This document shows positions 1-64,000 of a stretch of 64,000 nucleotides of DNA, in pieces. Where the stretch lies: assembly GCA_016177765.1 (NCBI GenBank), contig JACOUP010000008.1, positions 65,021 through 129,020 on the forward strand, given 5' to 3'. The DNA comes from Deltaproteobacteria bacterium (GTDB lineage Bacteria > UBA10199 > JACPAL01 > JACOUP01). The position numbers were made by a program, and so were the translations under genes. The notes below the pieces were generated by a model, which was not told where the DNA came from, searched no databases, and worked only from the letters and a program-made list of their open reading frames with translations. Each line of letters begins with the position of its first letter. Within the stretch, counting starts at the first letter, position 1.

Positions 1-259
1 TGACGATCTCCGGGTCACTGCCAACCTTGATCGATTCAAGCTTGAAATTGCCATCAGGATCAGTTCCCGGCTCAATCGCAATGCCAATAATATGGAGTGT
101 TTCTTCAAGATTTTCATTCCTGAACGGGATTTCCTTGGTGTTTTCACCGCAAAGGGCGGTCTCCTCAAAGGAGACCCCATAGAGCTCCCCCATCGGATCC
201 TTGGAACAGGAAGCAACCCCCAGGAAAATAGCGAAGAATAAGAGGCTTCGTAGTCTCAT
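1..259 (-). CDS. Partial (C-terminus runs off the window) predicted lipoprotein; N-terminus MRLRSLLFFAIFLGVASCSKD carries a lipobox (VASC).
   Basis: My own translation of the reverse complement of 1-259. The ORF track omits it because it is truncated at the window edge. It has a signal peptide plus Cys lipobox. Confidence 0.4.
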   Translation of the reverse strand, partial: MRLRSLLFFAIFLGVASCSKDPMGELYGVSFEETALCGENTKEIPFRNENLEETLHIIGIAIEPGTDPDGNFKLESIKVGSDPEIV

Positions 260-303
260 GATTTTCTCTGATATTATTATCGGCGCCACCCGGAAAATGG
301 TTG

Positions 304-711
304 CTACTTAAAAAACCCTCTCTCTTCAAGGTAGCGCGGGTAAAGGGTATAGGCCGGTTTGATAATCGGCAAGAGTTTTAAGATCTTGGGGATCGGCCCC
401 TTGGCCGTGATTTCGCGGCGCGTCAAGGCGATCATCAGATTCACCTGCCCCAGCCAGAACCGGTGAGCGACATCCGCCTTCATACTCATCTCAACCTCCG
501 GTTTTCTTTCGGTATCATTGGCCAAAATGACAACCTGGGGACCCGAGAGATCAACCGTGAGGGAGGCCTCCGGTTCCTTATAATTGAAACGAAGGATCAG
601 CCTCGAGGCGAGAAGCTTTGGGCCGATCCCCGGGTCCTGACTCAAAAACTGAAAAAAACCGCTGAGCACCTCAATGAGTTTTGCACTGTTTTCAAAGGTA
701 GCCATTGTCAC
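304..711 (-). CDS. SCP2 sterol-carrier-like domain protein
   Basis: 135-aa ORF whose composition and pattern (…FLSQDPGIGPKLL…VDLSGP…) resemble the SCP-2/sterol-transfer fold. Family-level call only. Confidence 0.45.
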   Translation of the reverse strand: MTMATFENSAKLIEVLSGFFQFLSQDPGIGPKLLASRLILRFNYKEPEASLTVDLSGPQVVILANDTERKPEVEMSMKADVAHRFWLGQVNLMIALTRREITAKGPIPKILKLLPIIKPAYTLYPRYLEERGFFK

Positions 712-752
712 CCTCCCCTCTATCCCCTCCCATCAAGGGAGGGGAATTAAAA

Positions 753-1946
753 TTAATAGGCCTTTTTTACCTGTTTCAGAATCTCCTCCTTAACAACCTC
801 ACGCGGGTTGTAGAAACTGGTCCCGTCGTCCACGGCCCCTTCGGCAATCGCCCCCAGAAGGTCCTCTTTAACCCCGGCATCCCGAAGACGAAAAGGGAGC
901 CCGCTTAATTTTTGCAGTTTTTCCCTCAGTCCAACAACCTCTTCGATCGCGGCATGGGCCATCTTGATATCGGAACTCTCTTGGTTCCATCCCACCAAAA
1001 TCCGGCCGATCTCGGCGTACTCCTCCGTCCTGGCCTCGAGATTATACTCCATCCCCCAAGGCAGAAAGATACTGTTCGCCGTCCCGTGGTGGATACCGGT
1101 CAATCCCCCCAAGGCGTGGGCCATTCCATGAACCACCCCGACCATCGCATGATCAAACGCCTGACCGGCCAGCATTGAGGCGGTAATCATGCCGGATCTA
1201 GCCTCCCTATCTTTCCCGTCCTCCACCGCACCCACGAGATAACGATGAATCAGACGAATCGCCTCCAGGGCCAGGGCATCCGAAACAGGATTCTTTTGAT
1301 TGCTGACATAAGATTCGATCGCATGGGTCAGGGCATCCATCCCTGTCGCGGCAGTCAGTCTGGGGGGGAGTGTTATCGTCAGTTCGGGATCCAAAAGCGC
1401 CAAGGTCGGGTAGAGATGGCTATCTACAAAAGAAAGTTTCGTGTGTTCCGCCTCGTTCAAGACGACCGCCGCTGAGGAGACCTCGCTCCCGGTCCCTGCC
1501 GTCGTCGGGATCGCTACCAGGGGACTGAGCGGCACTGAAATAGTTTGGGCCCCGGAATAATCCCCTACCAAATCACCACCGAGGGTAAAAAGGATATTGG
1601 CCGCCTTCGCCGTATCAATCGGGCTTCCCCCTCCAATCGCGATAAACCCTTCGGCCCCCAACTCCTTGGCCTGTGAGGCACAATTTTTGACAATGGTCAA
1701 TTCGGAGTTGGGAGGGATTTCGGAAAAAATGCCGACAACTTCAAACCCCGTTTTTTTAATTCCCTCAATAATAGGAGCGACCAGACCGTTGCCCACCAAC
1801 ACCTTGTCGGTCACGACCAGAAAACGGCGGATTCCCAAAGAGGCCAACTCAGAGGAGAAATCCCTGGCAAGACCGACGCCAAAGACAACTTTTGTGGGAC
1901 AGTGAAATTGATAAAACTCGGGAACCACGAGCGGCGAGGGAACCAT
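753..1946 (-). CDS. Iron-containing (group III) alcohol dehydrogenase
   Basis: 397 aa with the GGGSPIDTAKA motif and the His-rich metal site (HAIESY…HGMAHALG) typical of Fe-ADH. Confidence 0.8.
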   Translation of the reverse strand: MVPSPLVVPEFYQFHCPTKVVFGVGLARDFSSELASLGIRRFLVVTDKVLVGNGLVAPIIEGIKKTGFEVVGIFSEIPPNSELTIVKNCASQAKELGAEGFIAIGGGSPIDTAKAANILFTLGGDLVGDYSGAQTISVPLSPLVAIPTTAGTGSEVSSAAVVLNEAEHTKLSFVDSHLYPTLALLDPELTITLPPRLTAATGMDALTHAIESYVSNQKNPVSDALALEAIRLIHRYLVGAVEDGKDREARSGMITASMLAGQAFDHAMVGVVHGMAHALGGLTGIHHGTANSIFLPWGMEYNLEARTEEYAEIGRILVGWNQESSDIKMAHAAIEEVVGLREKLQKLSGLPFRLRDAGVKEDLLGAIAEGAVDDGTSFYNPREVVKEEILKQVKKAY

Positions 1947-1973
1947 GCCTTCCCAGTCGTGTCAAAAGGATTT

Positions 1974-2756
1974 TTACCGTTTTTTCAAAGGGTGCTCCAC
2001 CCAAAGGTGTCTTTTTTGCCGCGAGACCTCATTACGGACACCCCGGACAACGTTAGGGAGGCTGAGATGGCTCCCCATCTTCAGGAGCGTCTTGGGGACC
2101 CTGAGACCAGGATCGTTTTTCATATAAACAACAAAATCAGTAAGCCTTGAATTCTTGCCGTACGGCCCGATCTTGAAATACCCCTCGCTCTGTTTGAATG
2201 TCCCGATGAGCATCGTCCAATGGAGCTGGTACTGTCTCATCATGACCCCCGTTTCGTCCATCACCAACCGGTTGACCGCCCATCGGTTGGTCACCGGCCA
2301 CGGAAAATCATAAATCTCAAACAGATAACCCTCCCAAAAGGGTGTTCCACCCAAGGGTGCTCCACCCACCCACCAGGAGCCCTCTTTGATTTTCTCCAGC
2401 CGTGACCGCCAGGCCTCCAGCACCTCATCGGGCAAGGGACCGGTTTTGAGTGTCTGCCGGATTTGATCAAGGACCGGTGGCGATACCTCCTGAGAAACCA
2501 TCACGTGGGGAAAGATATCTTTCCAATGGTTGAAGTCCGTAACCAATAACCAGACCTGTTCCGGATCGGCAGGGATCAAGCCTTCGGCCTTGGCTTCAAA
2601 ACCGCCACTCTCTTCATGATAACGGGAAGCCGTAATAATTTTCCAGTCTTCGAGCTGTTTCTGCCGCCCTTGAGGCAAAGCCAACTCATCCGCCTTTAAA
2701 AACCCAGGAATGACCAGAAGAAAAAATAAAAGGGAAAGGGGAAATCGGTAGGGCAT
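1974..2756 (-). CDS. Secreted hypothetical protein (N-terminal signal peptide); its C-terminus (…HLWVEHPLKKR) is encoded by a copy of the 15-bp palindromic repeat.
   Basis: 260 aa with a hydrophobic N-terminus MPYRFPLSLLFFLLVIPGFLKA. Repeat copies lie at 1991-2009 and 2333-2370. Confidence 0.5.
   Translation of the reverse strand: MPYRFPLSLLFFLLVIPGFLKADELALPQGRQKQLEDWKIITASRYHEESGGFEAKAEGLIPADPEQVWLLVTDFNHWKDIFPHVMVSQEVSPPVLDQIRQTLKTGPLPDEVLEAWRSRLEKIKEGSWWVGGAPLGGTPFWEGYLFEIYDFPWPVTNRWAVNRLVMDETGVMMRQYQLHWTMLIGTFKQSEGYFKIGPYGKNSRLTDFVVYMKNDPGLRVPKTLLKMGSHLSLPNVVRGVRNEVSRQKRHLWVEHPLKKR
1991..2009. repeat. 15-bp-periodic palindromic repeat copy (GGTGctcCACCCaaaGGTG), 1.3 units
   Basis: Matches the dispersed GGGTG-N3-CACCC family. 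Encodes the C-terminal LWVEHP of the minus-strand gene. Confidence 0.6.
2333..2370. repeat. Palindromic repeat copy, ~2.5 units (GGTGttcCACCCaaGGGTGctcCACCC)
   Basis: In-frame in minus-strand gene 1974..2756, encoding GGAPLGGTP. Confidence 0.75.
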
Positions 2757-2760
2757 AAGT

Positions 2761-4137
2761 CTATCTTGTAGCTAGTTTGAGTTTACTGGCAGGGTCTTCC
2801 ATCGGGACAGGATAATTTCCGGTAAAGCAGGCGTCGCAGAACCATTCTCCCGGATTTTTTTCAAACCAATAGAGCCCTTGCGGTGAAAGATACCCTAAAG
2901 AGTCGGCGTCGATGAACTTTCTAATCTCATCAACACTCTTCGAGGCGGCAATCAGTTCATCCTTGTCTGGCGTATCGATCCCATAATAGCAAGGCCCTGT
3001 CGTCGGCGGGGAGGAGATCCGCACATGAACTTCCTTGGCCCCGGCGTCACGGATCATCTTGACGATCTTGCGGGAGGTTGTCCCGCGGACGATGGAATCA
3101 TCCACCGCCACAACCCTCTTGCCTTTGAGAACCTCCCTGACCGGGTTCAATTTAATTTTGACGCCAAAGTTCCGGATCGATTCCTTCGGTTCAATAAATG
3201 TCCGGCCCACATAATGGTTCCGGATGAGTCCAAACTGAAACGGGATTCCGGACTCTTCCGCATAACCCAATGCCGCCTGAACGCCGCTGTCCGGTATCGG
3301 AATCACCACATCCGCTTTTACCGGATGCTCACGGGCCAGTTGTTGTCCGAACCCTTTCCGCATCTCATAGACATCCCGGCCAAAGATATGACTGTCCGGC
3401 CTTGCAAAATAGATGAATTCAAAAATGCACATCGCCTTTTTGCGGGGGATCACGAACGGTTTTTGGGAATGGGCACCATTCTTGTCAATCACGACAACCT
3501 CACCCGGTTCGATCTCCCGAACGAATTCCGCCTCAATCAGGTCGAGGGCACAGGTCTCACTGGCCACGACCCACGAATCCCCCTTCTGTCCCAAAACCAG
3601 TGGACGCCAGCCGTAAGGGTCCCGAACGGCGATGATCCTCGTTTCCGTCAAAAAGAGCATCGAATAGGCACCGCGAATCTGGCTTAAGGCATCGATGATC
3701 CGGTCCACGAGGGAATTCTTGGGGGACTGCGCAATCAGGTGGATCACCACCTCCGTATCCATGGTCGACTGAAAAATCGCTCCATGGGCCTCCAGTTCGG
3801 CACGAATCTTCTGGGCATTGACAAGATTCCCGTTGTGGGCAACCGCCAGCCCCCCCCGGGAATAATCGATGGCGATCGGCTGGCAATTTTTCATCATGCT
3901 CTCGCCGGTCGTTGAATAGCGGACATGCCCGATCGCATTCTTGCCGGGGAGTCTCTGCAGTGCCGCCTCGGAAAAGATATCGGCGACATGACCCATATCC
4001 TTGTGACTGTGAAGAAGTTGGCCGTCGGAGGAGATGATCCCGGCGCTCTCCTGACCGCGATGTTGAAGGGCATAAAGCCCCAGGTAGGCAAGATTTGCCG
4101 CTTCCGGATGGTTATAAATGCCGACTATGCCACACAT
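2761..4137 (-). CDS. purF: Amidophosphoribosyltransferase
   Basis: N-terminal MCGIVGI (Ntn Cys1), a GATase-2 domain plus a PRTase domain, 458 aa. Overlaps purL by 13 bp. Confidence 0.9.
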
Positions 4138-6374
4138 TTTACAAAACCCTCTTTCCAGGCCTTCTGCAATTCGGCGGTCGGAACAGTGATCCAGGGATCC
4201 AGCCTAAAAGGCCCCCGGGTCACAACACCCAATCTTTGGACAGGGCATTTCTTAAGCCTAGCCCATCGGAGAAACCGCTGCAAATTGTTTTCCCGAACAG
4301 TGACAACAATTCGGGAGGCCGCTTCACCGAATAAAAGTAGGTCGGGGCGTAAGGGCGAACGGCCGTTCGCCCGTACCTTAATATCGACCCCCCACAATTG
4401 AGGGCCTGAAATACAACACTCTGCCAAGGCCACAGCCAAGCCCCCTTCCGAACAATCATGGGCGGAACGGATCCACCCCTTTTGAATCCCTTGGAGGCAG
4501 GTCTCCTGGACCTTCTTTTCCCTCGCCAACTTTAAAGGGGGCGGCGTGCCTTGAACCTTGCCATGAACAAGACTCAAATACTCCGACCCCCCCAACTCCC
4601 CTTCAGCATTTCCCAACAGAAAAACGAGATCCCCTTCTTCCTTGAACCATTGGGTACAATGGGTTTTGACATCCTCCAGCAGGCCAACCATGCCGATTGT
4701 TGGTGTCGGATAAACAGATTGACCGAGACTTTCATTATAAAAGCTGACATTGCCGGAGACAATCGGTGTTCCCAAAAACAGGCAGGCCTCCGTAATCCCC
4801 CGGATTGCCTGCTCAAACTGCCAGAGGATTCCCGGATTTTCCGGGTTTCCAAAATTCAGGCAGTCGGTCACCGCCAACGGTTTTGCCCCGGAACAGACAA
4901 TATTACGGGCCGCCTCGGCCACCGCATGCATCGCCCCTTGATAAGGGTCAAGGTAGCAATAGGTACTGTTGCAGTCGGTGGCCATCGCCACCCCCTTGGG
5001 TGAATCACCCCTTGGTGAATCACCCTTGAGCGAATCGCTCCTTTTTGTTCCTTTGATCCGAAGAACCGCGGCATCGCTTCCCGGCAAGATCACCGTATCA
5101 GTCCCGATCATATGATCGTACTGATGATAAACCCACTCCTTGTTGGCGATATTGGGAGAGGAGAGAAGCCGGAGCAGGACAGGCGTCATCTCCGGCGGCA
5201 TGGAAATAGAATCAAGACTCAAGGAATTGACTTCGCCCAAATAAGAGGGTTTCTCCCTGGACCGTTCATAGCAGGGGGCTTCTTCAGCGATCGGGTGCGC
5301 CGGGATCTCTCCCACCAGTTCCCTTTCATTGAAAATCCGCACCGTACTCCCTCGAACTACCTTGCCGATAGCGGAAACATCCAGACCCCACTTTTTGAAA
5401 ATCTTCTCCACCCTTTTTTCAGCTCCTTTTTTGGCCACAAACAGCATCCGCTCCTGAGATTCAGAAAGCATCACCTCATAAGGGGTCATCCCCACTTCAC
5501 GGAGCGGGACTTTCGAGAGGTCCAGATCGATCCCGACATTCCCCTTGGAGGCCATTTCAAAGGAGGAACAGGTGAGGCCGGCGGCCCCCATATCCTGAAT
5601 CCCCACCAGGTCCTTCGTCTGAAAAAGTTCCAGACAGGCCTCCATTAGCCGCTTTTCGGTAAAAGGGTCTCCGACTTGAACCGTCGGCCTTTTTTCTTCC
5701 GATTTTTCGTCAAAGACATCACTGGCCATCGTCGCCCCATGGATCCCATCCCGTCCTGTCTTGGAACCAACGTAAAAGACCGGATTCCCCACCCCTGCCG
5801 CCTTGGCCTTGAAGATCCTGTTTTTCTTCACGAGTCCAACGCACATCGCATTCACAAGGTTATTCCCGTTATAGGAAGAATGAAAAGAGACCTCGCCACC
5901 CACAGTCGGAATCCCCATGCAGTTCCCATAGCCGGCGATCCCGGCCACCACCCCTTTGACCAGATATTTTGTCTTGGGGTGATTGGGGGAACCAAACCGA
6001 AGGGAGTTCAAGAGGGCGATCGGCCTGGCCCCCATCGTAAAGACATCCCGAAGGATACCGCCGACACCGGTCGCCGCCCCCTGGAACGGTTCAATAAAAG
6101 AAGGATGGTTATGGCTCTCCATCTTGAAGACAAGACCCAGACCATCCCCGATATCTACGATACCGGCGTTTTCTCCCGGTCCGCAGAGGACCTGTTTCCC
6201 TTTTGTCGGCAGTTTTTTTAAGAAAACACGGGAGCTCTTGTAGGAACAGTGCTCGCTCCACATGACCGAAAAAATTCCCAGCTCCAAAAGATTCGGTTCC
6301 CGTCCCAGAATGGTGAGAATTTTCTGGTACTCTTCCGATGAGAGGCCATGTTGCTGGACAGTTTTAGTATCCAT
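4125..6374 (-). CDS. purL: Phosphoribosylformylglycinamidine synthase subunit II
   Basis: 749 aa with AIR-synthase-related tandem domains (…HNHPS…, GxGG motifs). Carries the in-frame repeat insert [12 protein letters not shown]. Confidence 0.9.
4988..5040. repeat. Palindromic repeat copy, ~3.5 units, in purL
   Basis: cccttGGGTGaatCACCCcttGGTGaatCACCCttgaGCGaatCGCtc, in-frame, encoding [12 protein letters not shown]. Confidence 0.85.
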
Positions 6375-6419
6375 ATCTATATTCCCTCACCCTCCGAGAA
6401 TTCTTCTCTGCCTCAGCTG

Positions 6420-6443
6420 CCCTCTCCCACGATGGGGAGAGGG
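6420..6443. repeat. Perfect hairpin CCCTCTCCC-acgatg-GGGAGAGGG flanking the DUF559 cassette (purL-proximal side)
   Basis: 9-bp stem, 6-nt loop. Partner copy at 6831-6854. Confidence 0.7.
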
Positions 6444-6455
6444 CTCCAATCAAAC

Positions 6456-6818
6456 TTACATCTTGGAGCAAGTCGTCTTAATCTTTTCAAGAACTCTGGG
6501 CAGATTTGTTTCCACTTCACTATTTAAAATTCGTAAAATACGGAACCCTCCGTTTCCTAAAATTTTATCTCTCTCTTCATCGTATATTTTTTGATCTTCT
6601 TTGAGGTGATGCCCTCCATCTAATTCAACAATCAGTCTCTTTTCAACGCAACAAAAGTCAGCTATATACCCCCTTAGAGGTAGTTGACGTTTAAACTTGA
6701 GCCCTTTAAGACCACGATTACGGAGCTCGTCCCAGAGCAAACATTCGGCCCGTGTCATGTCATGTCTCAAAATTCGAGCCTTGACAACCTCCTCTCTTCT
6801 TTCAACACGATTGACCAT
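6456..6818 (-). CDS. DUF559 (Vsr-like endonuclease domain) protein; low-GC inserted cassette
   Basis: 120 aa (…CLLWDELRNRGLKGLKFKRQ…GYIADF…VELDGGHH…) typical of DUF559. The region is markedly AT-rich relative to its neighbours and is flanked by hairpins. Confidence 0.7.
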   Translation of the reverse strand: MVNRVERREEVVKARILRHDMTRAECLLWDELRNRGLKGLKFKRQLPLRGYIADFCCVEKRLIVELDGGHHLKEDQKIYDEERDKILGNGGFRILRILNSEVETNLPRVLEKIKTTCSKM

Positions 6819-6830
6819 GCCTTAATCCAA

Positions 6831-6880
6831 CCCTCTCCTCTTCGTGGGAGAGGGTGTCTCTCCGCCTCAGGCGGAGAGAC
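6831..6880. repeat. Two adjacent hairpins on the purQ-proximal side of the DUF559 cassette: CCCTCTCC-tcttcgtg-GGAGAGGG followed by GTCTCTCCGCC-tca-GGCGGAGAGAC (11-bp stem)
   Basis: The first hairpin shares its arms with the 6420-6443 hairpin. The second could also act as an intrinsic-terminator-like structure after purQ, though no U-tract follows. Confidence 0.65.
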
Positions 6881-6889
6881 GGGTGAGGG

Positions 6890-7639
6890 TTACAAAATCA
6901 CCGATTCAAACAACCGCCTCCCATCCACATTTCCCAGAAGCGGCTCGGCACACCGTTCCGGATGCGGCATCATCCCCAAGATATTCCCCTTTTCATTAAT
7001 AATGCCAGCAATTGAATCCAAAGAACCGTTCGGGTTCTCCCCTTCATAACGAAAGACAACCCTTTCTTCCCCTTTCAACCTTTTCAAGGTTTCCGGATCG
7101 CAAAAATAGTTCCCATCCCCATGGGCGATCGGCATCTTGACCACCACCCTCCCCCCCACCCCCATCCGCCCTCTCTGTCCCTTCGGGACATCTCCCCCGA
7201 TTGGCGGGGGAGTTCCCCCTCGAGGGAGGGGGATTAAGGGGGAGGGGGTGTAGAGTTTTGTAAACCGGGTATTCGTATTCTCCACCCTGAGGGAGACTGT
7301 CTTGCAAATAAATTGGAGGTTGGTGTTCCGCATCAGCACGCCGGGGAGAAGGCCCGCCTCGGTCAAGATTTGGAAACCGTTGCAGATCCCAAGAACAAGT
7401 CCACCCCTCCTGGCAAACGACAAGACCTCTTTCATGATCGGCGAAAAACGGGCAATGGCGCCGGTCCTCAAGTAATCCCCATAGGAGAAACCACCGGGGA
7501 GGATCAGACAATCCACTTTGGGGAGCCTGGTCTCCTTGTGCCATATAAAGGAGGCTGGCTGTTCCAGAAGGTCATGAATGGCATGGAAGCAGTCGTGATC
7601 ACAATTGGAACCGGGAAAGACGACGACACCAAATTTCAT
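6890..7639 (-). CDS. purQ: Phosphoribosylformylglycinamidine synthase subunit I (glutaminase); contains a ~30-aa in-frame palindromic insertion
   Basis: [17 protein letters not shown]…, catalytic Cys GICNGFQ, and HGEG-like PIAHGDGNY. An extra segment [36 protein letters not shown] lies between the conserved FTK and MPIAHG blocks. Confidence 0.85.
7141..7250. repeat. GC-rich cluster of mini-palindromes inserted in-frame within purQ
   Basis: Contains GTCCCttcGGGAC, CCCCCGattgGCGGGGG, CCCTCGAGGG (a perfect 10-bp palindrome) and AGGGGGattaAGGGGGAGGGGG. This is a different family from the 15-bp repeat. Confidence 0.6.
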
Positions 7640-7875
7640 ACGATCTCAAACCTGTATGATTCAATCACCGTATTGGCGAGCAGTTTTTCACACATTTCTT
7701 TTACCCGCCGCTCCGCTTCTTCTTTATCTTCGGTGGTCAACTTCAGCTCGACATATTTGCCGATCCGGACATCCCGGACCTCCTCAAAGCGGAGGCTCGC
7801 CAGCGCCTGACAAACCGCCTTCCCCTGGGGGTCCAACACGCCTGATTTTAGAGTGATATAGATTTTTGCCGTCAT
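7636..7875 (-). CDS. purS: Phosphoribosylformylglycinamidine synthase subunit PurS
   Basis: 79 aa in a conserved position between purB and purQ, with 4-bp overlaps on both sides. Confidence 0.8.
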
Positions 7876-9167
7876 TTCTCAAAAACCCTCCTAAAAATAA
7901 AATCGACTTCTCTCAAGTGATGTTTCAGATTAAACGCCTTCTTGATGACCTCCGGCTTAAGGTGCCGGGCCACTTCTTTATCTTGCAAGAGTTCTCGCTG
8001 AAAATCGGCCCCTTTTTCCCAAACTCTCATCGCATTTCGCTGAACCAGTTCGTACGCCTTCTCGCGTGTCAGCCCCGCCCTGACAAGCTCCAAAAGGACC
8101 GATTCGGAATAGACAAGACCTCCCATTTTCTCCAAATTTTTCTTCATATTTTCAGGATAGACCACAAGCCCTTCAATCAGTTTCGTCAAACGAACCAGCA
8201 TATAATCCATCAAAATAGTGGCGTCGGGGCCAATCACCCTCTCCACCGAAGAATGACTGATGTCCCGTTCATGCCAAAGGGCCACATTCTCCATCGCCGC
8301 CATCGCATAGGAGCGGACCAGACGGGCCAGCCCACAAAGATTTTCAGCGCTGACCGGATTTCTCTTGTGCGGCATTGCCGAAGAACCCTTCTGCCCCTTG
8401 GTAAAGGCCTCTTCCGCCTCAAGGAGTTCGGTTCGTTGAAGGTGTCTTAACTCCGTGGCAATCCGCTCAATGGAAGAAGCGGTGATGGCCAAGCGACAGA
8501 AAAATACGGCGTAGCGATCCCTCGGGATCACCTGAGTTGCAACCGGTTCCGGTCGAAGCCCCAGCTTTTCACAAACATACTTTTCCACAAACGGGTCTCC
8601 GTTGGCATAGGTCCCGACCGCCCCGGAAAGCTTGCCATAACCGATCTCTCCTTCAGCCAGATCCAAACGGGTCAGTGCTCGCTTCATCTCTTCATACCAA
8701 CCGATGAGTTTCAGACCAAAGGTGATCGGTTCGGCATGGATGCCATGGGTCCGCCCAATCATCGGGGTCATCTTGTGATCCAACGCCCTCTTGCGAATTA
8801 CTCCCAAAAGGGCCTCCAAATCTTTTTTGAGGAGGGACGAGGCCTCTTTCAGTTGAAGAGAAAAACAGGTATCTACGATATCCGATGAAGTGAGTCCGAT
8901 GTGGAGGTAGCGAGCCTCCGGGCCGATATTCTCGGCCACGTTGGTCAGGAAGGCAATGACGTCATGTTTGACCTCCGCCTCGATCGCATCAATCCGGACA
9001 ATATCGAATTTTGCCTTTTTACGGATCGTCTGGATCGCCTCCGGGGGGACCAGCCCCTTCTTGGACCAGGCCTCCGCCGCCAGGATCTCAATTTCCAACC
9101 ATTTCGCGAACTTGCTCTCCGGCTCCCAAACGGAGGCGATCTCGGGTCGGCTGTAACGGGGTATCAT
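7872..9167 (-). CDS. purB: Adenylosuccinate lyase
   Basis: MIPRYSRPEIASVWEPESKFAKWLEIEILA… and a fumarase/lyase signature. The start is set at the internal ATG 9167; the tracked ORF is extended upstream. Confidence 0.9.
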   Translation of the reverse strand: MIPRYSRPEIASVWEPESKFAKWLEIEILAAEAWSKKGLVPPEAIQTIRKKAKFDIVRIDAIEAEVKHDVIAFLTNVAENIGPEARYLHIGLTSSDIVDTCFSLQLKEASSLLKKDLEALLGVIRKRALDHKMTPMIGRTHGIHAEPITFGLKLIGWYEEMKRALTRLDLAEGEIGYGKLSGAVGTYANGDPFVEKYVCEKLGLRPEPVATQVIPRDRYAVFFCRLAITASSIERIATELRHLQRTELLEAEEAFTKGQKGSSAMPHKRNPVSAENLCGLARLVRSYAMAAMENVALWHERDISHSSVERVIGPDATILMDYMLVRLTKLIEGLVVYPENMKKNLEKMGGLVYSESVLLELVRAGLTREKAYELVQRNAMRVWEKGADFQRELLQDKEVARHLKPEVIKKAFNLKHHLREVDFIFRRVFEK

Positions 9168-9271
9168 GGAGGCCCGCATCCCTAACAAAAAAAGGGGGTT
9201 GGTGCAAGGATGAAAAAAAGAAAGCAACTCTCTGAAAAGACTGACGAAAATATGTTCACAAAGGAGTCCTA

Positions 9272-10366
9272 ATGGCCCATGATACAATACCCCCGCCGGC
9301 AGGTGAAGCACCCTTGGGTGAAGCACCCTTCCCTTATATTGTTGTCGAACCGGATGCGGCCGATGGTCTGGAAGATCAGCTGGACGGCTCCGATATTCCG
9401 ATTAGCGAGGCGATTGAGGGGGATAATTACAAAATGGATCGGAAGACAACCCGGGCCTTTCAAGACGACGAGGAGGCGTCCGCCTATGAATCCGATCTTT
9501 TTCCCAACGACCGGGCGATTACCCTGACGGAACTCCGGCGCGCCTTTTACGCCACCTACGGGACTCAGGAATCCCGGGCCGTGGCTGAGCGCGTCTTCGC
9601 CCAGATGAAACAAGAGCTTGGTGATACAGTCAGTAAAGATGAAATTGGCCGTTTTCAACAGATCCTGACCGATCAGTCTGCTCATCTCGACGCCGGTGGA
9701 ATCATCATTGATAACGATCTTGATAAAGGGGGAAGACTCGCGATCTCCGTAAAAAGACAGGGTCTCACCAAAGAGGATATTCAGAGACGGATCATCCCTT
9801 ATGACACCTGGAAATATATGAAAGACCTCGAGTTGACTTTTGACGTCCCGGTACCCGAAGAGCCGAATGCCTATTATGAATTTACCATCACCCATCCGGG
9901 CGGCGTCGCCGGAAAGGTCTTTGGGATCTTTCCCGCCGTAACCAAGATCACCCTGGCGGGGGGAAACGGTCCTCTCGTTGCCAAGTGGGAGATGGTTCCT
10001 CATGACACGGCAAGAGGATTAGTGGATCAGTATAAGGGGAGGTTGACAGAAGTGATGCGGGAGGCCCGTTTAAAAGACAATCCGGATGAATACGCAAACC
10101 AGTTTAAGGAAGAACTGGAGTCCGTCCGGAGTGTTCAGGGAAGTGTCCGCTACGACCCCCAGACAGGGGTTCTGACCTATGAACAAAACGTGAAGGTCTC
10201 CTGGTCCCCCCCTTCCGACAGTTTCGTCATTGAGCCTCTCTTAACCGTCGCCCTTCATTATGCCGGTGACCCACGGGCCAAGAAAAGAACCAAAATCCCC
10301 TGCTGGATGAGTGAAGATGACGGCCCAATGAAAAAGAAATACCGCTACGAGCCGGCCCTGAAATAA
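9272..10366 (+). CDS. Hypothetical protein; N-terminus carries the repeat-encoded GEAPLGEAP
   Basis: 364-aa ORF with a good SD (aaggag, 7 nt upstream). No recognisable family. Confidence 0.5.
   Translation: MAHDTIPPPAGEAPLGEAPFPYIVVEPDAADGLEDQLDGSDIPISEAIEGDNYKMDRKTTRAFQDDEEASAYESDLFPNDRAITLTELRRAFYATYGTQESRAVAERVFAQMKQELGDTVSKDEIGRFQQILTDQSAHLDAGGIIIDNDLDKGGRLAISVKRQGLTKEDIQRRIIPYDTWKYMKDLELTFDVPVPEEPNAYYEFTITHPGGVAGKVFGIFPAVTKITLAGGNGPLVAKWEMVPHDTARGLVDQYKGRLTEVMREARLKDNPDEYANQFKEELESVRSVQGSVRYDPQTGVLTYEQNVKVSWSPPSDSFVIEPLLTVALHYAGDPRAKKRTKIPCWMSEDDGPMKKKYRYEPALK
9302..9330. repeat. Palindromic repeat copy, 2 units (GGTGaagCACCCttGGGTGaagCACCC)
   Basis: In-frame at the N-terminus of 9272..10366, encoding GEAPLGEAP. 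Opposite orientation relative to the coding strand. Confidence 0.8.
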
Positions 10367-10372
10367 CCAAAT

Positions 10373-11725
10373 CTACCGCGGCGCCTCGGGCCAATAGTGA
10401 CCGAGAAACTCGTTTTTGACCTGATCAAAAGACTGCCCGTGGAAGGCCAGGTACTCCTCGGTCATGTGGCTTAATTCTCGAATCCGGTAAGAAAGGGAAA
10501 CCGCCCTCTGGTTGGTCTCCTTCCATTCCCCCTCTTCCGTTTTAATCCGGTCGTTTTCCGTTGTGTGAAGGGTCCCCAGTCCAAAGAGGTTGACGGAGAC
10601 ATACTCCTGACAAATGTTACTTTCTTTTTCATCCCAGTGGACGCAATGGGCCACGGAATCTTGCGCCAGGTGAAGGGCGGCCGCAAGCCGCATCTGGCGG
10701 ATCGCCTCCCAAGGCCCCTTGCCGGAGGCCAAACGATCCCACTGGTCTTCATGAAGATACCTCAAAACGTTCCGGTAATGGGCCACTCCCATCTCAAAGG
10801 CCCCTTCAACCCCCCTCTCCGCATCCACAAAATTATTCAGCGCCCCCCTGATATGAGCGGCAAGATCACTGTAAGAACGCATCAAGACCTCAAGAACCTC
10901 ACGGTTAGGATAATCGTCGGCATCATTACCGGGAAAGACAACATTTCTCATCTGGGCATACATCATCAAAGATCTCAATTTTTTGATCCCCCGAACAACC
11001 TCCTCCAGACGATTAGCAACCAACGCCTCTTTCATATCGGTGATCTGTGAAAGAATGCCGTTTAAGGGCTCATTGTCAGAAAAAGCCGGATGGGCCTTTT
11101 GCAGTTCCTCCCCCAATCGATGAATTTCAGTGAGATGATGACCCATCGCTCCCCGAATCCTGGTCCGTGTCTCCGCCATCCCCTGGAGCTTGACGCACCC
11201 TTTATCATCAACAACAACCGGCCTGACAGCATGCCTTTCGTTGAGTTCGGCACTGCCAAACTGGCTCCCGATCAGGCTGACATAATTGGCATGAATCAAG
11301 GGGGGAAAATCGCGGTAAGATACCTCTTTTCGGATAAGATCAACAAATTTGGGCTCTTCCGAGGAATAAAGACTTAGAGCCCCCCAAGGGAGAAGATAGG
11401 CGATATGGGTAATCAAGGAGTGCGCATCCTCCTCGGAACCAACCCTCTCCTGGTTAATCGTCAGGCTGGGGGGAAGACCCAAGAAAAGGAAACGGGAGAA
11501 TCCGGCAAGGACCCACGGCCCCTCTTCAAGCTGTGGCAGGTAACTCCGTTCCCAAAACCCCTGATCCCTCAGCTCCGGGACAAGGAGATCAACGACAATA
11601 TCGTTGTCTTCCTGAAAGCAAACCTCGAGGTTGGCCTCCGGCATCTTGAAACAGAGCCCGGAGGCGACAAGAAGCCCGGTATTGTCTGCATAATGATCAA
11701 AAACAATCGAGTTTTCTGCCAACAT
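10373..11725 (-). CDS. Hypothetical protein, paralog A of a tandem pair (possible His/Asp metal-hydrolase, PLC/P1-nuclease-like motifs)
   Basis: 450 aa. Shares N-terminal (LCFxMxE…VLDLL…W.RSY.P.LE.G.W) and C-terminal (AAA.HLAQD.VAHC) blocks with 11786..13174. Confidence 0.55.
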   Translation of the reverse strand: MLAENSIVFDHYADNTGLLVASGLCFKMPEANLEVCFQEDNDIVVDLLVPELRDQGFWERSYLPQLEEGPWVLAGFSRFLFLGLPPSLTINQERVGSEEDAHSLITHIAYLLPWGALSLYSSEEPKFVDLIRKEVSYRDFPPLIHANYVSLIGSQFGSAELNERHAVRPVVVDDKGCVKLQGMAETRTRIRGAMGHHLTEIHRLGEELQKAHPAFSDNEPLNGILSQITDMKEALVANRLEEVVRGIKKLRSLMMYAQMRNVVFPGNDADDYPNREVLEVLMRSYSDLAAHIRGALNNFVDAERGVEGAFEMGVAHYRNVLRYLHEDQWDRLASGKGPWEAIRQMRLAAALHLAQDSVAHCVHWDEKESNICQEYVSVNLFGLGTLHTTENDRIKTEEGEWKETNQRAVSLSYRIRELSHMTEEYLAFHGQSFDQVKNEFLGHYWPEAPR

Positions 11726-11785
11726 CGGCGAACTGGATCGGCGGGGTTAAAACAATAGTTGCGTAAAAGAAAAAACTTTTCTGGA

Positions 11786-13174
11786 TTATTCGTCAGGCCA
11801 GTACTGGTCAAGAAATTCTTTTTTGGTTTTCAGAAAGTCTGCATCATTTGGAAGATTCGCAATCTTCAAAAGTTGAATCGAGATCGCCACTGCACGGTCG
11901 GTCGAAGGCTTTAGAACCCCTTTTCGGGTCGTAATCTCGTCATCCTCAGGGAGGTGAAGGCTCCCCAGCCCCAGAAAATTGTTGGAGACAGCGTCCTGGC
12001 AGACATCCCTCTCCCAACTGCGGCAATGGGCAACGTAATCCTGGGCCAGGTGTATGGCGGCCGCCAGCTTCATCTGTCCCATGGCGGTCAATGGCCCACG
12101 GCCTGAGGCCAGGGAATCCCAATCCTCCTCCGGAAGGTATCTCAAGACCTCCTTATAAGAACGGATCCCCGCCGCCAGGGCCTTTTCGTCCCCCTTGGGT
12201 GAATCACCCATCATCGCGTTGGTAAAATGACGACCGGATTCCTGAATCAAACGGGCCAGGTCTCGATAAGGTTCAATCTGATGATACAAACTCCAAGGGC
12301 GATTGTACCGGTTCGAATCATTCTGGGGGAATTTGACGTTGCGCATCCTTGGATAAAAAAACCGCGGACGGAGTCTCTTCAGGCGAGCCACCACTTTGGG
12401 ATATTGTTCCTGATTAAAGTCATCATTCATCGCTCGAAGTTCCCTGAAGAGGCGGACCATTTCCCGATCATCCAAAAAAATGACTGGACTCTGATCCAGC
12501 TCTTTTTGAATCTGATGGATCTCGGAGAGCCACCGATCCATCGACTTCCGGATCATCTGACGCGTCTCTCCCATCGTTCGGAGTCTTACCTGATCCAACT
12601 CAGGATCAAACTTGACCCCCCTCATGGCGTGATGGGTCGTCCCTCTTTGGGCATTGAAAAGCAGACCCAGATAATCGACATAATTACCACGCCGTGTCGG
12701 CGGATAGTCCTGATAATCCAGCTCTTCGTAGAGTTTCAACGCTGATTCATCCCCCCTGGACCCGTAAAAGGGGAGTTCAAAATCTTTTCCAAGCCTCTCT
12801 AACGCGAACCGTGTAATATTGGCGTGGCCGGCCTCCTCATGACCGACCGGTTCTTCACCGACCGTAAGACTGGGGGGGAGCCAGATCACGGCCAAAAGTT
12901 TGAGCCCACTGACCCGCCAAGCCCCCTTCTCCAGCGAAGGGACATAGCTTCGATCCCAGCGGGCCTGTCCCCTTTCCACCGAGTGGAGAAGGTCCAGGAC
13001 AAGGGCCCCCTCCGGGAAACAGGCCGAAAGCCCGGACTCTTCCATCTCAAAACAGAGTTCGGAATTGACGAGTTTGCCGGTTTCCTCAGGGTAGGACCGG
13101 AGGGGACTGTTGTCGCTTGAATAGGCAACAACCCCCTCTGAGACAAGCCTGGCGACTGTTAGAAAGGCTCCCAT
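11786..13174 (-). CDS. Hypothetical protein, paralog B of the tandem pair; contains repeat-encoded GDSPKGD
   Basis: 462 aa with conserved blocks shared with paralog A, including a GH.NI….A N-terminal motif and HLAQDYVAHC. Confidence 0.55.
   Translation of the reverse strand: MGAFLTVARLVSEGVVAYSSDNSPLRSYPEETGKLVNSELCFEMEESGLSACFPEGALVLDLLHSVERGQARWDRSYVPSLEKGAWRVSGLKLLAVIWLPPSLTVGEEPVGHEEAGHANITRFALERLGKDFELPFYGSRGDESALKLYEELDYQDYPPTRRGNYVDYLGLLFNAQRGTTHHAMRGVKFDPELDQVRLRTMGETRQMIRKSMDRWLSEIHQIQKELDQSPVIFLDDREMVRLFRELRAMNDDFNQEQYPKVVARLKRLRPRFFYPRMRNVKFPQNDSNRYNRPWSLYHQIEPYRDLARLIQESGRHFTNAMMGDSPKGDEKALAAGIRSYKEVLRYLPEEDWDSLASGRGPLTAMGQMKLAAAIHLAQDYVAHCRSWERDVCQDAVSNNFLGLGSLHLPEDDEITTRKGVLKPSTDRAVAISIQLLKIANLPNDADFLKTKKEFLDQYWPDE
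12190..12209. repeat. Palindromic repeat copy, ~1.3 units (cccttGGGTGaatCACCC)
   Basis: In-frame in paralog B, encoding GDSPKG. Confidence 0.7.
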
Positions 13175-13242
13175 TCCGTATCAGATTATCGGTAGAAAAG
13201 AGCTAAAGTTGTGACAGCGCCCCCCCATAACAGCGCGTTGCG

Positions 13243-17565
<4,323 letters not shown>

Positions 17566-17611
17566 AAATACCGCAACCGGTTGTCAGGGCCGTCCGATAA
17601 GCAACCCGCTT

Positions 17612-19471
17612 ATGCCCCCACCGGTCCGCACCATTGAAAGCCGCTTCCTGATCCACCGTCTGGCCGAGGCGACCGGTCTTCCGGAGTCGGATTCCGGCAT
17701 TCAAGACCTTGTTCGTGATCTCGACAGCCTCGATGACCAAATCGACGGGGTCATCCCATACGATCCCGACGACACCTTTTTCATCCCCCTCCCGGAAGAT
17801 CCGAGACAATACGTCCAGGTGAGCCGGACCGCCCTCTTCCGTGGTCTCGTTACCATACGTCTTGGCGGCGAGGGGGTGGATAGCCGGATCATCGAAGGGG
17901 CCTTAGCCGTCCTTCTGGAAGAGATGCCGGATGAGCCGACCGCGGAGGCATTGGCCAGACCGGCAGCTATCGGTGCTGAAATGGCGGCCGGAATCGGGGA
18001 AGAAGCCCATCTCCTGGAGGATGCCTCCCCTTCTAAACCGCCGCCTCCTCCCTGGGGAAGCGCAGCGACATGGGACGAGATCACCGGACTGGTGGTGATT
18101 GGCCTGGAGAGACAATCTGAAGGGACCCTTGTCGTGACCATCCTTTCTCCTTCTGAAGATCTCCCCGGTAAGTTTATCTGGATGGAGACAACTACACGGG
18201 TCTCATCGGTTCATCTGACTTCCGATGGTCAAAGAGCGGTCCTGCGGTTTGACTCTGAAAGAGAGAACCGCAGTTCTCTTGAATACCCCCTGTTCCCGGG
18301 AACCCCCGGCAACGACCTTTTGATCCGAAACGGTGGCGCACTCACCGCCAATGACACCGATCAAACAATGAAACTCCTCGCCTTTGCGGGGGCGGTCAAT
18401 GAGGAACATCTGGCGAGTCTGGATAGCAAGGCCGGTTTTCACCTGAATCCGGACGATCTCTGGCTCAAGGGGCATCATTATGGGAAGGTTGTCTCCATTG
18501 TCCTGATGGCAGAGGAACGGTTCGTCGTCATTGCAGAGCTAAGGCACAGAGGAAAGCTCCTTGTGGTGATGGCGGAACCGGATTCCTTTTCACTGGTCCG
18601 TCTGGACAACGGGTTATGGAGGGTCGAATACCGGATCCTGACCCCTGATGACGCCCCGACAATCACCCAGGGGATTGACCTTCATCCGAAACAGCCGGCT
18701 GTCACGGCCTGGATTCGGGAGGTGGTTGGAGAAGTCAGCGGGTCGGCCGTAGGCGCCGCCTCCTTTCCCCTCTCCCTTGAACAGGCGATTTCCCTTCTGG
18801 AACAGCAACCACTTTCCGCTTTGGAAGAGGCGGCGGTCGGGACAGCCGCGATCAGCGTCGCTACAGAGCTCCAGCGACTGGCCGAGGCAAACCCGGATCT
18901 CCCCCTCAGGGAACTGATTAAAAGACAAACGTTTCCGGAGAGCCCAACCCGGTCCCCACCCCGCAAACCACCCCGCGGCGGCGGTAGCGGACAAGGAGGT
19001 CCGGCCACTCCTGTTTCGGGCGGTTGGGGCAACCCTGTCTACGCTGAACCAGGCAAGTCCCCATTCAAGGCGACCGGTCTTGGCGATATCGCAATGGTTC
19101 TGGCGATCGCCCAGACATTGGACCCAGAGTCCCAGTCGGTCGTCGGGGCGTTCCTTGCCTCCGGTCAGCCGGTACCGAATATTCCGGTTGTCTTTCCCCA
19201 GGAACTTTCGGGAGAAGAACCGCTCGCCGTCGCCGGGCGGGCTGTTGTCCGGATCTTGGCCGATAGCCTGACTTCAAGACCTGCCGATCCCTTTATTATC
19301 GAACGGGTCACAACCGGTCTCCATCGACTCCAGCCTCCCCAAAGGGGGCCTGGCACCCTTTCAAGGCCCGAAAGGGACCGTGCGGTGGAAGAGGCGGTCC
19401 GACGGGGGCCTGCTCCAGGCGGGCCTGCTTTAGCCGGGCCAGCCCGGTTTTTTCGAGCAACTTTCCATTAA
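17612..19471 (+). CDS. Hypothetical P/A/G-rich protein
   Basis: ORF trimmed to the first ATG after the pyrG stop. High GC with low-complexity Pro-rich termini. No family recognised. Confidence 0.4.
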   Translation: MPPPVRTIESRFLIHRLAEATGLPESDSGIQDLVRDLDSLDDQIDGVIPYDPDDTFFIPLPEDPRQYVQVSRTALFRGLVTIRLGGEGVDSRIIEGALAVLLEEMPDEPTAEALARPAAIGAEMAAGIGEEAHLLEDASPSKPPPPPWGSAATWDEITGLVVIGLERQSEGTLVVTILSPSEDLPGKFIWMETTTRVSSVHLTSDGQRAVLRFDSERENRSSLEYPLFPGTPGNDLLIRNGGALTANDTDQTMKLLAFAGAVNEEHLASLDSKAGFHLNPDDLWLKGHHYGKVVSIVLMAEERFVVIAELRHRGKLLVVMAEPDSFSLVRLDNGLWRVEYRILTPDDAPTITQGIDLHPKQPAVTAWIREVVGEVSGSAVGAASFPLSLEQAISLLEQQPLSALEEAAVGTAAISVATELQRLAEANPDLPLRELIKRQTFPESPTRSPPRKPPRGGGSGQGGPATPVSGGWGNPVYAEPGKSPFKATGLGDIAMVLAIAQTLDPESQSVVGAFLASGQPVPNIPVVFPQELSGEEPLAVAGRAVVRILADSLTSRPADPFIIERVTTGLHRLQPPQRGPGTLSRPERDRAVEEAVRRGPAPGGPALAGPARFFRATFH

Positions 19472-19504
19472 CGGGGGCGATAAGAACCCCAAAGCGAAAC
19501 AACC

Positions 19505-21217
19505 ATGGCCCCTCCTGATCCGATCAGTCCCGGCAGTCGTCCCCCTTTTCTTAACGACCCCTTTTTCGCCCGATACCGGGAATCGGTCGCCGCCCGGGAA
19601 TCGATCCTCCACCACACCACGGTTCATGCCCAACAGGTACAGGTCGAATTTTTGGGGGTCATCCATGGTGATTATCGTTTCCGTGAAACCGTTGTCTCCT
19701 CCGAACCGGGGGTCAGTTTTACAAAAACGAACGCCTGGAGCTATGAGGGGTTGCGGTGGCTCCGGCATGCCCCGGACCTCAGTGGGGCCGAGGCGATCTG
19801 CTACGCCGGGGCGGGAATCGCCGCCGTTGGGATCGCCGGCTGGGTCGCGGTGGAAGGGGGAATTGTCACCCTCGCGGCAAAAACCCCTGAAGCGGTGGCC
19901 GCCCTGCAAAAAACCATGATCGCCTATTGGACACAAAAACGGATCATCACGGCAGTCACCGCCGGAGGGGTGAACGTCGTTGTGGGGGAGGCAGTCTCTC
20001 CCCTCTTCGGCCATACGCCCGACGCGCGTGAATCGGTTTTGAATTTTGGTTTCGGGGCCGCCACAGGGCTGGTCTTCCCGCTCCCGGAGCTTGGGCTTCT
20101 GGAAGCGGTCGCCAACCGACAGTGGGTTCCCTATTTCCTGCAAAGTCTGCAAAGGGGGGCCACGCTCCATGGCCCGATGGGGGCGACCTGGTCGGTTGCA
20201 AATCTGGCGACCCATCCGGAACAAGACAGCGGACCGGCAGGTATCGCGAGCCATGCACTCAGCGGGTTTGTGGCCGGGGCCGCCCTCGGCCCGGCCGTGG
20301 ATAATCTCCTCTACGGCATCGGTGCCACCACGAGAAACTTTATCGAGATTGGACCGCCACGGGTTGCCGTCAAGGTCACCTCCGGAAAAACAACCGGGAG
20401 ACAACCTCCCCAAACAGAACCAGAGGGTGTGCCACCCAAGGGGATCTATTTCATGAAATCCCCTCCCTCCGAGTTCTTCAGCAGGGAGGTAGAGGTTGAT
20501 TTTGATCTACTCTTGAGACTCTGCGAAGAGCATGGAGCGGATGGCACTATTAAGGGCATGCTCGAAACCTTTCGAAGCATTGAGTCCGGTAAAAAGATTG
20601 CTGTCCGTGTGGACATGGCCCGCGATGGAACACTTTCTTTCTATCTCCCCAACTTCAGTCAAAGGACCATCCATCTCCCCACAAGAGAATATAGGGCATG
20701 GCGCGAATTTTTTGAGGAGCATACCGGCATTGAATTCCCGAGGGCAGAATCGGGGGTGGCGGAAACGGTCCCCCCCGTTGCCGCTGAGAGAGATACCGTC
20801 CCATTTCAGCCGGGAGAACCCGCCACCCCTCCCTTCACGAGACCCGAAACCGCCGAGCACCCCTCACTAAGAGAACCGCCCGACTTTCCTCCCGGCACAA
20901 CAGCAGTGGTTCCAAGAACAGCCTTTCCAGCCTTTGATGCCACCCCCAGAGATGTGAGGACCCTTGTCACGAATCAAAATCGTCCGATCGGAAAGGCCCT
21001 GGACCTTCTCAAAGGAGATCCTCCTGAATCGTTACTCGCCTTCGATTCCCTCCTGGAACAAGCGATCAAGACCGGGGAAGATCAGTACGCAAAACTCCCG
21101 AACGGCTGGTCGGTCCAGATCACCCGCACCCCGGCTTCAGACCCTATCAGCGCCCCTCCCGGACAATCGGCCGAGCTCCAGCCGGTTCTTCACTTCCAAT
21201 TTTTCATGGAAGATTAA
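19505..21217 (+). CDS. Hypothetical protein (Gly/Ala-rich N-half, Pro-rich C-half); contains repeat-encoded GVPPKG
   Basis: 570-aa ORF. No recognisable domain. Confidence 0.45.
   Translation: MAPPDPISPGSRPPFLNDPFFARYRESVAARESILHHTTVHAQQVQVEFLGVIHGDYRFRETVVSSEPGVSFTKTNAWSYEGLRWLRHAPDLSGAEAICYAGAGIAAVGIAGWVAVEGGIVTLAAKTPEAVAALQKTMIAYWTQKRIITAVTAGGVNVVVGEAVSPLFGHTPDARESVLNFGFGAATGLVFPLPELGLLEAVANRQWVPYFLQSLQRGATLHGPMGATWSVANLATHPEQDSGPAGIASHALSGFVAGAALGPAVDNLLYGIGATTRNFIEIGPPRVAVKVTSGKTTGRQPPQTEPEGVPPKGIYFMKSPPSEFFSREVEVDFDLLLRLCEEHGADGTIKGMLETFRSIESGKKIAVRVDMARDGTLSFYLPNFSQRTIHLPTREYRAWREFFEEHTGIEFPRAESGVAETVPPVAAERDTVPFQPGEPATPPFTRPETAEHPSLREPPDFPPGTTAVVPRTAFPAFDATPRDVRTLVTNQNRPIGKALDLLKGDPPESLLAFDSLLEQAIKTGEDQYAKLPNGWSVQITRTPASDPISAPPGQSAELQPVLHFQFFMED
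20424..20443. repeat. Palindromic repeat copy (aGGGTGtgcCACCCaaGGGG)
   Basis: In-frame in 19505..21217, encoding GVPPKG. Confidence 0.65.
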
Positions 21218-21289
21218 GGGCCTTCCTTTTTTTTCTTGACTTTCCACCCCCCACCGACCTGACTAAAAGAGGGCTCAATCTCCCACAGC

Positions 21290-21319
21290 TTGACACCGAT
21301 CGCCCCGGAGGCATATCAT
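21290..21319 (+). promoter_or_regulatory. Candidate sigma-70-type promoter upstream of rpoN (TTGACA - 18 nt - TATCAT)
   Basis: TTGACA at 21290-21295 and TATCAT at 21314-21319, about 24 nt before the rpoN GTG start. Confidence 0.3.
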
Positions 21320-21343
21320 TAGTGGAAGAGGAAACTGTCAACC

Positions 21344-22831
21344 GTGCCCCTCGAGATCAAACAGAACCTCAGGCTCTCCCAACAGCTCGTCATCACCCCA
21401 CAGCTGCAACAGGCGATCAAGCTCCTGCAACTCTCCCGGCTCGAACTGCAAAATCTGGTCCAGCATGAGCTGTTGGAAAACCCGGTCCTGGAAGAACAGC
21501 CGGAGGAGGAAGAAACCCCCCAGGAGGAGGAGACCTCCGCCGTCACCGAACCGATGGCCCTCCAGCATGAATCCAAGGAAAAACTGACCGAAGAGCTCTC
21601 CAGCGAAACCAAGGAGATGAAGCAACCGACCGATTTTGATTGGGAAAACTACATCGGCCAGTACAACGCCGCCGAGATGTACGGACCGACGGAACCGAAG
21701 GGGGAGGCCCCCTCCAATGATGACCTCCCGACCTATGAAAACAGCCTGACCCGTCCGGACACCCTGCAGGAACACCTGATCTGGCAACTCCATTTTGCCA
21801 ACCTCTCCGAGGAGGAGATGAAGATCGCCGATGAACTGATCGGAAACTTAAGCGACGACGGCTACCTTCAGGTGAACCTGGAGGAATTGTCACAGAAAAA
21901 CGGAAATAATCTCCCCGAGATCGAAGCGGTCCTGAAAAAGATCCAGGAGTTTGATCCCCCGGGGGTCGGGGCGAGGAATCTTCAGGAGTGTCTCAAACTT
22001 CAGATCGGCCACCACGGAGAGGCCAAGGAACTCCTGGCCCATATCATTGACCATCACCTGGCCAACCTGGAAAAAAAGAACTTTCAGGCGATCGCCAAGG
22101 AATGCGGCATCAGCGTGGAAAAGGTGGGGGAACTGGCCAAGGTTATTTCTTTTCTGGAACCGAAACCGGGACGCCCATTCGGGGGAGAACGACCTCAATA
22201 CATCGTGCCGGATGTTTTCGTCCACAAGATCGGCGAAGATTATATTGTCCTTTTGAACGATGACGGTCTTCCGAGACTGCAGATCAGCAATTTTTATCGG
22301 AACGCCCTTATGCAAAAAACGGTGCCGGACAACGCCCGCGACTACATCCAGGACAAACTCCGGAGCGCCCTCTGGCTGATCCGGAGCATCCACCAGAGGC
22401 AGAGAACCCTCTATAAGGTGACCTGTTCCATCGTCAAATTCCAGAAGGAGTTTTTGGAGAAAGGGATTCATTACCTCCGTCCGCTCGTCCTCCGGGATGT
22501 CGCGGAGGATATCGGGATGCATGAATCGACCATCTCCCGCGTTACCAACAACAAGTACGCCCAGACCCCGATGGGGCTTTTTGAACTGAAATATTTCTTT
22601 CATTCCAAGGTCACCACCTCCAACGGGGAGGCGATGACTTCCGAGGCGGTCAAGGATGAGATCCGTAAAATGATTTCCGGTGAAAACCACCAGAAGCCAC
22701 TCTCCGACCAGGAGATTGCCGAGATGCTCCATAAAACCAATATCCAGGTGGCCCGACGAACAGTTGCTAAATATAGAGAAATATTGGGTCTTTTGCCATC
22801 CTCCCGAAGAAAACAGGCCCCTCAAGGCTAA
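21344..22831 (+). CDS. rpoN: RNA polymerase sigma-54 factor
   Basis: The N-terminal activator-interacting region LSQQLVITPQLQQAIKLLQLSRLEL, an acidic region II, and a C-terminal RpoN box (…RRTVAKYRE…). Confidence 0.9.
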   Translation: MPLEIKQNLRLSQQLVITPQLQQAIKLLQLSRLELQNLVQHELLENPVLEEQPEEEETPQEEETSAVTEPMALQHESKEKLTEELSSETKEMKQPTDFDWENYIGQYNAAEMYGPTEPKGEAPSNDDLPTYENSLTRPDTLQEHLIWQLHFANLSEEEMKIADELIGNLSDDGYLQVNLEELSQKNGNNLPEIEAVLKKIQEFDPPGVGARNLQECLKLQIGHHGEAKELLAHIIDHHLANLEKKNFQAIAKECGISVEKVGELAKVISFLEPKPGRPFGGERPQYIVPDVFVHKIGEDYIVLLNDDGLPRLQISNFYRNALMQKTVPDNARDYIQDKLRSALWLIRSIHQRQRTLYKVTCSIVKFQKEFLEKGIHYLRPLVLRDVAEDIGMHESTISRVTNNKYAQTPMGLFELKYFFHSKVTTSNGEAMTSEAVKDEIRKMISGENHQKPLSDQEIAEMLHKTNIQVARRTVAKYREILGLLPSSRRKQAPQG

Positions 22832-22843
22832 AGGAGTAAATTC

Positions 22844-23149
22844 ATGGAACTGCATATGACCTTCCGACACACCGCCCCTACGGAGGCGTTGAAGAGTCAT
22901 GTTGAAGAAAAGCTGGGAAGGCTGACCAAGTATTTTGTCAAACCGGAGGCGTTTCATGTGATCCTGACGGTGGAAAGGGCCCGTCATATTGTCGAGATCA
23001 CATTCTCGGAAAACGGCAACCTCTACACCGCCAGGGAGAAAACAAACAATATGTACCTCTCCATTGACCGAACCATCCACAAGCTGGAACACCAGCTTAA
23101 AAAATACAAAGAGAAGCTCAAAGAACACAAGAAAAAGAGGCTGATTTGA
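22844..23149 (+). CDS. hpf: Ribosome hibernation promoting factor / sigma-54 modulation protein
   Basis: 101 aa, of the YfiA/HPF family, in its conserved position after rpoN. Confidence 0.8.
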   Translation: MELHMTFRHTAPTEALKSHVEEKLGRLTKYFVKPEAFHVILTVERARHIVEITFSENGNLYTAREKTNNMYLSIDRTIHKLEHQLKKYKEKLKEHKKKRLI

Positions 23150-23209
23150 GTCTATTTAGTATTGCTTTTCTTCCAACGGTGTCCTAGCGTCCCCCCCTCG
23201 AGTGACACC

Positions 23210-23680
23210 ATGAAGATCAAGCAGATCCTCCGCGAGAGCTCAGTTGAATCCAACCTCAAGGCCGATTCCAAGGAAGGGGTCATTGAGGAACTGGCCTCCC
23301 TGCTCCTGCAGGGACAGGCGGCGCCTCAACCGGAATTCAGGGAGAAACTGGTCCGCGTCCTGATGGAGCGGGAAAAATTGGGGAGCACCGGCATCGGGAA
23401 CGGCGTCGCGATCCCCCACGGCAAGATGCCCGGTCTGGGCGAGATCATGACCGGCTTTGGGCGAAGCCCGAAAGGGATCGAGTTTGATTCGCAGGATGGA
23501 AGGTCGGCCCATCTTTTCTTCATCCTCGTGGCCCCGGAAAATGCCGCCAGTCTCCACCTCAAGGCCTTGGCCCGCCTGTCCCGGCTTTTGAAAGATGCCC
23601 ACTTCAGAAACAAGTTGATGGAGGCAGAATCCGCCCACGCCTTGTACCAGGCGATTGTTGAAGAAGATGAGAAATTCTAA
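23210..23680 (+). CDS. ptsN: PTS IIA-like nitrogen regulatory protein (EIIA-Ntr)
   Basis: EIIA-Fru/Ntr fold (…GIGNGVAIPHGK…). The start is set at MKIKQILRE (23210). Confidence 0.8.
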   Translation: MKIKQILRESSVESNLKADSKEGVIEELASLLLQGQAAPQPEFREKLVRVLMEREKLGSTGIGNGVAIPHGKMPGLGEIMTGFGRSPKGIEFDSQDGRSAHLFFILVAPENAASLHLKALARLSRLLKDAHFRNKLMEAESAHALYQAIVEEDEKF

Positions 23681-24648
23681 TGATCTCTGTCTCTATCAAT
23701 GAACTGCTGGGCGACAAAGAGTACAAACTCGCTCTGGAGTTGGTGGCCGGCGAAAAAGGGCTCCCCAAAAAAATCGTCATCCCCCAGATCCAGAAACCGG
23801 GGCTCGCCCTGACAGGCGACACCTCCAACCTTCATCCGGGCCGAATCCAGATCCTGGGAACTTCGGAACTCAATTTCTTGACCCGGCTCCCCGCGGCCAA
23901 AAGAAGGACCATTATCAAAAAAATCTGTCATGTGGATATCGCCTGTTTTATTGTCACCCATGGCAATCCAATCCCGGAGTCTTTTGTCGAGGAAACGGAA
24001 AAGAACAGAATCCCCCTCCTCAAGACAACCCTTTCCACCGCCACCTTTATTATGAGGGTCTCGCGCTTTCTGGAAGACAAATTGACAGCCCAGACCGCCA
24101 TTCACGGGGTCCTTGTCGACATCTTCGGGGTCGGCATCCTGCTGGTTGGCAAAAGCGGCATCGGCAAGAGCGAGTCTGCCCTGGAGCTGATCATGAAGGG
24201 GCACCGTCTGGTTGCCGATGATATCGTCAACATCCGCAAAAAACCGCCCGGCACCCTTTATGGCAGCGGTTCCGAGCTGATCAAGTACCATATGGAGATA
24301 CGGGGATTGGGGATCATCAACATCAAGGATCTCTTTGGTGTCAGCTCCGTCAGGGACCAGAAGCTGATTGAGCTGGTGATCGAACTGGTCGAGTGGAAAC
24401 CCAGTGAAGAATATGAGCGGCTCGGGGTCACGGAACATACCTACAAGATTCTGGATGCCAAGGTCCCTTTCCTTCGAATCCCTGTCCGCCCGGGGAGAAA
24501 CCTGACAGCGATCATCGAAGTGGCCGCCCGCAATCAGCTCCTGAAGGCCAAAGGGGTCTATTCGGCCTATGAACTCCAGGAAAATCTGACAAGAGAACTC
24601 TTGAACCAGCAAAAGGAAAAGGATCTCCCTCAAGGGATCATGGAATAA
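23680..24648 (+). CDS. hprK: HPr kinase/phosphorylase
   Basis: P-loop GVLVDIFGVGILLVGKSGIGKSE and the catalytic LVADD. Start ATG overlaps the ptsN TAA (ATGA-type overlap). Confidence 0.9.
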   Translation: MISVSINELLGDKEYKLALELVAGEKGLPKKIVIPQIQKPGLALTGDTSNLHPGRIQILGTSELNFLTRLPAAKRRTIIKKICHVDIACFIVTHGNPIPESFVEETEKNRIPLLKTTLSTATFIMRVSRFLEDKLTAQTAIHGVLVDIFGVGILLVGKSGIGKSESALELIMKGHRLVADDIVNIRKKPPGTLYGSGSELIKYHMEIRGLGIINIKDLFGVSSVRDQKLIELVIELVEWKPSEEYERLGVTEHTYKILDAKVPFLRIPVRPGRNLTAIIEVAARNQLLKAKGVYSAYELQENLTRELLNQQKEKDLPQGIME

Positions 24649-24656
24649 GGAGAGAT

Positions 24657-25112
24657 ATGATAGGAGCCGTTGTCGTGACTCATGGCAACATCGGGACGGA
24701 AATGATCCGGGCCGCCGAATCGATCGTGAAAGAGAAACTCCCGTTTCTTGGCGTCGCCCTGGAACATCACGAATCAGTCCCTACGATGAAAAGCAAGATC
24801 CGGGAGGCGATCGCTTCCTGTCATTCCCCTCAAGGGGTTCTTCTCCTCTCCGATCTGTTCGGAGGGACTCCCTGCAATCTCTGTCTCTCCTTTCTGAAAG
24901 AAGTAAAGGTGGAGGTGGTCACCGGGGTCAATCTCCCGATGCTGATCAAACTCGCCCATTATCGGGAAAACAGGCCGCTGAAAGAAGTGGCCCGTTTCAT
25001 CAGAGAATATGGCAAAAAAAACATCACCTTGGCAAGACAGGTCCTCAAGGGTGATCCACCCAGGGGTGAGTCACCCAAGGGACAAGGGTCCGGTCTATCG
25101 CGATCAGGCTAG
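24657..25112 (+). CDS. PTS EIIA component, mannose/fructose (EIIA-Man) family, with a repeat-encoded C-terminal tail
   Basis: MIGAVVVTHGNIGTEMIRAAE is a typical EIIA-Man N-terminus. The C-terminus KGDPPRGESPKGQGSG is encoded by the repeat. Confidence 0.75.
   Translation: MIGAVVVTHGNIGTEMIRAAESIVKEKLPFLGVALEHHESVPTMKSKIREAIASCHSPQGVLLLSDLFGGTPCNLCLSFLKEVKVEVVTGVNLPMLIKLAHYRENRPLKEVARFIREYGKKNITLARQVLKGDPPRGESPKGQGSGLSRSG
25046..25081. repeat. Palindromic repeat copy, ~2.5 units, at EIIA C-terminus / ptsH start
   Basis: caaGGGTGatcCACCCagGGGTGagtCACCCaaGGG encodes KGDPPRGESPKG in the EIIA frame. It contains both candidate GTG starts of ptsH in the +1 frame. Confidence 0.85.
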
Positions 25113-25371
25113 AAAGACCTACAAGATCACTAATGATCTCGGTCTTCATGCCAGGGCGGCGGCCCTGTTTGTAAAAATTGCCGGACGTTACAAATCCGAG
25201 GTACTCGTCCGTCGCGGAAACCAGGAGGTCAATGGCAAGAGCATTATGGGGGTCCTGATGCTGGCCGCCGGCCGCGGCTCTGAAATAAGCGTCATCACCA
25301 CCGGAGAGGATGCCCAGGAGGCGCTCCAGGAACTGGGACAACTCATCGAAAACAAGTTTGGTGAAAAGTGA
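25066..25371 (+). CDS. ptsH: Phosphocarrier protein HPr
   Basis: …KITNDLGLHARAAALFVKIAG… gives the His15 region and …GKSIMGVLMLAA… the Ser46 region. The start is uncertain: in-frame candidates are GTG 25051, GTG 25066 (both inside a repeat copy) and ATG 25009. Confidence 0.65.
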   Translation: MSHPRDKGPVYRDQARKTYKITNDLGLHARAAALFVKIAGRYKSEVLVRRGNQEVNGKSIMGVLMLAAGRGSEISVITTGEDAQEALQELGQLIENKFGEK

Positions 25372-27113
25372 AGAAAAAAAAGATAAAAACCTTAAAAGGA
25401 CTCGGTGTCTCTCCCGGTATTGCGGTTGGCAAGGTCCATCTGTTTGATACCGGCCCGATTTCTTTCCCAAAATACTGGATTGCTGACCGGGAAATCGGCT
25501 CGGAGGCAGCTCGTTTCAAGAAGGCGATAGAAAAGGTCCGTCATCAGCTTTTGAAAATCCGCGACAAACTTTGTAAATTTCAGGTGGGTGACGAGATCCG
25601 GATCCTCGACTCCTACCAGATGATCGCCAAGGATGAAATGCTCTATTCCTCTACCGTCAACACGATCCGGCAGGAGAAGATCAATGCCGAATGGGCCCTG
25701 GATAAAACCTTAGCCGGTGTCAAGGCCGCCTTCCTCGAAAGCCCTTCGGAATTTTTTAAGGAACGGCGGGCCGATGTGGAACATGTCGGCAATCTGATTT
25801 TTAAAAACCTCCTTGGTGAAGAAGAAGTCACCCTTCGGTTCAAGAAAAATACCATCCTTGTCGTTCACGACCTCTCCCCCGCGGATACCGCCCAGATCGT
25901 CAAGGGGACGATTCAGGGATTCATCACGGAGGTTGGCGGCAAAACATCCCACACCGCAATCTTTGCCAAGGCCCTTGAGATCCCTGCGGTCGTCGGGGTT
26001 GTGGAGGCCACTCGTACCGTTGCCGAAGGAAATTCGCTCCTTCTTGACGGAAGTGAGGGGATCGTGATTATCAACCCCTCCACCAGTGACAAAAAAAGAT
26101 ACCAGGAGATCAAGAAAAAACAGGGACTCATGGACACCCTTCTCCTGAAAGGGGCCCACCTGCCGGCAGTCACCAAGGATAATTTTACCCTCCGTCTGGC
26201 GGCCAACATGGAACTCCTGGAAGAGATCCCTACCATCAAGAAATATGGCGCCGAAGGGATCGGGCTCTACCGGACAGAGGTCCTCTATCTCCGCAATAAA
26301 CGTCTCCCTTCCGAAGAGGAACATTTTGAAAGTTACAAAAAGGTCCTCCAGAAAATTGCCCCCCATCCGGCAACGATCCGGACCCTGGACATCGGAGGGG
26401 ACAAGATTCTGCCTGACTCGGAATATATGGAAGGACTAAACCCGGCCCTCGGTTTCAGGGCGATCCGTCTCTGCCTCCGGGAAAAGGAACTCTTCAGGAC
26501 ACAACTCCGTGCGATGCTTCGAGCTTCTATTTATGGCAAACTGAAGATCCTCCTCCCGATGATCTCCAGTGTGGAAGAGATCCGCCAGGTCAAAAAGATC
26601 CTGGCTGATGTCCGGGAGGATCTCGATCGAAAAGGGGTCCGCTATGATCCCGACATCCGGTTGGGAACGATGATTGAGGTCCCCTCGGCCGCCATGATGG
26701 CCGACGCTATCGCCGGAGAGGTTGATTTCCTCAGCATCGGAACCAACGACCTGATCCAGTACAGCCTCGCTATCGACCGGGTGAACGAGCATGTCGCCTA
26801 CCTTTATGAACCACTTCATCCCGCCATCTTGCGTCTTCTCAAACAGGTGGTTGAGGCCGGGCGTGAAAAAAAGATTGAGGTCTCGGTCTGCGGAGAGATG
26901 GCAGGCGAGCCGTTGTATCTTTTGATCCTTTTGGGTCTCGGTTTTACCGAACTTTCCATGAATCCCCTCTCCATCCCACGCGTCAAAAAAATCCTCCGCC
27001 AGGTGACTTTCAAACAGGGAAGCGACCTCGTTGAGAAGGCCCTCGCCTGTAAAACTACCTCCGAGGTGGAACACCTTGTCCGCCGGGAGATGGCTAAGGT
27101 CCAGGAGATCTAG
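25368..27113 (+). CDS. ptsI: Phosphoenolpyruvate-protein phosphotransferase (Enzyme I)
   Basis: 581 aa with the active-site His region GGKTSHTAIFAKALEIPAVVG and the PEP-utilising C-domain (…IGTNDLIQY…). Confidence 0.9.
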   Translation: MKKKKIKTLKGLGVSPGIAVGKVHLFDTGPISFPKYWIADREIGSEAARFKKAIEKVRHQLLKIRDKLCKFQVGDEIRILDSYQMIAKDEMLYSSTVNTIRQEKINAEWALDKTLAGVKAAFLESPSEFFKERRADVEHVGNLIFKNLLGEEEVTLRFKKNTILVVHDLSPADTAQIVKGTIQGFITEVGGKTSHTAIFAKALEIPAVVGVVEATRTVAEGNSLLLDGSEGIVIINPSTSDKKRYQEIKKKQGLMDTLLLKGAHLPAVTKDNFTLRLAANMELLEEIPTIKKYGAEGIGLYRTEVLYLRNKRLPSEEEHFESYKKVLQKIAPHPATIRTLDIGGDKILPDSEYMEGLNPALGFRAIRLCLREKELFRTQLRAMLRASIYGKLKILLPMISSVEEIRQVKKILADVREDLDRKGVRYDPDIRLGTMIEVPSAAMMADAIAGEVDFLSIGTNDLIQYSLAIDRVNEHVAYLYEPLHPAILRLLKQVVEAGREKKIEVSVCGEMAGEPLYLLILLGLGFTELSMNPLSIPRVKKILRQVTFKQGSDLVEKALACKTTSEVEHLVRREMAKVQEI

Positions 27114-27163
27114 AATCGCCCCTTTACTTTGAGAAAAAGGCCTGTTAGCTTTTCTGCCTGTCG

Positions 27164-27952
27164 ATGATGTTGCCCTATTTTCATCTGAAATATTTAAGAC
27201 CCTCCCCGGCTGAGGCCGAGGGCTGTTTCCGGATTGTGCAGGCCACTACAGGATTGGTAGCCCGTCACCTGAACAAACGGATCTCACTGCCGATCAGCCT
27301 CATTTTGGCGCGAAGGGGATTTAAGCCAAACAACATCACCTATTTTAATATGGTTGTCGGGATCGGCTCCGGCCTTCTGGCCGTCCAGGGAACCGGTTCT
27401 TCCATTTTTTGGGCCGCCTTTCTCTTTCAGGCGGCTTCAATCCTGGACGGTGTCGATGGGGAGGTCGCCAAACTGAACAAAACAGGGACTCCCTTCGGTC
27501 AATGGCTCGATACCTTGAGCGACAACCTGACTCTTTTTCTCTTTCTGATCGGCCTGACCACCGGTCTCTACCAGACCACCCATAACCTCTGGGTTCTGAG
27601 GGCTGGGGAATTGGGGCTCTTCAGTTTTCTCGTTCTCCTCGCAATCATGCTCATTTTTCTCAAAAGAAACACCAATTCGGGGAGCTTTGTCACCTACGAC
27701 AAGGAATTTGTCTCAAAAATCACAGAAGGAAAAGGGGTTCTTCCCCTGCTTGTCAAATACGGACGTTACTTTCTGAAAAAGGACTCCTTCGCCCTTCTCT
27801 TCTTTCTGCTCGCCGCTGTCGGTTACCCCCAGATGATCCTCTATGCCACAGCCCTGGGAACGACTGCGGGATGGTGCCTGATGGCCTATTTCAACCTCAA
27901 AAGAAAATTGGCGAAAAATCTTACCCCTTCCGCCCTGACAGAACCCGATTAG
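27164..27952 (+). CDS. CDP-alcohol phosphatidyltransferase family membrane protein
   Basis: DGVDGEVAKLNKTGTPFGQWLDTLSD matches D-G-x2-A-[RK]-x8-G-x3-D-x3-D. Multiple TM helices. Confidence 0.75.
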   Translation: MMLPYFHLKYLRPSPAEAEGCFRIVQATTGLVARHLNKRISLPISLILARRGFKPNNITYFNMVVGIGSGLLAVQGTGSSIFWAAFLFQAASILDGVDGEVAKLNKTGTPFGQWLDTLSDNLTLFLFLIGLTTGLYQTTHNLWVLRAGELGLFSFLVLLAIMLIFLKRNTNSGSFVTYDKEFVSKITEGKGVLPLLVKYGRYFLKKDSFALLFFLLAAVGYPQMILYATALGTTAGWCLMAYFNLKRKLAKNLTPSALTEPD

Positions 27953-27961
27953 GCAAAAGAG

Positions 27962-28612
27962 ATGAAGACCAAAAAAACAGTTTGCGTCTTTGATTTTGAC
28001 GGGACCCTTGTGGACTCCATGGGTGACTTTGCGGAGCTCGCAGGACGACTCATCAGCGGAACCTATGGTCTTTCTCTCGACGAGGGGAAAGAGGCCTATA
28101 TCCGAACTTCAGGTCTCCCTTTTTTGGATCAGTTAGAAATGGTTTTCCCCGGGGACCCACGAAACGGGGAGACCGCCAGGGCCTTTGAAGAGGAAAAAAA
28201 GAAGGAGTATTTTAGCAAAAATCTCTTTGATCAGGTCCCGGAAACCCTTTCCTACCTCCGTGAAAAGGGGATGAGGGTCGCCATCTCCTCCAGCAACCAT
28301 CAGGAACTGGTCGAGGAATTTTTGAGCAAAAAAGGGATCCGGTTTGACCTTGTCCTGGGTTGGCGCCCCAACTTTTCAAAGGGGAAGGAGCACTTTGAGC
28401 ATATCCAGAAATATCTCAAGACCTCTTCCGATGGTATTCTGTTCATCGGCGATTCCCTCAAGGATGCCGAAAGGGCGGCCCACCACCAGGTTGATTTCAT
28501 CGGCAAGACCGGAACCTTCAAGGCTTCTGATTTTCAGAAAAACTTTCCCCAATTCCAAACCATTGAAGAGCTCTCCGAGTTAAAGGGGATTTTGGGGGAA
28601 GTCCCCCTGTGA
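27962..28612 (+). CDS. HAD-superfamily hydrolase (phosphatase-like)
   Basis: Motif I VCVFDFDGTLVDS, plus downstream HAD motifs (…ISSSN…, …GDSLKD…). Confidence 0.75.
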   Translation: MKTKKTVCVFDFDGTLVDSMGDFAELAGRLISGTYGLSLDEGKEAYIRTSGLPFLDQLEMVFPGDPRNGETARAFEEEKKKEYFSKNLFDQVPETLSYLREKGMRVAISSSNHQELVEEFLSKKGIRFDLVLGWRPNFSKGKEHFEHIQKYLKTSSDGILFIGDSLKDAERAAHHQVDFIGKTGTFKASDFQKNFPQFQTIEELSELKGILGEVPL

Positions 28613-29346
28613 AGGGGGTCATCCTGGCTGCGGGACAGGGGAGCCGGCTCGGGTTACTCACTCGATCACGACCGAAGGCGCTTGTCCCGGTTCTGGAAAA
28701 ACCCCTTATCGAGTACATCCTGACCCTTTGTGATGAAGCCTCTCTGGAGGAGATCATCGTTGTTGGGGGGTATCAGTTTTATAAATTGGCGGCCGTTTTG
28801 GAAAAAAGAGCCGGTGGCACACCCTTGGGTGGCACACCCTACCGCCTCCTCCAAAACCGAGAGTACAAAAAAGGGAACCTGCTGACCCTTGTTTGCGCCC
28901 TCCCTTTTCTGGAGGGGGATTTTTTTATTGCCAATGCCGATCACATTTACCCCCCATCCCTTTTCCACAGCTTTCTGAAAAACGCCAAAGAGATTTCAGC
29001 GGCCTGTGATTTTGACCGTCAACTCTCCGGTGACGACATGAAGATCCGTCATGATTCTCAAAAACGACTTTTGGCGATCAGCAAGAAGCTCCCTACTTAT
29101 GACGGCGGTTATATCGGCATGACCTCCTGTACCAAAAAGAGGCGTGGGCTCTACGAACGGGCCGTTGAGGCCACCTTTCAAAGGAAAGGGACAAAGGCGG
29201 TTGTGGAGGAGGTGCTGGAGACACTGATCCTGTGGGGTGAAAATCCGCTTGTTCACGATGCCAGCGGGCACCGTTGGTGGGAAGTCGATACCCCTTCAGA
29301 GATTCAAACAGTGGAAAGAGAACTCGCCTTGTTCCGTGCCCGGTAG
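28609..29346 (+). CDS. Sugar-/alcohol-phosphate nucleotidyltransferase (MobA-like NTP-transferase fold), with an in-frame repeat insert GGTPLGGTP
   Basis: N-terminal MKGVILAAGQGSRLG. Its start overlaps the preceding stop (4-bp overlap). Confidence 0.7.
   Translation: MKGVILAAGQGSRLGLLTRSRPKALVPVLEKPLIEYILTLCDEASLEEIIVVGGYQFYKLAAVLEKRAGGTPLGGTPYRLLQNREYKKGNLLTLVCALPFLEGDFFIANADHIYPPSLFHSFLKNAKEISAACDFDRQLSGDDMKIRHDSQKRLLAISKKLPTYDGGYIGMTSCTKKRRGLYERAVEATFQRKGTKAVVEEVLETLILWGENPLVHDASGHRWWEVDTPSEIQTVERELALFRAR
28814..28839. repeat. Palindromic repeat copy, 2 units, variant GGTGGCACACCC
   Basis: ggTGGCACaccctTGGGTggcacaccc, in-frame in the nucleotidyltransferase, encoding GGTPLGGTP. Confidence 0.8.
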
Positions 29347-30332
29347 AAGGACAAAAGAAGCCAGCCGGTGGTGACAAAAAAACCGGAACGGAGATGACGG
29401 ATAATCTGCAGAGAAACACCAATCGCCGGGTTAAGTTTCATGAAGTAAAAAACGAGCCCGTTGACCCCTTCAAGAATCCCAAGGCTCCCCGGTATAAAAC
29501 TGAAGACGAAATTACAGAGCGGCACCATGGCGGTCAGCCCCCACAAGGCCGTTACTGGAAGCGGTAATCCCAAGAAATAGAGGATCAACGCCGTTTCTGC
29601 AACCATCACACAACGGGTCATGAAATGACAACCAAAGGCGGCGGCAACCCTCCATCCCCCTTCACGATAGGCCTGCCGGATCAGGTGGTCCACCTCCAGG
29701 AGTTCCTTTCTTTTTTCGGGGGAAATTCTCCTGGTGGCTTGAATACGATCACCAATCTTCAGGAGGACCTCGAACAGGCCTCTTCTTTGAACGAGAAAGA
29801 GGGAGAGGATGGCGACAAAAAGGACGGCCAACCCTCCCGCCAGTTGAAAGACCATACGGACCGGAAGAACCCAGTAAGAGAAAAAGAGGCCAAAGCCGAT
29901 CGCGATGAAAGAGATGACCGCCAAGGTGTAGAGAGACCGATCGACAACAATGGAACGGGTCCCTCCCTGCCAGGGGATATCCCCTCTCAGGAGGTAAACC
30001 CGCAGAGGGTCACCGGCGGCAAAGTTGAGCGGGGTCGTGGCATTCACCGCCTCCCCGATCATCTTGACTTTCAGGAGCCTCCAGAAAGAAGGGTTTTTCT
30101 GCTTGGGTGAACCACCCTTGGGTGAATCACCCTGGGGACCCAGACACAAGGACCAGGCGGTCGCAAAAAGAAAATAATTGACCAGGCTCAGGGAAAGGAC
30201 CGGGATGAAACGCCAGTTAAAATTGATCAACTGGTTCCACAAGACCTCTGGGCCACTTTTCCAGACAACCACAGCGAGAACGGCCAGTCCTATCAGAGGC
30301 AGGAGATACCGAAGAAGTCGCCAACGTTTCAT
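29304..30332 (-). CDS. UPF0104 / lysylphosphatidylglycerol-synthase-TM-region-like (flippase-like) membrane protein, with repeat-encoded GDSPKGGSPK loop
   Basis: 342 aa, polytopic. N-terminus MKRWRLLRYLLPLIGLAVLAVVVW… is typical of the family. Confidence 0.6.
   Translation of the reverse strand: MKRWRLLRYLLPLIGLAVLAVVVWKSGPEVLWNQLINFNWRFIPVLSLSLVNYFLFATAWSLCLGPQGDSPKGGSPKQKNPSFWRLLKVKMIGEAVNATTPLNFAAGDPLRVYLLRGDIPWQGGTRSIVVDRSLYTLAVISFIAIGFGLFFSYWVLPVRMVFQLAGGLAVLFVAILSLFLVQRRGLFEVLLKIGDRIQATRRISPEKRKELLEVDHLIRQAYREGGWRVAAAFGCHFMTRCVMVAETALILYFLGLPLPVTALWGLTAMVPLCNFVFSFIPGSLGILEGVNGLVFYFMKLNPAIGVSLQIIRHLRSGFFVTTGWLLLSFYRARNKASSLSTV
30102..30137. repeat. Palindromic repeat copy, ~2.3 units
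   Basis: cttGGGTGaacCACCCttGGGTGaatCACCCtgggg, in-frame in the minus-strand UPF0104 gene, encoding QGDSPKGGSPKQ. Confidence 0.85.
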
Positions 30333-30394
30333 GATCGGTGGTGAGTAAAAGAAAAAGTTGACTTAGTCAAGGAACACAGTAGTCTTTTCTCCTC

Positions 30395-31471
30395 GTGAAA
30401 ACAGAAATTTCATCCAGATGGCGTCAATGGTCGATGGGAGCGAGGATCGCTTCACGTCTGGTCCTCGGGAAACCGGTCATCTTCAACCTCAACCTCTACA
30501 CCACCCGCCTCTGCAATCAGCAGTGTCCGATGTGCAACGCTGAACTGGATGTCAATGGCGGACCCAGCATCACGCTGGAGGATTTCAGGTATTACCAGGA
30601 CCAATTAAAAAATTATACGATCCCAACAATCACCTTTTCCGGCGGGGAACCAACCATCGCCCCGGAACTTCCAGATATCATTGAGTACTCGTCGAAACTG
30701 TTTCCGTTCCGGATGGGGATCGTCTCCAACTTTTATGGCCGAAATGACCGGTTCCGTCGCACGATGGACGCCTGTCTGAAATACAATGTCAACATCGGTT
30801 GTTCCTTCGATGGCTTCGGAGAAGTGGCTGACAAACAGCGCGGGGCCAGAAATGTCTCGGAGATCGTTACTGAAAACTTGAAATGGGTCACCGCCCGTAA
30901 AAAGGAGCTCGGGTCAAAAGCCCCTCTGGTCATGAACACCGTCATCAGTGACACCAATCTTTCGCAGGTCATGGAGATTGTCCGGTTCTCCAAGAAACTA
31001 GGCTGGGAACACCGGATCTCCTGCGTTAATCAATTCTACTATTATAAACCGGTTTCCGATTCCCCCACCCTGACCTATAGCCGCGAGCTTTATGAAACAC
31101 TGGTCAAGATTATCAACGAGTCGCACATCCGTCAGAACAGGGGGTTCATCAAGGGGATCGCCCTCTATGCCCAAAAGAAAACGCCTAAATTTTGCCCGTT
31201 CATCACCTGGCCGCTCAAGACCGCCAAGGTTTTTCTGGATCACAACGGGGATATCTCCCTTTGCGACCGTCACCCGATCGGTAATCTTAAAAAGGAAAGT
31301 TTTGAGACCTTGTTACAAACAGCCCTGTACCAAGAAAAACAAAATGACCACGACCGGTGCGAAGGGTGCTGGCTCCCCTGCTTTGTGGAGCCGATCACCT
31401 ACTTGCGTCCGCTAGCAATGAGGAAGGTCTTGAAAGAGTTTGACCGCCTCGCTATTTCCTTGCCTCAATGA
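30395..31471 (+). CDS. Radical SAM protein (CX3CX2C) with a C-terminal Cys-rich auxiliary region
   Basis: LYTTRLCNQQCPMCNA and the glycine-rich SAM motif FSGGEPT. C-terminal cysteines …CDRHP…CEGCWLPCF. Confidence 0.75.
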   Translation: MKTEISSRWRQWSMGARIASRLVLGKPVIFNLNLYTTRLCNQQCPMCNAELDVNGGPSITLEDFRYYQDQLKNYTIPTITFSGGEPTIAPELPDIIEYSSKLFPFRMGIVSNFYGRNDRFRRTMDACLKYNVNIGCSFDGFGEVADKQRGARNVSEIVTENLKWVTARKKELGSKAPLVMNTVISDTNLSQVMEIVRFSKKLGWEHRISCVNQFYYYKPVSDSPTLTYSRELYETLVKIINESHIRQNRGFIKGIALYAQKKTPKFCPFITWPLKTAKVFLDHNGDISLCDRHPIGNLKKESFETLLQTALYQEKQNDHDRCEGCWLPCFVEPITYLRPLAMRKVLKEFDRLAISLPQ

Positions 31472-32139
31472 TCCCCTACCGAAGTTCCCAAAAGAGAAAG
31501 GGGTATGCCACCCGAACGTTTCCCTGGGTCACTGTGGCCCTGATTCTGATGAATGTCGCTGTTTTTTTCTATGAGGTCACCCTTCCGGCCGCTCAACTGA
31601 AAGACTTTTTTAAAACCTTTGCCCTCGTCCCGGGCCATTTTCGGCCTCTGGGGTTGATCACCGGGCTCTTTCTTCATGGCGGGTGGCTCCACCTTATCGC
31701 CAACATGCTCTACCTCTGGGTCTTTGGAGACAACGTCGAGGAAAAAATGGGACGCCATTCCTTCCTCAATTTTTACCTCGCCTCCGGCATCATTTCTTTC
31801 CTTGCTCAGGTCGCCTTTGACCCCGGCTCCAGCCTTCCCCTGATCGGTGCCAGCGGGGCGATCGCCGGAATTCTGGGGATCTACCTCCGGCTTTTCCCAA
31901 AGTCACACGTCACCGTCCTTGTCCCGATCTTCATTTTCTTAAGACGAATGATCCTCCCGGCGTGGCTGGTCCTCGGTTTCTGGTTTGTCCTCCAATTATT
32001 GGAAGGATTGCTCTCTCTCCAACAGTTGGAGGCTGGAGCGGCCTCTTCAGGGGGGATCGCCTTTTTTGCCCATATTGGCGGGTTTTTGTTTGGGATTCTC
32101 GTCGGGCCATTGTTTGTAAAAAGAAAAAAACGGGGCTAA
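31468..32139 (+). CDS. Rhomboid-family intramembrane serine protease
   Basis: GASGAIAGILG (the GxSG active site), a downstream AHIGGF histidine, and a 6-TM profile. ATGA-type overlap with the previous gene. Confidence 0.8.
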   Translation: MIPYRSSQKRKGYATRTFPWVTVALILMNVAVFFYEVTLPAAQLKDFFKTFALVPGHFRPLGLITGLFLHGGWLHLIANMLYLWVFGDNVEEKMGRHSFLNFYLASGIISFLAQVAFDPGSSLPLIGASGAIAGILGIYLRLFPKSHVTVLVPIFIFLRRMILPAWLVLGFWFVLQLLEGLLSLQQLEAGAASSGGIAFFAHIGGFLFGILVGPLFVKRKKRG

Positions 32140-32190
32140 CTTTAATCTGGTCTTGCATGCCTCCTGACCCGCGTTGTAAGAGGAGTCAAA

Positions 32191-33624
32191 ATGCCTCTAA
32201 AACTGACCGCCTACCCCACCCCCTTTCTGGAATACCGGGGGATTTTGACCCTTTGCCGTAAACTTAAAAAAGAAAGGCCCGGCCGTAAAATCGGTATTAT
32301 CCTGCCGGATGGAGAAGAAAGGAATCTCCCTCCCCATCGGTGGCTCCCAGCGATCCTGAAGGGGAACCGGCAGGAAGCGGTTGAGGATTTGAGCTCCCTC
32401 ACCTTTGGTCAACCAGTCCCTGAAGAGATTGAAGTCATTCTTTTTCCCTCCCTCACCACCCCCCCCTACCCCAAAGACAAGGAAAAGACTTCACCCCCCT
32501 GGTTTCAAGAACTGCTCCAGTCCAACAGGGAGTTTTATGGCTCCTACCCCCTGATGGACTCCCTGGGGCGCGAGGTGGAGAAGTCACCGTGGCTCGAGGG
32601 TGGTTCACCCAAGGAAAGTGAATTTGAATCCCATCTGGAATCCCCCGACCTGACCAAAATCCCATTTCATCCCGGTCCAAACCTCCGTTCTCCAAAGGCC
32701 CTGGCCCTTCTCAAGGGAGAGCTGGACCAGCACCATTTCTCCGCTACTGAACTGGAGAGTTACCAGAATTCCCCCTTTCAACATTTCGCCAAATATCTGC
32801 TGAAATTAAAGCCGGTCAAGGAGCGAACACCGGAATTGGACCCGGGGGTTCAGGGAAAGCTGATCCATCACCTGCTGGAAGTCCTCTTTTCAAAAATGGG
32901 ACCGGAAATGAAAGGAACCTCTCAAGAGAAAAACGATGATCTTGCGGTCCGTGGAATCAAGCTGGTTTGCGAGGAATTGAACCGTCAGGAAAAGGAGCTG
33001 GGGCTCCGTCGTTCCCAACTCTGGGAACACCGAAAAAGGAGGATTCTGAGGGCCATCGAAACTTTCTTCAAGGAAGAACTCGTCCGGTTGCAGGAGGGAA
33101 ATCAGAGACTGATCCCGAACCATTTTGAATGGCGTTTTGGCCAAAAGGAACCGTATCTCTTCCCGACGGAGGGCGGCGCTGTTCCACTGACCGGTGTAGT
33201 CGATCGGATCGACATCGATCTGGAGAAAAAACGGTTTCTGGTACTGGATTACAAGACAGGTTCAAAGACGGTTTCCCTGCGAGAGTTCGAGGCAGGGCGG
33301 GCATTGCAGCTCCCACTCTATGTTGCCGCCGTCTCCTCACTGCTCCTGAAGGATCACCAACCGATCGGCGGTGTTCTCTGCAGGCTTCACGACCTGACAC
33401 GCAAAGAGGGCTTTGTCAAAATAGAGGATTCTGAAAAATACCACTGCCTCGACTCCCGTTCACAGGCGGCTGTTTCCGAACAGGAGTGGGAGGGGATCCT
33501 CATCAAAACAGCCAAGACGGTCTCCAAGATCGTCGCCGGGATGAAAAAGGGAGATTTCCCCCAGCAGGCCGAGGAGTGTGAAGAATTTTGTGAGTTCCGG
33601 GATATCTGTCGGTGCGGGACGTAA
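32191..33624 (+). CDS. PD-(D/E)xK nuclease with C-terminal Fe-S Cys cluster (AddB/Cas4-like, no helicase-like N-domain)
   Basis: …GVVDRIDIDLEKKRFLVLDYKTG… is the D…D/E-x-K nuclease core. The C-terminus CEEFCEFRDICRC plus earlier cysteines match AddB/Cas4-type staple clusters. Confidence 0.55.
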   Translation: MPLKLTAYPTPFLEYRGILTLCRKLKKERPGRKIGIILPDGEERNLPPHRWLPAILKGNRQEAVEDLSSLTFGQPVPEEIEVILFPSLTTPPYPKDKEKTSPPWFQELLQSNREFYGSYPLMDSLGREVEKSPWLEGGSPKESEFESHLESPDLTKIPFHPGPNLRSPKALALLKGELDQHHFSATELESYQNSPFQHFAKYLLKLKPVKERTPELDPGVQGKLIHHLLEVLFSKMGPEMKGTSQEKNDDLAVRGIKLVCEELNRQEKELGLRRSQLWEHRKRRILRAIETFFKEELVRLQEGNQRLIPNHFEWRFGQKEPYLFPTEGGAVPLTGVVDRIDIDLEKKRFLVLDYKTGSKTVSLREFEAGRALQLPLYVAAVSSLLLKDHQPIGGVLCRLHDLTRKEGFVKIEDSEKYHCLDSRSQAAVSEQEWEGILIKTAKTVSKIVAGMKKGDFPQQAEECEEFCEFRDICRCGT

Positions 33625-33630
33625 AAAAAT

Positions 33631-35661
33631 ATGCCTTTGACTCTAGACCAGGAAACAGCCATTTCAGTCAGCGACACTAACGTCATCCTGATCGCCTCCG
33701 CCGGTTCCGGCAAGACCTCCGTCCTGGTAGAAAAATACGCGGCCCTTTTGGGGCAAGTGGAGCCGCAGAATATCCTGGCAATCACCTTCACCGAAAAAGC
33801 GGCCAAGGAACTAAAAAACAGGATCCAGAAAAAACTGGGGTTGGCACCGGGAACTCTGGACCAGACCGTTATCAACACCTTTCACGGCTTCTGCGCCGAT
33901 CTCCTGAAGGAAAAAGAAGAGATCAAAATCATGGATGAACACCTGACCACGGCCGTTCAGGCACAACTGATTCATGACGGTCTCCTCACCCTCCTCGAAG
34001 AGGAAGAACCGTCGACCATCCGGATGATCGCCGAATTCGGTTTTCATCGAACCCACAACCTCCTCCTCACCGCCTTTGACGAGTCCTACAACCTGCGACA
34101 CTGGTGGTCCCAAAAAAAAGAAGATCTCCGGGAAGACCCGCTCATCGTTCCCTTTTTCGAACTCTTCGAAAAAATCCATCACCGCTACCAATTAGAGAAA
34201 AAAGGGAAAGGGCTTTCCGATTTTGACGACCTGGAGGAAAAAATAATCCATCTGCTGGAAACCAACGTTCCAGAAAGGGAAAAACTCCAGAACCGGTTCC
34301 GCTTCATCCTGGTGGATGAATTCCAGGATACCAGCCCGATCCAGACGCGACTTCTCGATCTCCTGCACCAGTCCGGCAAGAATCTCCTCTTTGCCGTCGG
34401 CGATCCTAAACAGTCAATCTATCAGTTCCGCGGTGCCGATCTCAGTCTCTTCAAAGAGAAGATCCGACAAATCAAAAATGGGGAGGGAAAAATACTCTAC
34501 CTCCGTGATAATTTCCGCTCTTCACCCGCCTTGATCGAACCGATCAACCGCTTTTTTGAAAAAGTCCTTCCCCCGGAAGATTTTCAACCGATGCTCCCCC
34601 GAAGCGAGAAGGAGGGACTGGGGATCCAGACGCTCCCGCTGATAGAGGTCCAAAGCGCCTCCGAAAGACGGCTTCAGGAGGCAGGAGCCATCGCCTCAAA
34701 AATCATCGAACTCCGTCAAGAAAAAAGAGATTTCCGGGAAATGGTCTGTCTCTTCCGGACACGAACAGCGATCCCTCTCTTTGAAAAGGTCTTCCAGGAG
34801 CACCAGATCCCCTGCCATGCCGTTTCCAGAGGGGCTCTTTTCGAGGCCCAAGAGGTCCTTGACCTCGTTAACCTCCTCAAGGTGATCGCCAATCCCAATG
34901 ATACCCTTTCCCTCGTCGGGGTCCTGCGCTCCCCCCTCTTCGGCCTGACCGATGAGGAGATCTTTCTTGGGTGGCACACCCTTGGGTGGCACACCCTTGA
35001 ACAAAGAGCAGGGACACTCCTGAAAAAATATCACTTTGCCAAAGAGCTCAATCAATGGTCCAAAAACAAAACCATCAGTGCCCTTCTTCTCCACCTCTGT
35101 GAACTCTCATTTTTGGAGAAACTCTTCCGGACAGCTCAGGAGACCGCCAATCTCGAACGGCTGATCGCCCTGGCAGAGTCGTTTGAGGCGCTTGGCGTCA
35201 CCACCCTGGCACAATTTCTCACCACCGTCGAGGCGCTCCGGGAGGCCGGCACCCGGATCCCGGAGGCCTCACTCTTCGCCCCGAGCGCCAACTGCGTCCG
35301 ACTGATGACCGTTCATGCCTCAAAAGGCCTTGAATTTCCTATAGTTTTTATGACAGACCTCTCGTACCGACCGAGGACCGATTCACCGCTCTTCCAGTTC
35401 CATCCGCAAAAAGGGATCGGCTTCAAACACCTTTCGGAAGATTCCCAAGGACTCAAGGATCACTTTGAAAAGAGCCCTGAATATGAGAGATTGGAAGAAG
35501 AAAAAAAGAAGAAGGGAAAGGAGGAATCGATGCGACTCCTGTATGTTGCCATGACGCGGGCCCAGGAGGGACTCTTTCTCCCACTCACGCCGATCAACGG
35601 CAATAAAAAGGGGATCACTTGGAACGACCTTCTGGTCCCCTTATTTCTGGACAAGGGATGA
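33631..35661 (+). CDS. UvrD/Rep/AddA-like SF1 helicase (no nuclease domain), with in-frame repeat insert LGWHTLGWHTL
   Basis: Walker A SAGSGKT, motif II FILVDEFQDT, and motif V/VI VHASKGLEFPIVFM. Confidence 0.8.
   Translation: MPLTLDQETAISVSDTNVILIASAGSGKTSVLVEKYAALLGQVEPQNILAITFTEKAAKELKNRIQKKLGLAPGTLDQTVINTFHGFCADLLKEKEEIKIMDEHLTTAVQAQLIHDGLLTLLEEEEPSTIRMIAEFGFHRTHNLLLTAFDESYNLRHWWSQKKEDLREDPLIVPFFELFEKIHHRYQLEKKGKGLSDFDDLEEKIIHLLETNVPEREKLQNRFRFILVDEFQDTSPIQTRLLDLLHQSGKNLLFAVGDPKQSIYQFRGADLSLFKEKIRQIKNGEGKILYLRDNFRSSPALIEPINRFFEKVLPPEDFQPMLPRSEKEGLGIQTLPLIEVQSASERRLQEAGAIASKIIELRQEKRDFREMVCLFRTRTAIPLFEKVFQEHQIPCHAVSRGALFEAQEVLDLVNLLKVIANPNDTLSLVGVLRSPLFGLTDEEIFLGWHTLGWHTLEQRAGTLLKKYHFAKELNQWSKNKTISALLLHLCELSFLEKLFRTAQETANLERLIALAESFEALGVTTLAQFLTTVEALREAGTRIPEASLFAPSANCVRLMTVHASKGLEFPIVFMTDLSYRPRTDSPLFQFHPQKGIGFKHLSEDSQGLKDHFEKSPEYERLEEEKKKKGKEESMRLLYVAMTRAQEGLFLPLTPINGNKKGITWNDLLVPLFLDKG
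34966..34999. repeat. Palindromic repeat copy, ~2.3 units, GGTGGCACACCC variant, third reading frame
   Basis: cttGGGTGgcaCACCCttGGGTGgcaCACCCttg, in-frame in the helicase, encoding LGWHTLGWHTL. The TGG variant removes the TGA that the canonical unit carries in this frame. Confidence 0.85.
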
Positions 35662-38168
35662 TCCCTTCCCTTCCTAAAGAGCTTCTGGATCAAGCCGCTT
35701 CCCCACGGGAGGCAGGGCACTTTTTTTCGGCCTGGTTCACAGCCTACCGTCAGGAAAGGGGAAATCCGCCTGATTTAAAACATCCCTCGGGCTCAAAAAT
35801 CCTTTCCCTCTTTGGGAATTCGGCATGGCTTTCCCAATTCCTCGGCAATCACCCCCTTCTCTACGATTCCCTCGGTTCCTCCCCCTTCCTCACCAAAAGA
35901 AAAGGCCTGGAAGACCACCGGGAGGACCTTCGACAAGTCCCCAAGGGTGATTCACCCAAGGGTGTGCCACCCAAGGGCGATTCGCCCACGGGCGACTTTC
36001 ATTCAAACCTCCTCCTCTATAAAAACAGCGAGCTTTTAAGGATCGCCCTCCGTTCTCTTGAAATCGGCTCTTCTGAAGAAGAAATCGGTCACGAACTTTC
36101 CGACCTGGCCCAAGCGATTGTCGAAAAGGCCCATCAGGTGCTGGGAGCCATTCATCAACGGGAATTGGGTCTTCGAAAAATTCCCCTCTGTTGCCTCGGT
36201 CTTGGAAAACTGGGAGGCCAGGACCTCAATTTCAGCTCCGACATTGATCTCCTCTACCTCTATGGTGACGATGAAGAACGAGGCTCTGAACTCTCCACCC
36301 ACGAATACTTTGTGAAGCGGGTTGAAAGAGAACGGCATTTCCTGAGCGACAAGACCGATTCTTTCCTCTATCGCGTCGATCTGGATCTTCGTCCGGAAGG
36401 GAAAAAAGGGACGCTTGTCAATTCACTCCCCGCCCTCGAAGAGTATTACGAAACCTGGGGGGCGGAATGGGAGAGAATCGCCCTCATCAAGGGACGATGC
36501 CTCGCCGGTGACAAGCCACTGGCCGAAAAATTCATCAAGATGGCCCACCCCTTTGTCTGGCGGAAAAGCTTCGAAGACTCCGCCTTGAACCAGATCAAGA
36601 CAATCAAGGAGAAAAGTGATGCCCTTTTGAGAAAAAAAGTCGTTCCCACTTTTCATGTCAAACTCGGGAGCGGCGGAATCCGGGAAGTCGAACTATTCGT
36701 CTGGATTTTTCAGTTGATCTTTGGCGGCCGCCACCCGCAACTCCAGGAAGCCCATACCCTTCAAGCCCTTCGCCAGCTCAAGGCCCTCTCCCTCATCCCC
36801 GCCAGGGAGACCAAACAGTTGGAAAAGGCCTATCTTTTCCTGCGGCGGATAGAAAACCGACTGCAAATGCAAGAGAACCAGCAAATTCATCAGATTCCGG
36901 AATCAGCCGAGGGACAGGAGGCCCTCGCCCGTCTCCTCGGTTACCCCCAGGAAACACGAAAAGCGGCCCGCAAGGCTTTCTTGGAAGACCTCGAACAAAC
37001 ACGGACCTATGTTCAAAAACATTTCGCCAGTCTCTTTGAAAGAGGACCTAAAAAACAACGCTCCTGGAAGGAAGAGCAGACGCTCAGGCTCCAGTCAGAA
37101 TTGGAGCCGCTACCGACTGTTGAAGAAAAATTCGACAGCCTGCGCCTCTTTAAAAAAGAGGTGACCGGTGAAATCATTCAGGAAGACCAATCGGGAAAAC
37201 TTTCTTTTACGAACTTTCTTGTCAGAAATACAGAACTGGCCGAGGTGATCCTCCAGGAGGCCTATCAGATCGCCCTTGCCGAAATGGCCGCCCGCTATGG
37301 TCCCCTGAAGGGAGAGGGACTCGCCATTATCGGCATGGGAAAGCTGGGGGGAAGAGAGTTGACTTACCGGTCGGACCTGGACCTCCAATTCCTCTATGAC
37401 GAAAATTCCTACAACAAAACCCTGTCCCTTCAGGAATATTTTGCAAAACTCGCTCAGAGGGTCCTCTCTTGTCTGACAATCATCACCGAACAGGGATGGG
37501 CCTACAAGATCGACACCGCCCTCCGTCCTTCGGGAAGCGCCGGTGTCCTTGTCGGTTCACTGGCCTCTTTTCTGGAATACCACGAAAAAGAGTCAAAAAC
37601 CTGGGAAAAACAGGCCCTTCTCAAGGCGAGACCGGTTGCCGGCGACCCTTTTCTTTGTGACAAGGCCGCCGTTTTTCTGAAAGGGATCCCGTTCCGCTTT
37701 CCCCCCTCCCCTTCCCTCCTCCAGGATATCGCCTCTCTCCGGACCCGGATGGAAAGAGAGATTGCCAGAGAGACCGAGTCATCCTGGAATTTGAAGACAG
37801 GATACGGCGGTATTGTGGATATTGAATTTCTGACACAAGGCCTGCAACTCCTTCATGGACGGGATTTTAGTGAATTGGCGGAGCCCAATACGCTCCTGGC
37901 CCTTGAAAAACTCTCAGGACTCCAATTTCTCACTCCCCAGGAGACCAATGACTTGAAGGAAGGGTACCAATTCCTCCGCCGTCTGGAAACCGCACTCCGG
38001 CTCCAATTGGAGAGCCCCACCGATTGTCTTGAATTAACCGCTCCCTGGCTCCCCACGATGGCAACAGCCCTCAATTTTTCTTCAGCAACGGCACTTGTCG
38101 ACGCGGCCCGCTCCTGGAGGAAAAAAATTCGCGGCCTTTATGAAGGGGTGTTTGGAAGTCGGGGCTAG
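35658..38168 (+). CDS. glnE: Bifunctional glutamine synthetase adenylyltransferase/adenylyl-removing enzyme
   Basis: Two nucleotidyltransferase modules (GLGKLGGQDLNFSSDIDLLYLY and IGMGKLGGRELTYRSDLDLQFLY). The N-terminal region contains 3.5 tandem repeat units. ATGA overlap with the helicase stop. Confidence 0.85.
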   Translation: MIPSLPKELLDQAASPREAGHFFSAWFTAYRQERGNPPDLKHPSGSKILSLFGNSAWLSQFLGNHPLLYDSLGSSPFLTKRKGLEDHREDLRQVPKGDSPKGVPPKGDSPTGDFHSNLLLYKNSELLRIALRSLEIGSSEEEIGHELSDLAQAIVEKAHQVLGAIHQRELGLRKIPLCCLGLGKLGGQDLNFSSDIDLLYLYGDDEERGSELSTHEYFVKRVERERHFLSDKTDSFLYRVDLDLRPEGKKGTLVNSLPALEEYYETWGAEWERIALIKGRCLAGDKPLAEKFIKMAHPFVWRKSFEDSALNQIKTIKEKSDALLRKKVVPTFHVKLGSGGIREVELFVWIFQLIFGGRHPQLQEAHTLQALRQLKALSLIPARETKQLEKAYLFLRRIENRLQMQENQQIHQIPESAEGQEALARLLGYPQETRKAARKAFLEDLEQTRTYVQKHFASLFERGPKKQRSWKEEQTLRLQSELEPLPTVEEKFDSLRLFKKEVTGEIIQEDQSGKLSFTNFLVRNTELAEVILQEAYQIALAEMAARYGPLKGEGLAIIGMGKLGGRELTYRSDLDLQFLYDENSYNKTLSLQEYFAKLAQRVLSCLTIITEQGWAYKIDTALRPSGSAGVLVGSLASFLEYHEKESKTWEKQALLKARPVAGDPFLCDKAAVFLKGIPFRFPPSPSLLQDIASLRTRMEREIARETESSWNLKTGYGGIVDIEFLTQGLQLLHGRDFSELAEPNTLLALEKLSGLQFLTPQETNDLKEGYQFLRRLETALRLQLESPTDCLELTAPWLPTMATALNFSSATALVDAARSWRKKIRGLYEGVFGSRG
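35939..35994. repeat. Palindromic repeat copy, ~3.5 units, in glnE
   Basis: ccaaGGGTGattCACCCaaGGGTGtgcCACCCaaGGGCGattCGCCCacGGGCG encodes PKGDSPKGVPPKGDSPTGD. Confidence 0.9.
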
Positions 38169-38174
38169 ACGCCC

Positions 38175-38576
38175 TTACTCGGCAAAAGTTCTCTCTACCT
38201 TCTCCTGCTCTTCCTTGCAACGAATGCAAAGGTCAGTCACCGGGCGGGCCTCAAGCCGTTTGATGCCAATTTCTTCACCGCATAACTCGCAGACCCCATA
38301 TTCTCCGGCATCCATCTTGGTCAAGGCCTTGTCAATTTTCTTCAGAAGGACGCGTTCGCGATCTCTCAAACGGAGGTTCATCGACTGATCCGCCTCCGAG
38401 GAGGCGAGGTCGACCTCATCCGGAAGGTCCTCCTGCGTAAAGCCGATCCCCTGTTCCTTGGTCTGTTCGGCCGCCTCCAGAATCTTCAGCCGCCGCTCCT
38501 GAAGGAGCTCACGGAACTTCTTCAAATCCTTCTTGTTCATGGTAAAAATGATTCGGTATTTCCCAATTTTTGTCAA
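38175..38576 (-). CDS. DksA/TraR-family C4 zinc-finger transcription factor
   Basis: CELCGEEIGIKRLEARPVTDLCIRC C-terminal zinc finger and a coiled-coil N-terminus. Confidence 0.7.
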   Translation of the reverse strand: MTKIGKYRIIFTMNKKDLKKFRELLQERRLKILEAAEQTKEQGIGFTQEDLPDEVDLASSEADQSMNLRLRDRERVLLKKIDKALTKMDAGEYGVCELCGEEIGIKRLEARPVTDLCIRCKEEQEKVERTFAE

Positions 38577-38635
38577 GCGGATTCACACTAACCATACTAA
38601 CGATTTGCCCTTGCCTCGCCCGTCAGAAGCGGTGT

Positions 38636-39283
38636 ATGGAGGGTTCGATGAATCACAGCCTCTCTCCTCTCAAGAAAAAAATGGAACAGATGAGCACCCT
38701 TGTGGAGGAAATGCTGGAAACCGCCATGAAAGCCCTGCTGGATCATGATTCCAAGGCAGGTCGTCAGGCGATTGAAAAAGACAAGGTGGTGAACCGGTTT
38801 GAAAAAGAGACCGATGATCTTTGCCTTCGCCTCCTCTCTGATCCTGCCCCCGATCCCAAAGAACTCCGGTTCATTATCACTGCGATCAAAATCAATAAGG
38901 ATATGGAAAGAATCGGCGATCTGATTGTGAATCTCGCCGAGCGGGCCCTTGAACTGAATGAACAACCCCAGTTGAAACCGTATGTCGAACTTCCGAAAAT
39001 GGCGGCCACTGTCCAAAAGATGATCCATGAAAACAGCAAGGCCTTCCTTCAGCAGATCCCCTCCAGGGCGAGGCAGACCTATGAGACCTACAAGGGGATT
39101 GCCAAGCTCCGCCGGGAGATTTTTTACGAGCTCCTCGATTTCATGATCAAGGACCCAACAACAGTCGCTCGGTCAGTCCGCCTTATTTCCATCGGGCGGT
39201 ATCTGGAAAGGATCGGGGATCATGCCGCCAACAGCGCCGAGCTGATCGTGGCCTTGTTTGAAAACAGGATTATTCGCACTTAA
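38636..39283 (+). CDS. phoU: PhoU-family phosphate signalling/regulatory protein (not adjacent to pstSCAB in this window)
   Basis: A tandem PhoU repeat architecture with two …RIGD… repeats. The start is trimmed to ATG 38636 (alternative 38648). Confidence 0.75.
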   Translation: MEGSMNHSLSPLKKKMEQMSTLVEEMLETAMKALLDHDSKAGRQAIEKDKVVNRFEKETDDLCLRLLSDPAPDPKELRFIITAIKINKDMERIGDLIVNLAERALELNEQPQLKPYVELPKMAATVQKMIHENSKAFLQQIPSRARQTYETYKGIAKLRREIFYELLDFMIKDPTTVARSVRLISIGRYLERIGDHAANSAELIVALFENRIIRT

Positions 39284-39581
39284 ACAGACAATGAAGACGA
39301 TCAAGGAAATCCTTGAAAAATCTTTCGAGGGATCCCCCGTTCTGGATATCGCCCTCCTGCAAAAGAGTTGGCCGACATTGGTTGGATCCACCGTAGCCCA
39401 GAATTCACAGCCGGTCTCTCTTCGAGACAAAAACCTTTTTATCTGGGTTAAGAACTCTTCCTGGATGACGGAACTCTCACTGATGAAAGGTGAAATCCTT
39501 AAAAAAGTCCGTGAATCGAGGGGGGACGGAAAAATAGAAGAGATCCGATTTGTCCTGAAAAAACCTGACCCTTCGACTTAG
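39258..39581 (+). CDS. DUF721 domain protein
   Basis: The pattern …W..LVG…..S.PV.L.D..L.IWV.NS.WMTELS..K..IL.K… is typical of DUF721. Confidence 0.55.
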   Translation: MKTGLFALKQTMKTIKEILEKSFEGSPVLDIALLQKSWPTLVGSTVAQNSQPVSLRDKNLFIWVKNSSWMTELSLMKGEILKKVRESRGDGKIEEIRFVLKKPDPST

Positions 39582-39592
39582 CTCAGGGTGTC

Positions 39593-40900
39593 TTAAAATT
39601 TATGAAAGACAAGCCCGGAGAGGAGTTTGGGGTAAAAGAAGGTGGTCTTTTGCGACAGCCTCTTCCCTGATTCCGAGAGCGCCACGACATCCTTAATACA
39701 CGGTGGGGAGAGAAGAAAACCGGCATCCGCCGTGCCTTGGGTGACTTTGCGGATTACAGACCTCCCCTCCTTTTCAAACGCAAAATCCTTTTCGATTGAA
39801 TTTTTATCCTGAGCGATACCAACAACCCGCGGCAGAAATAATTCGTGAAGAAGCGTTGTCCCCATCACCAACCGCTGAGGGTCCAAACCTTTGGCCAGGG
39901 AAGAACGAACAAGACGGGAATAATCGGTTTCAAAAAGAATCAAGGGTGATTGGGGGAGCACAACTCCCAAGGCCATTTTTTTTGTCTTCTCCAGACTTTT
40001 TAAAAATTCCATTTTTTTCTTAAGGGGAAAAAACCGAACCTTAAAAATACCGGCCGTCTTTTTCTGGATCTTCTCCCAATCCCAGGAAAGGGGGGAATGG
40101 TACAAGCGGTGTGTCGGCAAGACCACAAGTCCCGGGTCATCAATATTGGAAAAAAACATCATTACAGAACGGGAACCGGGCAACCGGTTCCCTCTTTTCA
40201 TCTTTCTTCTCTCTCGGGAATAGGCCAGCGCCGTCTCGTACCGGTGGTGGCCATCGGCAATGGTCAATCTTCTTCCAGAAAGAAAGAAGCAGACGGACCT
40301 CACAACCGCAGGATCAGAAATAGACCAGAACTGATGATGAATGCCGTCATCCGTCCTCAGATTAAAAAGCGGCTTGCCTCTAACAATCTTTTTCAGAAGT
40401 TGATCAACTTTTTTCCGGGGATCGGAATAGAGGGAAAAAACAGGGCTCAGGTTTGCCTGACACTCCCGGAGAAGCCGGAGTCTGTCACGCTTGGGAGCAG
40501 ACAGGGTCTTTTCATGGGGAAATACCGACCTCCCCCAAGGTTCAAGGCGGCGCAAGGCGAGCAATCCCTTGCGTAATATTTTTCTTTTCCCGATACGGAA
40601 GGTCTGGTGGTAGAGGTAGAGGGAGGCTTGCCCATTCTGGACCAGGACCCCGCTTTTCAGCCAGGCCCGAAAGGTCAGCGCCGCTTTTTGGTAAGGCCTC
40701 TTTCCGCGGGGCAGGATAAGGTGAATAACATTGTAAGGATGGCGCCCCGCAAGCCTCTTCCGCTCCTCCGGTGAAATGACATCGTAAGGGGGGGCTACAA
40801 CCTCCTCCATCTTCGAAATTCGCCGCGGATTATAAAGAACACCCCGAAAGGGAGAAACGGCAAGATTAGCGGGCATTTTCTTCTTCATTCGCCTCTTCAA
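39593..40900 (-). CDS. DUF1015 domain protein
   Basis: N-terminal …FRGVLYNP…VVAPPYDVISPEE… is the DUF1015 signature. 435 aa. Confidence 0.7.
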   Translation of the reverse strand: MKRRMKKKMPANLAVSPFRGVLYNPRRISKMEEVVAPPYDVISPEERKRLAGRHPYNVIHLILPRGKRPYQKAALTFRAWLKSGVLVQNGQASLYLYHQTFRIGKRKILRKGLLALRRLEPWGRSVFPHEKTLSAPKRDRLRLLRECQANLSPVFSLYSDPRKKVDQLLKKIVRGKPLFNLRTDDGIHHQFWSISDPAVVRSVCFFLSGRRLTIADGHHRYETALAYSRERRKMKRGNRLPGSRSVMMFFSNIDDPGLVVLPTHRLYHSPLSWDWEKIQKKTAGIFKVRFFPLKKKMEFLKSLEKTKKMALGVVLPQSPLILFETDYSRLVRSSLAKGLDPQRLVMGTTLLHELFLPRVVGIAQDKNSIEKDFAFEKEGRSVIRKVTQGTADAGFLLSPPCIKDVVALSESGKRLSQKTTFFYPKLLSGLVFHKF

Positions 40901-41525
40901 AAAATGGAAACAACACCTCGCCCCTGATAATCCCCTCCCGAATGATGGTCAGTTTGTCCTCGGTGACATCCACCACCGTGGAACCCATGGAAGGGGCCAG
41001 TTCACCACCGTCAATAATAAAACCGATCTTGTCCCCGAAATAATTTTTGAGGTGTCTCACATTGAAGGAAGGAGGGAGTCCGGAGAGATTGGCCGATGTC
41101 GTTGTCAAGGGATACCCCAATCTTTTGACAAGCGCCTGGGCGACAGGGTGAGAAGAGATTCTTATCCCGATCTTGCCGGTATTGGTCGTCAGACTCTTGG
41201 AAACGGCACTGGTTGTCTTGAAGAGAATGGTCAGGGGCCCTGGCCAAAAGTTGTCCATCAAGAGAAGGGCCTTGTCAGGGATATCGGTGACATAGCGAAC
41301 CAGCATATTGCGGTCACTGACGACAACGGCAATCGGGTTGCTATAATCCCTCCGCTTCAGATCAAAGAGCCTCTTGATCGCTTGTTCATCGGCGATATTA
41401 ACCCCCAAACCGTAAAAAGTTTCTGTCGGGTAAGCGACAATCGCCCCCTCACGGAGGGCAGAAACGACACGGTCGACCCTATCTGGTTCGGGATCCTCAA
41501 GATTAACGGTAATAACCTCACTCAC
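40866..41525 (-). CDS. tsaC: L-threonylcarbamoyladenylate synthase (YrdC/Sua5 family)
   Basis: …REGAIVAYPTETFYGLGVN… is the YrdC domain. 219 aa. Confidence 0.8.
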   Translation of the reverse strand: MSEVITVNLEDPEPDRVDRVVSALREGAIVAYPTETFYGLGVNIADEQAIKRLFDLKRRDYSNPIAVVVSDRNMLVRYVTDIPDKALLLMDNFWPGPLTILFKTTSAVSKSLTTNTGKIGIRISSHPVAQALVKRLGYPLTTTSANLSGLPPSFNVRHLKNYFGDKIGFIIDGGELAPSMGSTVVDVTEDKLTIIREGIIRGEVLFPFFEEANEEENAR

Positions 41526-42019
41526 TGCCGCCTCAACTTTTTGTCTTTCTCCACCACATCACGTTCCATCTTCTTCCGGTAACTCTCCAGACGACGACGA
41601 AGGGAAGCACTGGAAAGGGCCAATATCTCAACGGATAAGAGGGCCGCATTCTTGGAACCAGCCCTGCCGATCGCCATCCCCGCAACGGGGACGCCACCTG
41701 GCATCTGGACCGTCGAGAGAATTGAATCGAGCCCTTTCAAGGAAGAAGAATCAATCGGGACACCCACCACAGGAAGTGTCGTATGGGCCGCCACGACACC
41801 GGCCAAGTGGGCCGCCGCACCGGCACCGGCAATCAGGACCTTCAATCCCCGTTTGGCCGCAGTTTCGGCATAAAGTATCGTTCGCTTGGGAGAACGATGC
41901 GCCGAGGTAATCACCATTTCATGGGCAATCTTGAAATCCCCCAAAACCCTGGCCGCCTCCTGCATGATCTCAATATCCGAATCGCTCCCCATCAGAATAC
42001 CAACCACCGGCTTTTTCAT
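41522..42019 (-). CDS. purE: N5-carboxyaminoimidazole ribonucleotide mutase
   Basis: KKPVVGILMGSDSDIEIMQEAARVL… Start trimmed to MKKP (42019), just after the purD stop. Confidence 0.9.
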   Translation of the reverse strand: MKKPVVGILMGSDSDIEIMQEAARVLGDFKIAHEMVITSAHRSPKRTILYAETAAKRGLKVLIAGAGAAAHLAGVVAAHTTLPVVGVPIDSSSLKGLDSILSTVQMPGGVPVAGMAIGRAGSKNAALLSVEILALSSASLRRRLESYRKKMERDVVEKDKKLRRQ

Positions 42020-43260
42020 AACCCAATATCCTTTCTGTAGCAAACCCCCTCCCACCGAATTTTGGAGATGGCACCATAAGCCCTCTGGCGCGCCGCCGCA
42101 AGATCTTTTGCAAGGGCGGTCACTCCAAGCACCCTCCCCCCGGAGGTCACGATTTCTCCCCGGTTTTGTTCGGTGCCGGCATGAAAGACAACCACCTCCG
42201 GTCCTGTCAAATCAAGGCCGGAGATCGGTTTTCCTCTCTCATAGGGACCGGGATAGCCCCCGGAAGCCATCACCACACAGACTGAGGTTTCTTCCTTCCA
42301 CCTCAGTTGTCGCCCCGACAATTTTCCCGAGAGAGAGGCCTCCACCAGATCAACAAGGTCATCCTCCAAGCGGGTCAAGATTACTTGAGCCTCCGGATCA
42401 CCAAAACGGACGTTGTATTCCAGGACAGTCGGCCCCTTTTCGGTCAGCATCAACCCGGCATAAAGAACCCCACGGAAGGAACGCCCCTCTTGTTCGAGTC
42501 CCTTCAGGGTTGGACCGATAATCCCCTCCATCACCCTGGCCTGCATCTTCTGGTCCAGGTAAGGGGATGGGCTAATCGCCCCCATTCCCCCGGTGTTGGG
42601 CCCTTGATCGGCATCCATCAATCGCTTGTGGTCTTTGGCGGTCGCCAGAGGAATCACCTGCTGGCCGCTGGCGAGGACCATAAACGAGGTCTCAATCCCC
42701 TTGAGACAATCCTCAACAATAACCTTCCGTCCTGCCACCCCTAACCCTTTTTGAATAAAAAGAAAATCGAGCGCCTCAAACGCCTCCCTCTTGGTCATGC
42801 AGACAAAGACCCCCTTGCCGGCGGCCAGACCATCGGCCTTGATCACAATAGGGACCCCTTCTCTTTCAACATACCTTCGCGCCGAGACAGGCTCCTCAAA
42901 AACCTGAAACCGGGCCGTCGGGATCTTGTGCCGCATCAGGAATTCCTTGGTGAAAACCTTGCTCCCCTCCAGAATCGCCGCCTCGGGTTTTGGGCCAAAA
43001 ACAGGAATTTTTTCCCTTTCAAAAAGGGGGACTATCCCTTCACAGAGAGGGGTTTCAGGACCAACAACGGTCAAGTCTATCTTTTCCTTTTTGGCAAATT
43101 CAAGGAGTCCCTTTAAATCTTCAGTTTTGATGGCGACTCGCCTGCCCTCCATACCGGCATTCCCTGGAGCCACATAAACCTTCTTGACCCTTGGACTCTG
43201 GGCTATTTTCCAGACCAGGGCATGCTCCCGACCTCCTGAACCAACAACAAGAACTTTCAT
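42016..43260 (-). CDS. purD: Phosphoribosylamine--glycine ligase
   Basis: MKVLVVGSGGREHALVWKIAQS… with an ATP-grasp domain. Confidence 0.9.
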   Translation of the reverse strand: MKVLVVGSGGREHALVWKIAQSPRVKKVYVAPGNAGMEGRRVAIKTEDLKGLLEFAKKEKIDLTVVGPETPLCEGIVPLFEREKIPVFGPKPEAAILEGSKVFTKEFLMRHKIPTARFQVFEEPVSARRYVEREGVPIVIKADGLAAGKGVFVCMTKREAFEALDFLFIQKGLGVAGRKVIVEDCLKGIETSFMVLASGQQVIPLATAKDHKRLMDADQGPNTGGMGAISPSPYLDQKMQARVMEGIIGPTLKGLEQEGRSFRGVLYAGLMLTEKGPTVLEYNVRFGDPEAQVILTRLEDDLVDLVEASLSGKLSGRQLRWKEETSVCVVMASGGYPGPYERGKPISGLDLTGPEVVVFHAGTEQNRGEIVTSGGRVLGVTALAKDLAAARQRAYGAISKIRWEGVCYRKDIGL

Positions 43261-43263
43261 AGG

Positions 43264-44808
43264 TTAGTGTCTGAAATGACGGATGCCGGTAAAGACCATA
43301 GCGATCCCCGCCTTATCTGCCGCTTCGATAGACTCCTGGTCTTTGATAGATCCCCCAGGTTGGATAATCGCTGTCACTCCAACTTTAGCAACCTCTTCCA
43401 CATTATCCTTGAACGGAAAAAAAGCGTCTGAGGCGAGGGCGGTTCCTTTTAAGGAACTCTTTGTTTTAATGATCGCAATCTTGGTAGAATCAATCCGGCT
43501 CATCTGGCCAGCGCCAATCCCAACCGTACACAACCTCTTGCCCTCTACAAAAACAATCGCATTCGATTTGACATGTTTCACCACCTTCCAGGCAAAAGAG
43601 AGGGCCTGCCACTCTTCTTCTGTCGGCCCCCGCCTTGTCACCACCTTCGCCTTTCGAATATCCTCCTGGCTCAAATCACTTTCTTGAACAAGCAATCCCC
43701 CCACCACTTTTTTAAAATCCAATCCGTTAAAAAATCCCCCTCTGTCCCCATTTTCCTCCAAAAGCCGGATGTTCTTTTTTCTCTTCAAAATTTCCAGCGC
43801 CTCCGGCTCAAATCCCGGGGTAATCACCGCCTCGTAAAAATCCTTGGCAATCTCCTGGGCCAACGGTTTATCAACGACCCTGTTGATGCCGATCACCCCT
43901 CCAAAGGCCGACAATGGGTCGCAATCGCGTGCCCTCACGAAAATTTCCTTTAATTCTCCCTCTCCCCCAACAGCCACCCCACACGGATTGTTATGCTTGA
44001 TAACCGCCACCGCCGGCTCCTGAAACTCACGAACCATCCCCAAGGCGGCATCAAGATCAAGGATATTATTGAAAGAAAGTTCTTTACCGTGAAGTTGTTT
44101 GGCAGTCGCTACCGACGGCACCGGATTCTGATCCCTGTAAAATGCCCCCTTTTGATGGGGGTTCTCACCATAACGAAGATCCTGAACTTTCCGAACATGG
44201 TAGTTGAAGGCCTCGGGAAAAAGGTTATCCTTCCCTCCAGTGAGGTAATTGGTAATCGCCCCGTCATACCGCGACATCAAGGCAAAGACCTTTTTGGCCA
44301 GCCGGAAATTGGTCTCGGACGAAACACCGGGCAACTCCCCAATGAGGGAAGGGTAATCTTCAGGGTCGACAACCACTGTTACATCCTGCCAGTTCTTGGC
44401 CGCCGCCCGGATCATCGTTGGCCCGCCGATATCAATCTGCTCAACAGCTTCTTCCAGCGAGACATTCGGTTTTGCTACCGTTTCCTCAAAGGGGTAGAGA
44501 TTAACCACGACAAGATCAATCAGTCCTATGTTTGACTTTTTGAGTTCCTCAAGGTGTTTCGCATTAGACCGGATCGCGAGGATCCCACCATGAATACGGG
44601 GATGGAGCGTCTTTAACCGTCCATCCAGAATTTCCGGCTGGCCGGTGTAGTCACCAACCTCAACCACCGGTATCTTGTTTTCTTTCAGGAATTTCGCCGT
44701 CCCCCCGGTGGAAAGGATTTCAATCCTGAGGGAGGCTAGCTTCTGGGCAAACGGAACCAGCCCATTCTTATTCGAAACGCTAATCAGGGCCCTTTTAATG
44801 ACTGGCAT
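43264..44808 (-). CDS. purH: Bifunctional AICAR transformylase / IMP cyclohydrolase
   Basis: MPVIKRALISVSNKNGLVPFA… (MGS-like domain) plus an AICARFT domain. 514 aa. Confidence 0.9.
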   Translation of the reverse strand: MPVIKRALISVSNKNGLVPFAQKLASLRIEILSTGGTAKFLKENKIPVVEVGDYTGQPEILDGRLKTLHPRIHGGILAIRSNAKHLEELKKSNIGLIDLVVVNLYPFEETVAKPNVSLEEAVEQIDIGGPTMIRAAAKNWQDVTVVVDPEDYPSLIGELPGVSSETNFRLAKKVFALMSRYDGAITNYLTGGKDNLFPEAFNYHVRKVQDLRYGENPHQKGAFYRDQNPVPSVATAKQLHGKELSFNNILDLDAALGMVREFQEPAVAVIKHNNPCGVAVGGEGELKEIFVRARDCDPLSAFGGVIGINRVVDKPLAQEIAKDFYEAVITPGFEPEALEILKRKKNIRLLEENGDRGGFFNGLDFKKVVGGLLVQESDLSQEDIRKAKVVTRRGPTEEEWQALSFAWKVVKHVKSNAIVFVEGKRLCTVGIGAGQMSRIDSTKIAIIKTKSSLKGTALASDAFFPFKDNVEEVAKVGVTAIIQPGGSIKDQESIEAADKAGIAMVFTGIRHFRH

Positions 44809-44850
44809 AGGGGCCTCTTCTTACCGCAAAATAAAAATTGCGCAATAGGG

Positions 44851-46242
44851 TTATGAAATCGCCTGACTGCGGATCAAGGATGGCTTTCTGGGAAGGGTAA
44901 AGTAAAACTCACTTCCAAAACCAACCTGGGACTCAACCCAGATACGACCGCCATGGAGCTCCACGATCTTCTTGGCCACGGCCAGTCCAAGACCGGCACC
45001 TGCCGCACCCCCCCTCTGGAGGGTTTCTCCGGCCTGCCCAAATTCCTCAAAAATCTTCTGCCGATCTTCGGGAAAAATTCCGCGTCCCGTGTCTTTGACA
45101 CAAAATTTGACCATCTCCCCTGCTTTTTCCGTACGGACTTCAATCGTCCCCCGCTCCGTATGCTGAACCGCATTCTCCAGAATCCTTCTTAACAGATCTG
45201 AAATCAATTCCTCATCACCGTAAACCCAAGTGGATTGGAGTTTTTGAAACCATCGTATTCCCCTTTCCTTCATCTGCGGCTTTAGAGAAAGAAGAACTTC
45301 GTTTAAGAGACGGGCCAGATCCATTTTTTTGATCGGCATCTCCCGGGAGGTTTTCTCGATCGATGAAATATTCAAAATAGTCTCAATAATGCCCAAAAGC
45401 CTTTGCCCTGCTTCCCGCACCATCTGCAAATGACCCTTCTGTCCTTCCGTCACCGGTCCGTCAATCCCTTCCGCCATTGCCTGGGCAAGACCGATAATGT
45501 TGTGGAGGGGGGTGGTTAATTCGTGGGTGGTGCTGGCGAGAAAACCGTTTTTGAGTTGGGAGAGTTCCTTGAGACGGGTGTTCTGTCTTAAGATTTCTTC
45601 ATAGAGAAAGGCATTTTCGATGGAGATGGTAATCTCTTGCGACAGGAGCAAAAGCAGGTCCCGATCTTCTTCGTCATAATCCACCTCTCTGCGGCCAAGA
45701 CTGATCAATCCGAAAAGACCCGAGGCGTGATCCGCCCGAGGACGGATCAAAGGGACAAGGATCTCCGCTTGAAGTTCCATGTAGAGCCGCAAGGCGGCGC
45801 TTCGGAGATCACTAAAAAGAGCCTCTCCGGTCATTTCCTCCTTTTGGAGCGGTCTGCCCCATTGGGCCAGTTTTTTAAGAAAGGGGTGATCGATCGGGAT
45901 GCAGTAGGAAAGGGGGGAACGGATCACCGCCGCCTTCAGGACAAACTGGCCTGTGGTCTCATCTCTCAGGAGAAGAGCCGCCCCCTGGGCATTGAACAGG
46001 CGACGGAGCGTCTCGGTAACCCTCGTAAACAGTTCTGACGGTTTTTGGAGAGAACGAATCGGGGAAAACGAGTCGCGAAAGACCTTTTTGTAATCGTGTT
46101 TTTCCCGTTGGGTGATCCTTGTTAAAATTCTCCGTAGGGCCACGTTGGTCGTATTGTAATGGAAAAAGAAGGAGGCCGCAAACTTAAAACTACTGGCAGT
46201 TGTCTTGACCGGACTGGTAACAGAACTCCAGGTCGAAACCAA
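44851..46242 (-). CDS. Sensor histidine kinase with N-terminal GAF-like domain (no adjacent response regulator)
   Basis: H-box HELTTPLHNIIGLAQAM and an HATPase_c domain with N/G1/G2 boxes (…GRGIFPED…GAGLGLAVAKK…). The start is uncertain; the tracked ORF overlaps the next gene by 52 bp. Confidence 0.7.
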   Translation of the reverse strand: MVSTWSSVTSPVKTTASSFKFAASFFFHYNTTNVALRRILTRITQREKHDYKKVFRDSFSPIRSLQKPSELFTRVTETLRRLFNAQGAALLLRDETTGQFVLKAAVIRSPLSYCIPIDHPFLKKLAQWGRPLQKEEMTGEALFSDLRSAALRLYMELQAEILVPLIRPRADHASGLFGLISLGRREVDYDEEDRDLLLLLSQEITISIENAFLYEEILRQNTRLKELSQLKNGFLASTTHELTTPLHNIIGLAQAMAEGIDGPVTEGQKGHLQMVREAGQRLLGIIETILNISSIEKTSREMPIKKMDLARLLNEVLLSLKPQMKERGIRWFQKLQSTWVYGDEELISDLLRRILENAVQHTERGTIEVRTEKAGEMVKFCVKDTGRGIFPEDRQKIFEEFGQAGETLQRGGAAGAGLGLAVAKKIVELHGGRIWVESQVGFGSEFYFTLPRKPSLIRSQAIS

Positions 46243-49200
46243 GCCCCAGGGATCGTGGGGCGAAGGGGGTCATTTCAATAACAGGGGTGTGGATTTCGAC
46301 ATCCAGGATATTGAATTTTTCAAGGTTGTCGATCAGCTCCTCATTATCCTTGACCGTCTGGGAGACCTCTTCACCATGCTCTATAGCATCCAACCGGTCG
46401 TCACCGGTTGTTTCCCGGAGCTCGTCGATCGGGCGTGAGGGGATATTGACCTTGATCGTCTTCGGCTTTCCAATCGTGAGTGTCGAGAGGGCTGAATTAA
46501 TCTTGTCCGTAACCCCTTGAGAAACCTGATGATCCGAATACAGGGAATTATTAGAACGGATCAAATTTCCACGGGTATCGACCGTATCCTCAATGAGGGA
46601 TAATTTGAGATACGATTTTTCCTTGTCTGTAGTCAATGACGAAGCCCCAGGGACGGTTGCCAAGCCCGCTACCAACTCATACTCACCGTCTCTATTGGGA
46701 GTCGTCACCATCTGCAGGGTGAAAGTCAATTTTCCGGAAAGCGAGAATCGGGCCAGCGGCTTTTTCCCTTCTTCATGCTGGCACTCTGCCAGTTCGCTCA
46801 AGGCCTCGACACCTTGATGGCACCAGGAGAGCTTCATCCCGGTCCCATCCTCTTCAAAAACGGAAAGGATCGCGTTGGAGAGACCAACCTCAAGCTGGGC
46901 AGTGATCACCGGGGGGACCCCAGAACCGGTGTCGTGGGCGTCGGAACTGTTCAATAGTTTGGCAGTGATTCCTAGCCGGGGGTTCAGTGAAAGATGGAGA
47001 AGGAGCGGCGTCTGACCATCCTTCTCATCGGCAACAGCCCCGTCACCGTTAAAATCGATATCCGGAAACGCATTGGTTCCCAACACCTGCTCAATATTCA
47101 GGTCCAGTGGGAAACAAGGGGCCTTGTCCACACAACGACAGCTGTCCGGATCAATCACCTTGCCGTTGCGACAGCTCTTCTCACCGCAATTCGGGGCCGA
47201 ATAGCGAAAGAGAGTTCCCTCTTTAACAATAAATCCCTCTTCCTCATCCCGAACGCGACCCTCTTTGTCGCGGCAAACCTTGCCTGCTTCTTCATAGTCA
47301 TTCACGGCCTGGTCAAAATCATCCCTCAATTTTTTCTTGCTGATGTCCAGGAACGTCGGGTCATCCTTATCCACCTGGTAAAGAGCGGTGTTCACGGTAT
47401 GCAGGACCATGTTCAAGGCCTCTTCATTGAGACTGATCCCCAGTTCCCGACCAAGGTCGCGGAGGGCATCAGGTGGCTGTTGGGCCAGACGGTTGGCCTT
47501 GGGTTCCTCATAGAGGGGACCAAAGGTGCCCAGATTGCCAAAGCCTTCCCGTCGGAGGCGTGAGGCCAGCCCTTCCATGAAGGTCTTGGCATCCTTTTCG
47601 GTCGTATCCCCTTCGTCATAGACACCGGCCGGCAGGATCAAGGCAGGGGCCGACAAACCAAGCCCCCCTCGGGTAGAAACAGGGTCTCCCGGCGGGATCA
47701 CCCTCACCTCACTCGCCATAAAATCGGAGTAGAGGTCAAAGAAAAACTCCTTGCCAAGCCCCTTGAACGAGAACTGCTGGACCCGGTCGGTCTTGAACCG
47801 ACCCATCGACTGAGACAGGCGGTTGGGGACGTTACAGGTCAGCATATTTTCCAGGGTTGATTTCAGTTGTTGCCAGGCATGTTGGTTCAGGCAGGTGGTA
47901 TCCAGTCCGGAATTGTTCAGGCCGGCATCCAGTCTTTGCAGGGCACGACATTGACGCCGATTAATCGGTTGATGAGTACCGTTTTCATCCGGGGTCAGCA
48001 TTTTAGGACGATCACAATCAAAGGCGATGGGACGATGCTCCAACCCCTGAAAGGAAACAATCGGCCAGCCCCCCCCTTCATCGACAATCTGATTAATCTT
48101 TGGCTTGATCCTCCCCCCTTCTTTGGCCAATTCCAGTTCCAGATTGAGCGTCAACCCCGTCAGCTGGACCTTGATCGGTATTGGGCCGACATCCAGACAG
48201 CGGTCACCCACAATCCGTCCCCCCTGTCGGTAGAGACTCCCTCCCCTTAAGGATGAGTCATAAGACTTCCCCTTGATATTATCGTAGTCGTCATCCATTT
48301 TCTGACCATCGGCATCAAGCGGGGCAGTGCACTTCTGACCCCCGGCCCCCTCCGTAGTCCCCTTGTCATCACAAAGACCGTCATTATCATCATCAATATC
48401 GGTTCCCGGATCGGCACGACCATCCCCATCGGTGTCGTCAAACATCATCGTAAACATATCTCCCCTCGCCTCTAAACGATCCAAATTGAGGGTCAGCCAG
48501 ACCCTGTTCCGATTCAGGAGATAGAGACTACGAATCTTAAAATTGCCAACAGTCGGGTATTGGTCACGATCGGTCAGCGGGTAGAGTTTGAAGGTTTTCA
48601 CAAAATCCTGCGTGGTATCGTCGTACGGATCATGATCATTCCCCTGGCACTGCAACACCTCGGAAGCCATTGGCTGGACCGGATCGAACACCTTCAAGAA
48701 GGTCTCCTGCTTGAATTCATCGGAGTTTAAGACCTTCTCAAGGGCTGACTTCAGGTCACCATCTCCATTCCCCTCAATAAATGGTTGGGAGATAAAGGCG
48801 GAAAGGGAGCGTTGGAGCTGTTGCCCGGCAACAGTGCCATCTTCGTTGAGGAGACTGTGGATCTTTCCGAGACCAAAAGACTCGGTCTTTTCCGTCAGGT
48901 TGCCACACTGATCATAGGCGTTGAAGGTGACGGTTGTCACCGGAAACCCAAAATTCTTTCTGCCGAGCCGGGCCTGAAAATGCCCATTCCCCTCCACACG
49001 ACACATCCCGGTCAAGAGCTGTTGAAGAGTCCCGTCCCCCCCCTTTTTCTGTCTATTCCCCTTCTGGAGACAAATAGTATTGGGGACAACGGCAGCCCCA
49101 GGGATATTGGGGCAGTCGTCTTTATCGGACCGGGTGTCATTCAGACAATCTTCAGGGGCTATCGGAAAATCGGTCTCGGTGGAACCGTTCAGGCATTTTT

Positions 49201-50365
49201 TAAAGGCGATATCAACAAGGATATCCTCCACCCCCTCAGTGATCGGCTTGCCGTTCATCGGCCCCGCCCCGAGTTTCCTCCCGTCAGCGGAAAGATAGGT
49301 TACACAGAGGTCTGGTCCCTTGAGGGCGTTCTGAAAAGGGAGTATTTTGATCGTCGGTTTCGGTTCGGAAGGGTTCCTATCTGTGGCCCCATTGGTGGCA
49401 ACGAGGGTGATCTCATTCTCCCCATCCCCCAGGGGTAATTCCACCAGGTGTCCCTGATTCTGATTTCCACAAGAACCTATTTCACGAACCGACTGGTAAT
49501 ATTCTTTCTTTAAATCGGTGCCTGAAATTCGTGAATGGTAACTATTTTTGACGCTACCTGTAACCGAGGCCATCGGCGTATCCGTTCCATCATCGGCGTA
49601 GACACAAACCTGCAGGCGGGCTGAATGGAGCCTGTCCGGTGTCTCCGTGCATCCTGAGGGGGAAGAAACAGTGAGCTGATAATCGTCCCCTCCGGAAGGA
49701 TTGAAAGTCACTCGCTGGTCAGGAGACCCACTACCCAGAGAGATACCCCCCCCACAGGCCAGATTGGGTGACCCGTCAGGCATCGGATTGCACGGATCAA
49801 CAGACAGGGTAGGAATCTTGTCCCGAGTCACCGTCCTCTCCACCAGGGCATCCGGCTCCTCTTCCCCTGTGTCAGAAATAAAACTGGCGATGACCCGAAT
49901 GGTATACCGGCCTGTGAAGGGAAGAAGGGCGGAGGAGGCAAAGGCCCCGTCGGTATCGATGTCACGAACCGTATCCAGGATAGTCTGCGTGCAACCGGCC
50001 TGCTGATCCTGAGGCCCCTGACAAACCGCCGGATTTCTCTGATCCGGGGTCCGTTCGGCATAAATGTTGATCCCGGTAAACCTTTCATCAAAGGGTCGGA
50101 GCATCCCGGCAATCTGGACAGATCCTTCGGAGGTCCTGTAATTGTCCTGGGGTTCTGCAAGACAAAGATGGCCCCCGATGAATTTACTCTCATCCGGTCG
50201 GCCATCGGCATTGAGGCAATACTCGCGAGCCGTTATCCAGAGTTCCTGCCTGGTCTTTTTTGGGGATGATTTGGAACTGAAAAAACTTTTCACACCGCTA
50301 CAGGCGGAGAGTCCCAGACCGAAGACCACCAGGATAACAGTCAAACTGTAGAATCTTTTTTTCAT
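46190..50365 (-). CDS. Giant predicted lipoprotein with thrombospondin-type-3-like Ca-binding Asp-rich repeats and Cys-rich modules
   Basis: Lipoprotein signal MKKRFYSLTVILVVFGLGLSACSG. Repeat DTDGDGRADPGTDIDDDNDGLCDD… About 1390 aa. Confidence 0.6.
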   Translation of the reverse strand: MKKRFYSLTVILVVFGLGLSACSGVKSFFSSKSSPKKTRQELWITAREYCLNADGRPDESKFIGGHLCLAEPQDNYRTSEGSVQIAGMLRPFDERFTGINIYAERTPDQRNPAVCQGPQDQQAGCTQTILDTVRDIDTDGAFASSALLPFTGRYTIRVIASFISDTGEEEPDALVERTVTRDKIPTLSVDPCNPMPDGSPNLACGGGISLGSGSPDQRVTFNPSGGDDYQLTVSSPSGCTETPDRLHSARLQVCVYADDGTDTPMASVTGSVKNSYHSRISGTDLKKEYYQSVREIGSCGNQNQGHLVELPLGDGENEITLVATNGATDRNPSEPKPTIKILPFQNALKGPDLCVTYLSADGRKLGAGPMNGKPITEGVEDILVDIAFKKCLNGSTETDFPIAPEDCLNDTRSDKDDCPNIPGAAVVPNTICLQKGNRQKKGGDGTLQQLLTGMCRVEGNGHFQARLGRKNFGFPVTTVTFNAYDQCGNLTEKTESFGLGKIHSLLNEDGTVAGQQLQRSLSAFISQPFIEGNGDGDLKSALEKVLNSDEFKQETFLKVFDPVQPMASEVLQCQGNDHDPYDDTTQDFVKTFKLYPLTDRDQYPTVGNFKIRSLYLLNRNRVWLTLNLDRLEARGDMFTMMFDDTDGDGRADPGTDIDDDNDGLCDDKGTTEGAGGQKCTAPLDADGQKMDDDYDNIKGKSYDSSLRGGSLYRQGGRIVGDRCLDVGPIPIKVQLTGLTLNLELELAKEGGRIKPKINQIVDEGGGWPIVSFQGLEHRPIAFDCDRPKMLTPDENGTHQPINRRQCRALQRLDAGLNNSGLDTTCLNQHAWQQLKSTLENMLTCNVPNRLSQSMGRFKTDRVQQFSFKGLGKEFFFDLYSDFMASEVRVIPPGDPVSTRGGLGLSAPALILPAGVYDEGDTTEKDAKTFMEGLASRLRREGFGNLGTFGPLYEEPKANRLAQQPPDALRDLGRELGISLNEEALNMVLHTVNTALYQVDKDDPTFLDISKKKLRDDFDQAVNDYEEAGKVCRDKEGRVRDEEEGFIVKEGTLFRYSAPNCGEKSCRNGKVIDPDSCRCVDKAPCFPLDLNIEQVLGTNAFPDIDFNGDGAVADEKDGQTPLLLHLSLNPRLGITAKLLNSSDAHDTGSGVPPVITAQLEVGLSNAILSVFEEDGTGMKLSWCHQGVEALSELAECQHEEGKKPLARFSLSGKLTFTLQMVTTPNRDGEYELVAGLATVPGASSLTTDKEKSYLKLSLIEDTVDTRGNLIRSNNSLYSDHQVSQGVTDKINSALSTLTIGKPKTIKVNIPSRPIDELRETTGDDRLDAIEHGEEVSQTVKDNEELIDNLEKFNILDVEIHTPVIEMTPFAPRSLGLGFDLEFCYQSGQDNCQ

Positions 50366-50383
50366 AGTAGATCTCATGCCTCG

Positions 50384-51568
50384 TTATTCCGAAACCTTTT
50401 TCCAAACGTAAATGACCCCGTCTTTGGCATATTCAAGGGCAACGGCGCTCAGAGCGCCCGTCGCACCGATCATCGCCGCATCATAATTTCTGTGGTCTCC
50501 TTCAGCGACGGCCACCGCCACAACAGCCGCCCCAAAAACGGTCAGGCGGGTGGCATGTTTGTTATTACCCCCAGTGATGACATCGGCAACACCGCCGGCA
50601 AATACCGGTACCGCCTGAGCTAACGCGGCATCAGCCGCTGGGCCGTCTGAAGCAAGCCCATAAACAATCTGGGCCCCGTTTTTGACCCCAACAACAGCCC
50701 AGGTAACCAGCCGACCCTCCTCCCAGCTCCCTTCCATCGCCTCTAACTCCGCCTCAACCCCGGGGCGGCTGGCGAGAACTCCCTCAAGGACGGCTAATTT
50801 AGAGGCGTCGGGGGCAAAGGCGCCGATCTCTCGTGTGTCCGCGACCCCTTGGGCTACCCGATGCACCACCATGGCAGAAACCAGCGACCGGGCGTAGAGA
50901 TGGGAGAGTTCCCTGAAACTGAGGACCCCTCCCCTCTTCCCTGCCGCTTCAGTCGCTTGACCAGCGTTGAAATCACCACCCGCGGTTAACATAAAAGTAG
51001 TGTCTCGAGTGGGAAGCCGGTCCGCATAAGGGGCATCCGCATGCCGGATGGGAGTTTCGGTGAGAAGTTCAGCCCCCACGTAGGGAGAAACCCCACCTAG
51101 TTCGGGCCCCCTCAACTGATAGCCAGAACTAAGCATAGCAGAGACAACCCCGGTGTCTCCTACCTCTGTTCGGTACGCCCCCCAGGCGAGCCGTGCCGAG
51201 TCGGTCCCGTCCAGATGAACGATACCTCTAAAATTCCCCACTGGGGTGGCCCGGTTCGATCCCAAGACGCCCCGGATTTCTGGTTTAGCCTCGAGGCCAC
51301 GGATATTGCCCCTCCGATCGGTCACAGGGAAGGAACTGAGGTCCCCCCCCGGTTTCACCTGGAGCCGAACATCAAAACCGGTCCTCTCTTCACAACTGCC
51401 AATCCTGGCACCGATATCAACGGGAATAAATCCAGGTTCGGTAAGCGCGGCAACGGTGGCATTTCCTTTGGCCTCGGACCCTGCCATCGAACCAAAAAAA
51501 CCGGCCGCGGTTTCTCTCATGAAACCACCGCCGCTATACTCCAGTCTCTGAACGCAAGGCCAACCCAT
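50384..51568 (-). CDS. Hypothetical Gly/Ala-rich protein, translationally coupled to the upstream gene
   Basis: 394-aa ORF whose start abuts the stop of 51569..52435. No recognisable family. Confidence 0.45.
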   Translation of the reverse strand: MGWPCVQRLEYSGGGFMRETAAGFFGSMAGSEAKGNATVAALTEPGFIPVDIGARIGSCEERTGFDVRLQVKPGGDLSSFPVTDRRGNIRGLEAKPEIRGVLGSNRATPVGNFRGIVHLDGTDSARLAWGAYRTEVGDTGVVSAMLSSGYQLRGPELGGVSPYVGAELLTETPIRHADAPYADRLPTRDTTFMLTAGGDFNAGQATEAAGKRGGVLSFRELSHLYARSLVSAMVVHRVAQGVADTREIGAFAPDASKLAVLEGVLASRPGVEAELEAMEGSWEEGRLVTWAVVGVKNGAQIVYGLASDGPAADAALAQAVPVFAGGVADVITGGNNKHATRLTVFGAAVVAVAVAEGDHRNYDAAMIGATGALSAVALEYAKDGVIYVWKKVSE

Positions 51569-52435
51569 TTAGTGATCCCCCCGATACCGATGAACGGTGA
51601 CGGTTGCCGTATACCCATCCGGATTGACCATGCTGGCCGATCCTGAATCCTCTGACAGCTCGACCGGGCCGACCTGGCAGGCGGCATCATCATCCACAGA
51701 AACCTCATTGGTGAAATCACCCTTCGCCTGACAAACCGTCAAAGCCCCTTCCTGTTGATACAGGGAAAAAACGCAACGGCCATCGACATCCTCAAGTGTT
51801 AATCCGTCGAGAACCCCATTGACAAGGGTCCCGCTGACAAACAATTGTTCCGTTGATTTGGATTGAAGGAGGCTCGCCTCCACCTCTAAGGCCTCAGCCT
51901 CATCCTGAAGTTCTTGAGCCCTGGCCCGTTCTTCTTCGTTGGCATCCGGGTTACTCCTGATTTCCTGGGCTTCGTCTTTCAGCTCCTTAATATGACTGAG
52001 CGTCGTGTCGGCCACATTTTGCGGGAGACAGGCGGCATGCCACCGGGCAACGCCGGAGAAGGCAAGACCGCCGGAGTCGGCGCTGGCATAGGCCAGATTG
52101 GTCACATCAAACTGCTGGGCCGCCGCAGGATCTCCCCCTTGGATCAAAAGGGTAAAAGACTGATAATCATTGGCTTGACGGGTTGCCGCCGGACCTGTCG
52201 TCGGGTCCTCAGAACGATCAACACCAACATTGGGATCTCTGTCTCTGGCAGAAGGCTCCGGGTGCGGAGGCAGACCGGTCTCTTCAACCTTGTCGTCGCC
52301 ACACTTGACAGCCATTGCCCCAAAGGCACAACCAACCCCAATCCCGGCAAGGACACCAGGACCTGTCTCCCAAGTCAAGGCGGCCCCCCCGGCAGCACCC
52401 AGGAGACACCCCCCTAAATTGAACTCATTGCCCAT
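51569..52435 (-). CDS. Hypothetical protein with N-terminal glycine-zipper-like membrane segment and acidic coiled-coil region
   Basis: N-terminus GGCLLGAAGGAALTWETGPGVLAGIGVGCAFGAMAV, then a D/E-rich region. Confidence 0.45.
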   Translation of the reverse strand: MGNEFNLGGCLLGAAGGAALTWETGPGVLAGIGVGCAFGAMAVKCGDDKVEETGLPPHPEPSARDRDPNVGVDRSEDPTTGPAATRQANDYQSFTLLIQGGDPAAAQQFDVTNLAYASADSGGLAFSGVARWHAACLPQNVADTTLSHIKELKDEAQEIRSNPDANEEERARAQELQDEAEALEVEASLLQSKSTEQLFVSGTLVNGVLDGLTLEDVDGRCVFSLYQQEGALTVCQAKGDFTNEVSVDDDAACQVGPVELSEDSGSASMVNPDGYTATVTVHRYRGDH

Positions 52436-52494
52436 TGAACTTCCCCCCTCTACTCAGAATTATCGGTACCCTCATGAAAAGGTTGCCCTCAAAA

Positions 52495-55400
52495 TTATTG
52501 ACATGACGCGTTGCTCCCTGGAGCCTCATTGGGGCCTCCAAGGCAGGCCTTGATGATCAGATAAATGACGCTGTTACTCGCCTCGTTCTGGTTCCCTCTC
52601 ATCAAACCGATCCCGGCCAAGTCAAAATTGGGCCCGGCAAACCGGTTGGTCGCCGGGTTCAGGGGGTCCGTATCTCGGGCCGGCCGTACCTTGTCGAGGG
52701 TCGCTGTGTTATCAATATTGGCGGCATGATCGGTCCCGGCCCACATCCTGCGGCCATGGAGTGTCCCCGAGGCGCATTGCGAAGGGACGCCCCCTTCCGC
52801 ACCGGCCACATAGGGAGGGAGCGGATTTGGCCCATAGTAAGAGAGACCATCGGTGGAATTAATAATGCTGTTGGTCACCACCGGATTCAGGATGGAACTA
52901 TCCACCCCTCTTTCAAAACGGCCCGTTTGGGCACCGGTATTGAGCGGGAAGAATTCCCTCCTCAGGGTCGAGAGACGGGGGACGAGGGAAGGATCAACAC
53001 ACTCGGTCGTCAGAGAGATTTCAACCGTCACATCGGCATCCGGGACACGACGGGTCCTGAAAAGGGGCGTATCCGGGCTAAAGAGACGCAAGGTTGCGTT
53101 GTTCTTGAAGGTCATCTCTCCGGTCACCGGATCATAAAAACCTTTCAATGTGGCATCGGCGTTGGAAAGCGAGTTCCGGAGATCGTTCGCCCGTGTTATC
53201 GGGTGGAGGGCCTGGACAGGGGTATCCCCGCCACTGTAGGACCCATAAAAACCCCGGGAACCGTTGTTATAACTGGCATCCGGAGGAGTGCTGTTATCCA
53301 GAACGCAAGCCCCGTCATTGTACAAGAGGCAGCGTTTGGCCAGATAGGCCGAAAAGTACCGGCAGTTGGAGGTATGGCACTGGAAGGAGTAGAGAAACTC
53401 GCTGGTGCTCTCTGAAGAACCGGGGGCGTTAAAGAGACTGATCCCGCTGGGGCTCCTCTGGGAAATATCGGCAGGGACAGGGGTGTTCACCCCAGGGATA
53501 CTGATCTCCCCGGCGGCCGGATTGACAGTCACGGCAATGGCGAATCGGTCGATAGCGGCATCGGGTGTCCCGGGTAAACCGTTCAGACGGGCCTTGGCCA
53601 CTTGTCCTGGTGTAACGCTAGAGGCAATCCCAACCGCATTGGCAAGCTTGGGGGCGAATCCGGCAAAGATCCGACCGACATGAAGCGTCCCTGGACCATT
53701 GGGTCCCCCCATCGCCCCCTTCAGGTGTGCCGTAAAGTTGGCCGCTCCGGCAGACCGGAGTGAGGTTGCCTGAAAGACAAGGTTTTTATTCTTGATGGCA
53801 AAGGAAACCCCTGGATCATAATTGAATTGGACCGTCCCCACCTTTTTGCACCAAGCGGCCGCGCCGGCCTCTGTACAACGAACCGTACTGAGGCAGCGTG
53901 AACCGCCCGATCCCGGTTGCTCTGTACATGGTTTGAGATCAAAAGAGGCTGGCAAACCGGCATTCTTGGTAAAATCGAAATCGCCTTCAGACGTTGCGGG
54001 CACCGTTGTCACATGAAGGCTGTCCGCACCAGCACTCGCCTTCCCGTTCACGAGGTAAACGTCGCGAACAGTGCTGTCGGAACGGAGGCTGAAATCCCCT
54101 TCGGTAGCCGACGCCCCTTGAACCTTGTAGAGGCAACGACCGTTGGGGGCGATCAGATCGGCCGGTTTGGGGGCATTGGCACAGGTAGCGTCCGCAAAGG
54201 AATGAAAATCACTGATATAAATATGCGTGACGGCATCGGTCTGGGCATCCCGTACCCCCTTCATGTTAAAGGAAAACCCTCCCGTATTGGAACTGACCGA
54301 ATACTGGGATTGATGGGTATCCGAGGCCCCCGCAGAGGTCGGGCAATAACGAAGGTAAAAGAAAACATCCCGGTCCGGAGTCGGCCTGACCGCCTGAATT
54401 TGGGAGCCACTAATCGCCGGGGCGGTCTGGAAAGTAACCCTTGGCGGACTGGAGGTAGGGTCCGCCTGCCTGATCTGGCCACGCGTAAAAAAGCCGGTGG
54501 CGTCAGACAGGGGTAAAGAAATCGCCCCGGCGTCAAGGACACCCAGATTGGCCACCCGGTACACCTTGCTCCGGCAACTATTTTGCAACACCCGGCCATA
54601 ATCCGTCCTGTCATTAGCCGCAACCGGCACCGGTGATACCGCCCCGCAATCAGAACCATATTCCGAATTAAGGCAACTGGGAGGAGGCGGTGTCTCTTTG
54701 TTCACCTCGGAGAGGACCAGTTTCCCGGCCCGGGCACTTCCGGTCCCTTTAAGGGTCAATGTCAACCGGTTGCCCGAGAGGGTGAAGAGAGACTCACACG
54801 AACCAGAGGCATTGCAACCAGAAATCCCCTCCGTCGGTTTGAAGACAATTGGAACAGGAATTGACTCGCCCGGCGCGAGTTCGGTGGCCGCGAGCGTCCC
54901 TGCCAACTGGAAAGCCCCGTCGGCAGGGGTGATCACCGGCTGAAGGGAAAGATTGCCGGCAGTCGCCTCATTTTTGATGACAACGATTTCCTGAATCTCA
55001 AAACGGCTACGGACATCCGCATTGTTATAATACGGGTTGACGTCGGCTTCCTCTTCACGCGCACGATAGGGATGAATCTTAAAGGTAGTCGTGCCCGCGA
55101 AACCCTGGCTGGAATTTCCTGTGAGCGAAACCCCTTCCTCCCCTTCCGCAGAACTTCCACTCGCCGGCCATGAATGTTTGACAGAAAGGGCCAATTGCGG
55201 AGGAGTTGGCGGTTGCTCTCCGGAACCACAACTCGCCCGGATATCGGCCAGTGAGGTGACCGGTTCACCATTGGGGGTGGTCACATTCCCTTCGATATCG
55301 GCCGCGAGGGCGGCCCCCCCTAGTTCTGAATAGAGCTGGCCCCCAAAAGGTCCTGCACTCTGGTTGGAAATCGGCACCCCTGTCACAATCTTCAAATGGC

Positions 55401-56550
55401 TTGTATTCGTTCCGGCATCATAGCGAAGGGGGGAACCGGTAGTTGTTACCGGCCCGACAGGACTCTCATTCAGACCGGGCGGAGGAACCCCGGGCTGGAT
55501 TGTCGCCGAACCGGTGGTGAGACTCAAACCACTCGGGTCGGCAATCGGTGTCTGGGGGTCATCTTCAAAGGGAGGAACAGCCTGAGGGCTTCCAAAAATT
55601 CTGGTATCCGTAAAGGGATTGAAATTAAGATCAGCAATCTCCTGGGCATTGACCGCATTGTAAAAACGGACGCGGAAATGAAGGCCGTTGAGATTCTCAA
55701 TCCGGATGGACCCTCCCTCTTCAACGCATGTCCCCTGGGCCGTCAGACCGCTAAAATCCCCTTCTCCCTGACCCGCATCAATCTGTAAAACCGCATCCAG
55801 GGCCGTATTTGCCACATTATAATTGGGGAAATCTTTCGCCTCTAAAAAGACGCGGCAACGAGCCGGGTCGGAGAGATCAAATTTCAGCTTGACCGGCCCG
55901 TCGGGAAAATATTGGAGCGTGTTGACCCTCTTTTGCCCTGGCGTTTCCACACAGGTCTTGTGGCCATAACGGTGGTCTGTTACCGGATTGGGCGGGTTGG
56001 CACAACAAAAGAGGTCCGAATGGATACTGGGGTCGTAATTGCCTTCGTCGGGATCCAAAAAGTAATCCCTGCAGGCCGCGGGAATATCGTACTTGTCGGC
56101 GACTGGACTGTCCCCCTTGAGAACCAGGGTGGCCTCAAAATTGACAGCACAGGTACTGACACAGGTACAGGTCGTGGTATCGAGTGAGTGATCGGCATCA
56201 CAACTGACCCCCGGGCAGGTCGTTTTCGGGGCACGACACTCTCCCGTGGAGAGATCACAAACTTCACCCGAGGCACAATCCGCATCGGCCTGGCAGGCGG
56301 CTGACTTTGATTTTTGTGAGAGAAAACAAAGACCGGTGACGACATCACAACTCTCCCCGGGGTTACAGTCTTCATCGACCGCACATTTGTTGTCAACGGT
56401 GCGCGGCCCCTCACTTCCGGATCCTTCCGGACCACCAGGACCAAACTGGAAAGGGTTATCCCCTCCCCCCGAGCAACCGCCGAGGGTCACCAAAACCAAA
56501 AGAAGGTAAAAAAGAGGACGGATCCCCCTGAAGATCTTGCCTGACATCAT
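52495..56550 (-). CDS. Giant predicted lipoprotein with N-terminal cysteine-rich repeats (C-x-D-x-D-C-x-x-G-E-x-C, myxobacterial Cys-rich-repeat-like)
   Basis: Lipobox LLVLVTLGGCSGG. Repeats CAVDEDCNPGESCDVVTGLC / CQADADCASGEVCDLSTGEC. Start trimmed to avoid nadD. Confidence 0.6.
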   Translation of the reverse strand: MMSGKIFRGIRPLFYLLLVLVTLGGCSGGGDNPFQFGPGGPEGSGSEGPRTVDNKCAVDEDCNPGESCDVVTGLCFLSQKSKSAACQADADCASGEVCDLSTGECRAPKTTCPGVSCDADHSLDTTTCTCVSTCAVNFEATLVLKGDSPVADKYDIPAACRDYFLDPDEGNYDPSIHSDLFCCANPPNPVTDHRYGHKTCVETPGQKRVNTLQYFPDGPVKLKFDLSDPARCRVFLEAKDFPNYNVANTALDAVLQIDAGQGEGDFSGLTAQGTCVEEGGSIRIENLNGLHFRVRFYNAVNAQEIADLNFNPFTDTRIFGSPQAVPPFEDDPQTPIADPSGLSLTTGSATIQPGVPPPGLNESPVGPVTTTGSPLRYDAGTNTSHLKIVTGVPISNQSAGPFGGQLYSELGGAALAADIEGNVTTPNGEPVTSLADIRASCGSGEQPPTPPQLALSVKHSWPASGSSAEGEEGVSLTGNSSQGFAGTTTFKIHPYRAREEEADVNPYYNNADVRSRFEIQEIVVIKNEATAGNLSLQPVITPADGAFQLAGTLAATELAPGESIPVPIVFKPTEGISGCNASGSCESLFTLSGNRLTLTLKGTGSARAGKLVLSEVNKETPPPPSCLNSEYGSDCGAVSPVPVAANDRTDYGRVLQNSCRSKVYRVANLGVLDAGAISLPLSDATGFFTRGQIRQADPTSSPPRVTFQTAPAISGSQIQAVRPTPDRDVFFYLRYCPTSAGASDTHQSQYSVSSNTGGFSFNMKGVRDAQTDAVTHIYISDFHSFADATCANAPKPADLIAPNGRCLYKVQGASATEGDFSLRSDSTVRDVYLVNGKASAGADSLHVTTVPATSEGDFDFTKNAGLPASFDLKPCTEQPGSGGSRCLSTVRCTEAGAAAWCKKVGTVQFNYDPGVSFAIKNKNLVFQATSLRSAGAANFTAHLKGAMGGPNGPGTLHVGRIFAGFAPKLANAVGIASSVTPGQVAKARLNGLPGTPDAAIDRFAIAVTVNPAAGEISIPGVNTPVPADISQRSPSGISLFNAPGSSESTSEFLYSFQCHTSNCRYFSAYLAKRCLLYNDGACVLDNSTPPDASYNNGSRGFYGSYSGGDTPVQALHPITRANDLRNSLSNADATLKGFYDPVTGEMTFKNNATLRLFSPDTPLFRTRRVPDADVTVEISLTTECVDPSLVPRLSTLRREFFPLNTGAQTGRFERGVDSSILNPVVTNSIINSTDGLSYYGPNPLPPYVAGAEGGVPSQCASGTLHGRRMWAGTDHAANIDNTATLDKVRPARDTDPLNPATNRFAGPNFDLAGIGLMRGNQNEASNSVIYLIIKACLGGPNEAPGSNASCQ

Positions 56551-56590
56551 CACCCTTTTTATCGGTGAGGTCTTACAAAAGGTTGCTCGT

Positions 56591-57112
56591 TTAATAAATT
56601 GAATGTTGCCCAAGATAACGACACACCGAGTCAGGAACCAGCCCTGTCAAATCCCTTCCCAAGGCCGCCTTTTGACGCACCTCCGTGCTGGAAACATCGG
56701 GAATCGAGGAGGAGGGACCCCGGGGGATCCTGTAAAGAGTAGCCCGTTTTTCGATCTCTTCAAACCCCCGCCACTCCCCCCTTTTTTGGTAATTATCCTC
56801 CCCGATCACCAAGGTCCACTCCTGTCGCGGGTATTTTCGGCACAAATAACGGAGGGTCTCCACCGTCCAGGAACGGTCAAGATGGAGCCTCCGTTCAATA
56901 TCCTGAAGACGAACTTTTTTCCCAAAAGGGCGAAAGGCCAGCCGGCAGAGCCGAAACCGTTTCCAAAAAGGGAGCGATTTCTTCCCCAAGGGGTGACGCC
57001 AGCAAGGGATGATCCAAACCTGATCAAACCGTTTTTCCAAAAGGTGTTCCACAATCCCGACGTGGCCCCTGTGGGGGGGATCAAAGGCACCGCCAAAAAG
57101 GGCTATTTTCAT
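56591..57112 (-). CDS. nadD: Nicotinate-nucleotide adenylyltransferase
   Basis: MKIALFGGAFDPPHRGHVGIVEHLL… (the HxGH motif). Confidence 0.85.
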   Translation of the reverse strand: MKIALFGGAFDPPHRGHVGIVEHLLEKRFDQVWIIPCWRHPLGKKSLPFWKRFRLCRLAFRPFGKKVRLQDIERRLHLDRSWTVETLRYLCRKYPRQEWTLVIGEDNYQKRGEWRGFEEIEKRATLYRIPRGPSSSIPDVSSTEVRQKAALGRDLTGLVPDSVCRYLGQHSIY

Positions 57113-57150
57113 AGTTGCCTCGTTCCTCCCGCCGTTATAGGCCATAGAGC

Positions 57151-58017
57151 GTGAAAATCAACCGCGTTCTCCTCGTTTACAAGAAGAGCTCCTATCAACG
57201 GCATGCGTTGGACAGCAAAGATGAACATTTTATCCGGCTCCTCAGGAAAAAAAATGTCGCCTTCTGGCAGTCGAAGGAAACCCATGACCGTCACATGGAG
57301 ACCCTGCTCTCCGTTAAAAAGGACCTCAAGGCGCTGGGGATTCGTTATGATGTCAGGCTCCGCTACCACCTTCGTCCCCTCCCTTCTTATGACCTGGTCA
57401 TCACCATTGGCGGGGATGGCACCTTTCTGGAAAGCTCTCATTTCCTCCGGGGTGGGCTCCTCATGGGGGTCAACTCAACACCAACCGCCTCGGTTGGTTA
57501 TTACTGCCGAACCCAGGCCGGGAATTTTTCTGAAAAGATACGGCGTCTTCGGGAAGACAAGGCAAAAATCAAGCCCCTTCACCGCCTCCAGGCCAAGGTG
57601 AATGGCCGAAGGGTCGGCCCTCTTTCATTAAACGACATCCTTTTTACCAATCGCAGTCCGGCCGATACCAGCCGCTACCTTCTCAAAATCGGGCCACGAC
57701 GGGAGGAGCAAAAGAGTTCCGGAATCTGGTTCTCGCCATCCCCCGGTTCGACGGCGGCCACGCTTTCCGCCGGAGGGCGAAAACTCCCACTTTCCTCGAC
57801 AAAATTTCAGTACGTCGTCAGGGAACTTTATAAAGAAGAAAAAAAACGATTTCGACTGCTTAAAGGAATCCTTGGATCACGAGAAAAAGCCGGCCTCATC
57901 AGCAATATGAAAAATGGAGCCCTCTACTTTGACGGCCCTCACTTCTCCTACACCTTAAAAAGGGGGGATGAGGTAACGATCTGTCAGGCCCTGGAACCGA
58001 TCCGCGCCGTTTGGTAG
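57151..58017 (+). CDS. nadK: NAD kinase
   Basis: The GGDGT motif (ITIGGDGTFL) and a conserved NE/D-like region. 288 aa. Confidence 0.75.
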   Translation: MKINRVLLVYKKSSYQRHALDSKDEHFIRLLRKKNVAFWQSKETHDRHMETLLSVKKDLKALGIRYDVRLRYHLRPLPSYDLVITIGGDGTFLESSHFLRGGLLMGVNSTPTASVGYYCRTQAGNFSEKIRRLREDKAKIKPLHRLQAKVNGRRVGPLSLNDILFTNRSPADTSRYLLKIGPRREEQKSSGIWFSPSPGSTAATLSAGGRKLPLSSTKFQYVVRELYKEEKKRFRLLKGILGSREKAGLISNMKNGALYFDGPHFSYTLKRGDEVTICQALEPIRAVW

Positions 58018-58025
58018 CGCATTAA

Positions 58026-58841
58026 TTATTTCCCCAAGACATTCTGGATTTCACTGGCCACCTCTTCAATCGCCTTGGCGGTCACATCAATGATGGGACA
58101 ATTCCCAAGCTGGGCAAAGATCTTCTGGGCATAGATCAGTTCCGAACGGATATGATCCACCGTCGCATAATTTTCCGACATCGGCCGCCCCATTTTGGAC
58201 AACCGGAGCTCCCTGAACGCCACTAGTTTTTCGGGAGAAGCGGTCAAACCGACGACCTTCCCGCGGTCCACTGCAAAGAGCTCCGGGGGGGGAGGGACAT
58301 TGTTGACAATCGGGATATTCGCCACCTTATAACCACGATACGAAAGATAGATGGAAAGGGGGGTTTTGGATGTCCGGGATATCCCAACAAGGATGATATC
58401 CGACTGCCCCAGTGTATCCAGTCCCAGACCATCGTCATGTTTGACGGCGAATTCAACCGCCTCGTTCCGGCGGAAATATTCATTGGTTAACTGGTATTTG
58501 AGGCCCGGCTGGTCTGAGGGGGTTGTCTGCAGGTATTCGGAGAGCTTGTCCAAGACCGGTCCCATCAGATCAATCGCCACCACGCCAGCCTGATCGGATT
58601 GGTTTTTCAAAAGTTCCCGGAGAGAGGGGGAGACAAGGGTAAAAATGATCAGGCCGCCGCTTTCATGCGCCTCCATGACCACGCGGGCGATGTTTTCCGG
58701 TGTGGCCACCTTGGAACGGCGGGCAATCGTCACATTCGGCTGGCTGAACTGACGGATGGCGGCCACAGAGGCAGAGAGCGCCAGTTCACCGGTGGCATCG
58801 GATACGGCAAAGATAGTTTTTTGGCTCTTTTCGATGGGCAT
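58026..58841 (-). CDS. PEP synthase / pyruvate-phosphate dikinase regulatory protein (DUF299 bifunctional kinase-pyrophosphorylase)
   Basis: N-terminal …IFAVSDATGELA… and the P-loop-like …GISRTSKTPLS… typical of PpsR/YdiA. Confidence 0.8.
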   Translation of the reverse strand: MPIEKSQKTIFAVSDATGELALSASVAAIRQFSQPNVTIARRSKVATPENIARVVMEAHESGGLIIFTLVSPSLRELLKNQSDQAGVVAIDLMGPVLDKLSEYLQTTPSDQPGLKYQLTNEYFRRNEAVEFAVKHDDGLGLDTLGQSDIILVGISRTSKTPLSIYLSYRGYKVANIPIVNNVPPPPELFAVDRGKVVGLTASPEKLVAFRELRLSKMGRPMSENYATVDHIRSELIYAQKIFAQLGNCPIIDVTAKAIEEVASEIQNVLGK

Positions 58842-58846
58842 TGGTT

Positions 58847-59911
58847 TCAGGATTTCACTGACTTCAAAGGAAGTGCCTTCGTCCCCTCTTCCGCCGGCAA
58901 AACGATCTGGTCTAATCGTTCGCCAAGCTGGTCCAGGCGTTTTTCAGCCGTCTCAAATTTCCCGCGGGCATTCTTGAGGTGGGTCCCGATCTGACTGAAT
59001 TCCTCTGAAAAACGGGTCAAGTCCCCTTTGAGCCTTTCAATCCGGGCATCCAACTCCCGCGCCCAGGAGGTGATCTTCATCCCCCGAAGACCGATCGCAA
59101 TCGTCTGGAGATAGGCATAAAAGCTGTTGGGAGAGACAGGAAAAACCCTCTTGGACTGGGCGTAACTCAAGACCCCTCCATTCTCATCCTTGATAATGGT
59201 TTCGTAATAAACATTCTCCGCCGGGATGTACATCAGGGCAAAATTGAGCGTCCCCTCGTCCGGGCAGATATATTTATCACTGATGCTGTCAATATGGCGT
59301 TTCACATCCCCCACAAAATCCTTGCGTGCCGTTTTTTTCTCCTCCTCGGTCTGAGAGGCCACAAGCCGGCGGAAATTCTCCAGCGGAAATTTGGAATCGA
59401 TAGGGATAATCCCCTCCTGCGAAAAGACAACGGCATCCACCCTTTCACCATTTTTGAAGGCATACTGGAGCTGAAAATTTTCTGAAGGGAGGATCTGCCC
59501 GAGAAGATCCGCCAAAAAAAATTCCCCAAACCCCCCGCGAAATTTCGGGGCGCGAAGACTTTCCTGAAGCGACGCGATATCCTTCCCGACCTCCAGAATC
59601 CGTTTTGAACCTTCCTTAAGTTGGCCCAGTTCATTATTCAGAGAGACAAACGCCTTGGCGGCATTATCGAGTCTCTCATTTAAGCTTTTCCCCGATTCAG
59701 CCAAGACCTTGGATTGGTCCTGAAGACGATCGTTGACCTGTCTTCCAACCCCCTCCAAACTCAGCCTCAATTCCTGCCTCAATCCGTCCAACTGTTGTTG
59801 CAGGAGCAAAAGTGGATTTTCATCTCCCCTGGATCGGAAACGCAACAGAGCAAGGAAAATACCGACAGCGCCGATGACGAGAACGATCAAAAGAAGGGTA
59901 TTCGGTGTCAC
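58847..59911 (-). CDS. rmuC: DNA recombination protein RmuC
   Basis: An N-terminal TM helix, coiled-coils and a C-terminal RmuC domain. 354 aa. Confidence 0.75.
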   Translation of the reverse strand: MTPNTLLLIVLVIGAVGIFLALLRFRSRGDENPLLLLQQQLDGLRQELRLSLEGVGRQVNDRLQDQSKVLAESGKSLNERLDNAAKAFVSLNNELGQLKEGSKRILEVGKDIASLQESLRAPKFRGGFGEFFLADLLGQILPSENFQLQYAFKNGERVDAVVFSQEGIIPIDSKFPLENFRRLVASQTEEEKKTARKDFVGDVKRHIDSISDKYICPDEGTLNFALMYIPAENVYYETIIKDENGGVLSYAQSKRVFPVSPNSFYAYLQTIAIGLRGMKITSWARELDARIERLKGDLTRFSEEFSQIGTHLKNARGKFETAEKRLDQLGERLDQIVLPAEEGTKALPLKSVKS

Positions 59912-59972
59912 TGGCAGGAATCCTATAGAAGGGCTTGCCTGTTTTCAATGGAATAGTTAAGGACCGTTCCGA

Positions 59973-60752
59973 ATGAATCACTGTCTCCTCCAGATCCTGC
60001 AACCCACCCTCAAAAGGGAGGATCACCAACACAATCTGACAACACTCCTGGAAATGGTTCCAAAAAGGCTTGTGCAGAAAACGGAGGCCTCCTTTCTGGT
60101 CCTTCCGGAACTCTTCTTCCGAACAGAGGACAGAATCGGTTATGAAAGATTCATCCGGGAGATCGCCACCATGAGTGGGGCCTGTGTGATTGGCGGATCC
60201 CTTCACACCGATTGGCATGGGAAAAAGGTGAACACCGGTATTGTCGCCGACCCTGACGGGGAAATCATCGGTCGCTACTTTAAAAACAACCCTTATGGAC
60301 CTGAGGTCAAACAGGGGATTAAAGGGGTCCCTGGACTATGCCAGTTCTCCTGGAGGGGATGGAGAGGGGCTGTCGTTATCTGCGCCGATGCCTGGGACAG
60401 CCGTCTCCTGAACCGTCTTCAAGAACCCCCGGACCTCCTTTTTATTGTTGCCGAATCGGTCAGTGAAGAACATGGCCCGGTGGCGGCTCGATCCCTTTGG
60501 CACAGCCTCGCCGTCGCCCGTGCCTTCGAGTTGACCTCTGTCGTCGCGATCAGTGATTGGGGGGAAGGAAAGACCCGCGACGGCGATTGGACCTGCGGCG
60601 TTGGCGGCATGGCCAACCCTGCCGACCCGACAGGAGTCTTCCACCCGATCCCCCCTGAAGAATCGAGTCGCCTCTTTACAATTGACCGGGAAGGGCTTAA
60701 AAGACACCGCGAGGCTAGGCGGTCTCGTTCATTTTATTGGTTCAAAAAATGA
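59973..60752 (+). CDS. Carbon-nitrogen hydrolase (nitrilase superfamily) protein
   Basis: …FLVLPELFF… (catalytic Glu), …VICADAWD… (catalytic Cys). 259 aa. Confidence 0.7.
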   Translation: MNHCLLQILQPTLKREDHQHNLTTLLEMVPKRLVQKTEASFLVLPELFFRTEDRIGYERFIREIATMSGACVIGGSLHTDWHGKKVNTGIVADPDGEIIGRYFKNNPYGPEVKQGIKGVPGLCQFSWRGWRGAVVICADAWDSRLLNRLQEPPDLLFIVAESVSEEHGPVAARSLWHSLAVARAFELTSVVAISDWGEGKTRDGDWTCGVGGMANPADPTGVFHPIPPEESSRLFTIDREGLKRHREARRSRSFYWFKK

Positions 60753-61015
60753 AAAAAGTAACCGTTTATACAACTCGTCTCTGTCCTTATTGCCGGATGG
60801 CCAAGGATCTTTTTAAACGAAAAAAAATAATTTTTGAGGAGATCGATGTCTCTGAGGATGACCAATTTGACGACCTTGTCGATCGCACAGGTTTCAGGAC
60901 AGTCCCTCAGATTTTTATCGGTGACGAACTGATCGGGGGTTACGAAGAATTGGCCAAGTTGGATCAAAAAGGGAAATTGCTGAAGATCCTAGGCGAAATC
61001 AATCCCACCTCTTGA
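60737..61015 (+). CDS. grxC: Glutaredoxin (Grx3-type)
   Basis: VTVYTTRLCPYCRMAKDLF…TVPQIFIGDELIGGYEEL gives the CPYC active site and a GSH-binding region. Confidence 0.85.
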   Translation: MVQKMKKVTVYTTRLCPYCRMAKDLFKRKKIIFEEIDVSEDDQFDDLVDRTGFRTVPQIFIGDELIGGYEELAKLDQKGKLLKILGEINPTS

Positions 61016-61996
61016 GAGAACCGCAAGCTCTTCTTCAAGATCACTACTGGATTCGCTCCGTTCACCACGACCAGAAACAGCGCCGCCTCCATTGCGGGTT
61101 GCCTTGTCAGAACCCCGAGTCCTCAAGTCTCGCAAGGTTTTGACCTCGGCAACGACAACGCGCCCCTCTCCATGGTTTGAGACAGGTTCCCCTTTGGGTA
61201 ACCCATTGTCACGAACTGGTAATTTCTGTGACGGAGGTGCCGTCAGGGCCCCCAATCGAGCCGTCATCTGACAGGCGTTTTGATAAGCCGCTGGATTGGC
61301 CGCATCATCAGGGCCTGAAAAATGGGTAATGACAACACTCCCTTCCGTGCCAGCAGGGGCACCAGGACTCCTTGGTGCCTGGGGGATCGCCAAACCGGTT
61401 CGTGGCGTCAGAGAGGCCTGTGCAAACTGGGCCTCGGGAGAGGCTGGGACTCCCTCCGCTCCGGGAACACCCGGTTGGGGAGTACCGGTGGCTCTTGGGG
61501 TTCCAAACCCGATCGATCGGAAAAGCCGGACAAGAAAATTGGCGGGGGGCTCAGCAACAGTTTTGGGAGGAACAACCGGGGCCCTCGGGAGAGGGGGGGT
61601 GTTACGCAGAATATCTCTGGCGGTTGCCAACGCTGGAGCCCTTTTCTCATCTCCTTTGGCATCACTCCGACGTTGCTCCAGGCGATTTAGATAACGAGCG
61701 GCATCATCCCCCCGATCCTTAACAAAGGCCGATTCACCGGTTGGATTGGGACGCAGGGAAGCGAGAGTTCGTTGATCATCAAGCCTTTGTTCTACTCCAG
61801 CCGCTTCAGTCCGTCGTGCCGCTTCAGCCTGTCTCTCCCTTTGGACCGCTTTGTCAGCAGGAGGGGTGACAACCGACATATCCGTCGGGAGAGGGACCAG
61901 TGGAATAACAGCAACAGTAGCCCCTACATCAGCCTTGTTGAGATTCACCCTTTGCTGGGCCTCGAACCTGTTTTCTGGACCTAATTTGGCACCCAT
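60989..61996 (-). CDS. Hypothetical Pro/Ala-rich protein
   Basis: 335-aa low-complexity ORF. Assignment weak; it could be real or a compositional artefact. Confidence 0.35.
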   Translation of the reverse strand: MGAKLGPENRFEAQQRVNLNKADVGATVAVIPLVPLPTDMSVVTPPADKAVQRERQAEAARRTEAAGVEQRLDDQRTLASLRPNPTGESAFVKDRGDDAARYLNRLEQRRSDAKGDEKRAPALATARDILRNTPPLPRAPVVPPKTVAEPPANFLVRLFRSIGFGTPRATGTPQPGVPGAEGVPASPEAQFAQASLTPRTGLAIPQAPRSPGAPAGTEGSVVITHFSGPDDAANPAAYQNACQMTARLGALTAPPSQKLPVRDNGLPKGEPVSNHGEGRVVVAEVKTLRDLRTRGSDKATRNGGGAVSGRGERSESSSDLEEELAVLSRGGIDFA

Positions 61997-62157
61997 AAAT
62001 GAAACCTATCCCTCCACCCCTCTCTAAAGCAATCCATATGCCAAAATAAGGCCTTCCATGAGCAATATAACCCACTGAAAACAAAGCTACTTTTAATGGT
62101 CTAGCCCCTTGGAGGGATTTTCCTGGAGGGAAACTGGAGACCCAAGACCTCAATTTC

Positions 62158-62186
62158 AGGGTGATTCACCCAAGGGTCGCTCACCC
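62158..62186. repeat. Palindromic repeat copy, 2 units, at the nagZ 3' end
   Basis: agGGTGattCACCCaaGGGTCgctCACCC. On the minus strand the unit's GGG-TGA supplies the final Gly codon and the TGA stop of nagZ. Confidence 0.8.
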
Positions 62187-63185
62187 AAACCTCTTTTTCA
62201 CCTTTTGTATCCGGACCAAGGCCTGTCTGACCTGCCCCTCGAAGATCCCCCCTTTTTCGGAGGCCAGACGATGATTGAGGGCATCATAGACCTGACTGGC
62301 GGCATTCACATACCGGCAGATCAACAGGTGATCTGTCCCTGCCTGAATGGCCAGCTGGGCCGCCTGCCCCAGGGAATAATGATTCGTCACCCCCTTCATC
62401 AAGAGGTCATCTGTAAAAATAACCCCCTTATACTTCATCTGTTCCCTCAGAATCCTGGTGACAAATTGCGCCGAGAGAGAGGCGGGGAGTTGAGAATCAA
62501 CCTTGGGGAGAAGGAGATGGGCCGTCATGATCCCCTGAATACCGGCCTTGATCGCCCTGGCAAAGGGAACCAACTCCGCCTTTTTGAGACGCTGGAGATC
62601 ACTGGTCAATGTCGGCAATTCCTTGTGGGAATCCCCCTGAGGACCAGCCACTGTCCCCCCATGACCCGGAAAATGTTTTCCACAAGCCATCACCCCCTGG
62701 CTCTCCAACCCCTTCATAAAAAGGATTCCGGCCTTCGAGACCCACTCAGGATCTTTCCCGAAGGATCGATCCCCAATGACCGTATTGACGGAACTGGTCA
62801 GGACATCCAGGACAGGGGCAAAATCAAGATTGAAACCAAGCGCCCTGAGATCCTTGCCGATTTTCCGGGCGGTATCGGTAATCAACCCCCCCTTCTTTGT
62901 TCTTTTGAGTTCCTGCCCCATCTCCTCAGCGGAGGGGAGGAGTCCAAAACCGCTCCGCCAGCGGTTTATACGCCCTCCCTCCTGATCGATCGCAACCCAC
63001 AAGTCCTTTCTCCCGGTCACCCTTTTCAGACTGCGGATCAGTTTCTGGATCTGGCGCCTGTTTTCCATGTTGCGGGAGAAGAAGATCACCCCGCCCGGTT
63101 TGGCCATGGAAAGAAATCTTTCCTCTTCGTGAAGGAGGGAGAGCCCTTCCAAACCAACCATGATGAGATTTCCAATATCGGACAT
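62181..63185 (-). CDS. nagZ: Beta-N-acetylhexosaminidase (GH3)
   Basis: …KHFPGHGGT…, with a D-[LI]-D catalytic region …IDQEGGRI…. Its TGA stop lies inside a repeat copy. Confidence 0.85.
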   Translation of the reverse strand: MSDIGNLIMVGLEGLSLLHEEERFLSMAKPGGVIFFSRNMENRRQIQKLIRSLKRVTGRKDLWVAIDQEGGRINRWRSGFGLLPSAEEMGQELKRTKKGGLITDTARKIGKDLRALGFNLDFAPVLDVLTSSVNTVIGDRSFGKDPEWVSKAGILFMKGLESQGVMACGKHFPGHGGTVAGPQGDSHKELPTLTSDLQRLKKAELVPFARAIKAGIQGIMTAHLLLPKVDSQLPASLSAQFVTRILREQMKYKGVIFTDDLLMKGVTNHYSLGQAAQLAIQAGTDHLLICRYVNAASQVYDALNHRLASEKGGIFEGQVRQALVRIQKVKKRFG

Positions 63186-63267
63186 CAGACGTCTCTAACC
63201 CATCTCTAACAAAATTTAAAGGCAAAATTGACAGTGTGCGCCCTTAAGCCTATAATGGTTCCAAGGT

Positions 63268-64000
63268 GGTGAGAAAAATATTCAATCCTTTTATCCTGTT
63301 TTTAATAACGGCTCTTTTTACCCAGACACTCCTGGCATCACCGCTATCGCCGAAGGGTGATTCCCCCAAGGAACGCCTTCAAAAAAATATCAGGACTATT
63401 CTTGAGACAAGGCTCAAAAAGTCCACGGTTTCGATTCAGATAGTCTCCCTCGGAGAAAGCGGGCCTGAGGTTGTCTTCGAAGAAGGGGCCGGGCGTCTTT
63501 TAAATCCGGCCTCCAATATCAAACTGGTCACCGCCGCCGCGGCACTCGACGCCTTGGGTCCCGATTATACCCTGCCGACCCGTTTCTACGCCGACTCCGT
63601 TCAGGAAGGATGGGCCTCCAACCTCTGGATCAAGGGGTACGGCGACCCGCTCCTGATCACCGAGGAGGTGTCAAAGATCGTCCTGCAACTGGCCACCTTG
63701 GGTCTCCGCGGCGTTCAGCAAAACCTCCTGGTCGATACCTCCTTTTTTGACCGCCGTTCCAAAATGACCTATTTTTCAGAGGCCTCGGGACGTCTCTACA
63801 GTGTCCTGACAGGGGCCCTCTCCTTTAACTTCAACCGTCATTTCCGGCATCTTAACCGGGGTGTCGCTTTGCAAAAAGCAACGACCGTGGGGGACGAGAT
63901 GAATCCGGCCTATGACGAAGAAGGATCACCACTCCAGAACGATCTGGACCCCGGCCTCGCAACCGGTCAGGTCTTCAAAGAGGCGTTGGCAAAGGCGGGG
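63268..64000 (+). CDS. dacB: Partial D-alanyl-D-alanine carboxypeptidase/endopeptidase (PBP4, peptidase S13); 3' end beyond window
   Basis: My own translation: VRKIFNPFILFLITALF… signal peptide, then the SxxK region …LNPASNIKLVTAAAALDALGPDY… The N-terminal region carries repeat-encoded KGDSPK. Confidence 0.6.
63352..63371. repeat. Palindromic repeat copy, ~1.3 units (degenerate: GGGTGattCCCCC)
   Basis: In-frame just after the predicted PBP4 signal peptide, encoding PKGDSPK. Confidence 0.6.

Follow-up and report, generated by a model that had tools for sequence, protein, structure and literature searches.

Five neighbouring genes in the 64,000-nucleotide stretch of DNA analysed here (the window) raise the question of whether they act together and, if so, what they make. 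The first-pass annotation had combined them into a putative module for an activated, phosphorylated alcohol, and all five ORFs were indeed found where it had placed them. Its domain assignments also held in profile HMM searches (Pfam), which returned PF01066, HAD_2, NTP_transf_3, PF03706 and Radical_SAM/SPASM for the five ORFs and Rhomboid for the gene that follows, all with scores exceeding the curated cut-offs.

Gene content and arrangement of the locus

The first gene (27164–27952, + strand) encodes a CDP-alcohol phosphotransferase of 262 aa, i.e., a polytopic membrane protein without an N-terminal cytosolic domain. It belongs to the PF01066 superfamily by score (52 bits vs. a cut-off of 22) as well as by signature, since the superfamily motif on TM2–TM3 (D-x2-D-G-x2-A-R...G-x3-D-x3-D) is intact apart from an R-to-K exchange (D95-x2-D98-G99-x2-A-K...G112-x3-D116-x3-D120) and is invariant across alignment A1. 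The top NCBIfam match is the DIPPS half of the IPCT/DIPPS model NF041135 (75.7 bits vs. an equivalog cut-off of 580), and the top solved structures are AF2299 (4o6m, 5.6e-15), which has no assigned substrate, and DIPPS (4mnd, 5.9e-10). By these matches, the protein is closest to DIPPS and AF2299. Scores were below the cut-offs of both PIP synthase models (41 vs. 170 for the mycobacterial NF045883, and 27.7 vs. 350 for the BT_1523-type NF052561). Orthology to the housekeeping enzyme PgsA, which the first-pass annotation had named as the finding that would speak against its reading, was rejected (TIGR00560, 23.5 vs. 109), as was orthology to PssA (TIGR00473, 29.2 vs. 107).

The second gene (27962–28612, +) encodes a HAD-IA type phosphatase of 216 aa (HAD_2 68 bits, Hydrolase 44 bits) from a compact, module-specific subfamily. 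Both its DFDGT and GDSLKD motifs are present, no NCBIfam equivalog cut-off was reached, and homologues of ~210 aa share contigs with transferase homologues (four contigs). The third gene (28609–29346, +) encodes a nucleotidyltransferase (NT) of 245 aa (NTP_transf_3 59 bits, NTP_transferase 47 bits) with an intact GQGSRL motif. The 9-nt gap between the first two genes and the 4-nt overlap between the last two bear out the tight linkage described earlier for these three, referred to below as the triad.

The NT scored 50.4 bits against NF041135 (cut-off 580). When a profile of module-linked NTs (A3) was compared with solved structures, the top match was Archaeoglobus fulgidus (A. fulgidus) IPCT (2xme, E 6.3e-24), aligned over the full length (positions 1–232), with nearly equal values for IPCT/DIPPS (4mnd, 1.8e-23), PntC (6pd1, 4.5e-23) and LicC (1jyk, 5.7e-21), and with 1.6e-16 for the T. 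maritima enzyme (4jd0). Sugar-1-phosphate NTs aligned at the N-terminal loop only. The protein is therefore predicted to be a phospho-alcohol cytidylyltransferase of the IPCT/LicC/PntC clade that makes a CDP-alcohol donor, with inositol-1-phosphate as a probable substrate, given that PntC and LicC fit nearly as well as IPCT.

Overlapping the NT gene convergently by 43 nt is a gene (29304–30332, – strand) for a flippase-like polytopic membrane protein of 342 aa from the UPF0104/PplT (LPG_synthase_TM) family, with a PF03706 match of 113 bits over residues 13–321. MprF was rejected as its identity, since PF03706 was the sole match and the C-terminal aminoacyl-PG synthase domain is missing; HpnL (TIGR03476) was rejected as well, being the top NCBIfam match but at 89.4 bits vs. 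a cut-off of 195.65 (the homologue in locus L008 reached 116 bits). A radical SAM gene (30395–31471, +; 358 aa) is divergent from the UPF0104 gene across a gap of 62 nt; its start in database gene calls lies 13 codons downstream of the ORF start used here. It overlaps by 4 nt with a rhomboid gene (31468–32139, +; Rhomboid 117 bits). The first-pass annotation had placed the module between this rhomboid gene and the nitrogen-PTS cluster, neither of which belongs to it; their conservation is confined to the nearest relative or is absent altogether.

Conservation and gene fusions

The order transferase–HAD–NT is kept in 14 related loci (L006–L013, L015–L017, L133, the P0134 contig and L122), with identities of 38–47% (L006–L013 and L015–L017) or 54% (L133) and with unrelated flanking genes. 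The HAD gene is flanked by the transferase and NT genes in each of the 11 close loci with DNA spanning that position. The UPF0104 gene adjoins in L007–L010, L012, L013, L015–L017, L086 and L133, either right after the triad on the same strand (eight loci) or divergent from the radical SAM gene. The latter occurs as two divergent subtypes of one family that share a common slot in the module, i.e., type A (the window, and adjoining module genes in L007 and L086) and type B (adjoining in L008–L010, L013–L017 and L133, where it forms a divergent pair with the UPF0104 gene as in the window). L006 carries the triad and BacA, with neither a UPF0104 nor a radical SAM gene within 10 kb.

Moreover, NT, transferase and UPF0104 are fused in every pairwise combination, i.e., NT with UPF0104 (L013), NT with transferase (L024, where the type-B radical SAM gene starts 1 nt later) and UPF0104 with transferase (L072), and once all together in a single ORF of 834 aa (L056). 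An ORF in L038 has the same length as the L024 fusion, and only NT and transferase tblastn matches were seen there. Because the genes recur jointly at 38–54% identity between unrelated flanks, and because of these fusions, their grouping is far beyond chance. The neighbourhood comparison proposed in the first-pass annotation thus revealed clear co-occurrence, and confirms that the five genes form a real, conserved module.

Other neighbours are found in some loci only. An inositol-1-phosphate synthase (MIPS; PF07994 plus PF01658) lies directly downstream in L012, L013, L015 and L017, i.e., in 4 of the 12 close loci, while none was found in the 64-kb window (tblastn with the L015 MIPS as query). 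A class II aldolase follows the UPF0104 gene in five loci (L007–L010 and L012), so that L012 has both. GT4 glycosyltransferases follow the transferase in L023 and L082 (Bacteroidota), a CarboxypepD_reg gene is present in L133, and genes for PMT_2, DegT, a hexapeptide transferase and a UDP-sugar dehydrogenase lie nearby on the P0134 contig. The annotated neighbourhoods showed neither a choline kinase nor a PEP mutase nor any glycerol-phosphate gene.

Candidate products of the module

Our preferred reading, with a probability of about 0.55, is that the five genes specify one membrane-associated pathway to a phospholipid with a modified head group, most probably an inositol phospholipid from a Kennedy-like 'CDP-inositol' route. 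The NT would join CTP and the phosphate of a small alcohol (most likely L-myo-inositol-1-phosphate from a MIPS encoded elsewhere in the genome) into a CDP-alcohol; from this soluble donor, the transferase would pass the phospho-alcohol on to an acceptor in the membrane, e.g., diacylglycerol or a ceramide-like lipid. The HAD protein, whose step is the least certain in the core, might dephosphorylate a phosphorylated intermediate or control the precursor pool; it is unexplained by the simplest lipid scheme, since the reaction of CDP-inositol with diacylglycerol needs no phosphatase. By analogy with MprF, GpgF, HexF and HpnL, the UPF0104/PplT protein would bring the completed lipid into the outer leaflet, and the radical SAM enzyme may tailor the lipid or its head group. 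The CDP-activated alcohol logic itself, proposed earlier with di-myo-inositol phosphate and inositol lipids as examples, is supported by the DIPPS/AF2299-like transferase, the IPCT-matching NT profile and the MIPS beside the module in four relatives. Inositol is a likely rather than a demonstrated alcohol, because the window holds no inositol-phosphate synthase.

The first-pass annotation had left both a lipid and a solute as possible products, of which the fusions favour the lipid. We favour it because the transferase occurs fused with a flippase-like domain, an arrangement recalling MprF, because GT4 glycosyltransferases follow the transferase in two Bacteroidota loci, and because similar published clusters occur in makers of inositol sphingolipids without the canonical PIP route (PMC9246714). 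It is further favoured because PplT, for which fusions to cl11394 and HAD-like domains are described, has been proposed as a general phospholipid translocator (10.1101/2022.03.11.483950), and standalone UPF0104 genes are predicted to encode the flippases of the gpgSDF/hexSDF lipid operons, an activity that is unproven (PMC12713373). Some observations run against the preferred reading: no module protein reaches any NCBIfam equivalog cut-off, the UPF0104 and radical SAM genes of the window are on other transcription units than the triad, the L006 triad lacks both, some type-A radical SAM genes (L092, L094 and L095) have no module neighbours, and the published Bacteroidetes 'alternative pathway' is only putative.

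It seems rather unlikely that the product of the triad is instead a compatible solute, namely a soluble inositol phosphodiester such as di-myo-inositol phosphate (or glycero-phospho-inositol), with the NT as IPCT, the transferase as a DIPPS that joins CDP-inositol to a second inositol-1-phosphate, the HAD protein removing the remaining phosphate, and the UPF0104 and radical SAM proteins being unrelated or exporting or modifying the solute. Di-myo-inositol phosphate is the sole biochemically proven use of an IPCT, a DIPPS-type enzyme and a phosphatase, and this is the one scheme that requires the phosphatase. The enzymes of that pathway (A. fulgidus AF0263, PDB 4mnd/2xme; T. maritima 4jd0) are also the nearest relatives of the NT and transferase in both sequence and structure and share the soluble CDP-alcohol donor from an adjacent or fused NT, MIPS adjoins in relatives, and a moderate-temperature life is compatible with such a solute because its synthesis is routinely deduced from IPCT/DIPPS homologues in MAGs of cold, deep habitats. 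However, the module genes are split and include a dedicated HAD gene, and at 75.7 and 50.4 bits the transferase and NT come nowhere near the equivalog cut-off of 580. Furthermore, a phospholipid-translocator-type domain, fused to the transferase or NT in three lineages, has no role for a cytoplasmic solute; its linkage, together with the conserved radical SAM partner, the GT4 genes of Bacteroidota and the inositol lipids made by Bacteroidetes with an analogous cluster, points to a lipid rather than a solute.

The same pathway logic could also serve an alcohol other than inositol, since MIPS is absent from the window and adjoins in only 4 of the 12 close loci, while an aldolase adjoins in five. 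Aminoethylphosphonate and phosphocholine cytidylyltransferases moreover match the NT profile nearly as well as IPCT, and AF2299 offers no substrate as a guide. We nonetheless find it doubtful that the head group derives from another phospho-alcohol, a phosphonate or a polyol phosphate (e.g., an aldolase-linked product), as MIPS is the sole recognisable alcohol-phosphate supplier beside the module (in four loci, of which L012 also has the aldolase), the annotated neighbourhoods revealed none of the choline kinase, PEP mutase or glycerol-phosphate genes, and a distal MIPS is quite possible given that the contig is at least 1.36 Mb long and the window takes up only 64 kb of it.

We regard it as quite improbable that the module attaches a phospho-alcohol to a glycoconjugate of the envelope (lipid A/LPS, a polyprenol-linked glycan or a teichoic-acid-like polymer), as LicC/LicD do with phosphocholine, rather than building a bulk phospholipid. 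The NT is LicC-like, BacA/UppP directly follows the NT in L006, Wzx-like Polysacc_synt flippases and LtaS/EptA-like and NPP-type enzymes lie beside the radical SAM gene or the NT–transferase fusion in other genomes, and the P0134 contig carries the sugar- and envelope-type genes listed above. However, such envelope genes are not conserved across loci, known CDP-OH_P_transf enzymes use lipid or small-alcohol acceptors and not glycans, and known phospho-alcohol decoration systems employ LicD-type transferases.

The radical SAM partner and comparison with known systems

The radical SAM enzyme matches both PF04055 (42.6 vs. 29.5 bits) and SPASM (PF13186, 28.4 vs. 21.5), and the CX3CX2C motif and additional C-terminal Cys cluster reported for it earlier were recovered as an intact C40-x3-C44-x2-C47 and five family-invariant cysteines (267, 290, 322, 325 and 329). 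These are five of the canonical seven SPASM cysteines, in a pattern (C-x22-C ... C-x2-C-x3-C) that fits neither the full SPASM nor the classic twitch domain, i.e., a reduced SPASM/twitch-like domain. The family is rare (31 representatives among 1.84 billion proteins), and the best NCBIfam match of both types is the uncharacterised PTO1314 family TIGR03961 (56.5 bits for type A and 75–83 bits for type B vs. a cut-off of 306). Of 37 type-A loci, ~11 have a UPF0104 gene directly upstream and 7 have one for a membrane-anchored LtaS/EptA-like enzyme there, and type B lies downstream of an NPP-type phosphodiesterase in L037, L038 and L080. Outside module loci, the neighbours are UPF0104 or membrane phospho-headgroup enzymes, with L092, L094 and L095 being without any of these.

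The association of this enzyme with the module is well supported, and it is predicted to be the tailoring enzyme. That it is a protein maturase (an anSME-like formylglycine generator) or a mere frequent neighbour is very improbable, since no anSME was found in the PDB profile search (E<=0.01) or among the listed NCBIfam matches, no alkaline-phosphatase-superfamily gene adjoins it in the window, three 'sulfatases' checked in L090 have N-terminal TM segments and no canonical C/S-x-P-x-R site, type-B neighbours carry an NPP-type Thr nucleophile (FPSTTGPAH), two subtypes hold the same module slot, and an overlap of the radical SAM gene with the UPF0104 gene suggests translational coupling. Its chemistry is speculative; going by its auxiliary-cluster domain and the folds nearest to it, the enzyme would most plausibly oxidise a ring hydroxyl by two electrons or epimerise it (BtrN/DesII/anSME logic), or else rearrange a ring (HpnJ/Cds logic), at sequence identities of 12–17% to small-molecule SPASM/twitch enzymes (BlsE, DesII and BtrN).

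MprF, gpgSDF, hexSDF and hpnI-J-K-L likewise pair a UPF0104/PplT protein, as a separate gene product or a fused domain, with enzymes for the synthesis or modification of lipid head groups, although the window has no aminoacyl-PG synthase, glycosyltransferase or deacetylase. In the hpn cluster, the radical SAM enzyme HpnJ, which remodels a head-group ring, sits with HpnL, which belongs to the UPF0104 family given the TIGR03476 match of the module protein (89 vs. a cut-off of 195). HpnJ is larger and has a B12-binding-like domain, so the window enzyme appears to be of a different type. The PIP-synthase route of mycobacteria and Bacteroides thetaiotaomicron (CDP-DAG + inositol-1-phosphate to PIP to PI) shares the product class, the combination of a CDP-OH_P_transf enzyme with a phosphatase, and a MIPS-supplied head group. 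In contrast to the module, it needs no soluble-alcohol cytidylyltransferase and uses a PgpA-like rather than a HAD phosphatase, and its synthase models score poorly on the module transferase.

The closest parallel is the 'alternative inositol lipid cluster' of Bacteroides vulgatus and Prevotella, a putative and biochemically unverified proposal of Heaver et al. (2022; PMC9246714). B. vulgatus and P. veroralis make inositol sphingolipids though they lack the canonical PIP route, and carry NT, transferase and HAD clusters with an LPG-synthase-like and a CarboxypepD_reg (BT_1527-like) gene nearby (PMC9246714). The window matches this in gene content and arrangement, both in the triad (27164–29346) and in the nearby PF03706 gene of BT_1521 type (29304–30332, –), and a Kennedy-like CDP-inositol logic is proposed for both. 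MIPS clusters with the module in four relatives rather than in the window, and CarboxypepD_reg occurs in L133. The module here stems from another lineage, i.e., uncultured MAGs labelled 'Deltaproteobacteria', and has a conserved radical SAM partner that is unmentioned in PMC9246714. The earlier statement that the module does not obviously match a characterised pathway therefore stands for the radical SAM link, which is the only new element, and not for the core, which is already published as a proposal. If our reading is true, the module would be an unusual activated head-group route to an inositol-type lipid that is flipped and tailored by a radical SAM enzyme.

Gene content and arrangement of the module

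The six open reading frames proposed by the first-pass annotation were all found at their coordinates, i.e., the five genes of the module (window 27164–31471) coding for a CDP-alcohol transferase (27164–27952, +), a HAD phosphatase (27962–28612, +), a nucleotidyltransferase (NT; 28609–29346, +), a flippase-like UPF0104/PplT membrane protein (29304–30332, –) and a radical SAM protein (rSAM; 30395–31471, +), followed by a rhomboid gene (31468–32139, +). Its domain calls were likewise borne out by Pfam above the curated cut-offs (CDP-OH_P_transf, HAD, NTP_transf_3/NTP_transferase, LPG_synthase_TM [UPF0104; PF03706], Radical_SAM plus SPASM, and Rhomboid, respectively). Signature residues were intact in the transferase (D-x2-D-G-x2-A-K...G-x3-D-x3-D), the HAD protein (DFDGT and GDSLKD), the NT (loop GQGSRL) and the rSAM (CX3CX2C and five C-terminal cysteines). 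None of the six proteins reached an NCBIfam equivalog cut-off, and thus no recognisable housekeeping enzyme is among them. The window derives from an uncultured MAG labelled "Deltaproteobacteria bacterium". For the triad (transferase, HAD and NT), identity with housekeeping pgsA/pssA or a generic phosphoglycolate phosphatase, which would have undermined the proposal of a dedicated module, was rejected since all equivalog scores were far under cut-off; the HAD protein instead belongs to a compact subfamily found on the same contigs as transferase homologues. Membership of the IPCT/DIPPS, PIP-synthase, PgsA, MprF, HpnL or anSME (anaerobic sulfatase-maturating enzyme) families was not found by those families' own cut-offs.

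The tight linkage of the triad was as first described (a 9-nt gap between transferase and HAD, and a 4-nt overlap between HAD and NT). The NT and UPF0104 genes converge with a 43-nt overlap, UPF0104 and rSAM diverge across a 62-nt gap, and rSAM overlaps the rhomboid gene by 4 nt. In the window, UPF0104 and rSAM are on transcription units separate from the triad. Within the divergent intergenic region, a near-palindrome (TTGAC-TTA-GTCAA, 30358–30370) could be a putative operator or promoter element. A search of the window for regulatory RNA via Rfam gave no matches. The nitrogen-PTS cluster previously noted does lie directly upstream, as a same-strand run of rpoN, hpf, ptsN-like EIIA, hprK, EIIA-Man, HPr and ptsP with short or negative gaps (21344–27113), but this linkage is not conserved, with cytochrome bc genes upstream of the module in a related locus (L133). 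Since ptsP and the transferase gene are separated by 50 nt without a terminator-like site, read-through from ptsP into the module appears possible in this genome.

The window also contains a 15-nt unit, GGTGATTCACCCAAG, with a palindromic core (GGTGA-T-TCACC), that occurs 11 times versus 0.24 times expected by chance. Its sites (4993–5024(–), 9311(–), 12192(–), 17500(+), 25065(+), 30115–30131(–), 35946–35992(+), 62160(+) and 63356(+)) hold one to three tandem copies, nearly always in-frame in long ORFs and reading (K)GDSPKG, in unrelated proteins such as the EIIA-Man C-terminus, UPF0104 and a GlnE-like ORF. In the module UPF0104 protein the unit accounts for a 10-aa insert that is missing in all homologues. 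A diverged two-copy antisense variant lies in an AddA-like gene (34969–34998), where the other strand reads GWHTLGWHTL. These sites look like lineage-specific in-frame mini-insertions.

Conservation and fusion of the module genes

Using an alignment of transferase homologues, 80 loci were fetched from species-representative genomes. In the 12 closest (L006–L017; 38–47% identity), the order transferase–HAD–NT was kept wherever the contig reached far enough, and UPF0104 followed the triad on the same strand in eight; in L007 it lay upstream on the opposite strand. All-against-all clustering of neighbouring ORFs yielded no common family beyond those described here (myo-inositol-1-phosphate synthase [MIPS], an aldolase, rSAM and the like), indicating that the flanks are unrelated. 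In L133 (54% identity), the triad is followed ~3 kb downstream by UPF0104(–) and rSAM(+), which diverge just as they do in the window. A closer relative (L086; rSAM 76% identical) keeps the synteny of the window, including the rhomboid and AddAB-like genes. Homologues of rhomboid, ptsP and AddAB were missing from all other loci examined, and these genes are therefore not parts of the module; the rhomboid gene, kept only in this nearest relative, drops out as a sixth member.

Fusions were found between NT and UPF0104 (L013:11378–13057, 559 aa), NT and transferase (L024:9215–10696, a Myxococcota MAG) and UPF0104 and transferase (L072:8309–10714, Acidobacteriaceae, preceded by an NT gene), while all three are joined in a single 834-aa ORF in Saprospiraceae (L056:6934–9438). 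In L038, an ORF of the same length as the L024 fusion gave tblastn matches only, to NT and transferase. Since all pairwise fusions exist, there is strong evidence that NT, transferase and UPF0104 act in one membrane pathway, with cytidylyltransferase, transferase and PplT "flippase" domain joined as one machine. The co-occurrence expected by the first-pass annotation was thus found, and chance adjacency is rejected by the constant gene order amid unrelated flanks and by the fusions. The PplT preprint describes PF03706 fusions to cl11394 and HAD-like domains (10.1101/2022.03.11.483950); new here are the fusions tying the PplT domain to the transferase, as is the spread of the module over uncultured "Deltaproteobacteria"-type MAGs, Myxococcota, Acidobacteriota and Saprospiraceae. 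The multi-domain fusions would, moreover, be useful single-gene expression targets.

Two further observations concern the distribution. In L006, which has no rSAM within 10 kb, a BacA/UppP gene (undecaprenyl-pyrophosphate phosphatase; 12071–12871) follows the triad with overlapping stop and start in the place of UPF0104, which could point to some lineages using a polyprenol-linked acceptor. Homologues of the module's type-A rSAM (~46% identity) and HAD (44% identity) also occur in MAGs annotated as Candidatus Hodarchaeota (Asgard archaea; P0135 [L092] and P0275), on different contigs.

A rare, two-branched radical SAM family

The rSAM of the window ("type A") belongs to a rare family, with 40 matches in a word-indexed search of 5.8 billion clusters and 31 proteins at E<=1e-30 when 1.84 billion representatives were searched exhaustively by HMM, beyond which matches dropped sharply to generic rSAM/SPASM proteins. 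UPF0104 lies directly upstream of and overlaps rSAM in L087, L088/89 and L091, and is divergent from it in L086 and L093; in L122 and on the P0134 contig, the triad is convergent with rSAM. Of 37 loci, ~11 have UPF0104 as the upstream gene and 7 have a PF00884 "sulfatase" there; some type-A homologues adjoin none of the module neighbours. The tdh/kbl-like genes upstream of the UPF0104–rSAM pair in L087/L091, considered as an aminotransferase partner, were judged a probable housekeeping pair.

In most of the close transferase loci the rSAM is instead a shorter protein of 320–330 aa ("type B"), encoded divergently upstream of the transferase in L008–L010 and L013–L017. Type B is also the rSAM of the divergent pair in L133, and directly follows the NT–transferase fusion in L024. 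Types A and B are only ~20–25% identical, yet in a profile-profile comparison they align over their full length (99.7% probability, E 3.5e-27, 314 columns), and all cluster cysteines stay in register; the uncharacterised PTO1314 family is the best NCBIfam match of both, albeit sub-threshold. On these grounds, they are two branches of one family occupying the same module slot. This conserved partnership of the module with a rare two-branched rSAM family is new.

Type A also recurs directly after PF00884 proteins (L090:94–7988; L099, L101–L103, L108), those of L090 having N-terminal TM segments and an LtaS/EptA-like look, and type B directly after NPP-type proteins with FPSTTGPAH (L038:17505–18971, L080, L037). 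The formylglycine motif is missing from these rSAM-adjacent alkaline-phosphatase-superfamily enzymes, and an anSME-like maturase role was rejected. The presence of such neighbours beside both subtypes suggests a wider role of the family in phospho-headgroup metabolism.

Predicted head group, product and significance

All module functions are read from sequence and context. In L012, L013, L015 and L017, the recurring family on the downstream side of the module is MIPS (PF07994, 329 bits, plus PF01658). A profile of module-linked NTs matched A. fulgidus inositol-1-phosphate cytidylyltransferase best and over its full length (2xme, 6.3e-24; 4mnd, 1.8e-23), followed by the PntC (phosphonate) and LicC (phosphocholine) cytidylyltransferases and T. 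maritima 4jd0, with the match to sugar-1-phosphate NTs limited to the N-terminal loop. The transferase is nearest AF2299 and DIPPS, which use soluble CDP-alcohol donors. Together, these neighbours, rankings and kinships make inositol the best-supported candidate head group. Neither MIPS nor aldolase was found in the 64-kb window. A PF00596 class II aldolase/epimerase-family gene directly follows UPF0104 in L007 (973–1656), L008 (9144–9845), L009, L010 and L012 (the last with MIPS as well), and is a recurrent sixth module gene in relatives; its best NCBIfam matches (FucA, 3-oxo-tetronate-4-P decarboxylase, AraD-like) are all under cut-off.

The module core (NT/transferase/HAD/UPF0104 ± MIPS) is a system of the same type as the unverified alternative inositol-lipid cluster published for Bacteroidetes (PMC9246714), and would operate as an IPCT/DIPPS pair whose acceptor has become a lipid. 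It is unlikely that the triad instead makes soluble di-myo-inositol phosphate, even though that solute is, to our knowledge, the sole proven use of IPCT plus DIPPS plus a phosphatase, and its synthesis the only scheme in which HAD is necessary (the simplest lipid scheme leaves HAD without a role). Several observations speak against a solute. In the fusions, transferase and NT share a polypeptide with a domain of phospholipid-translocator type, an architecture resembling that of MprF, and in Bacteroidota loci the transferase gene is followed by GT4 glycosyltransferase genes. Moreover, B. vulgatus and Prevotella species, which carry the Bacteroidetes cluster, make inositol sphingolipids while missing the canonical PIP route (PMC9246714); that cluster has a CarboxypepD_reg gene nearby, and a gene of this family directly follows NT in L133. 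PF03706 has been proposed as a general phospholipid translocator (10.1101/2022.03.11.483950), and the standalone UPF0104 of gpgSDF/hexSDF is predicted to act as flippase in an operon for a head-group-modified lipid (PMC12713373). The fusions, GT4 neighbours, Bacteroidetes cluster and these precedents favour a lipid as the probable product, to which we assign a probability of roughly 0.55.

The CDP-inositol route in Prevotella and B. vulgatus is a proposal that was never verified (PMC9246714). The module has the same gene logic far outside Bacteroidota, and adds a rare rSAM enzyme included in no published scheme; literature searches that combined rSAM with inositol and CDP-alcohol, or that looked for later work on the alternative pathway, turned up no relevant papers. 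Tentatively, this unrecognised family, whose types A and B would be interchangeable partners of UPF0104/PplT, might remodel the head group (inositol or a related cyclitol) of a phospholipid from a bacterial CDP-inositol Kennedy-type pathway. Inositol lipids, rare among bacteria, are important to envelope biology and host interaction. Were such remodelling to occur, two orphan families (this rSAM clade and standalone UPF0104) would gain a function open to experiment, the module would offer lipidomics in a heterologous host a compact cassette of five or six genes, and the unverified alternative inositol-lipid route would have its first functional foothold. Such chemistry would also represent a bacterial phospholipid counterpart to HpnJ and calditol-synthase head-group chemistry, and a new membrane lipid class, possibly a new biomarker, in uncultured "Deltaproteobacteria"-type lineages and Myxococcota.

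Follow-up and report, generated by a model that had tools for sequence, protein, structure and literature searches.

Gene pair and genomic context

Does a short nuclease gene followed directly by an SF1 helicase gene encode a reduced AddAB enzyme, a defence system, or a helicase and a nuclease with some other role? We addressed this question for a pair of open reading frames in a 64,000-nucleotide stretch of DNA, hereafter the window. AddAB and RecBCD are the textbook cases of Chi-regulated DNA-break processing. Inspection of the sequence confirmed both reading frames, separated by 6 bp, where a preliminary description of this DNA had placed them. The features of the locus were as follows:

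31468..32139, + strand: rhomboid protease gene (context only), a conserved neighbour upstream of mini pairs
32180..32185, + strand: Shine-Dalgarno-like GAGGAG, read from the sequence, 5 nt before the ATG of the nuclease gene
32191..33624, + strand: mini-AddB gene, encoding a 477-aa AddB-type Fe-S PD-(D/E)xK nuclease (MBI1909100.1)
33631..35661, + strand: mini-AddA gene, encoding a 676-aa SF1A helicase without a nuclease domain (MBI1909101.1)
35658..38168, + strand: glnE (context only), whose likely ATG overlaps the stop codon of the helicase gene (ATGA)

Because of this overlap, glnE and the helicase gene are probably co-transcribed. The surroundings of the pair consist of housekeeping genes conserved across lineages (rhomboid, radical SAM, glnE, phoU, purine, and PTS genes), and the GC content of the window is uniform. 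In current databases, the two proteins are labelled only 'PD-(D/E)XK nuclease family protein' and 'UvrD-helicase domain-containing protein'. The preliminary description had regarded the nuclease-then-helicase order as atypical. This was incorrect: addB-addA is the canonical order and was seen at seven canonical loci as well as at L018, a locus with a short AddBA described below.

The helicase resembles AddA without its nuclease

The helicase matches the Pfam families UvrD-helicase and UvrD_C. The full set of seven SF1 motifs is present in intact form, with conservation across 13 orthologues or relatives, and includes the following:

33694..33717, + strand: motif I (Walker A), ASAGSGKT
34312..34329, + strand: motif II, VDEFQD

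Among NCBIfam models, the best match was addA_Gpos at 311.9 bits, versus 229 for pcrA and 198 for uvrD. The addA_Gpos score is below that model's cut-off of 707.65, as is the recB score of 239.8 below its cut-off of 696. The best sequence match in the PDB was also AddA (3u44_A), with a marginal lead: 174 bits, versus 166 for PcrA and 164 for UvrD. We detected no PF12705 domain in the helicase, and the NCBIfam AddA match stops at about position 876 of the 1234 in the model. Searches by tblastn with full AddA proteins reached only residue ~816 and revealed no AddA-type nuclease elsewhere in the 64-kb window. Thus, the earlier observation of complete UvrD motifs without an AddA C-terminal nuclease was borne out.

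The nuclease resembles a truncated AddB

The 477-aa protein was divided into the following regions and motifs:

32191..32601, + strand: residues 1-137, remnant of the 2A (RecA-like) domain of the AddB inactivated helicase, without the 2B insertion and without 1A/1B
32722..33621, + strand: residues 178-477, AddB-type RecB-family nuclease domain, in which residues 218-302 form a three-helix insertion
32770..32772, + strand: codon of S194, the position of the first AddB Fe-S ligand cysteine (C801 in B. subtilis) in alignments
33202..33255, + strand: catalytic motif D338-R-I-D341 ... D353-Y-K355, unchanged in 143/143 relatives
33307..33321, + strand: Q373-x3-Y377, RecB-family nuclease motif, kept in 141/143 relatives
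33577..33615, + strand: cysteine cluster C463-x3-C467-x5-C473-x-C475, putative 4Fe-4S ligands

A Pfam profile search placed PF12705 (PDDEXK_1) at residues 182-474 with 122.6 bits. The PD-(D/E)xK core proposed earlier is therefore present: D338, D341, D353, K355, and E313 are invariant in all 143 relatives, and Q373, Y377, H226, and G222 occur in 141 of them. Residues 338-357 read DRIDIDLEKKRFLVLDYKTG. Within this segment, D353 corresponds in the alignment to B. subtilis AddB D961, the residue replaced by Ala in the mutant that was crystallised. In structure comparisons, the nuclease fold resembles those of AddB, AdnA, and Dna2. The best NCBIfam matches were the AddB families and TIGR03623, at scores below the cut-offs: 61.7 versus 903.7 for addB_Gpos and 50.6 versus 486.5 for addB_alphas.

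The description of this protein as an AddB without its large N-terminal region held in part. Subdomains 1A, 1B, and 2B are absent, and the N-terminal part gave no match to ADDB_N or to any other Pfam model. Nor is an N-terminal AddB fragment encoded by the upstream gene, which is the rhomboid gene. However, the first ~180 residues do not form an unrelated leader; they are a 2A remnant, of which some 135-137 residues share homology with the 2A-like part of longer AddB proteins. This stub is strongly conserved in the clade of the window pair ('YPTPFLE', 'SYPLMDSLG.E..PWL').

The Fe-S site was evaluated against the ligands of B. subtilis AddB (PMC3321194). In the 'iron staple' pattern of AddB, one N-terminal cysteine is combined with three C-terminal ones. 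Here, the three C-terminal residues are present and the N-terminal one is Ser194. C463, C467, and C473 are kept in 134-141 of the 143 relatives, and the column of the first ligand holds Cys in 126, Ser in 13, and Ala in 2. The AddB/Cas4-like cysteine cluster noted earlier thus stands with respect to C463, C467, and C473, but the first Fe-S cysteine is a serine and there is one extra C-terminal cysteine. On sequence grounds, the candidates for the fourth ligand are this extra residue, C475, which is found in only 10 of the 143 relatives, and the invariant C419. As the canonical first ligand is serine, the predicted cluster binding depends on an assumed replacement by C475 or C419.

Short nucleases co-occur with nuclease-less helicases

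Mini pairs were found in related metagenomic lineages, with nucleases (B) of 291-682 aa and helicases (A) of 620-699 aa. The neighbourhood rhomboid - B - A - glnE - gshA - dksA - dciA - DUF1015 recurs in related contigs, with mini pairs at L015, L021, L022, L024, L025, and L026. Rhomboid is also upstream at L013, L015, L021, and L022, and glnE is also downstream at L015, L022, L024, L025, and L026. The pair was kept in every orthologous contig, including L013 and L014, where the downstream genes differ. The B/A gap ranged from -25 to +8 bp in seven measured pairs, including that of the window; according to the coordinates, the genes overlap by ~10 bp at L025 and ~4 bp at L026. In all ten further nuclease-less AddA-like helicases whose context was checked, the gene directly upstream encoded a PDDEXK_1 protein or was cut by the contig end and left unscored.

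The loci L018 and L019 carry a short AddBA from related, uncultured 'Deltaproteobacteria' (e.g., RIFCSPLOWO2_12_FULL_44_12) and share the downstream genes gshA - dksA - dciA, which at these loci follow a 795-aa AddB and a 971-aa AddA with nuclease. Among helicases outside the mini family, theirs are the nearest relatives of the window helicase, at 35% identity; the nuclease domains are 30% identical. Unlike in the window pair, ADDB_N is still present in their AddB (795-818 aa), as is PDDEXK_1 in their AddA (971 aa); AddA proteins of this type already have a short 1B arm. Thermus thermophilus AddA, compared by length alone, is also short at 857 aa (PMC9751324).

Sizes of the two subunits were strictly coupled. 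In 14 of 14 clean complete pairs, a B of ≤682 aa goes with an A of ≤699 aa lacking PF12705; this count leaves out L043, which has the same pattern and is possibly disrupted. At loci with both genes complete, a B of ≥795 aa was always paired with an A of ≥966 aa, PF12705 having been verified in six of the long A proteins and inferred from length in the rest. The AddB proteins form a size series of 795, about 680, about 550, about 470, and about 300 aa, and close syntenic relatives with nucleases of 291-327 aa have no 2A stub. A rough NJ tree placed the nuclease-less helicases in two clades, nested beside short AddA proteins. Across orthologues, the two subunits diverge in parallel.

Based on the NCBIfam matches, the positional orthology with fuller AddB-AddA pairs, and the invariable pairing of short B with nuclease-less A, the pair is probably descended, by position and by evolution, from addB-addA and reduced to a minimal two-subunit DNA-end-processing enzyme. 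As to the parts, the helicase is very likely an AddA-lineage SF1A 3'-5' motor without the C-terminal nuclease, and the nuclease an AddB that has lost 1A, 1B, and 2B, the subdomains that make up the Chi-recognition locus of B. subtilis AddAB, while keeping the 2A stub and the complete Fe-S nuclease domain.

Comparison with known systems

The window pair shares with B. subtilis AddAB (PDB 3U44/4CEI) the addB-then-addA order, an AddA-type SF1A motor with all motifs, and an AddB-type PD-(D/E)xK nuclease with a C-terminal cysteine cluster. In B. subtilis, however, AddA has 1232 aa and a C-terminal nuclease, versus 676 aa without one here, and AddB has 1166 aa with a four-subdomain, Chi-reading inactivated helicase, versus 477 aa with the 2A stub. 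Further differences are the serine in place of the first Fe-S cysteine and scores of both proteins far below the NCBIfam equivalog cut-offs.

AdnA and AdnB of mycobacteria each combine a helicase-like domain and a nuclease domain. AdnAB, with one of each per subunit, was ruled out: the window helicase has no nuclease, and the window nuclease has only the 2A stub. RecBCD comprises RecB (helicase and nuclease), RecC, and RecD (an SF1B motor). It was likewise rejected based on the recB score (239.8 versus 696), the lack of an adjacent gene for RecD or an SF1B motor, and a match to RecC that is structural and distant (E 3e-6). In Dna2, an SF1B motor is fused in cis, whereas the motor here is a separate gene. 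Other Fe-S nucleases include Cas4 and ACE1; the window pair has no CRISPR or Argonaute context. Cas4 was set aside, its models matching the nuclease at E 0.004-0.006 only and no cas genes occurring among the annotated neighbours. Finally, unfused operons of UvrD and a Cas4-like nuclease (pfam12705) in non-defence contexts in Clostridiales have been proposed to act in repair (Hudaiberdiev et al. 2017, PMC5704561). Like these, the window pair has its SF1 helicase and PF12705 nuclease encoded by separate genes that share a predicted operon outside a defence context. The Clostridiales operons belong to another lineage and are likened here by description; neither a derivation from AddBA nor a pattern of co-loss is described for them in that study.

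Proposed mechanism

Of the two nucleases in B. subtilis AddAB, that of AddA cleaves the 3' strand and that of AddB the 5' strand; the Chi locus is the inactivated helicase of AddB, and the 5'-channel contains no more than the AddB nuclease and Fe-S region (PMC3321194). AddA alone is a 3'-5' helicase, DNA-end targeting requires AddB, and end binding requires the Fe-S cluster (PMC3064778). By analogy, the window pair may act as a heterodimer that performs constitutive, Chi-independent resection of the 5' strand and leaves a 3' tail, a proposal for which we consider the case evenly balanced. The two proteins would associate, and the AddB-type Fe-S nuclease domain would bind the duplex end. The AddA-type motor would then move 3'-5' along the 3'-ended strand, unwinding the duplex, while the AddB-type nuclease would cleave the displaced 5'-ended strand, a polarity extrapolated from B. 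subtilis. The 3' strand would be neither degraded nor scanned, because the downstream '3'-channel' (Chi scanner and AddA nuclease) is absent. The expected product is a constitutive 3' ssDNA tail free of Chi control, onto which RecA would be loaded by other factors.

The pair would in this respect be a natural equivalent of AddAB with a dead AddA nuclease or of post-Chi AddAB, for which the work of Yeeles & Dillingham 2007 is drawn on as cited in PMC3064778 and PMC3321194. As in those enzymes, the predicted outcome is that the duplex is unwound, the 5' strand alone is cut, and the 3' tail stays intact. Those states are engineered or switched by Chi and retain the Chi scanner, whereas here the state would be hard-wired. 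The subunit interface of B. subtilis AddAB consists mainly of 2B-2B contacts and a six-helix bundle from two linkers (PMC3321194). The window pair lacks both the 2B subdomain of AddB and the linker of AddA, which counts against a complex. The tight coupling of the two genes supports one, but only indirectly.

Alternative explanations

The two proteins could instead be a housekeeping helicase and nuclease outside DSB resection: a general UvrD/PcrA-type helicase and a Dna2/Cas4-like 5' flap or fork exonuclease, acting in excision or mismatch repair or at forks, together or separately. We consider this unlikely. The family model that fits the helicase best is AddA, with a lead of more than 70 bits, the closest helicase homologues outside the mini family are AddA proteins with PF12705 nuclease domains, the pair is positionally orthologous to AddB-AddA, and the best structural match of the full-length nuclease is AddB, followed by RecC. 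It is more doubtful still that the pair is a reduced AddAB whose lost functions are supplied in trans, with an unlinked protein giving the 3'-strand nuclease and/or Chi-like control so that regulation is retained. The conserved 2A-like stub of the window clade could dock another factor or contact ssDNA, and not all conserved neighbours are explained; yet the close syntenic relatives with 291-327-aa nucleases do without the stub entirely, and next to the pair there is no conserved partner candidate beyond metabolic and membrane genes.

Both proteins are short relative to canonical AddA and AddB, and the window spans only 64 kb of a contig that measures at least 1.36 Mb; a second copy could therefore lie outside it. 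Even so, it is very improbable that they are decaying remnants of a full AddAB encoded elsewhere in the genome. The reading frames are intact; the catalytic, Fe-S (three of the four canonical), and helicase motifs are kept in orthologues down to ~30% identity; and the short architecture persists across many contigs and in two or more clades. Moreover, the pair occupies the neighbourhood upstream of gshA - dksA - dciA where relatives keep a fuller AddBA, and no AddA or AddB fragments were found elsewhere in the window. An anti-phage helicase-nuclease of the Gabija-like or UvrD-Cas4 kind is the most improbable reading. In its favour, UvrD-Cas4 fusions are known from defence contexts (PMC5704561), and in PADLOC the helicase was hit by the GajB and DRT-associated helicase models (E 1e-52 to 9e-58) and the nuclease, weakly, by Cas4 models (E 0.004). 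However, the helicase matches reflect the generic UvrD fold, and the partner is a PDDEXK_1 protein rather than GajA. The earlier suggestion of a defence-associated helicase-nuclease gained no support from the neighbourhood screen, which showed housekeeping genes and, among the annotated neighbours, no GajA/OLD partner, restriction-modification, CRISPR, or other defence gene. Synteny is kept across lineages at 30-60% identity, unlike in mobile defence islands; we found no close homologues on phages or plasmids, and the GC content is uniform. Of the original 'mini-AddAB-like or defence-type' assignment, the first half is upheld by the family matches, positional orthology, and co-occurrence, and the second is not supported, given the housekeeping context and missing partner gene. 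The pair looks like a housekeeping repair module rather than a defence system.

Implications

We tentatively propose that a whole lineage has exchanged AddAB for a hard-wired, Chi-independent resection machine with a single motor and a single nuclease, deleting the '3'-channel' as one co-evolving unit at least twice. If so, Chi regulation and 3'-strand degradation would be dispensable for a cellular AddAB-type enzyme, and the minimal core would be defined as a motor and an Fe-S 5'-nuclease. Evolution has in effect dissected the machine through graded natural reductions of AddBA, the smallest members of the series being a 291-aa nuclease and a 620-aa helicase. Because loss of the AddB Chi scanner always accompanies loss of the AddA nuclease in this series, the data suggest that scanner and 3'-strand nuclease are one functional module that can be discarded as a whole, and that the motor and Fe-S 5'-nuclease are the irreducible core. 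The proteins are small and probably tractable for structural and single-molecule study of end recognition and 5' resection. The putative relocated Fe-S ligand is a natural experiment on the 'iron staple', and the pair offers a test of bacterial recombination without Chi.

Domain content of the nuclease and the helicase

The two genes were confirmed where the preliminary description had placed them, 6 bp apart. The source of both proteins is a 1.36-Mb contig of a MAG labelled Deltaproteobacteria bacterium. The features of the pair are as follows.

32191-33624, + strand: mini-AddB (nuclease) gene, 477 aa; NCBI MBI1909100.1, annotated 'PD-(D/E)XK nuclease family protein'
33631-35661, + strand: mini-AddA (helicase) gene, 676 aa; NCBI MBI1909101.1, annotated 'UvrD-helicase domain-containing protein'
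Ahead of the nuclease ATG: Shine-Dalgarno sequence, GAGGAG

The likely ATG of the next gene, glnE, shares bases with the helicase stop codon (ATGA). Based on this overlap and the Shine-Dalgarno sequence, the nuclease, helicase and glnE genes are probably co-transcribed and translationally coupled.

The PD-(D/E)xK core noticed earlier in the 477-aa protein was borne out by Pfam, in which PDDEXK_1 matched residues 182-474 with 122.6 bits; AddB models and TIGR03623 matched weakly, far under their cut-offs (NCBIfam). The catalytic stretch, DRIDIDLEKKRFLVLDYKTG, spans residues 338-357. Across 143 aligned relatives, E313, D338, D341, D353 and K355 were invariant, and G222, H226, Q373 and Y377 were retained in 141. 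Based on this conservation, the active site looks intact.

To model the protein, we used the 143-sequence alignment, which gave a confident model (AlphaFold2; pLDDT 89.4, pTM 0.82), instead of a four-sequence alignment, which gave an unusable one (pLDDT 51.8). In a profile-profile comparison, residues 67-137 aligned (96% probability, E 3e-9) with positions 325-424 of a 795-aa AddB encoded at the related locus L018. This L018 segment corresponds to the end of the 2A helicase-like domain that resembles motifs V/VI. HMMER aligned 'SYPLMDSLG..' with 'VSYPIADAEGK' of Bacillus subtilis AddB 664-687 at a sub-threshold score, and a Pfam scan of the N-terminal 180 residues alone returned no match. From the profile-profile alignment, the sole basis for the N-terminal homology, the 477-aa protein consists of a stub resembling 2A that lacks the 2B insertion, followed by a linker and then the AddB nuclease domain. 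It has no subdomain 1A, 1B or 2B, in agreement with the earlier remark that the large N-terminal region of AddB is absent. Syntenic relatives of 291-327 aa begin right at the nuclease domain; the 2A-like stub is thus itself dispensable in the family.

The 676-aa protein contains UvrD-helicase and UvrD_C domains (Pfam) and, as described previously, a complete helicase motif set, with each of the seven SF1 motifs present and conserved across 13 relatives. The lack of a C-terminal nuclease domain was likewise confirmed. The AddA model match stops at approximately position 876 of 1234, and full-length AddA queries were covered by tblastn over their first ~816 residues only. Using full-length proteins, tblastn detected no further AddA or AddB matches elsewhere in the 64-kb window. 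A perfect 15-bp tandem duplication (GGGTGGCACACCCTT x2; window 34969-34998) lies within the helicase gene. It encodes GWHTLGWHTL (residues 447-456), within a variable region that all relatives examined lack.

Gene order and orthology

Nuclease relatives numbered 5 by word-index search, 22 with a profile and 18,322 by exhaustive HMMER search. Close relatives were rare (74%, 52% and 43% identity) and all metagenomic. The best 150 of the 18,322 fell into length classes of ~300, 460-560, 750-925 and >1000 aa. Orthologues were at most 60% identical, at which synonymous sites would be saturated. Contigs carrying the 52% and 43% relatives retain the pair, with different genes downstream. Outside its own small family, the helicase had homologues of two mixed kinds at 30-36% identity: nuclease-less proteins of 620-700 aa and AddA proteins of 855-1180 aa with PF12705. 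Gene contexts were looked up or scanned for a subset of these homologues.

In related contigs, the order rhomboid - nuclease (B) - helicase (A) - glnE - gshA - dksA - dciA - DUF1015 recurs.

Related loci and their B and A proteins
L015: 299-aa nuclease and 621-aa helicase; recurring neighbourhood
L021: 291-aa nuclease and 620-aa helicase; recurring neighbourhood
L022: 327-aa nuclease and 673-aa helicase; recurring neighbourhood
L024: nuclease truncated by the contig end and 638-aa helicase; recurring neighbourhood
L025: 559-aa nuclease and 684-aa helicase; recurring neighbourhood
L026: 479-aa nuclease and 682-aa helicase; recurring neighbourhood
L018/L019 (Deltaproteobacteria bacterium RIFCSPLOWO2_12_FULL_44_12): 795-818-aa AddB with ADDB_N and 971-aa AddA with PDDEXK_1; before gshA - dksA - dciA

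The mini pair and the fuller AddB-AddA of L018/L019 are positional orthologues. Together with the co-loss described below, this upholds the mini-AddAB-like identity proposed from the sequence. The suggestion that nuclease-then-helicase order is unusual did not hold: in a contig scan, canonical loci of Firmicutes and Planctomycetota encode AddB (1139-1239 aa) and then AddA (1245-1289 aa), and the order is therefore the normal addB-addA order.

The glnE gene is a single gene (835-849 aa) in the window (35658-38168) and in L026. It occurs as two adjacent ORFs (~430 and ~360 aa) in L015 (7853-10254), L022 (4162-6532), L024 (2662-5081) and L025 (8670-11203), each half carrying GlnE and GlnD_UR_UTase domains.

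Co-loss of the AddB pseudo-helicase and the AddA nuclease

Further loci came from a metagenome scan, and pairings were counted over loci examined with both genes complete. B proteins of ≤682 aa were always found with a nuclease-less A of ≤699 aa (14 clean pairs); L043 holds one more short pair, in which A looks disrupted. Similarly, B proteins of ≥795 aa were always found with an A of ≥966 aa (~16 loci, with PDDEXK_1 verified in the A of six and deduced from length in the rest). According to Pfam, PDDEXK_1 is present in long A proteins and missing from short ones. 

Gaps between mini-B and mini-A ranged from -25 to +8 bp, excepting L027 and a second nuclease-less clade, in which B (669-682 aa) is followed by an HU gene and then by A (688-699 aa). 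The window clade adjoins a nuclease-less group of 613-673 aa in a rough NJ tree built from 118 helicase cores; both lie beside short AddA proteins of 891-1002 aa, and the HU-type clade is separate. This distance tree suggests that the AddA nuclease was lost at least twice.

The intervening HU gene encodes 91 aa with Bac_DNA_binding (L016, 5579-5854; L023, 4617-4892), and L039 and L088 have B-A gaps of ~420-430 bp, similar to the HU-clade loci. At L027 (5977-12165), ~3.4 kb separates the mini-AddB (296 aa) from the nuclease-less helicase (626 aa). At L020 (1663-7155), AddB is divided between an ADDB_N ORF (331 aa) and a PDDEXK_1 ORF (462 aa), and a full 1010-aa AddA with its nuclease comes next; this reflects a frameshift, an assembly error or else a natural intermediate with separate AddB halves. 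For the window, a split AddB was rejected, since a rhomboid gene occupies the upstream position and tblastn over the window found no match to the N-terminal part of AddB. Many ~1050-aa AddB-like ORFs occur in L041-L058 and ~25 other metagenome loci. In the 6 kb downstream of them, a helicase HMM detected no AddA-like helicase on their strand; the partner is either too divergent for the HMM threshold or encoded elsewhere.

Fe-S site

The 4Fe-4S ligands of B. subtilis AddB are C801, C1121, C1124 and C1130 (PMC3321194). The C-terminal Cys cluster reported for the 477-aa protein is present as C463-x3-C467-x5-C473-x-C475, and the three C-terminal ligand cysteines of AddB are conserved. The C801 position is Ser194 in the window clade (codon 32770-32772). 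Among the 143 relatives, this column holds Cys in 126, Ser in 13, mostly the 460-560-aa forms, and Ala in 2. All full-length members of the 15 Ser/Ala relatives except P0257 have an extra Cys elsewhere: at the 'CRC' C475 position (window codon 33613-33615), approximately seven residues farther on the N-terminal helix, or immediately upstream of the C-terminal triad. This pattern suggests that the fourth cluster ligand may have migrated in the Ser/Ala forms.

Genomic context and alternative explanations

The neighbours of the pair are housekeeping genes, and GC content is even throughout the window. Upstream are NTP-transferase, LPG-synthase-like, radical SAM/SPASM and rhomboid genes; downstream are glnE, phoU and DUF1015; farther away are purine biosynthesis genes, CTP synthase, sigma-54, HPr kinase and PtsI. 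A gene 23 kb downstream (58847-59911, - strand) belongs to the RmuC family, which is associated with DNA recombination; it adjoins a kinase/pyrophosphorylase gene, and no link to the pair was seen. Rfam returned no family at gathering threshold over the 64 kb, and so no tRNA, rRNA or riboswitch matches. Large ORFs without a Pfam match at E≤1e-5 lie at 46190-56613 (- strand; 1395, 394, 288 and 1372 aa), 9272-15777 (364, 450, 462 and 844 aa) and 17438-21217 (677 and 570 aa).

The defence-type module suggested by the preliminary description was dropped as extremely improbable. Screening the annotated neighbours for a defence island found nothing defence-like near the pair; in PADLOC the helicase had only generic UvrD-fold matches (models for GajB and a DRT helicase), and the nuclease matched Cas4 with E=0.004; and tblastn against phage and plasmid collections returned only weak partial matches (24-33% identity), the sole overlapping AddB-annotated feature being in an S. 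aureus record. A decaying duplicate is also very improbable, given the conserved motifs, an architecture that is stable across clades and, within the 64-kb window, no other AddA or AddB match.

Two further readings were considered. That a UvrD/PcrA-like helicase works with a Dna2/Cas4-like nuclease in another pathway is unlikely, although the helicase is just marginally nearer AddA than PcrA/UvrD among PDB sequences. That an unlinked factor supplies the lost functions in trans, with regulation retained, is improbable; no candidate partner was found.

Proposed mechanism

In B. subtilis AddAB, the AddA motor moves 3'-5' on the 3' strand, which next passes the inactivated helicase of AddB, where Chi is read, and then the AddA nuclease (PMC3321194). 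The short 5'-channel holds only the AddB nuclease and Fe-S region, and the duplex end is bound by the AddB nuclease domain and Fe-S loop (PMC3321194). AddA alone is a 3'-5' helicase whose end targeting requires AddB (PMC3064778). Compared with this enzyme, the mini pair lacks the 3'-channel beyond the motor and keeps the motor and the 5'-channel. By analogy, the best-supported inference is that mini-AddB and mini-AddA would form a heterodimer on the duplex end, unwind the duplex and cut the 5' strand alone, producing a 3' tail constitutively, without a Chi switch; its role may be in double-strand-break repair. The main weakness of the heterodimer model is the interface, which is partly missing relative to B. 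subtilis: the 2B-2B contact lacks its AddB half, and the AddA linker helices of the six-helix bundle are absent.

The mini pair descends from AddAB and may work like it. It lacks two defining features, the AddA nuclease and the Chi-scanning pseudo-helicase of AddB, and does not reach the curated AddA/AddB family cut-offs (NCBIfam); it is therefore an AddAB variant rather than a plain member. The literature searched contained no description of a nuclease-less AddA paired with a mini-AddB. The nearest remark found concerns unfused genes for UvrD and a Cas4-like protein (pfam12705), which in some Clostridiales make up an operon with a non-defence context and a possible role in repair (Hudaiberdiev et al. 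2017, PMC5704561). The components are familiar and the function is inferred only; the pattern of joint loss and the series of reduced pairs are informative and testable.

Follow-up and report, generated by a model that had tools for sequence, protein, structure and literature searches.

The question raised by the 3' end of a nagZ-like gene, in the 64-kb stretch of DNA analysed here (the window), is whether the codon that ends the protein belongs to the gene or to a repeat that lies across its end. The first-pass annotation had read the protein as ending in VKKRFG followed by TGA, had placed both the last sense codon and the TGA within the core of a repeat copy, and had proposed that the repeat supplies the stop and has remodelled the C-terminus. 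The gene ends as described: the translated open reading frame (ORF) is 100% identical, in sequence and in length, to P0001, an NCBI-annotated beta-N-acetylhexosaminidase (PF00933) of a 'Deltaproteobacteria bacterium' MAG. On the minus strand its 3' end reads TTT GGG TGA GCG ACC CTT GGG TGA ATC ACC CTG AAA TTG AGG, and the GGG and the TGA (62181-62186) do fall inside the core of the first of two repeat units (Table 1). The second unit sits past a TT spacer, exactly 15 nucleotides in phase with the first, and contains a second TGA in the nagZ frame (62166-62168).

The nagZ end and its orthologues

Only three close NagZ relatives, L008, L001 and L002, were found in a collection of 5.8 billion proteins, and a repeat unit is absent from the nagZ end in all three. 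The Phe-Gly pair is kept in the window protein and in each of the orthologues, with GGG or GGT as the Gly codon, which is therefore ancestral; the residues past Phe-Gly vary among the relatives. In these genes without a repeat the stop comes one to three codons later, and the window NagZ is slightly shortened. The stop is thus family sequence and derived relative to three repeat-free orthologues, as had been proposed, whereas the suggested remodelling of the C-terminus stands only in part: the stop is derived, but the Gly is ancestral and only one to three non-conserved residues have been lost. Judged from these alignments, the nagZ stop appears to come from the repeat, the GGG merely coinciding with its first codon, and the consequence for the protein would be trivial, namely the loss of one to three non-conserved terminal residues.

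The history of the site is less simple than a clean insertion. DNA alignment gives the window a surplus of 16 nucleotides over the orthologues, though two units amount to 30. The 15 bases past unit 2, TGAAATTGAGGTCTT, are identical to the L001 stop and the sequence downstream of it, and the old stop now lies +1 out of frame and 25 nucleotides downstream of the present one. Since about 16 nucleotides are extra but two units are present, one unit must stand where the old tail and stop used to be; this replacement could reflect an insertion followed by a deletion, or a conversion of the tail towards the repeat consensus, and either of the two units could be the inserted one. The relatives are just 70-85% identical to the window protein, so the exact junctions are blurred. 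The L001 tail, GGGATTCTCACC, agrees with unit 2 at 8 of 13 positions. L008 carries a full unit (GAPPK, five additional residues) in the hypothetical gene beside nagZ, at a site that is empty in the window and at which L001 keeps a half-unit (CTCCACCCAAGGGG); old, decayed repeat copies in the L001 lineage are possible on this evidence. Whatever the insertion history, translation of nagZ now stops in family sequence that is in exact register.

The L008 nagZ orthologue itself has an in-frame TGA at L008:4660-4672, where the window has Ile (HLL-stop-CRYVN). It is hence called as a protein of 303 aa, while the frame stays open and conserved on to KRFGLNP-stop; a pseudogene, a sequencing error or read-through could account for this.

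Table 1. The nagZ end, the NagZ orthologues and the other repeat loci. Positions refer to the window unless a contig is named; for frames a, b and c see text.
Feature	Position	Strand	Frame	Remarks
nagZ-like CDS (beta-N-acetylhexosaminidase, GH3)	62181..63185	-		334 aa, ends RIQKVKKRFG-stop
Gly334 codon GGG	62184..62186	-		first three bases of unit 1
present nagZ stop TGA	62181..62183	-		bases 4-6 of unit 1 (last two arm bases and first loop base)
nagZ unit 1	62172..62186	-	a	GGGTGAGCGACCC (62174-62186) plus TT; imperfect palindrome, single arm mismatch beside the loop
nagZ unit 2	62157..62171	-	a	perfect core GGGTGAATCACCC (62159-62171) plus TG; in the nagZ 3' untranslated region
relic of ancestral stop, TGA	62156..62158	-		within TGAAATTGAGGTCTT; aligns with L001 stop
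NagZ orthologue L008				E14 MAG, GCA_030649435.1; 85% identity to window NagZ; ends KVKKRFGLNP-stop
NagZ orthologue L001				GCA_030649755.1; 70% identity to window NagZ; ends KRKFGILT-stop
NagZ orthologue L002				Logan SRR32573209; 71% identity to window NagZ; ends KKKFGL-stop
single unit, SRPBCC-like gene 1974..2756	1990..2002	-	b	W-V-E-H-P; ~5-aa in-frame insertion
two units, SRPBCC-like gene 1974..2756	2340..2367	-	c	GGAPLGGTPF
three units, PurL	4998..5040	-	c	third unit with arms GAGCG...CGCTC
two units near N-terminus, hypothetical gene 9272..10366	9301..9328	+	c	GEAPLGEAP
single unit, hypothetical gene 11786..13174	12197..12209	-	c	GDSPK
single unit, PyrG (CTP synthase)	16893..16905	+	c	KGDSP
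single unit, PyrG C-terminal tail	17499..17511	+	c	GGGCGATTCGCCC, compensatory arm variant
single unit, hypothetical gene 19505..21217	20425..20437	+	c	GVPPK
two units near C-terminus, EIIA-man gene 24657..25112	25049..25076	+	c	KGDPPRGESPK
two units, NTP-transferase gene 28609..29346	28812..28839	+	c	GGTPLGGTP
two units, LPG_synthase_TM gene 29304..30332	30105..30132	-	c	QGDSPKGGSPK
single unit, PD-(D/E)XK nuclease gene 32191..33624	32598..32610	+	c	GGSPK
two units, UvrD-like helicase gene 33631..35661	34969..34996	+	a	TGG for TGA; LGWHTLGWHTL
three units, GlnE gene 35619..38168	35945..35987	+	c	KGDSPKGVPPKGDSP
single unit, one mismatch, Peptidase_S13 gene	63355..63367	+	c	KGDSP
four-unit array near N-terminus, acyltransferase gene (PF01553)	L027:10557-10614		c	same genome, ~3.3 kb beyond window start
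RNase R	L016:4633-4660		c	EGGSPKGDSPGG; ~9-aa insertion relative to 42-46% homologues
CheA-like linker	L018:3411-3455		c	KGDSPKGDAPKGDSP
Def-like C-terminus	L021:192-219		c	

A five-codon repeat in coding DNA

The units at the nagZ end belong to a family whose unit is 15 nucleotides long and consists of a 13-nucleotide palindromic core, GGGTGNNNCACCC (5-bp arms and a 3-nucleotide loop), joined to TT, or to AA in the other orientation. Perfect cores occur 19 times in the window against an expectation of 0.10, and about 27 units at 16 loci are found when units with one or two changes are included. They stand singly or as direct tandems of two or three units with a strict 15-nucleotide period; an extension of the same genome (L027), which added 7.2 kb beyond the window, holds one more array, of four units. 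The arms are conserved and the loop is free to vary. Compensatory changes in the arms are seen as GGGCG...CGCCC at 17499, at 35975 and in a metagenome contig (L018), and as GAGCG...CGCTC at 5028. As single-stranded DNA each unit can form only a weak hairpin (-2.8 to -5.5 kcal/mol), and the nagZ pair reaches -6.8 kcal/mol. Relative to the + strand the loci are oriented 10:6, without the strand bias of the IS200/IS605 kind.

At least 15 of the 16 loci lie within annotated ORFs, and the eight host ORFs that were checked against the protein collection each match an NCBI-annotated protein exactly. The hosts are mostly housekeeping genes: PurL, PyrG (two loci), GlnE, a UvrD-like helicase and a PD-(D/E)XK nuclease, together with EIIA-man, an NTP transferase, an LPG-synthase-like membrane protein, an S13 peptidase, NagZ, an SRPBCC-like protein (two loci) and three hypothetical proteins. 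Identical loop subtypes recur in unrelated genes. In particular, an identical 28-nucleotide two-unit array is present at 28813-28840 and at 34970-34997, in unrelated genes and different frames (GGTPLGGTP versus GWHTLGWHTL), which points to copying from existing copies. In many copies a left flank ending in (C)CTT or TTT immediately precedes the GGG and so resembles the unit's own end. A DUF559 ORF (Vsr-like endonuclease fold; 6456-6818, minus strand, 120 aa) lies between a purQ-like GATase_5 gene (6890-7639) and purL (4125-6374), an odd position for a nuclease-like gene.

The loci are unevenly spread. The first 36 kb of the window holds 14 of them, and the 26 kb from 36000 to 62100 holds none; the G+C content of this unit-free stretch is not distinctive. 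It contains two giant ORFs, 46190-50377 (1395 aa) and 52495-56613 (1372 aa), with no Pfam match.

Since 15 nucleotides are five codons, a copy never shifts the reading frame, and the host proteins are lengthened accordingly. Compared with Thermus thermophilus PurL (3viu), the window PurL has exactly 15 additional residues at its three-unit array; PyrG has seven more than solved CTP synthases, KGDSP included, and the S13 peptidase five more than its L008 orthologue. On either strand, frame c (xxG GGT GNN NCA CCC TTG/AAG) encodes G-x-x-P-L/K and frame b encodes W/R-V-x-H-P, while frame a (GGG TGN NNC ACC C) gives Gly and a stop if the loop begins with A. Frame c is used at 13 of the 16 loci (P about 1e-4 for one given frame and about 3e-4 for any of the three) and again at the seventeenth, the four-unit array. 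Frame b is found at one locus (1990-2002) and frame a at two, the UvrD-like gene and nagZ. Within a gene body frame a occurs solely in the UvrD-like gene, with TGG in both units; at the nagZ end both read TGA.

Codon use within the units bears on the level at which they are constrained. Among the 22 frame-c units the Gly codon is GGT in 19, against 22% genome-wide, and the Pro codon is CCC in 20, against 32%, and the third codon is nearly always NCA. Where arm position 4 is a C (GGC, or AGC at 5028), the third codon is TCG in three of three units, so that the arms stay paired. Such fixed GGT, CCC and NCA codons indicate a constraint on the DNA rather than on the protein. Protein-level convergence on a selected G-D-S-P-K linker was rejected in view of these DNA-level codons, the occurrence of both orientations and the compensatory arm changes.

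The first-pass annotation had also seen the same situation at 1991-2009, near the end of the SRPBCC-like gene 1974..2756 (minus strand). Here the claim fails, for the copy is an internal in-frame insertion and leaves the stop unaffected. The core at 1990-2002 is read in frame b in a C-terminus that ends QKRHLWVEHPLKKR-stop (with L-W-V-E-H-P-L), and the stop is a TAA at 1974-1976, 14 nucleotides outside the core. The orthologue P0123 ends in RRNHEIPLGK-stop and the window protein in PLKKR-stop; the two share the C-terminal end, the stop position and P-L-x-K, and P0123 lacks about five residues at the repeat, upstream of this conserved end. The earlier finding is correct for nagZ and wrong for this gene, and its consequence for the protein is small. 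A second array in the same gene (2340-2367) swaps seven ancestral codons (KRHLGKV) for 11 (VGGAPLGGTPF) instead of adding ten, and is no clean insertion; the exchange hints at a conversion, or at an insertion followed by a deletion.

Origin of the stop and spread of the units

The reading that best accounts for nagZ, to which we assign a probability of roughly 0.8, is that two units came to lie in frame a right after the conserved Phe-Gly and that translation now ends at the TGA of a unit, which would be the derived state; the figure applies to this reading of nagZ and not to the mechanism of spread. Copies would arrive in all frames, and selection would remove the harmful ones. A copy in the TGA frame would survive only where truncation is costless, as at the extreme 3' end of a gene, or where the TGA has turned into TGG, as in the UvrD-like gene. 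Because the residues after Phe-Gly are not conserved, truncation at nagZ would be harmless enough for a TGA copy to persist. By an estimate, random placement would give about 0.35 overlaps between a stop and a unit, against one seen among about 55 genes; a single overlap is close to the chance level, and nothing suggests that the element targets gene ends. In the simplest reading the nagZ stop has no regulatory purpose and is a neutral by-product of a mini-repeat that sits in frame within genes. Some observations tell against the two-unit reading, namely the surplus of only 16 nucleotides for two units, the imperfection of the stop-bearing unit 1, which could be old tail that was converted rather than inserted, and the partial match of the L001 tail to unit 2, which makes an older shared copy possible. 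There is, moreover, only one stop-supplying case, no more than chance placement would give.

The same surplus lends weight to a somewhat unlikely alternative, in which unit 1 is the ancestral tail (similar to GGT CTG AAC CCC), remoulded by substitution or by gene conversion from unit 2, and the inserted DNA lies wholly in the 3' untranslated region. In the MAFFT alignment unit 1 falls on the relatives' tails, it is the imperfect one of the pair, and the two-unit array of the SRPBCC-like gene likewise replaced seven codons with 11. Yet unit 1 agrees with the family at nine of ten specified positions, in exact 15-nucleotide phase and with the TT spacer, for which we calculate a chance of about 1/1000 given the GGG, while its match to the tails of the relatives extends to only 4-6 of 13 positions. 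Under remoulding, too, the stop-bearing sequence would be family sequence, so the element would still supply the stop.

A different view of the whole family would make it a selected DNA word, similar to an uptake signal or to the binding site of a dimeric protein, that gathers in permissive loops, the nagZ end being one such site. We consider this quite unlikely, even though the density of about 0.25 loci per kb, the preferred frame in coding DNA, the conserved arms with a free loop and the sharing of the word among related lineages (the window, the E14 MAG and L016) would suit it. The copies are 15-nucleotide insertions rather than substitutions and form tandem arrays of strict 15-nucleotide period, the compensatory arms (GGGCG/CGCCC three times, GAGCG/CGCTC once) fit a hairpin better, and the units are palindromic, which uptake sequences are not known to be. 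Copying that depends on the hairpin is preferred over a selected protein-binding or uptake word, with low confidence: the compensatory arms, the dispersed identical subtypes, the (C)CTT/TT|GGG flanks and the strict 15-nucleotide period favour it. More speculatively, units might be copied from master copies by a hairpin-dependent process, either REP- or IS200-like or one of template switching and gene conversion, and the copied units would then expand locally into tandems by slippage. A classical mechanism of the IS200/IS605 type is disfavoured by the 10:6 orientation, by some replacement events and by the lack of a transposase in the 64 kb; a Pfam search covering most ORFs of at least about 90 aa in the window found no transposase or RAYT.

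It is very unlikely that the nagZ stop pre-dates the element, that is, that the ancestor already read TTT GGG TGA and an insertion behind or over TTTGGGTGA, which resembles the 5' half of the element, left the protein unchanged throughout. The conservation of Phe-Gly in all relatives would suit such a history, as would the many left flanks with (C)CTT or TTT before GGG, which make TT|GGG look like a preferred junction; removal of the 25 nucleotides TGAGCGACCCTTGGGTGAATCACCC (62159-62183) leaves TTTGGGTGAAATTGAGG. All three relatives, the 85% identical one included, nevertheless read one to three codons past Phe-Gly, the 25 nucleotides that must be deleted are no multiple of 15, and in the alignment the L001 stop falls on the TGA beyond unit 2 rather than on the present stop.

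REP elements at 3' ends can stabilise the upstream mRNA, and the nagZ units might likewise be a stabiliser or terminator kept by selection, with the overlap of the stop incidental. This is highly improbable. Each of the two units can form a small single-stranded DNA hairpin (-6.8 kcal/mol for the pair), but single hairpins are weak, nearly all other copies lie inside ORFs rather than at 3' ends, and the RNA fold of the nagZ 3' region is no better than that of shuffled sequences (z = +1.16). The region 61900-62300 contains no terminator-like site, that is, no G+C-rich hairpin followed by a T-run as in an intrinsic terminator, and no Rfam family was found anywhere in the 64-kb window. Nothing that would indicate regulation at the nagZ 3' end was found. 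An artefact is scarcely credible, although the DNA comes from a MAG and an odd internal TGA is present in the L008 orthologue: the nagZ 3'-end sequence is the same, base for base, in five independent Logan assemblies and the NCBI contig, which speaks against an assembly error and against the frame or sequencing error that the first-pass annotation had allowed for, the protein aligns with its orthologues to the last residue, and recoding of TGA was rejected since it terminates nine of 41 long ORFs in this genome and is an ordinary stop.

Known repeats and distribution of the family

Several known kinds of bacterial repeat resemble the family in part, and mobile hairpin repeats of very small size are on record from Nostoc (Elhai et al. 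2008, Genome Res 18:1484, cited in PMC3116915). Rickettsia palindromic elements (RPE) are in-frame palindromic insertions in unrelated housekeeping genes, translated and tolerated in permissive regions (PMC10969869). The window units are likewise in frame within unrelated conserved genes (PurL, PyrG and the S13 peptidase, by 15, 7 and 5 residues), but RPE are about 100-150 bp long, encode about 30-50 aa and occur in Rickettsia, whereas the present units are 15 nucleotides and 5 aa, tandem and found in uncultured MAGs; the two have no sequence similarity. For a repeat-borne stop the direct precedent is provided by the small mobile sequences ERIC and RU-1, which at the 3' end of a gene replace the normal stop and supply C-terminal residues and a new stop (Delihas 2007, PMC2759123). 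The nagZ stop similarly lies within a repeat and the repeat-free orthologues end elsewhere. The enterobacterial elements are, in contrast, MITE-like, 103-168 bp in length, and lengthen the protein by tens of residues, while the 15-nucleotide unit shortens NagZ by one to three. A MITE proper has terminal inverted repeats around a body usually longer than 50 bp and target-site duplications; the window unit is wholly a 13-nucleotide palindrome, and the short direct repeats of TT/AAG type at its junctions are ambiguous as target-site duplications.

The RAYT-mobilised REP and REPIN sequences are short G+C-rich hairpins with conserved stems, compensatory changes, high copy number and clustering (PMC3116915, PMC3733652). 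The units share the hairpins, the conserved stems, the compensatory changes, the copy number and the clustering, but REP sequences are extragenic, whereas at least 15 of the 16 loci are in ORFs. REP sequences are further defined by a length of 20-40 nucleotides and a GTAG/CGTC head (PMC3733652) and are typically paired in inverted orientation; the window core has 13 nucleotides, a TT/AA spacer and no head, and its units are direct tandems. HIP1 is a short word that is hyper-abundant in coding DNA, with a frame preference (PMC5861425, PMC4390886). HIP1 and the DNA uptake words differ from the window units, which are tandem 15-nucleotide insertions, in that they measure 8-12 nucleotides, arise by substitution and add no residues. 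DNA uptake sequences too are short words, hyper-abundant in coding DNA with a frame preference, and are not known to be palindromes. They are asymmetric, 9-12 nucleotides long, born by substitution and favoured for import by the competence machinery, whereas the window units are palindromic insertions.

Among precedents for mobile DNA of so few nucleotides, the small dispersed repeats (SDR) of Nostoc come nearest, although they differ in sequence, size and phylum (cyanobacteria). These are reportedly hairpin-forming dispersed repeats of 21-27 nucleotides that behave as insertions, also within genes and into each other; neither a strict five-codon periodicity nor a near-exclusive in-frame coding location is known to have been reported for them. 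A literature search for the core sequence gave matches in unrelated contexts only, and keyword searches returned general precedents. The family is apparently an undescribed, unusually small variant of known bacterial repeat kinds that dwells in coding regions. We tentatively propose, without holding it for the likelier outcome, that the units are an undescribed, ultra-small hairpin element (15 nucleotides, five codons) that may copy itself into the coding DNA of several uncultivated lineages, may persist because it is frame-neutral and, whichever way round it lies, adds a Gly/Pro-rich pentapeptide that does no harm, and may occasionally rewrite the ends of genes by means of its TGA. We know of no smaller repeat that resides almost exclusively within genes.

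The family is lineage-restricted. Across 185,579 species genomes, the tandem dimer was found in four contigs. One belongs to the E14 MAG that also carries the L008 orthologue, and in it two units fill the dnaN-gyrB spacer (L012:1694-1735); the AAGG that ends this array is part of an AAGGAG 7 nucleotides before the gyrB ATG, and the unit may thus contribute a ribosome-binding site to gyrB. Two further MAGs have three-unit arrays, and a match in Streptomyces is probably due to chance. In L001 and L002 the units are at background level. A metagenome scan added eight contigs with units (39-72% G+C), several of them in frame c in recognisable proteins (Table 1). Frame-c units are also seen in L022:307-409 and L019:971-1043, and metagenome contigs also hold longer arrays of 5-7 units, encoding KGDAPRGDPP... 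or PGGVP.... The DksA of contig L016 is 75% identical to that of the window and the DciA synteny is common to both, so at least part of the spread may be vertical, perhaps within one deep, poorly sampled clade. No tandem dimer was found in the phage contigs of IMG/VR, and carriage by phages was rejected on this ground.

For the enzyme itself the altered end of nagZ matters little; it illustrates cleanly, in a natural case, how a repeat that carries its own stop can reset the end of a gene. The family matters more than this single case, as conserved enzymes (PurL, PyrG, GlnE and the UvrD-like helicase) tolerate recurrent insertions of five residues, and the signature of selection in the three frames could serve to measure at which positions proteins accept insertions. 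Copy-number polymorphism was seen neither in the Logan nagZ sequences nor, as full-length variants, in the 90%-identity clusters of the eight host proteins. The arrays are also of practical concern, in that independent metagenome assemblies break at them: Logan contigs L023, L024 and L026 end within or next to arrays (window positions 30104 and 34995), which is why the LPG-synthase-like and UvrD-like host proteins are missing from those assemblies.
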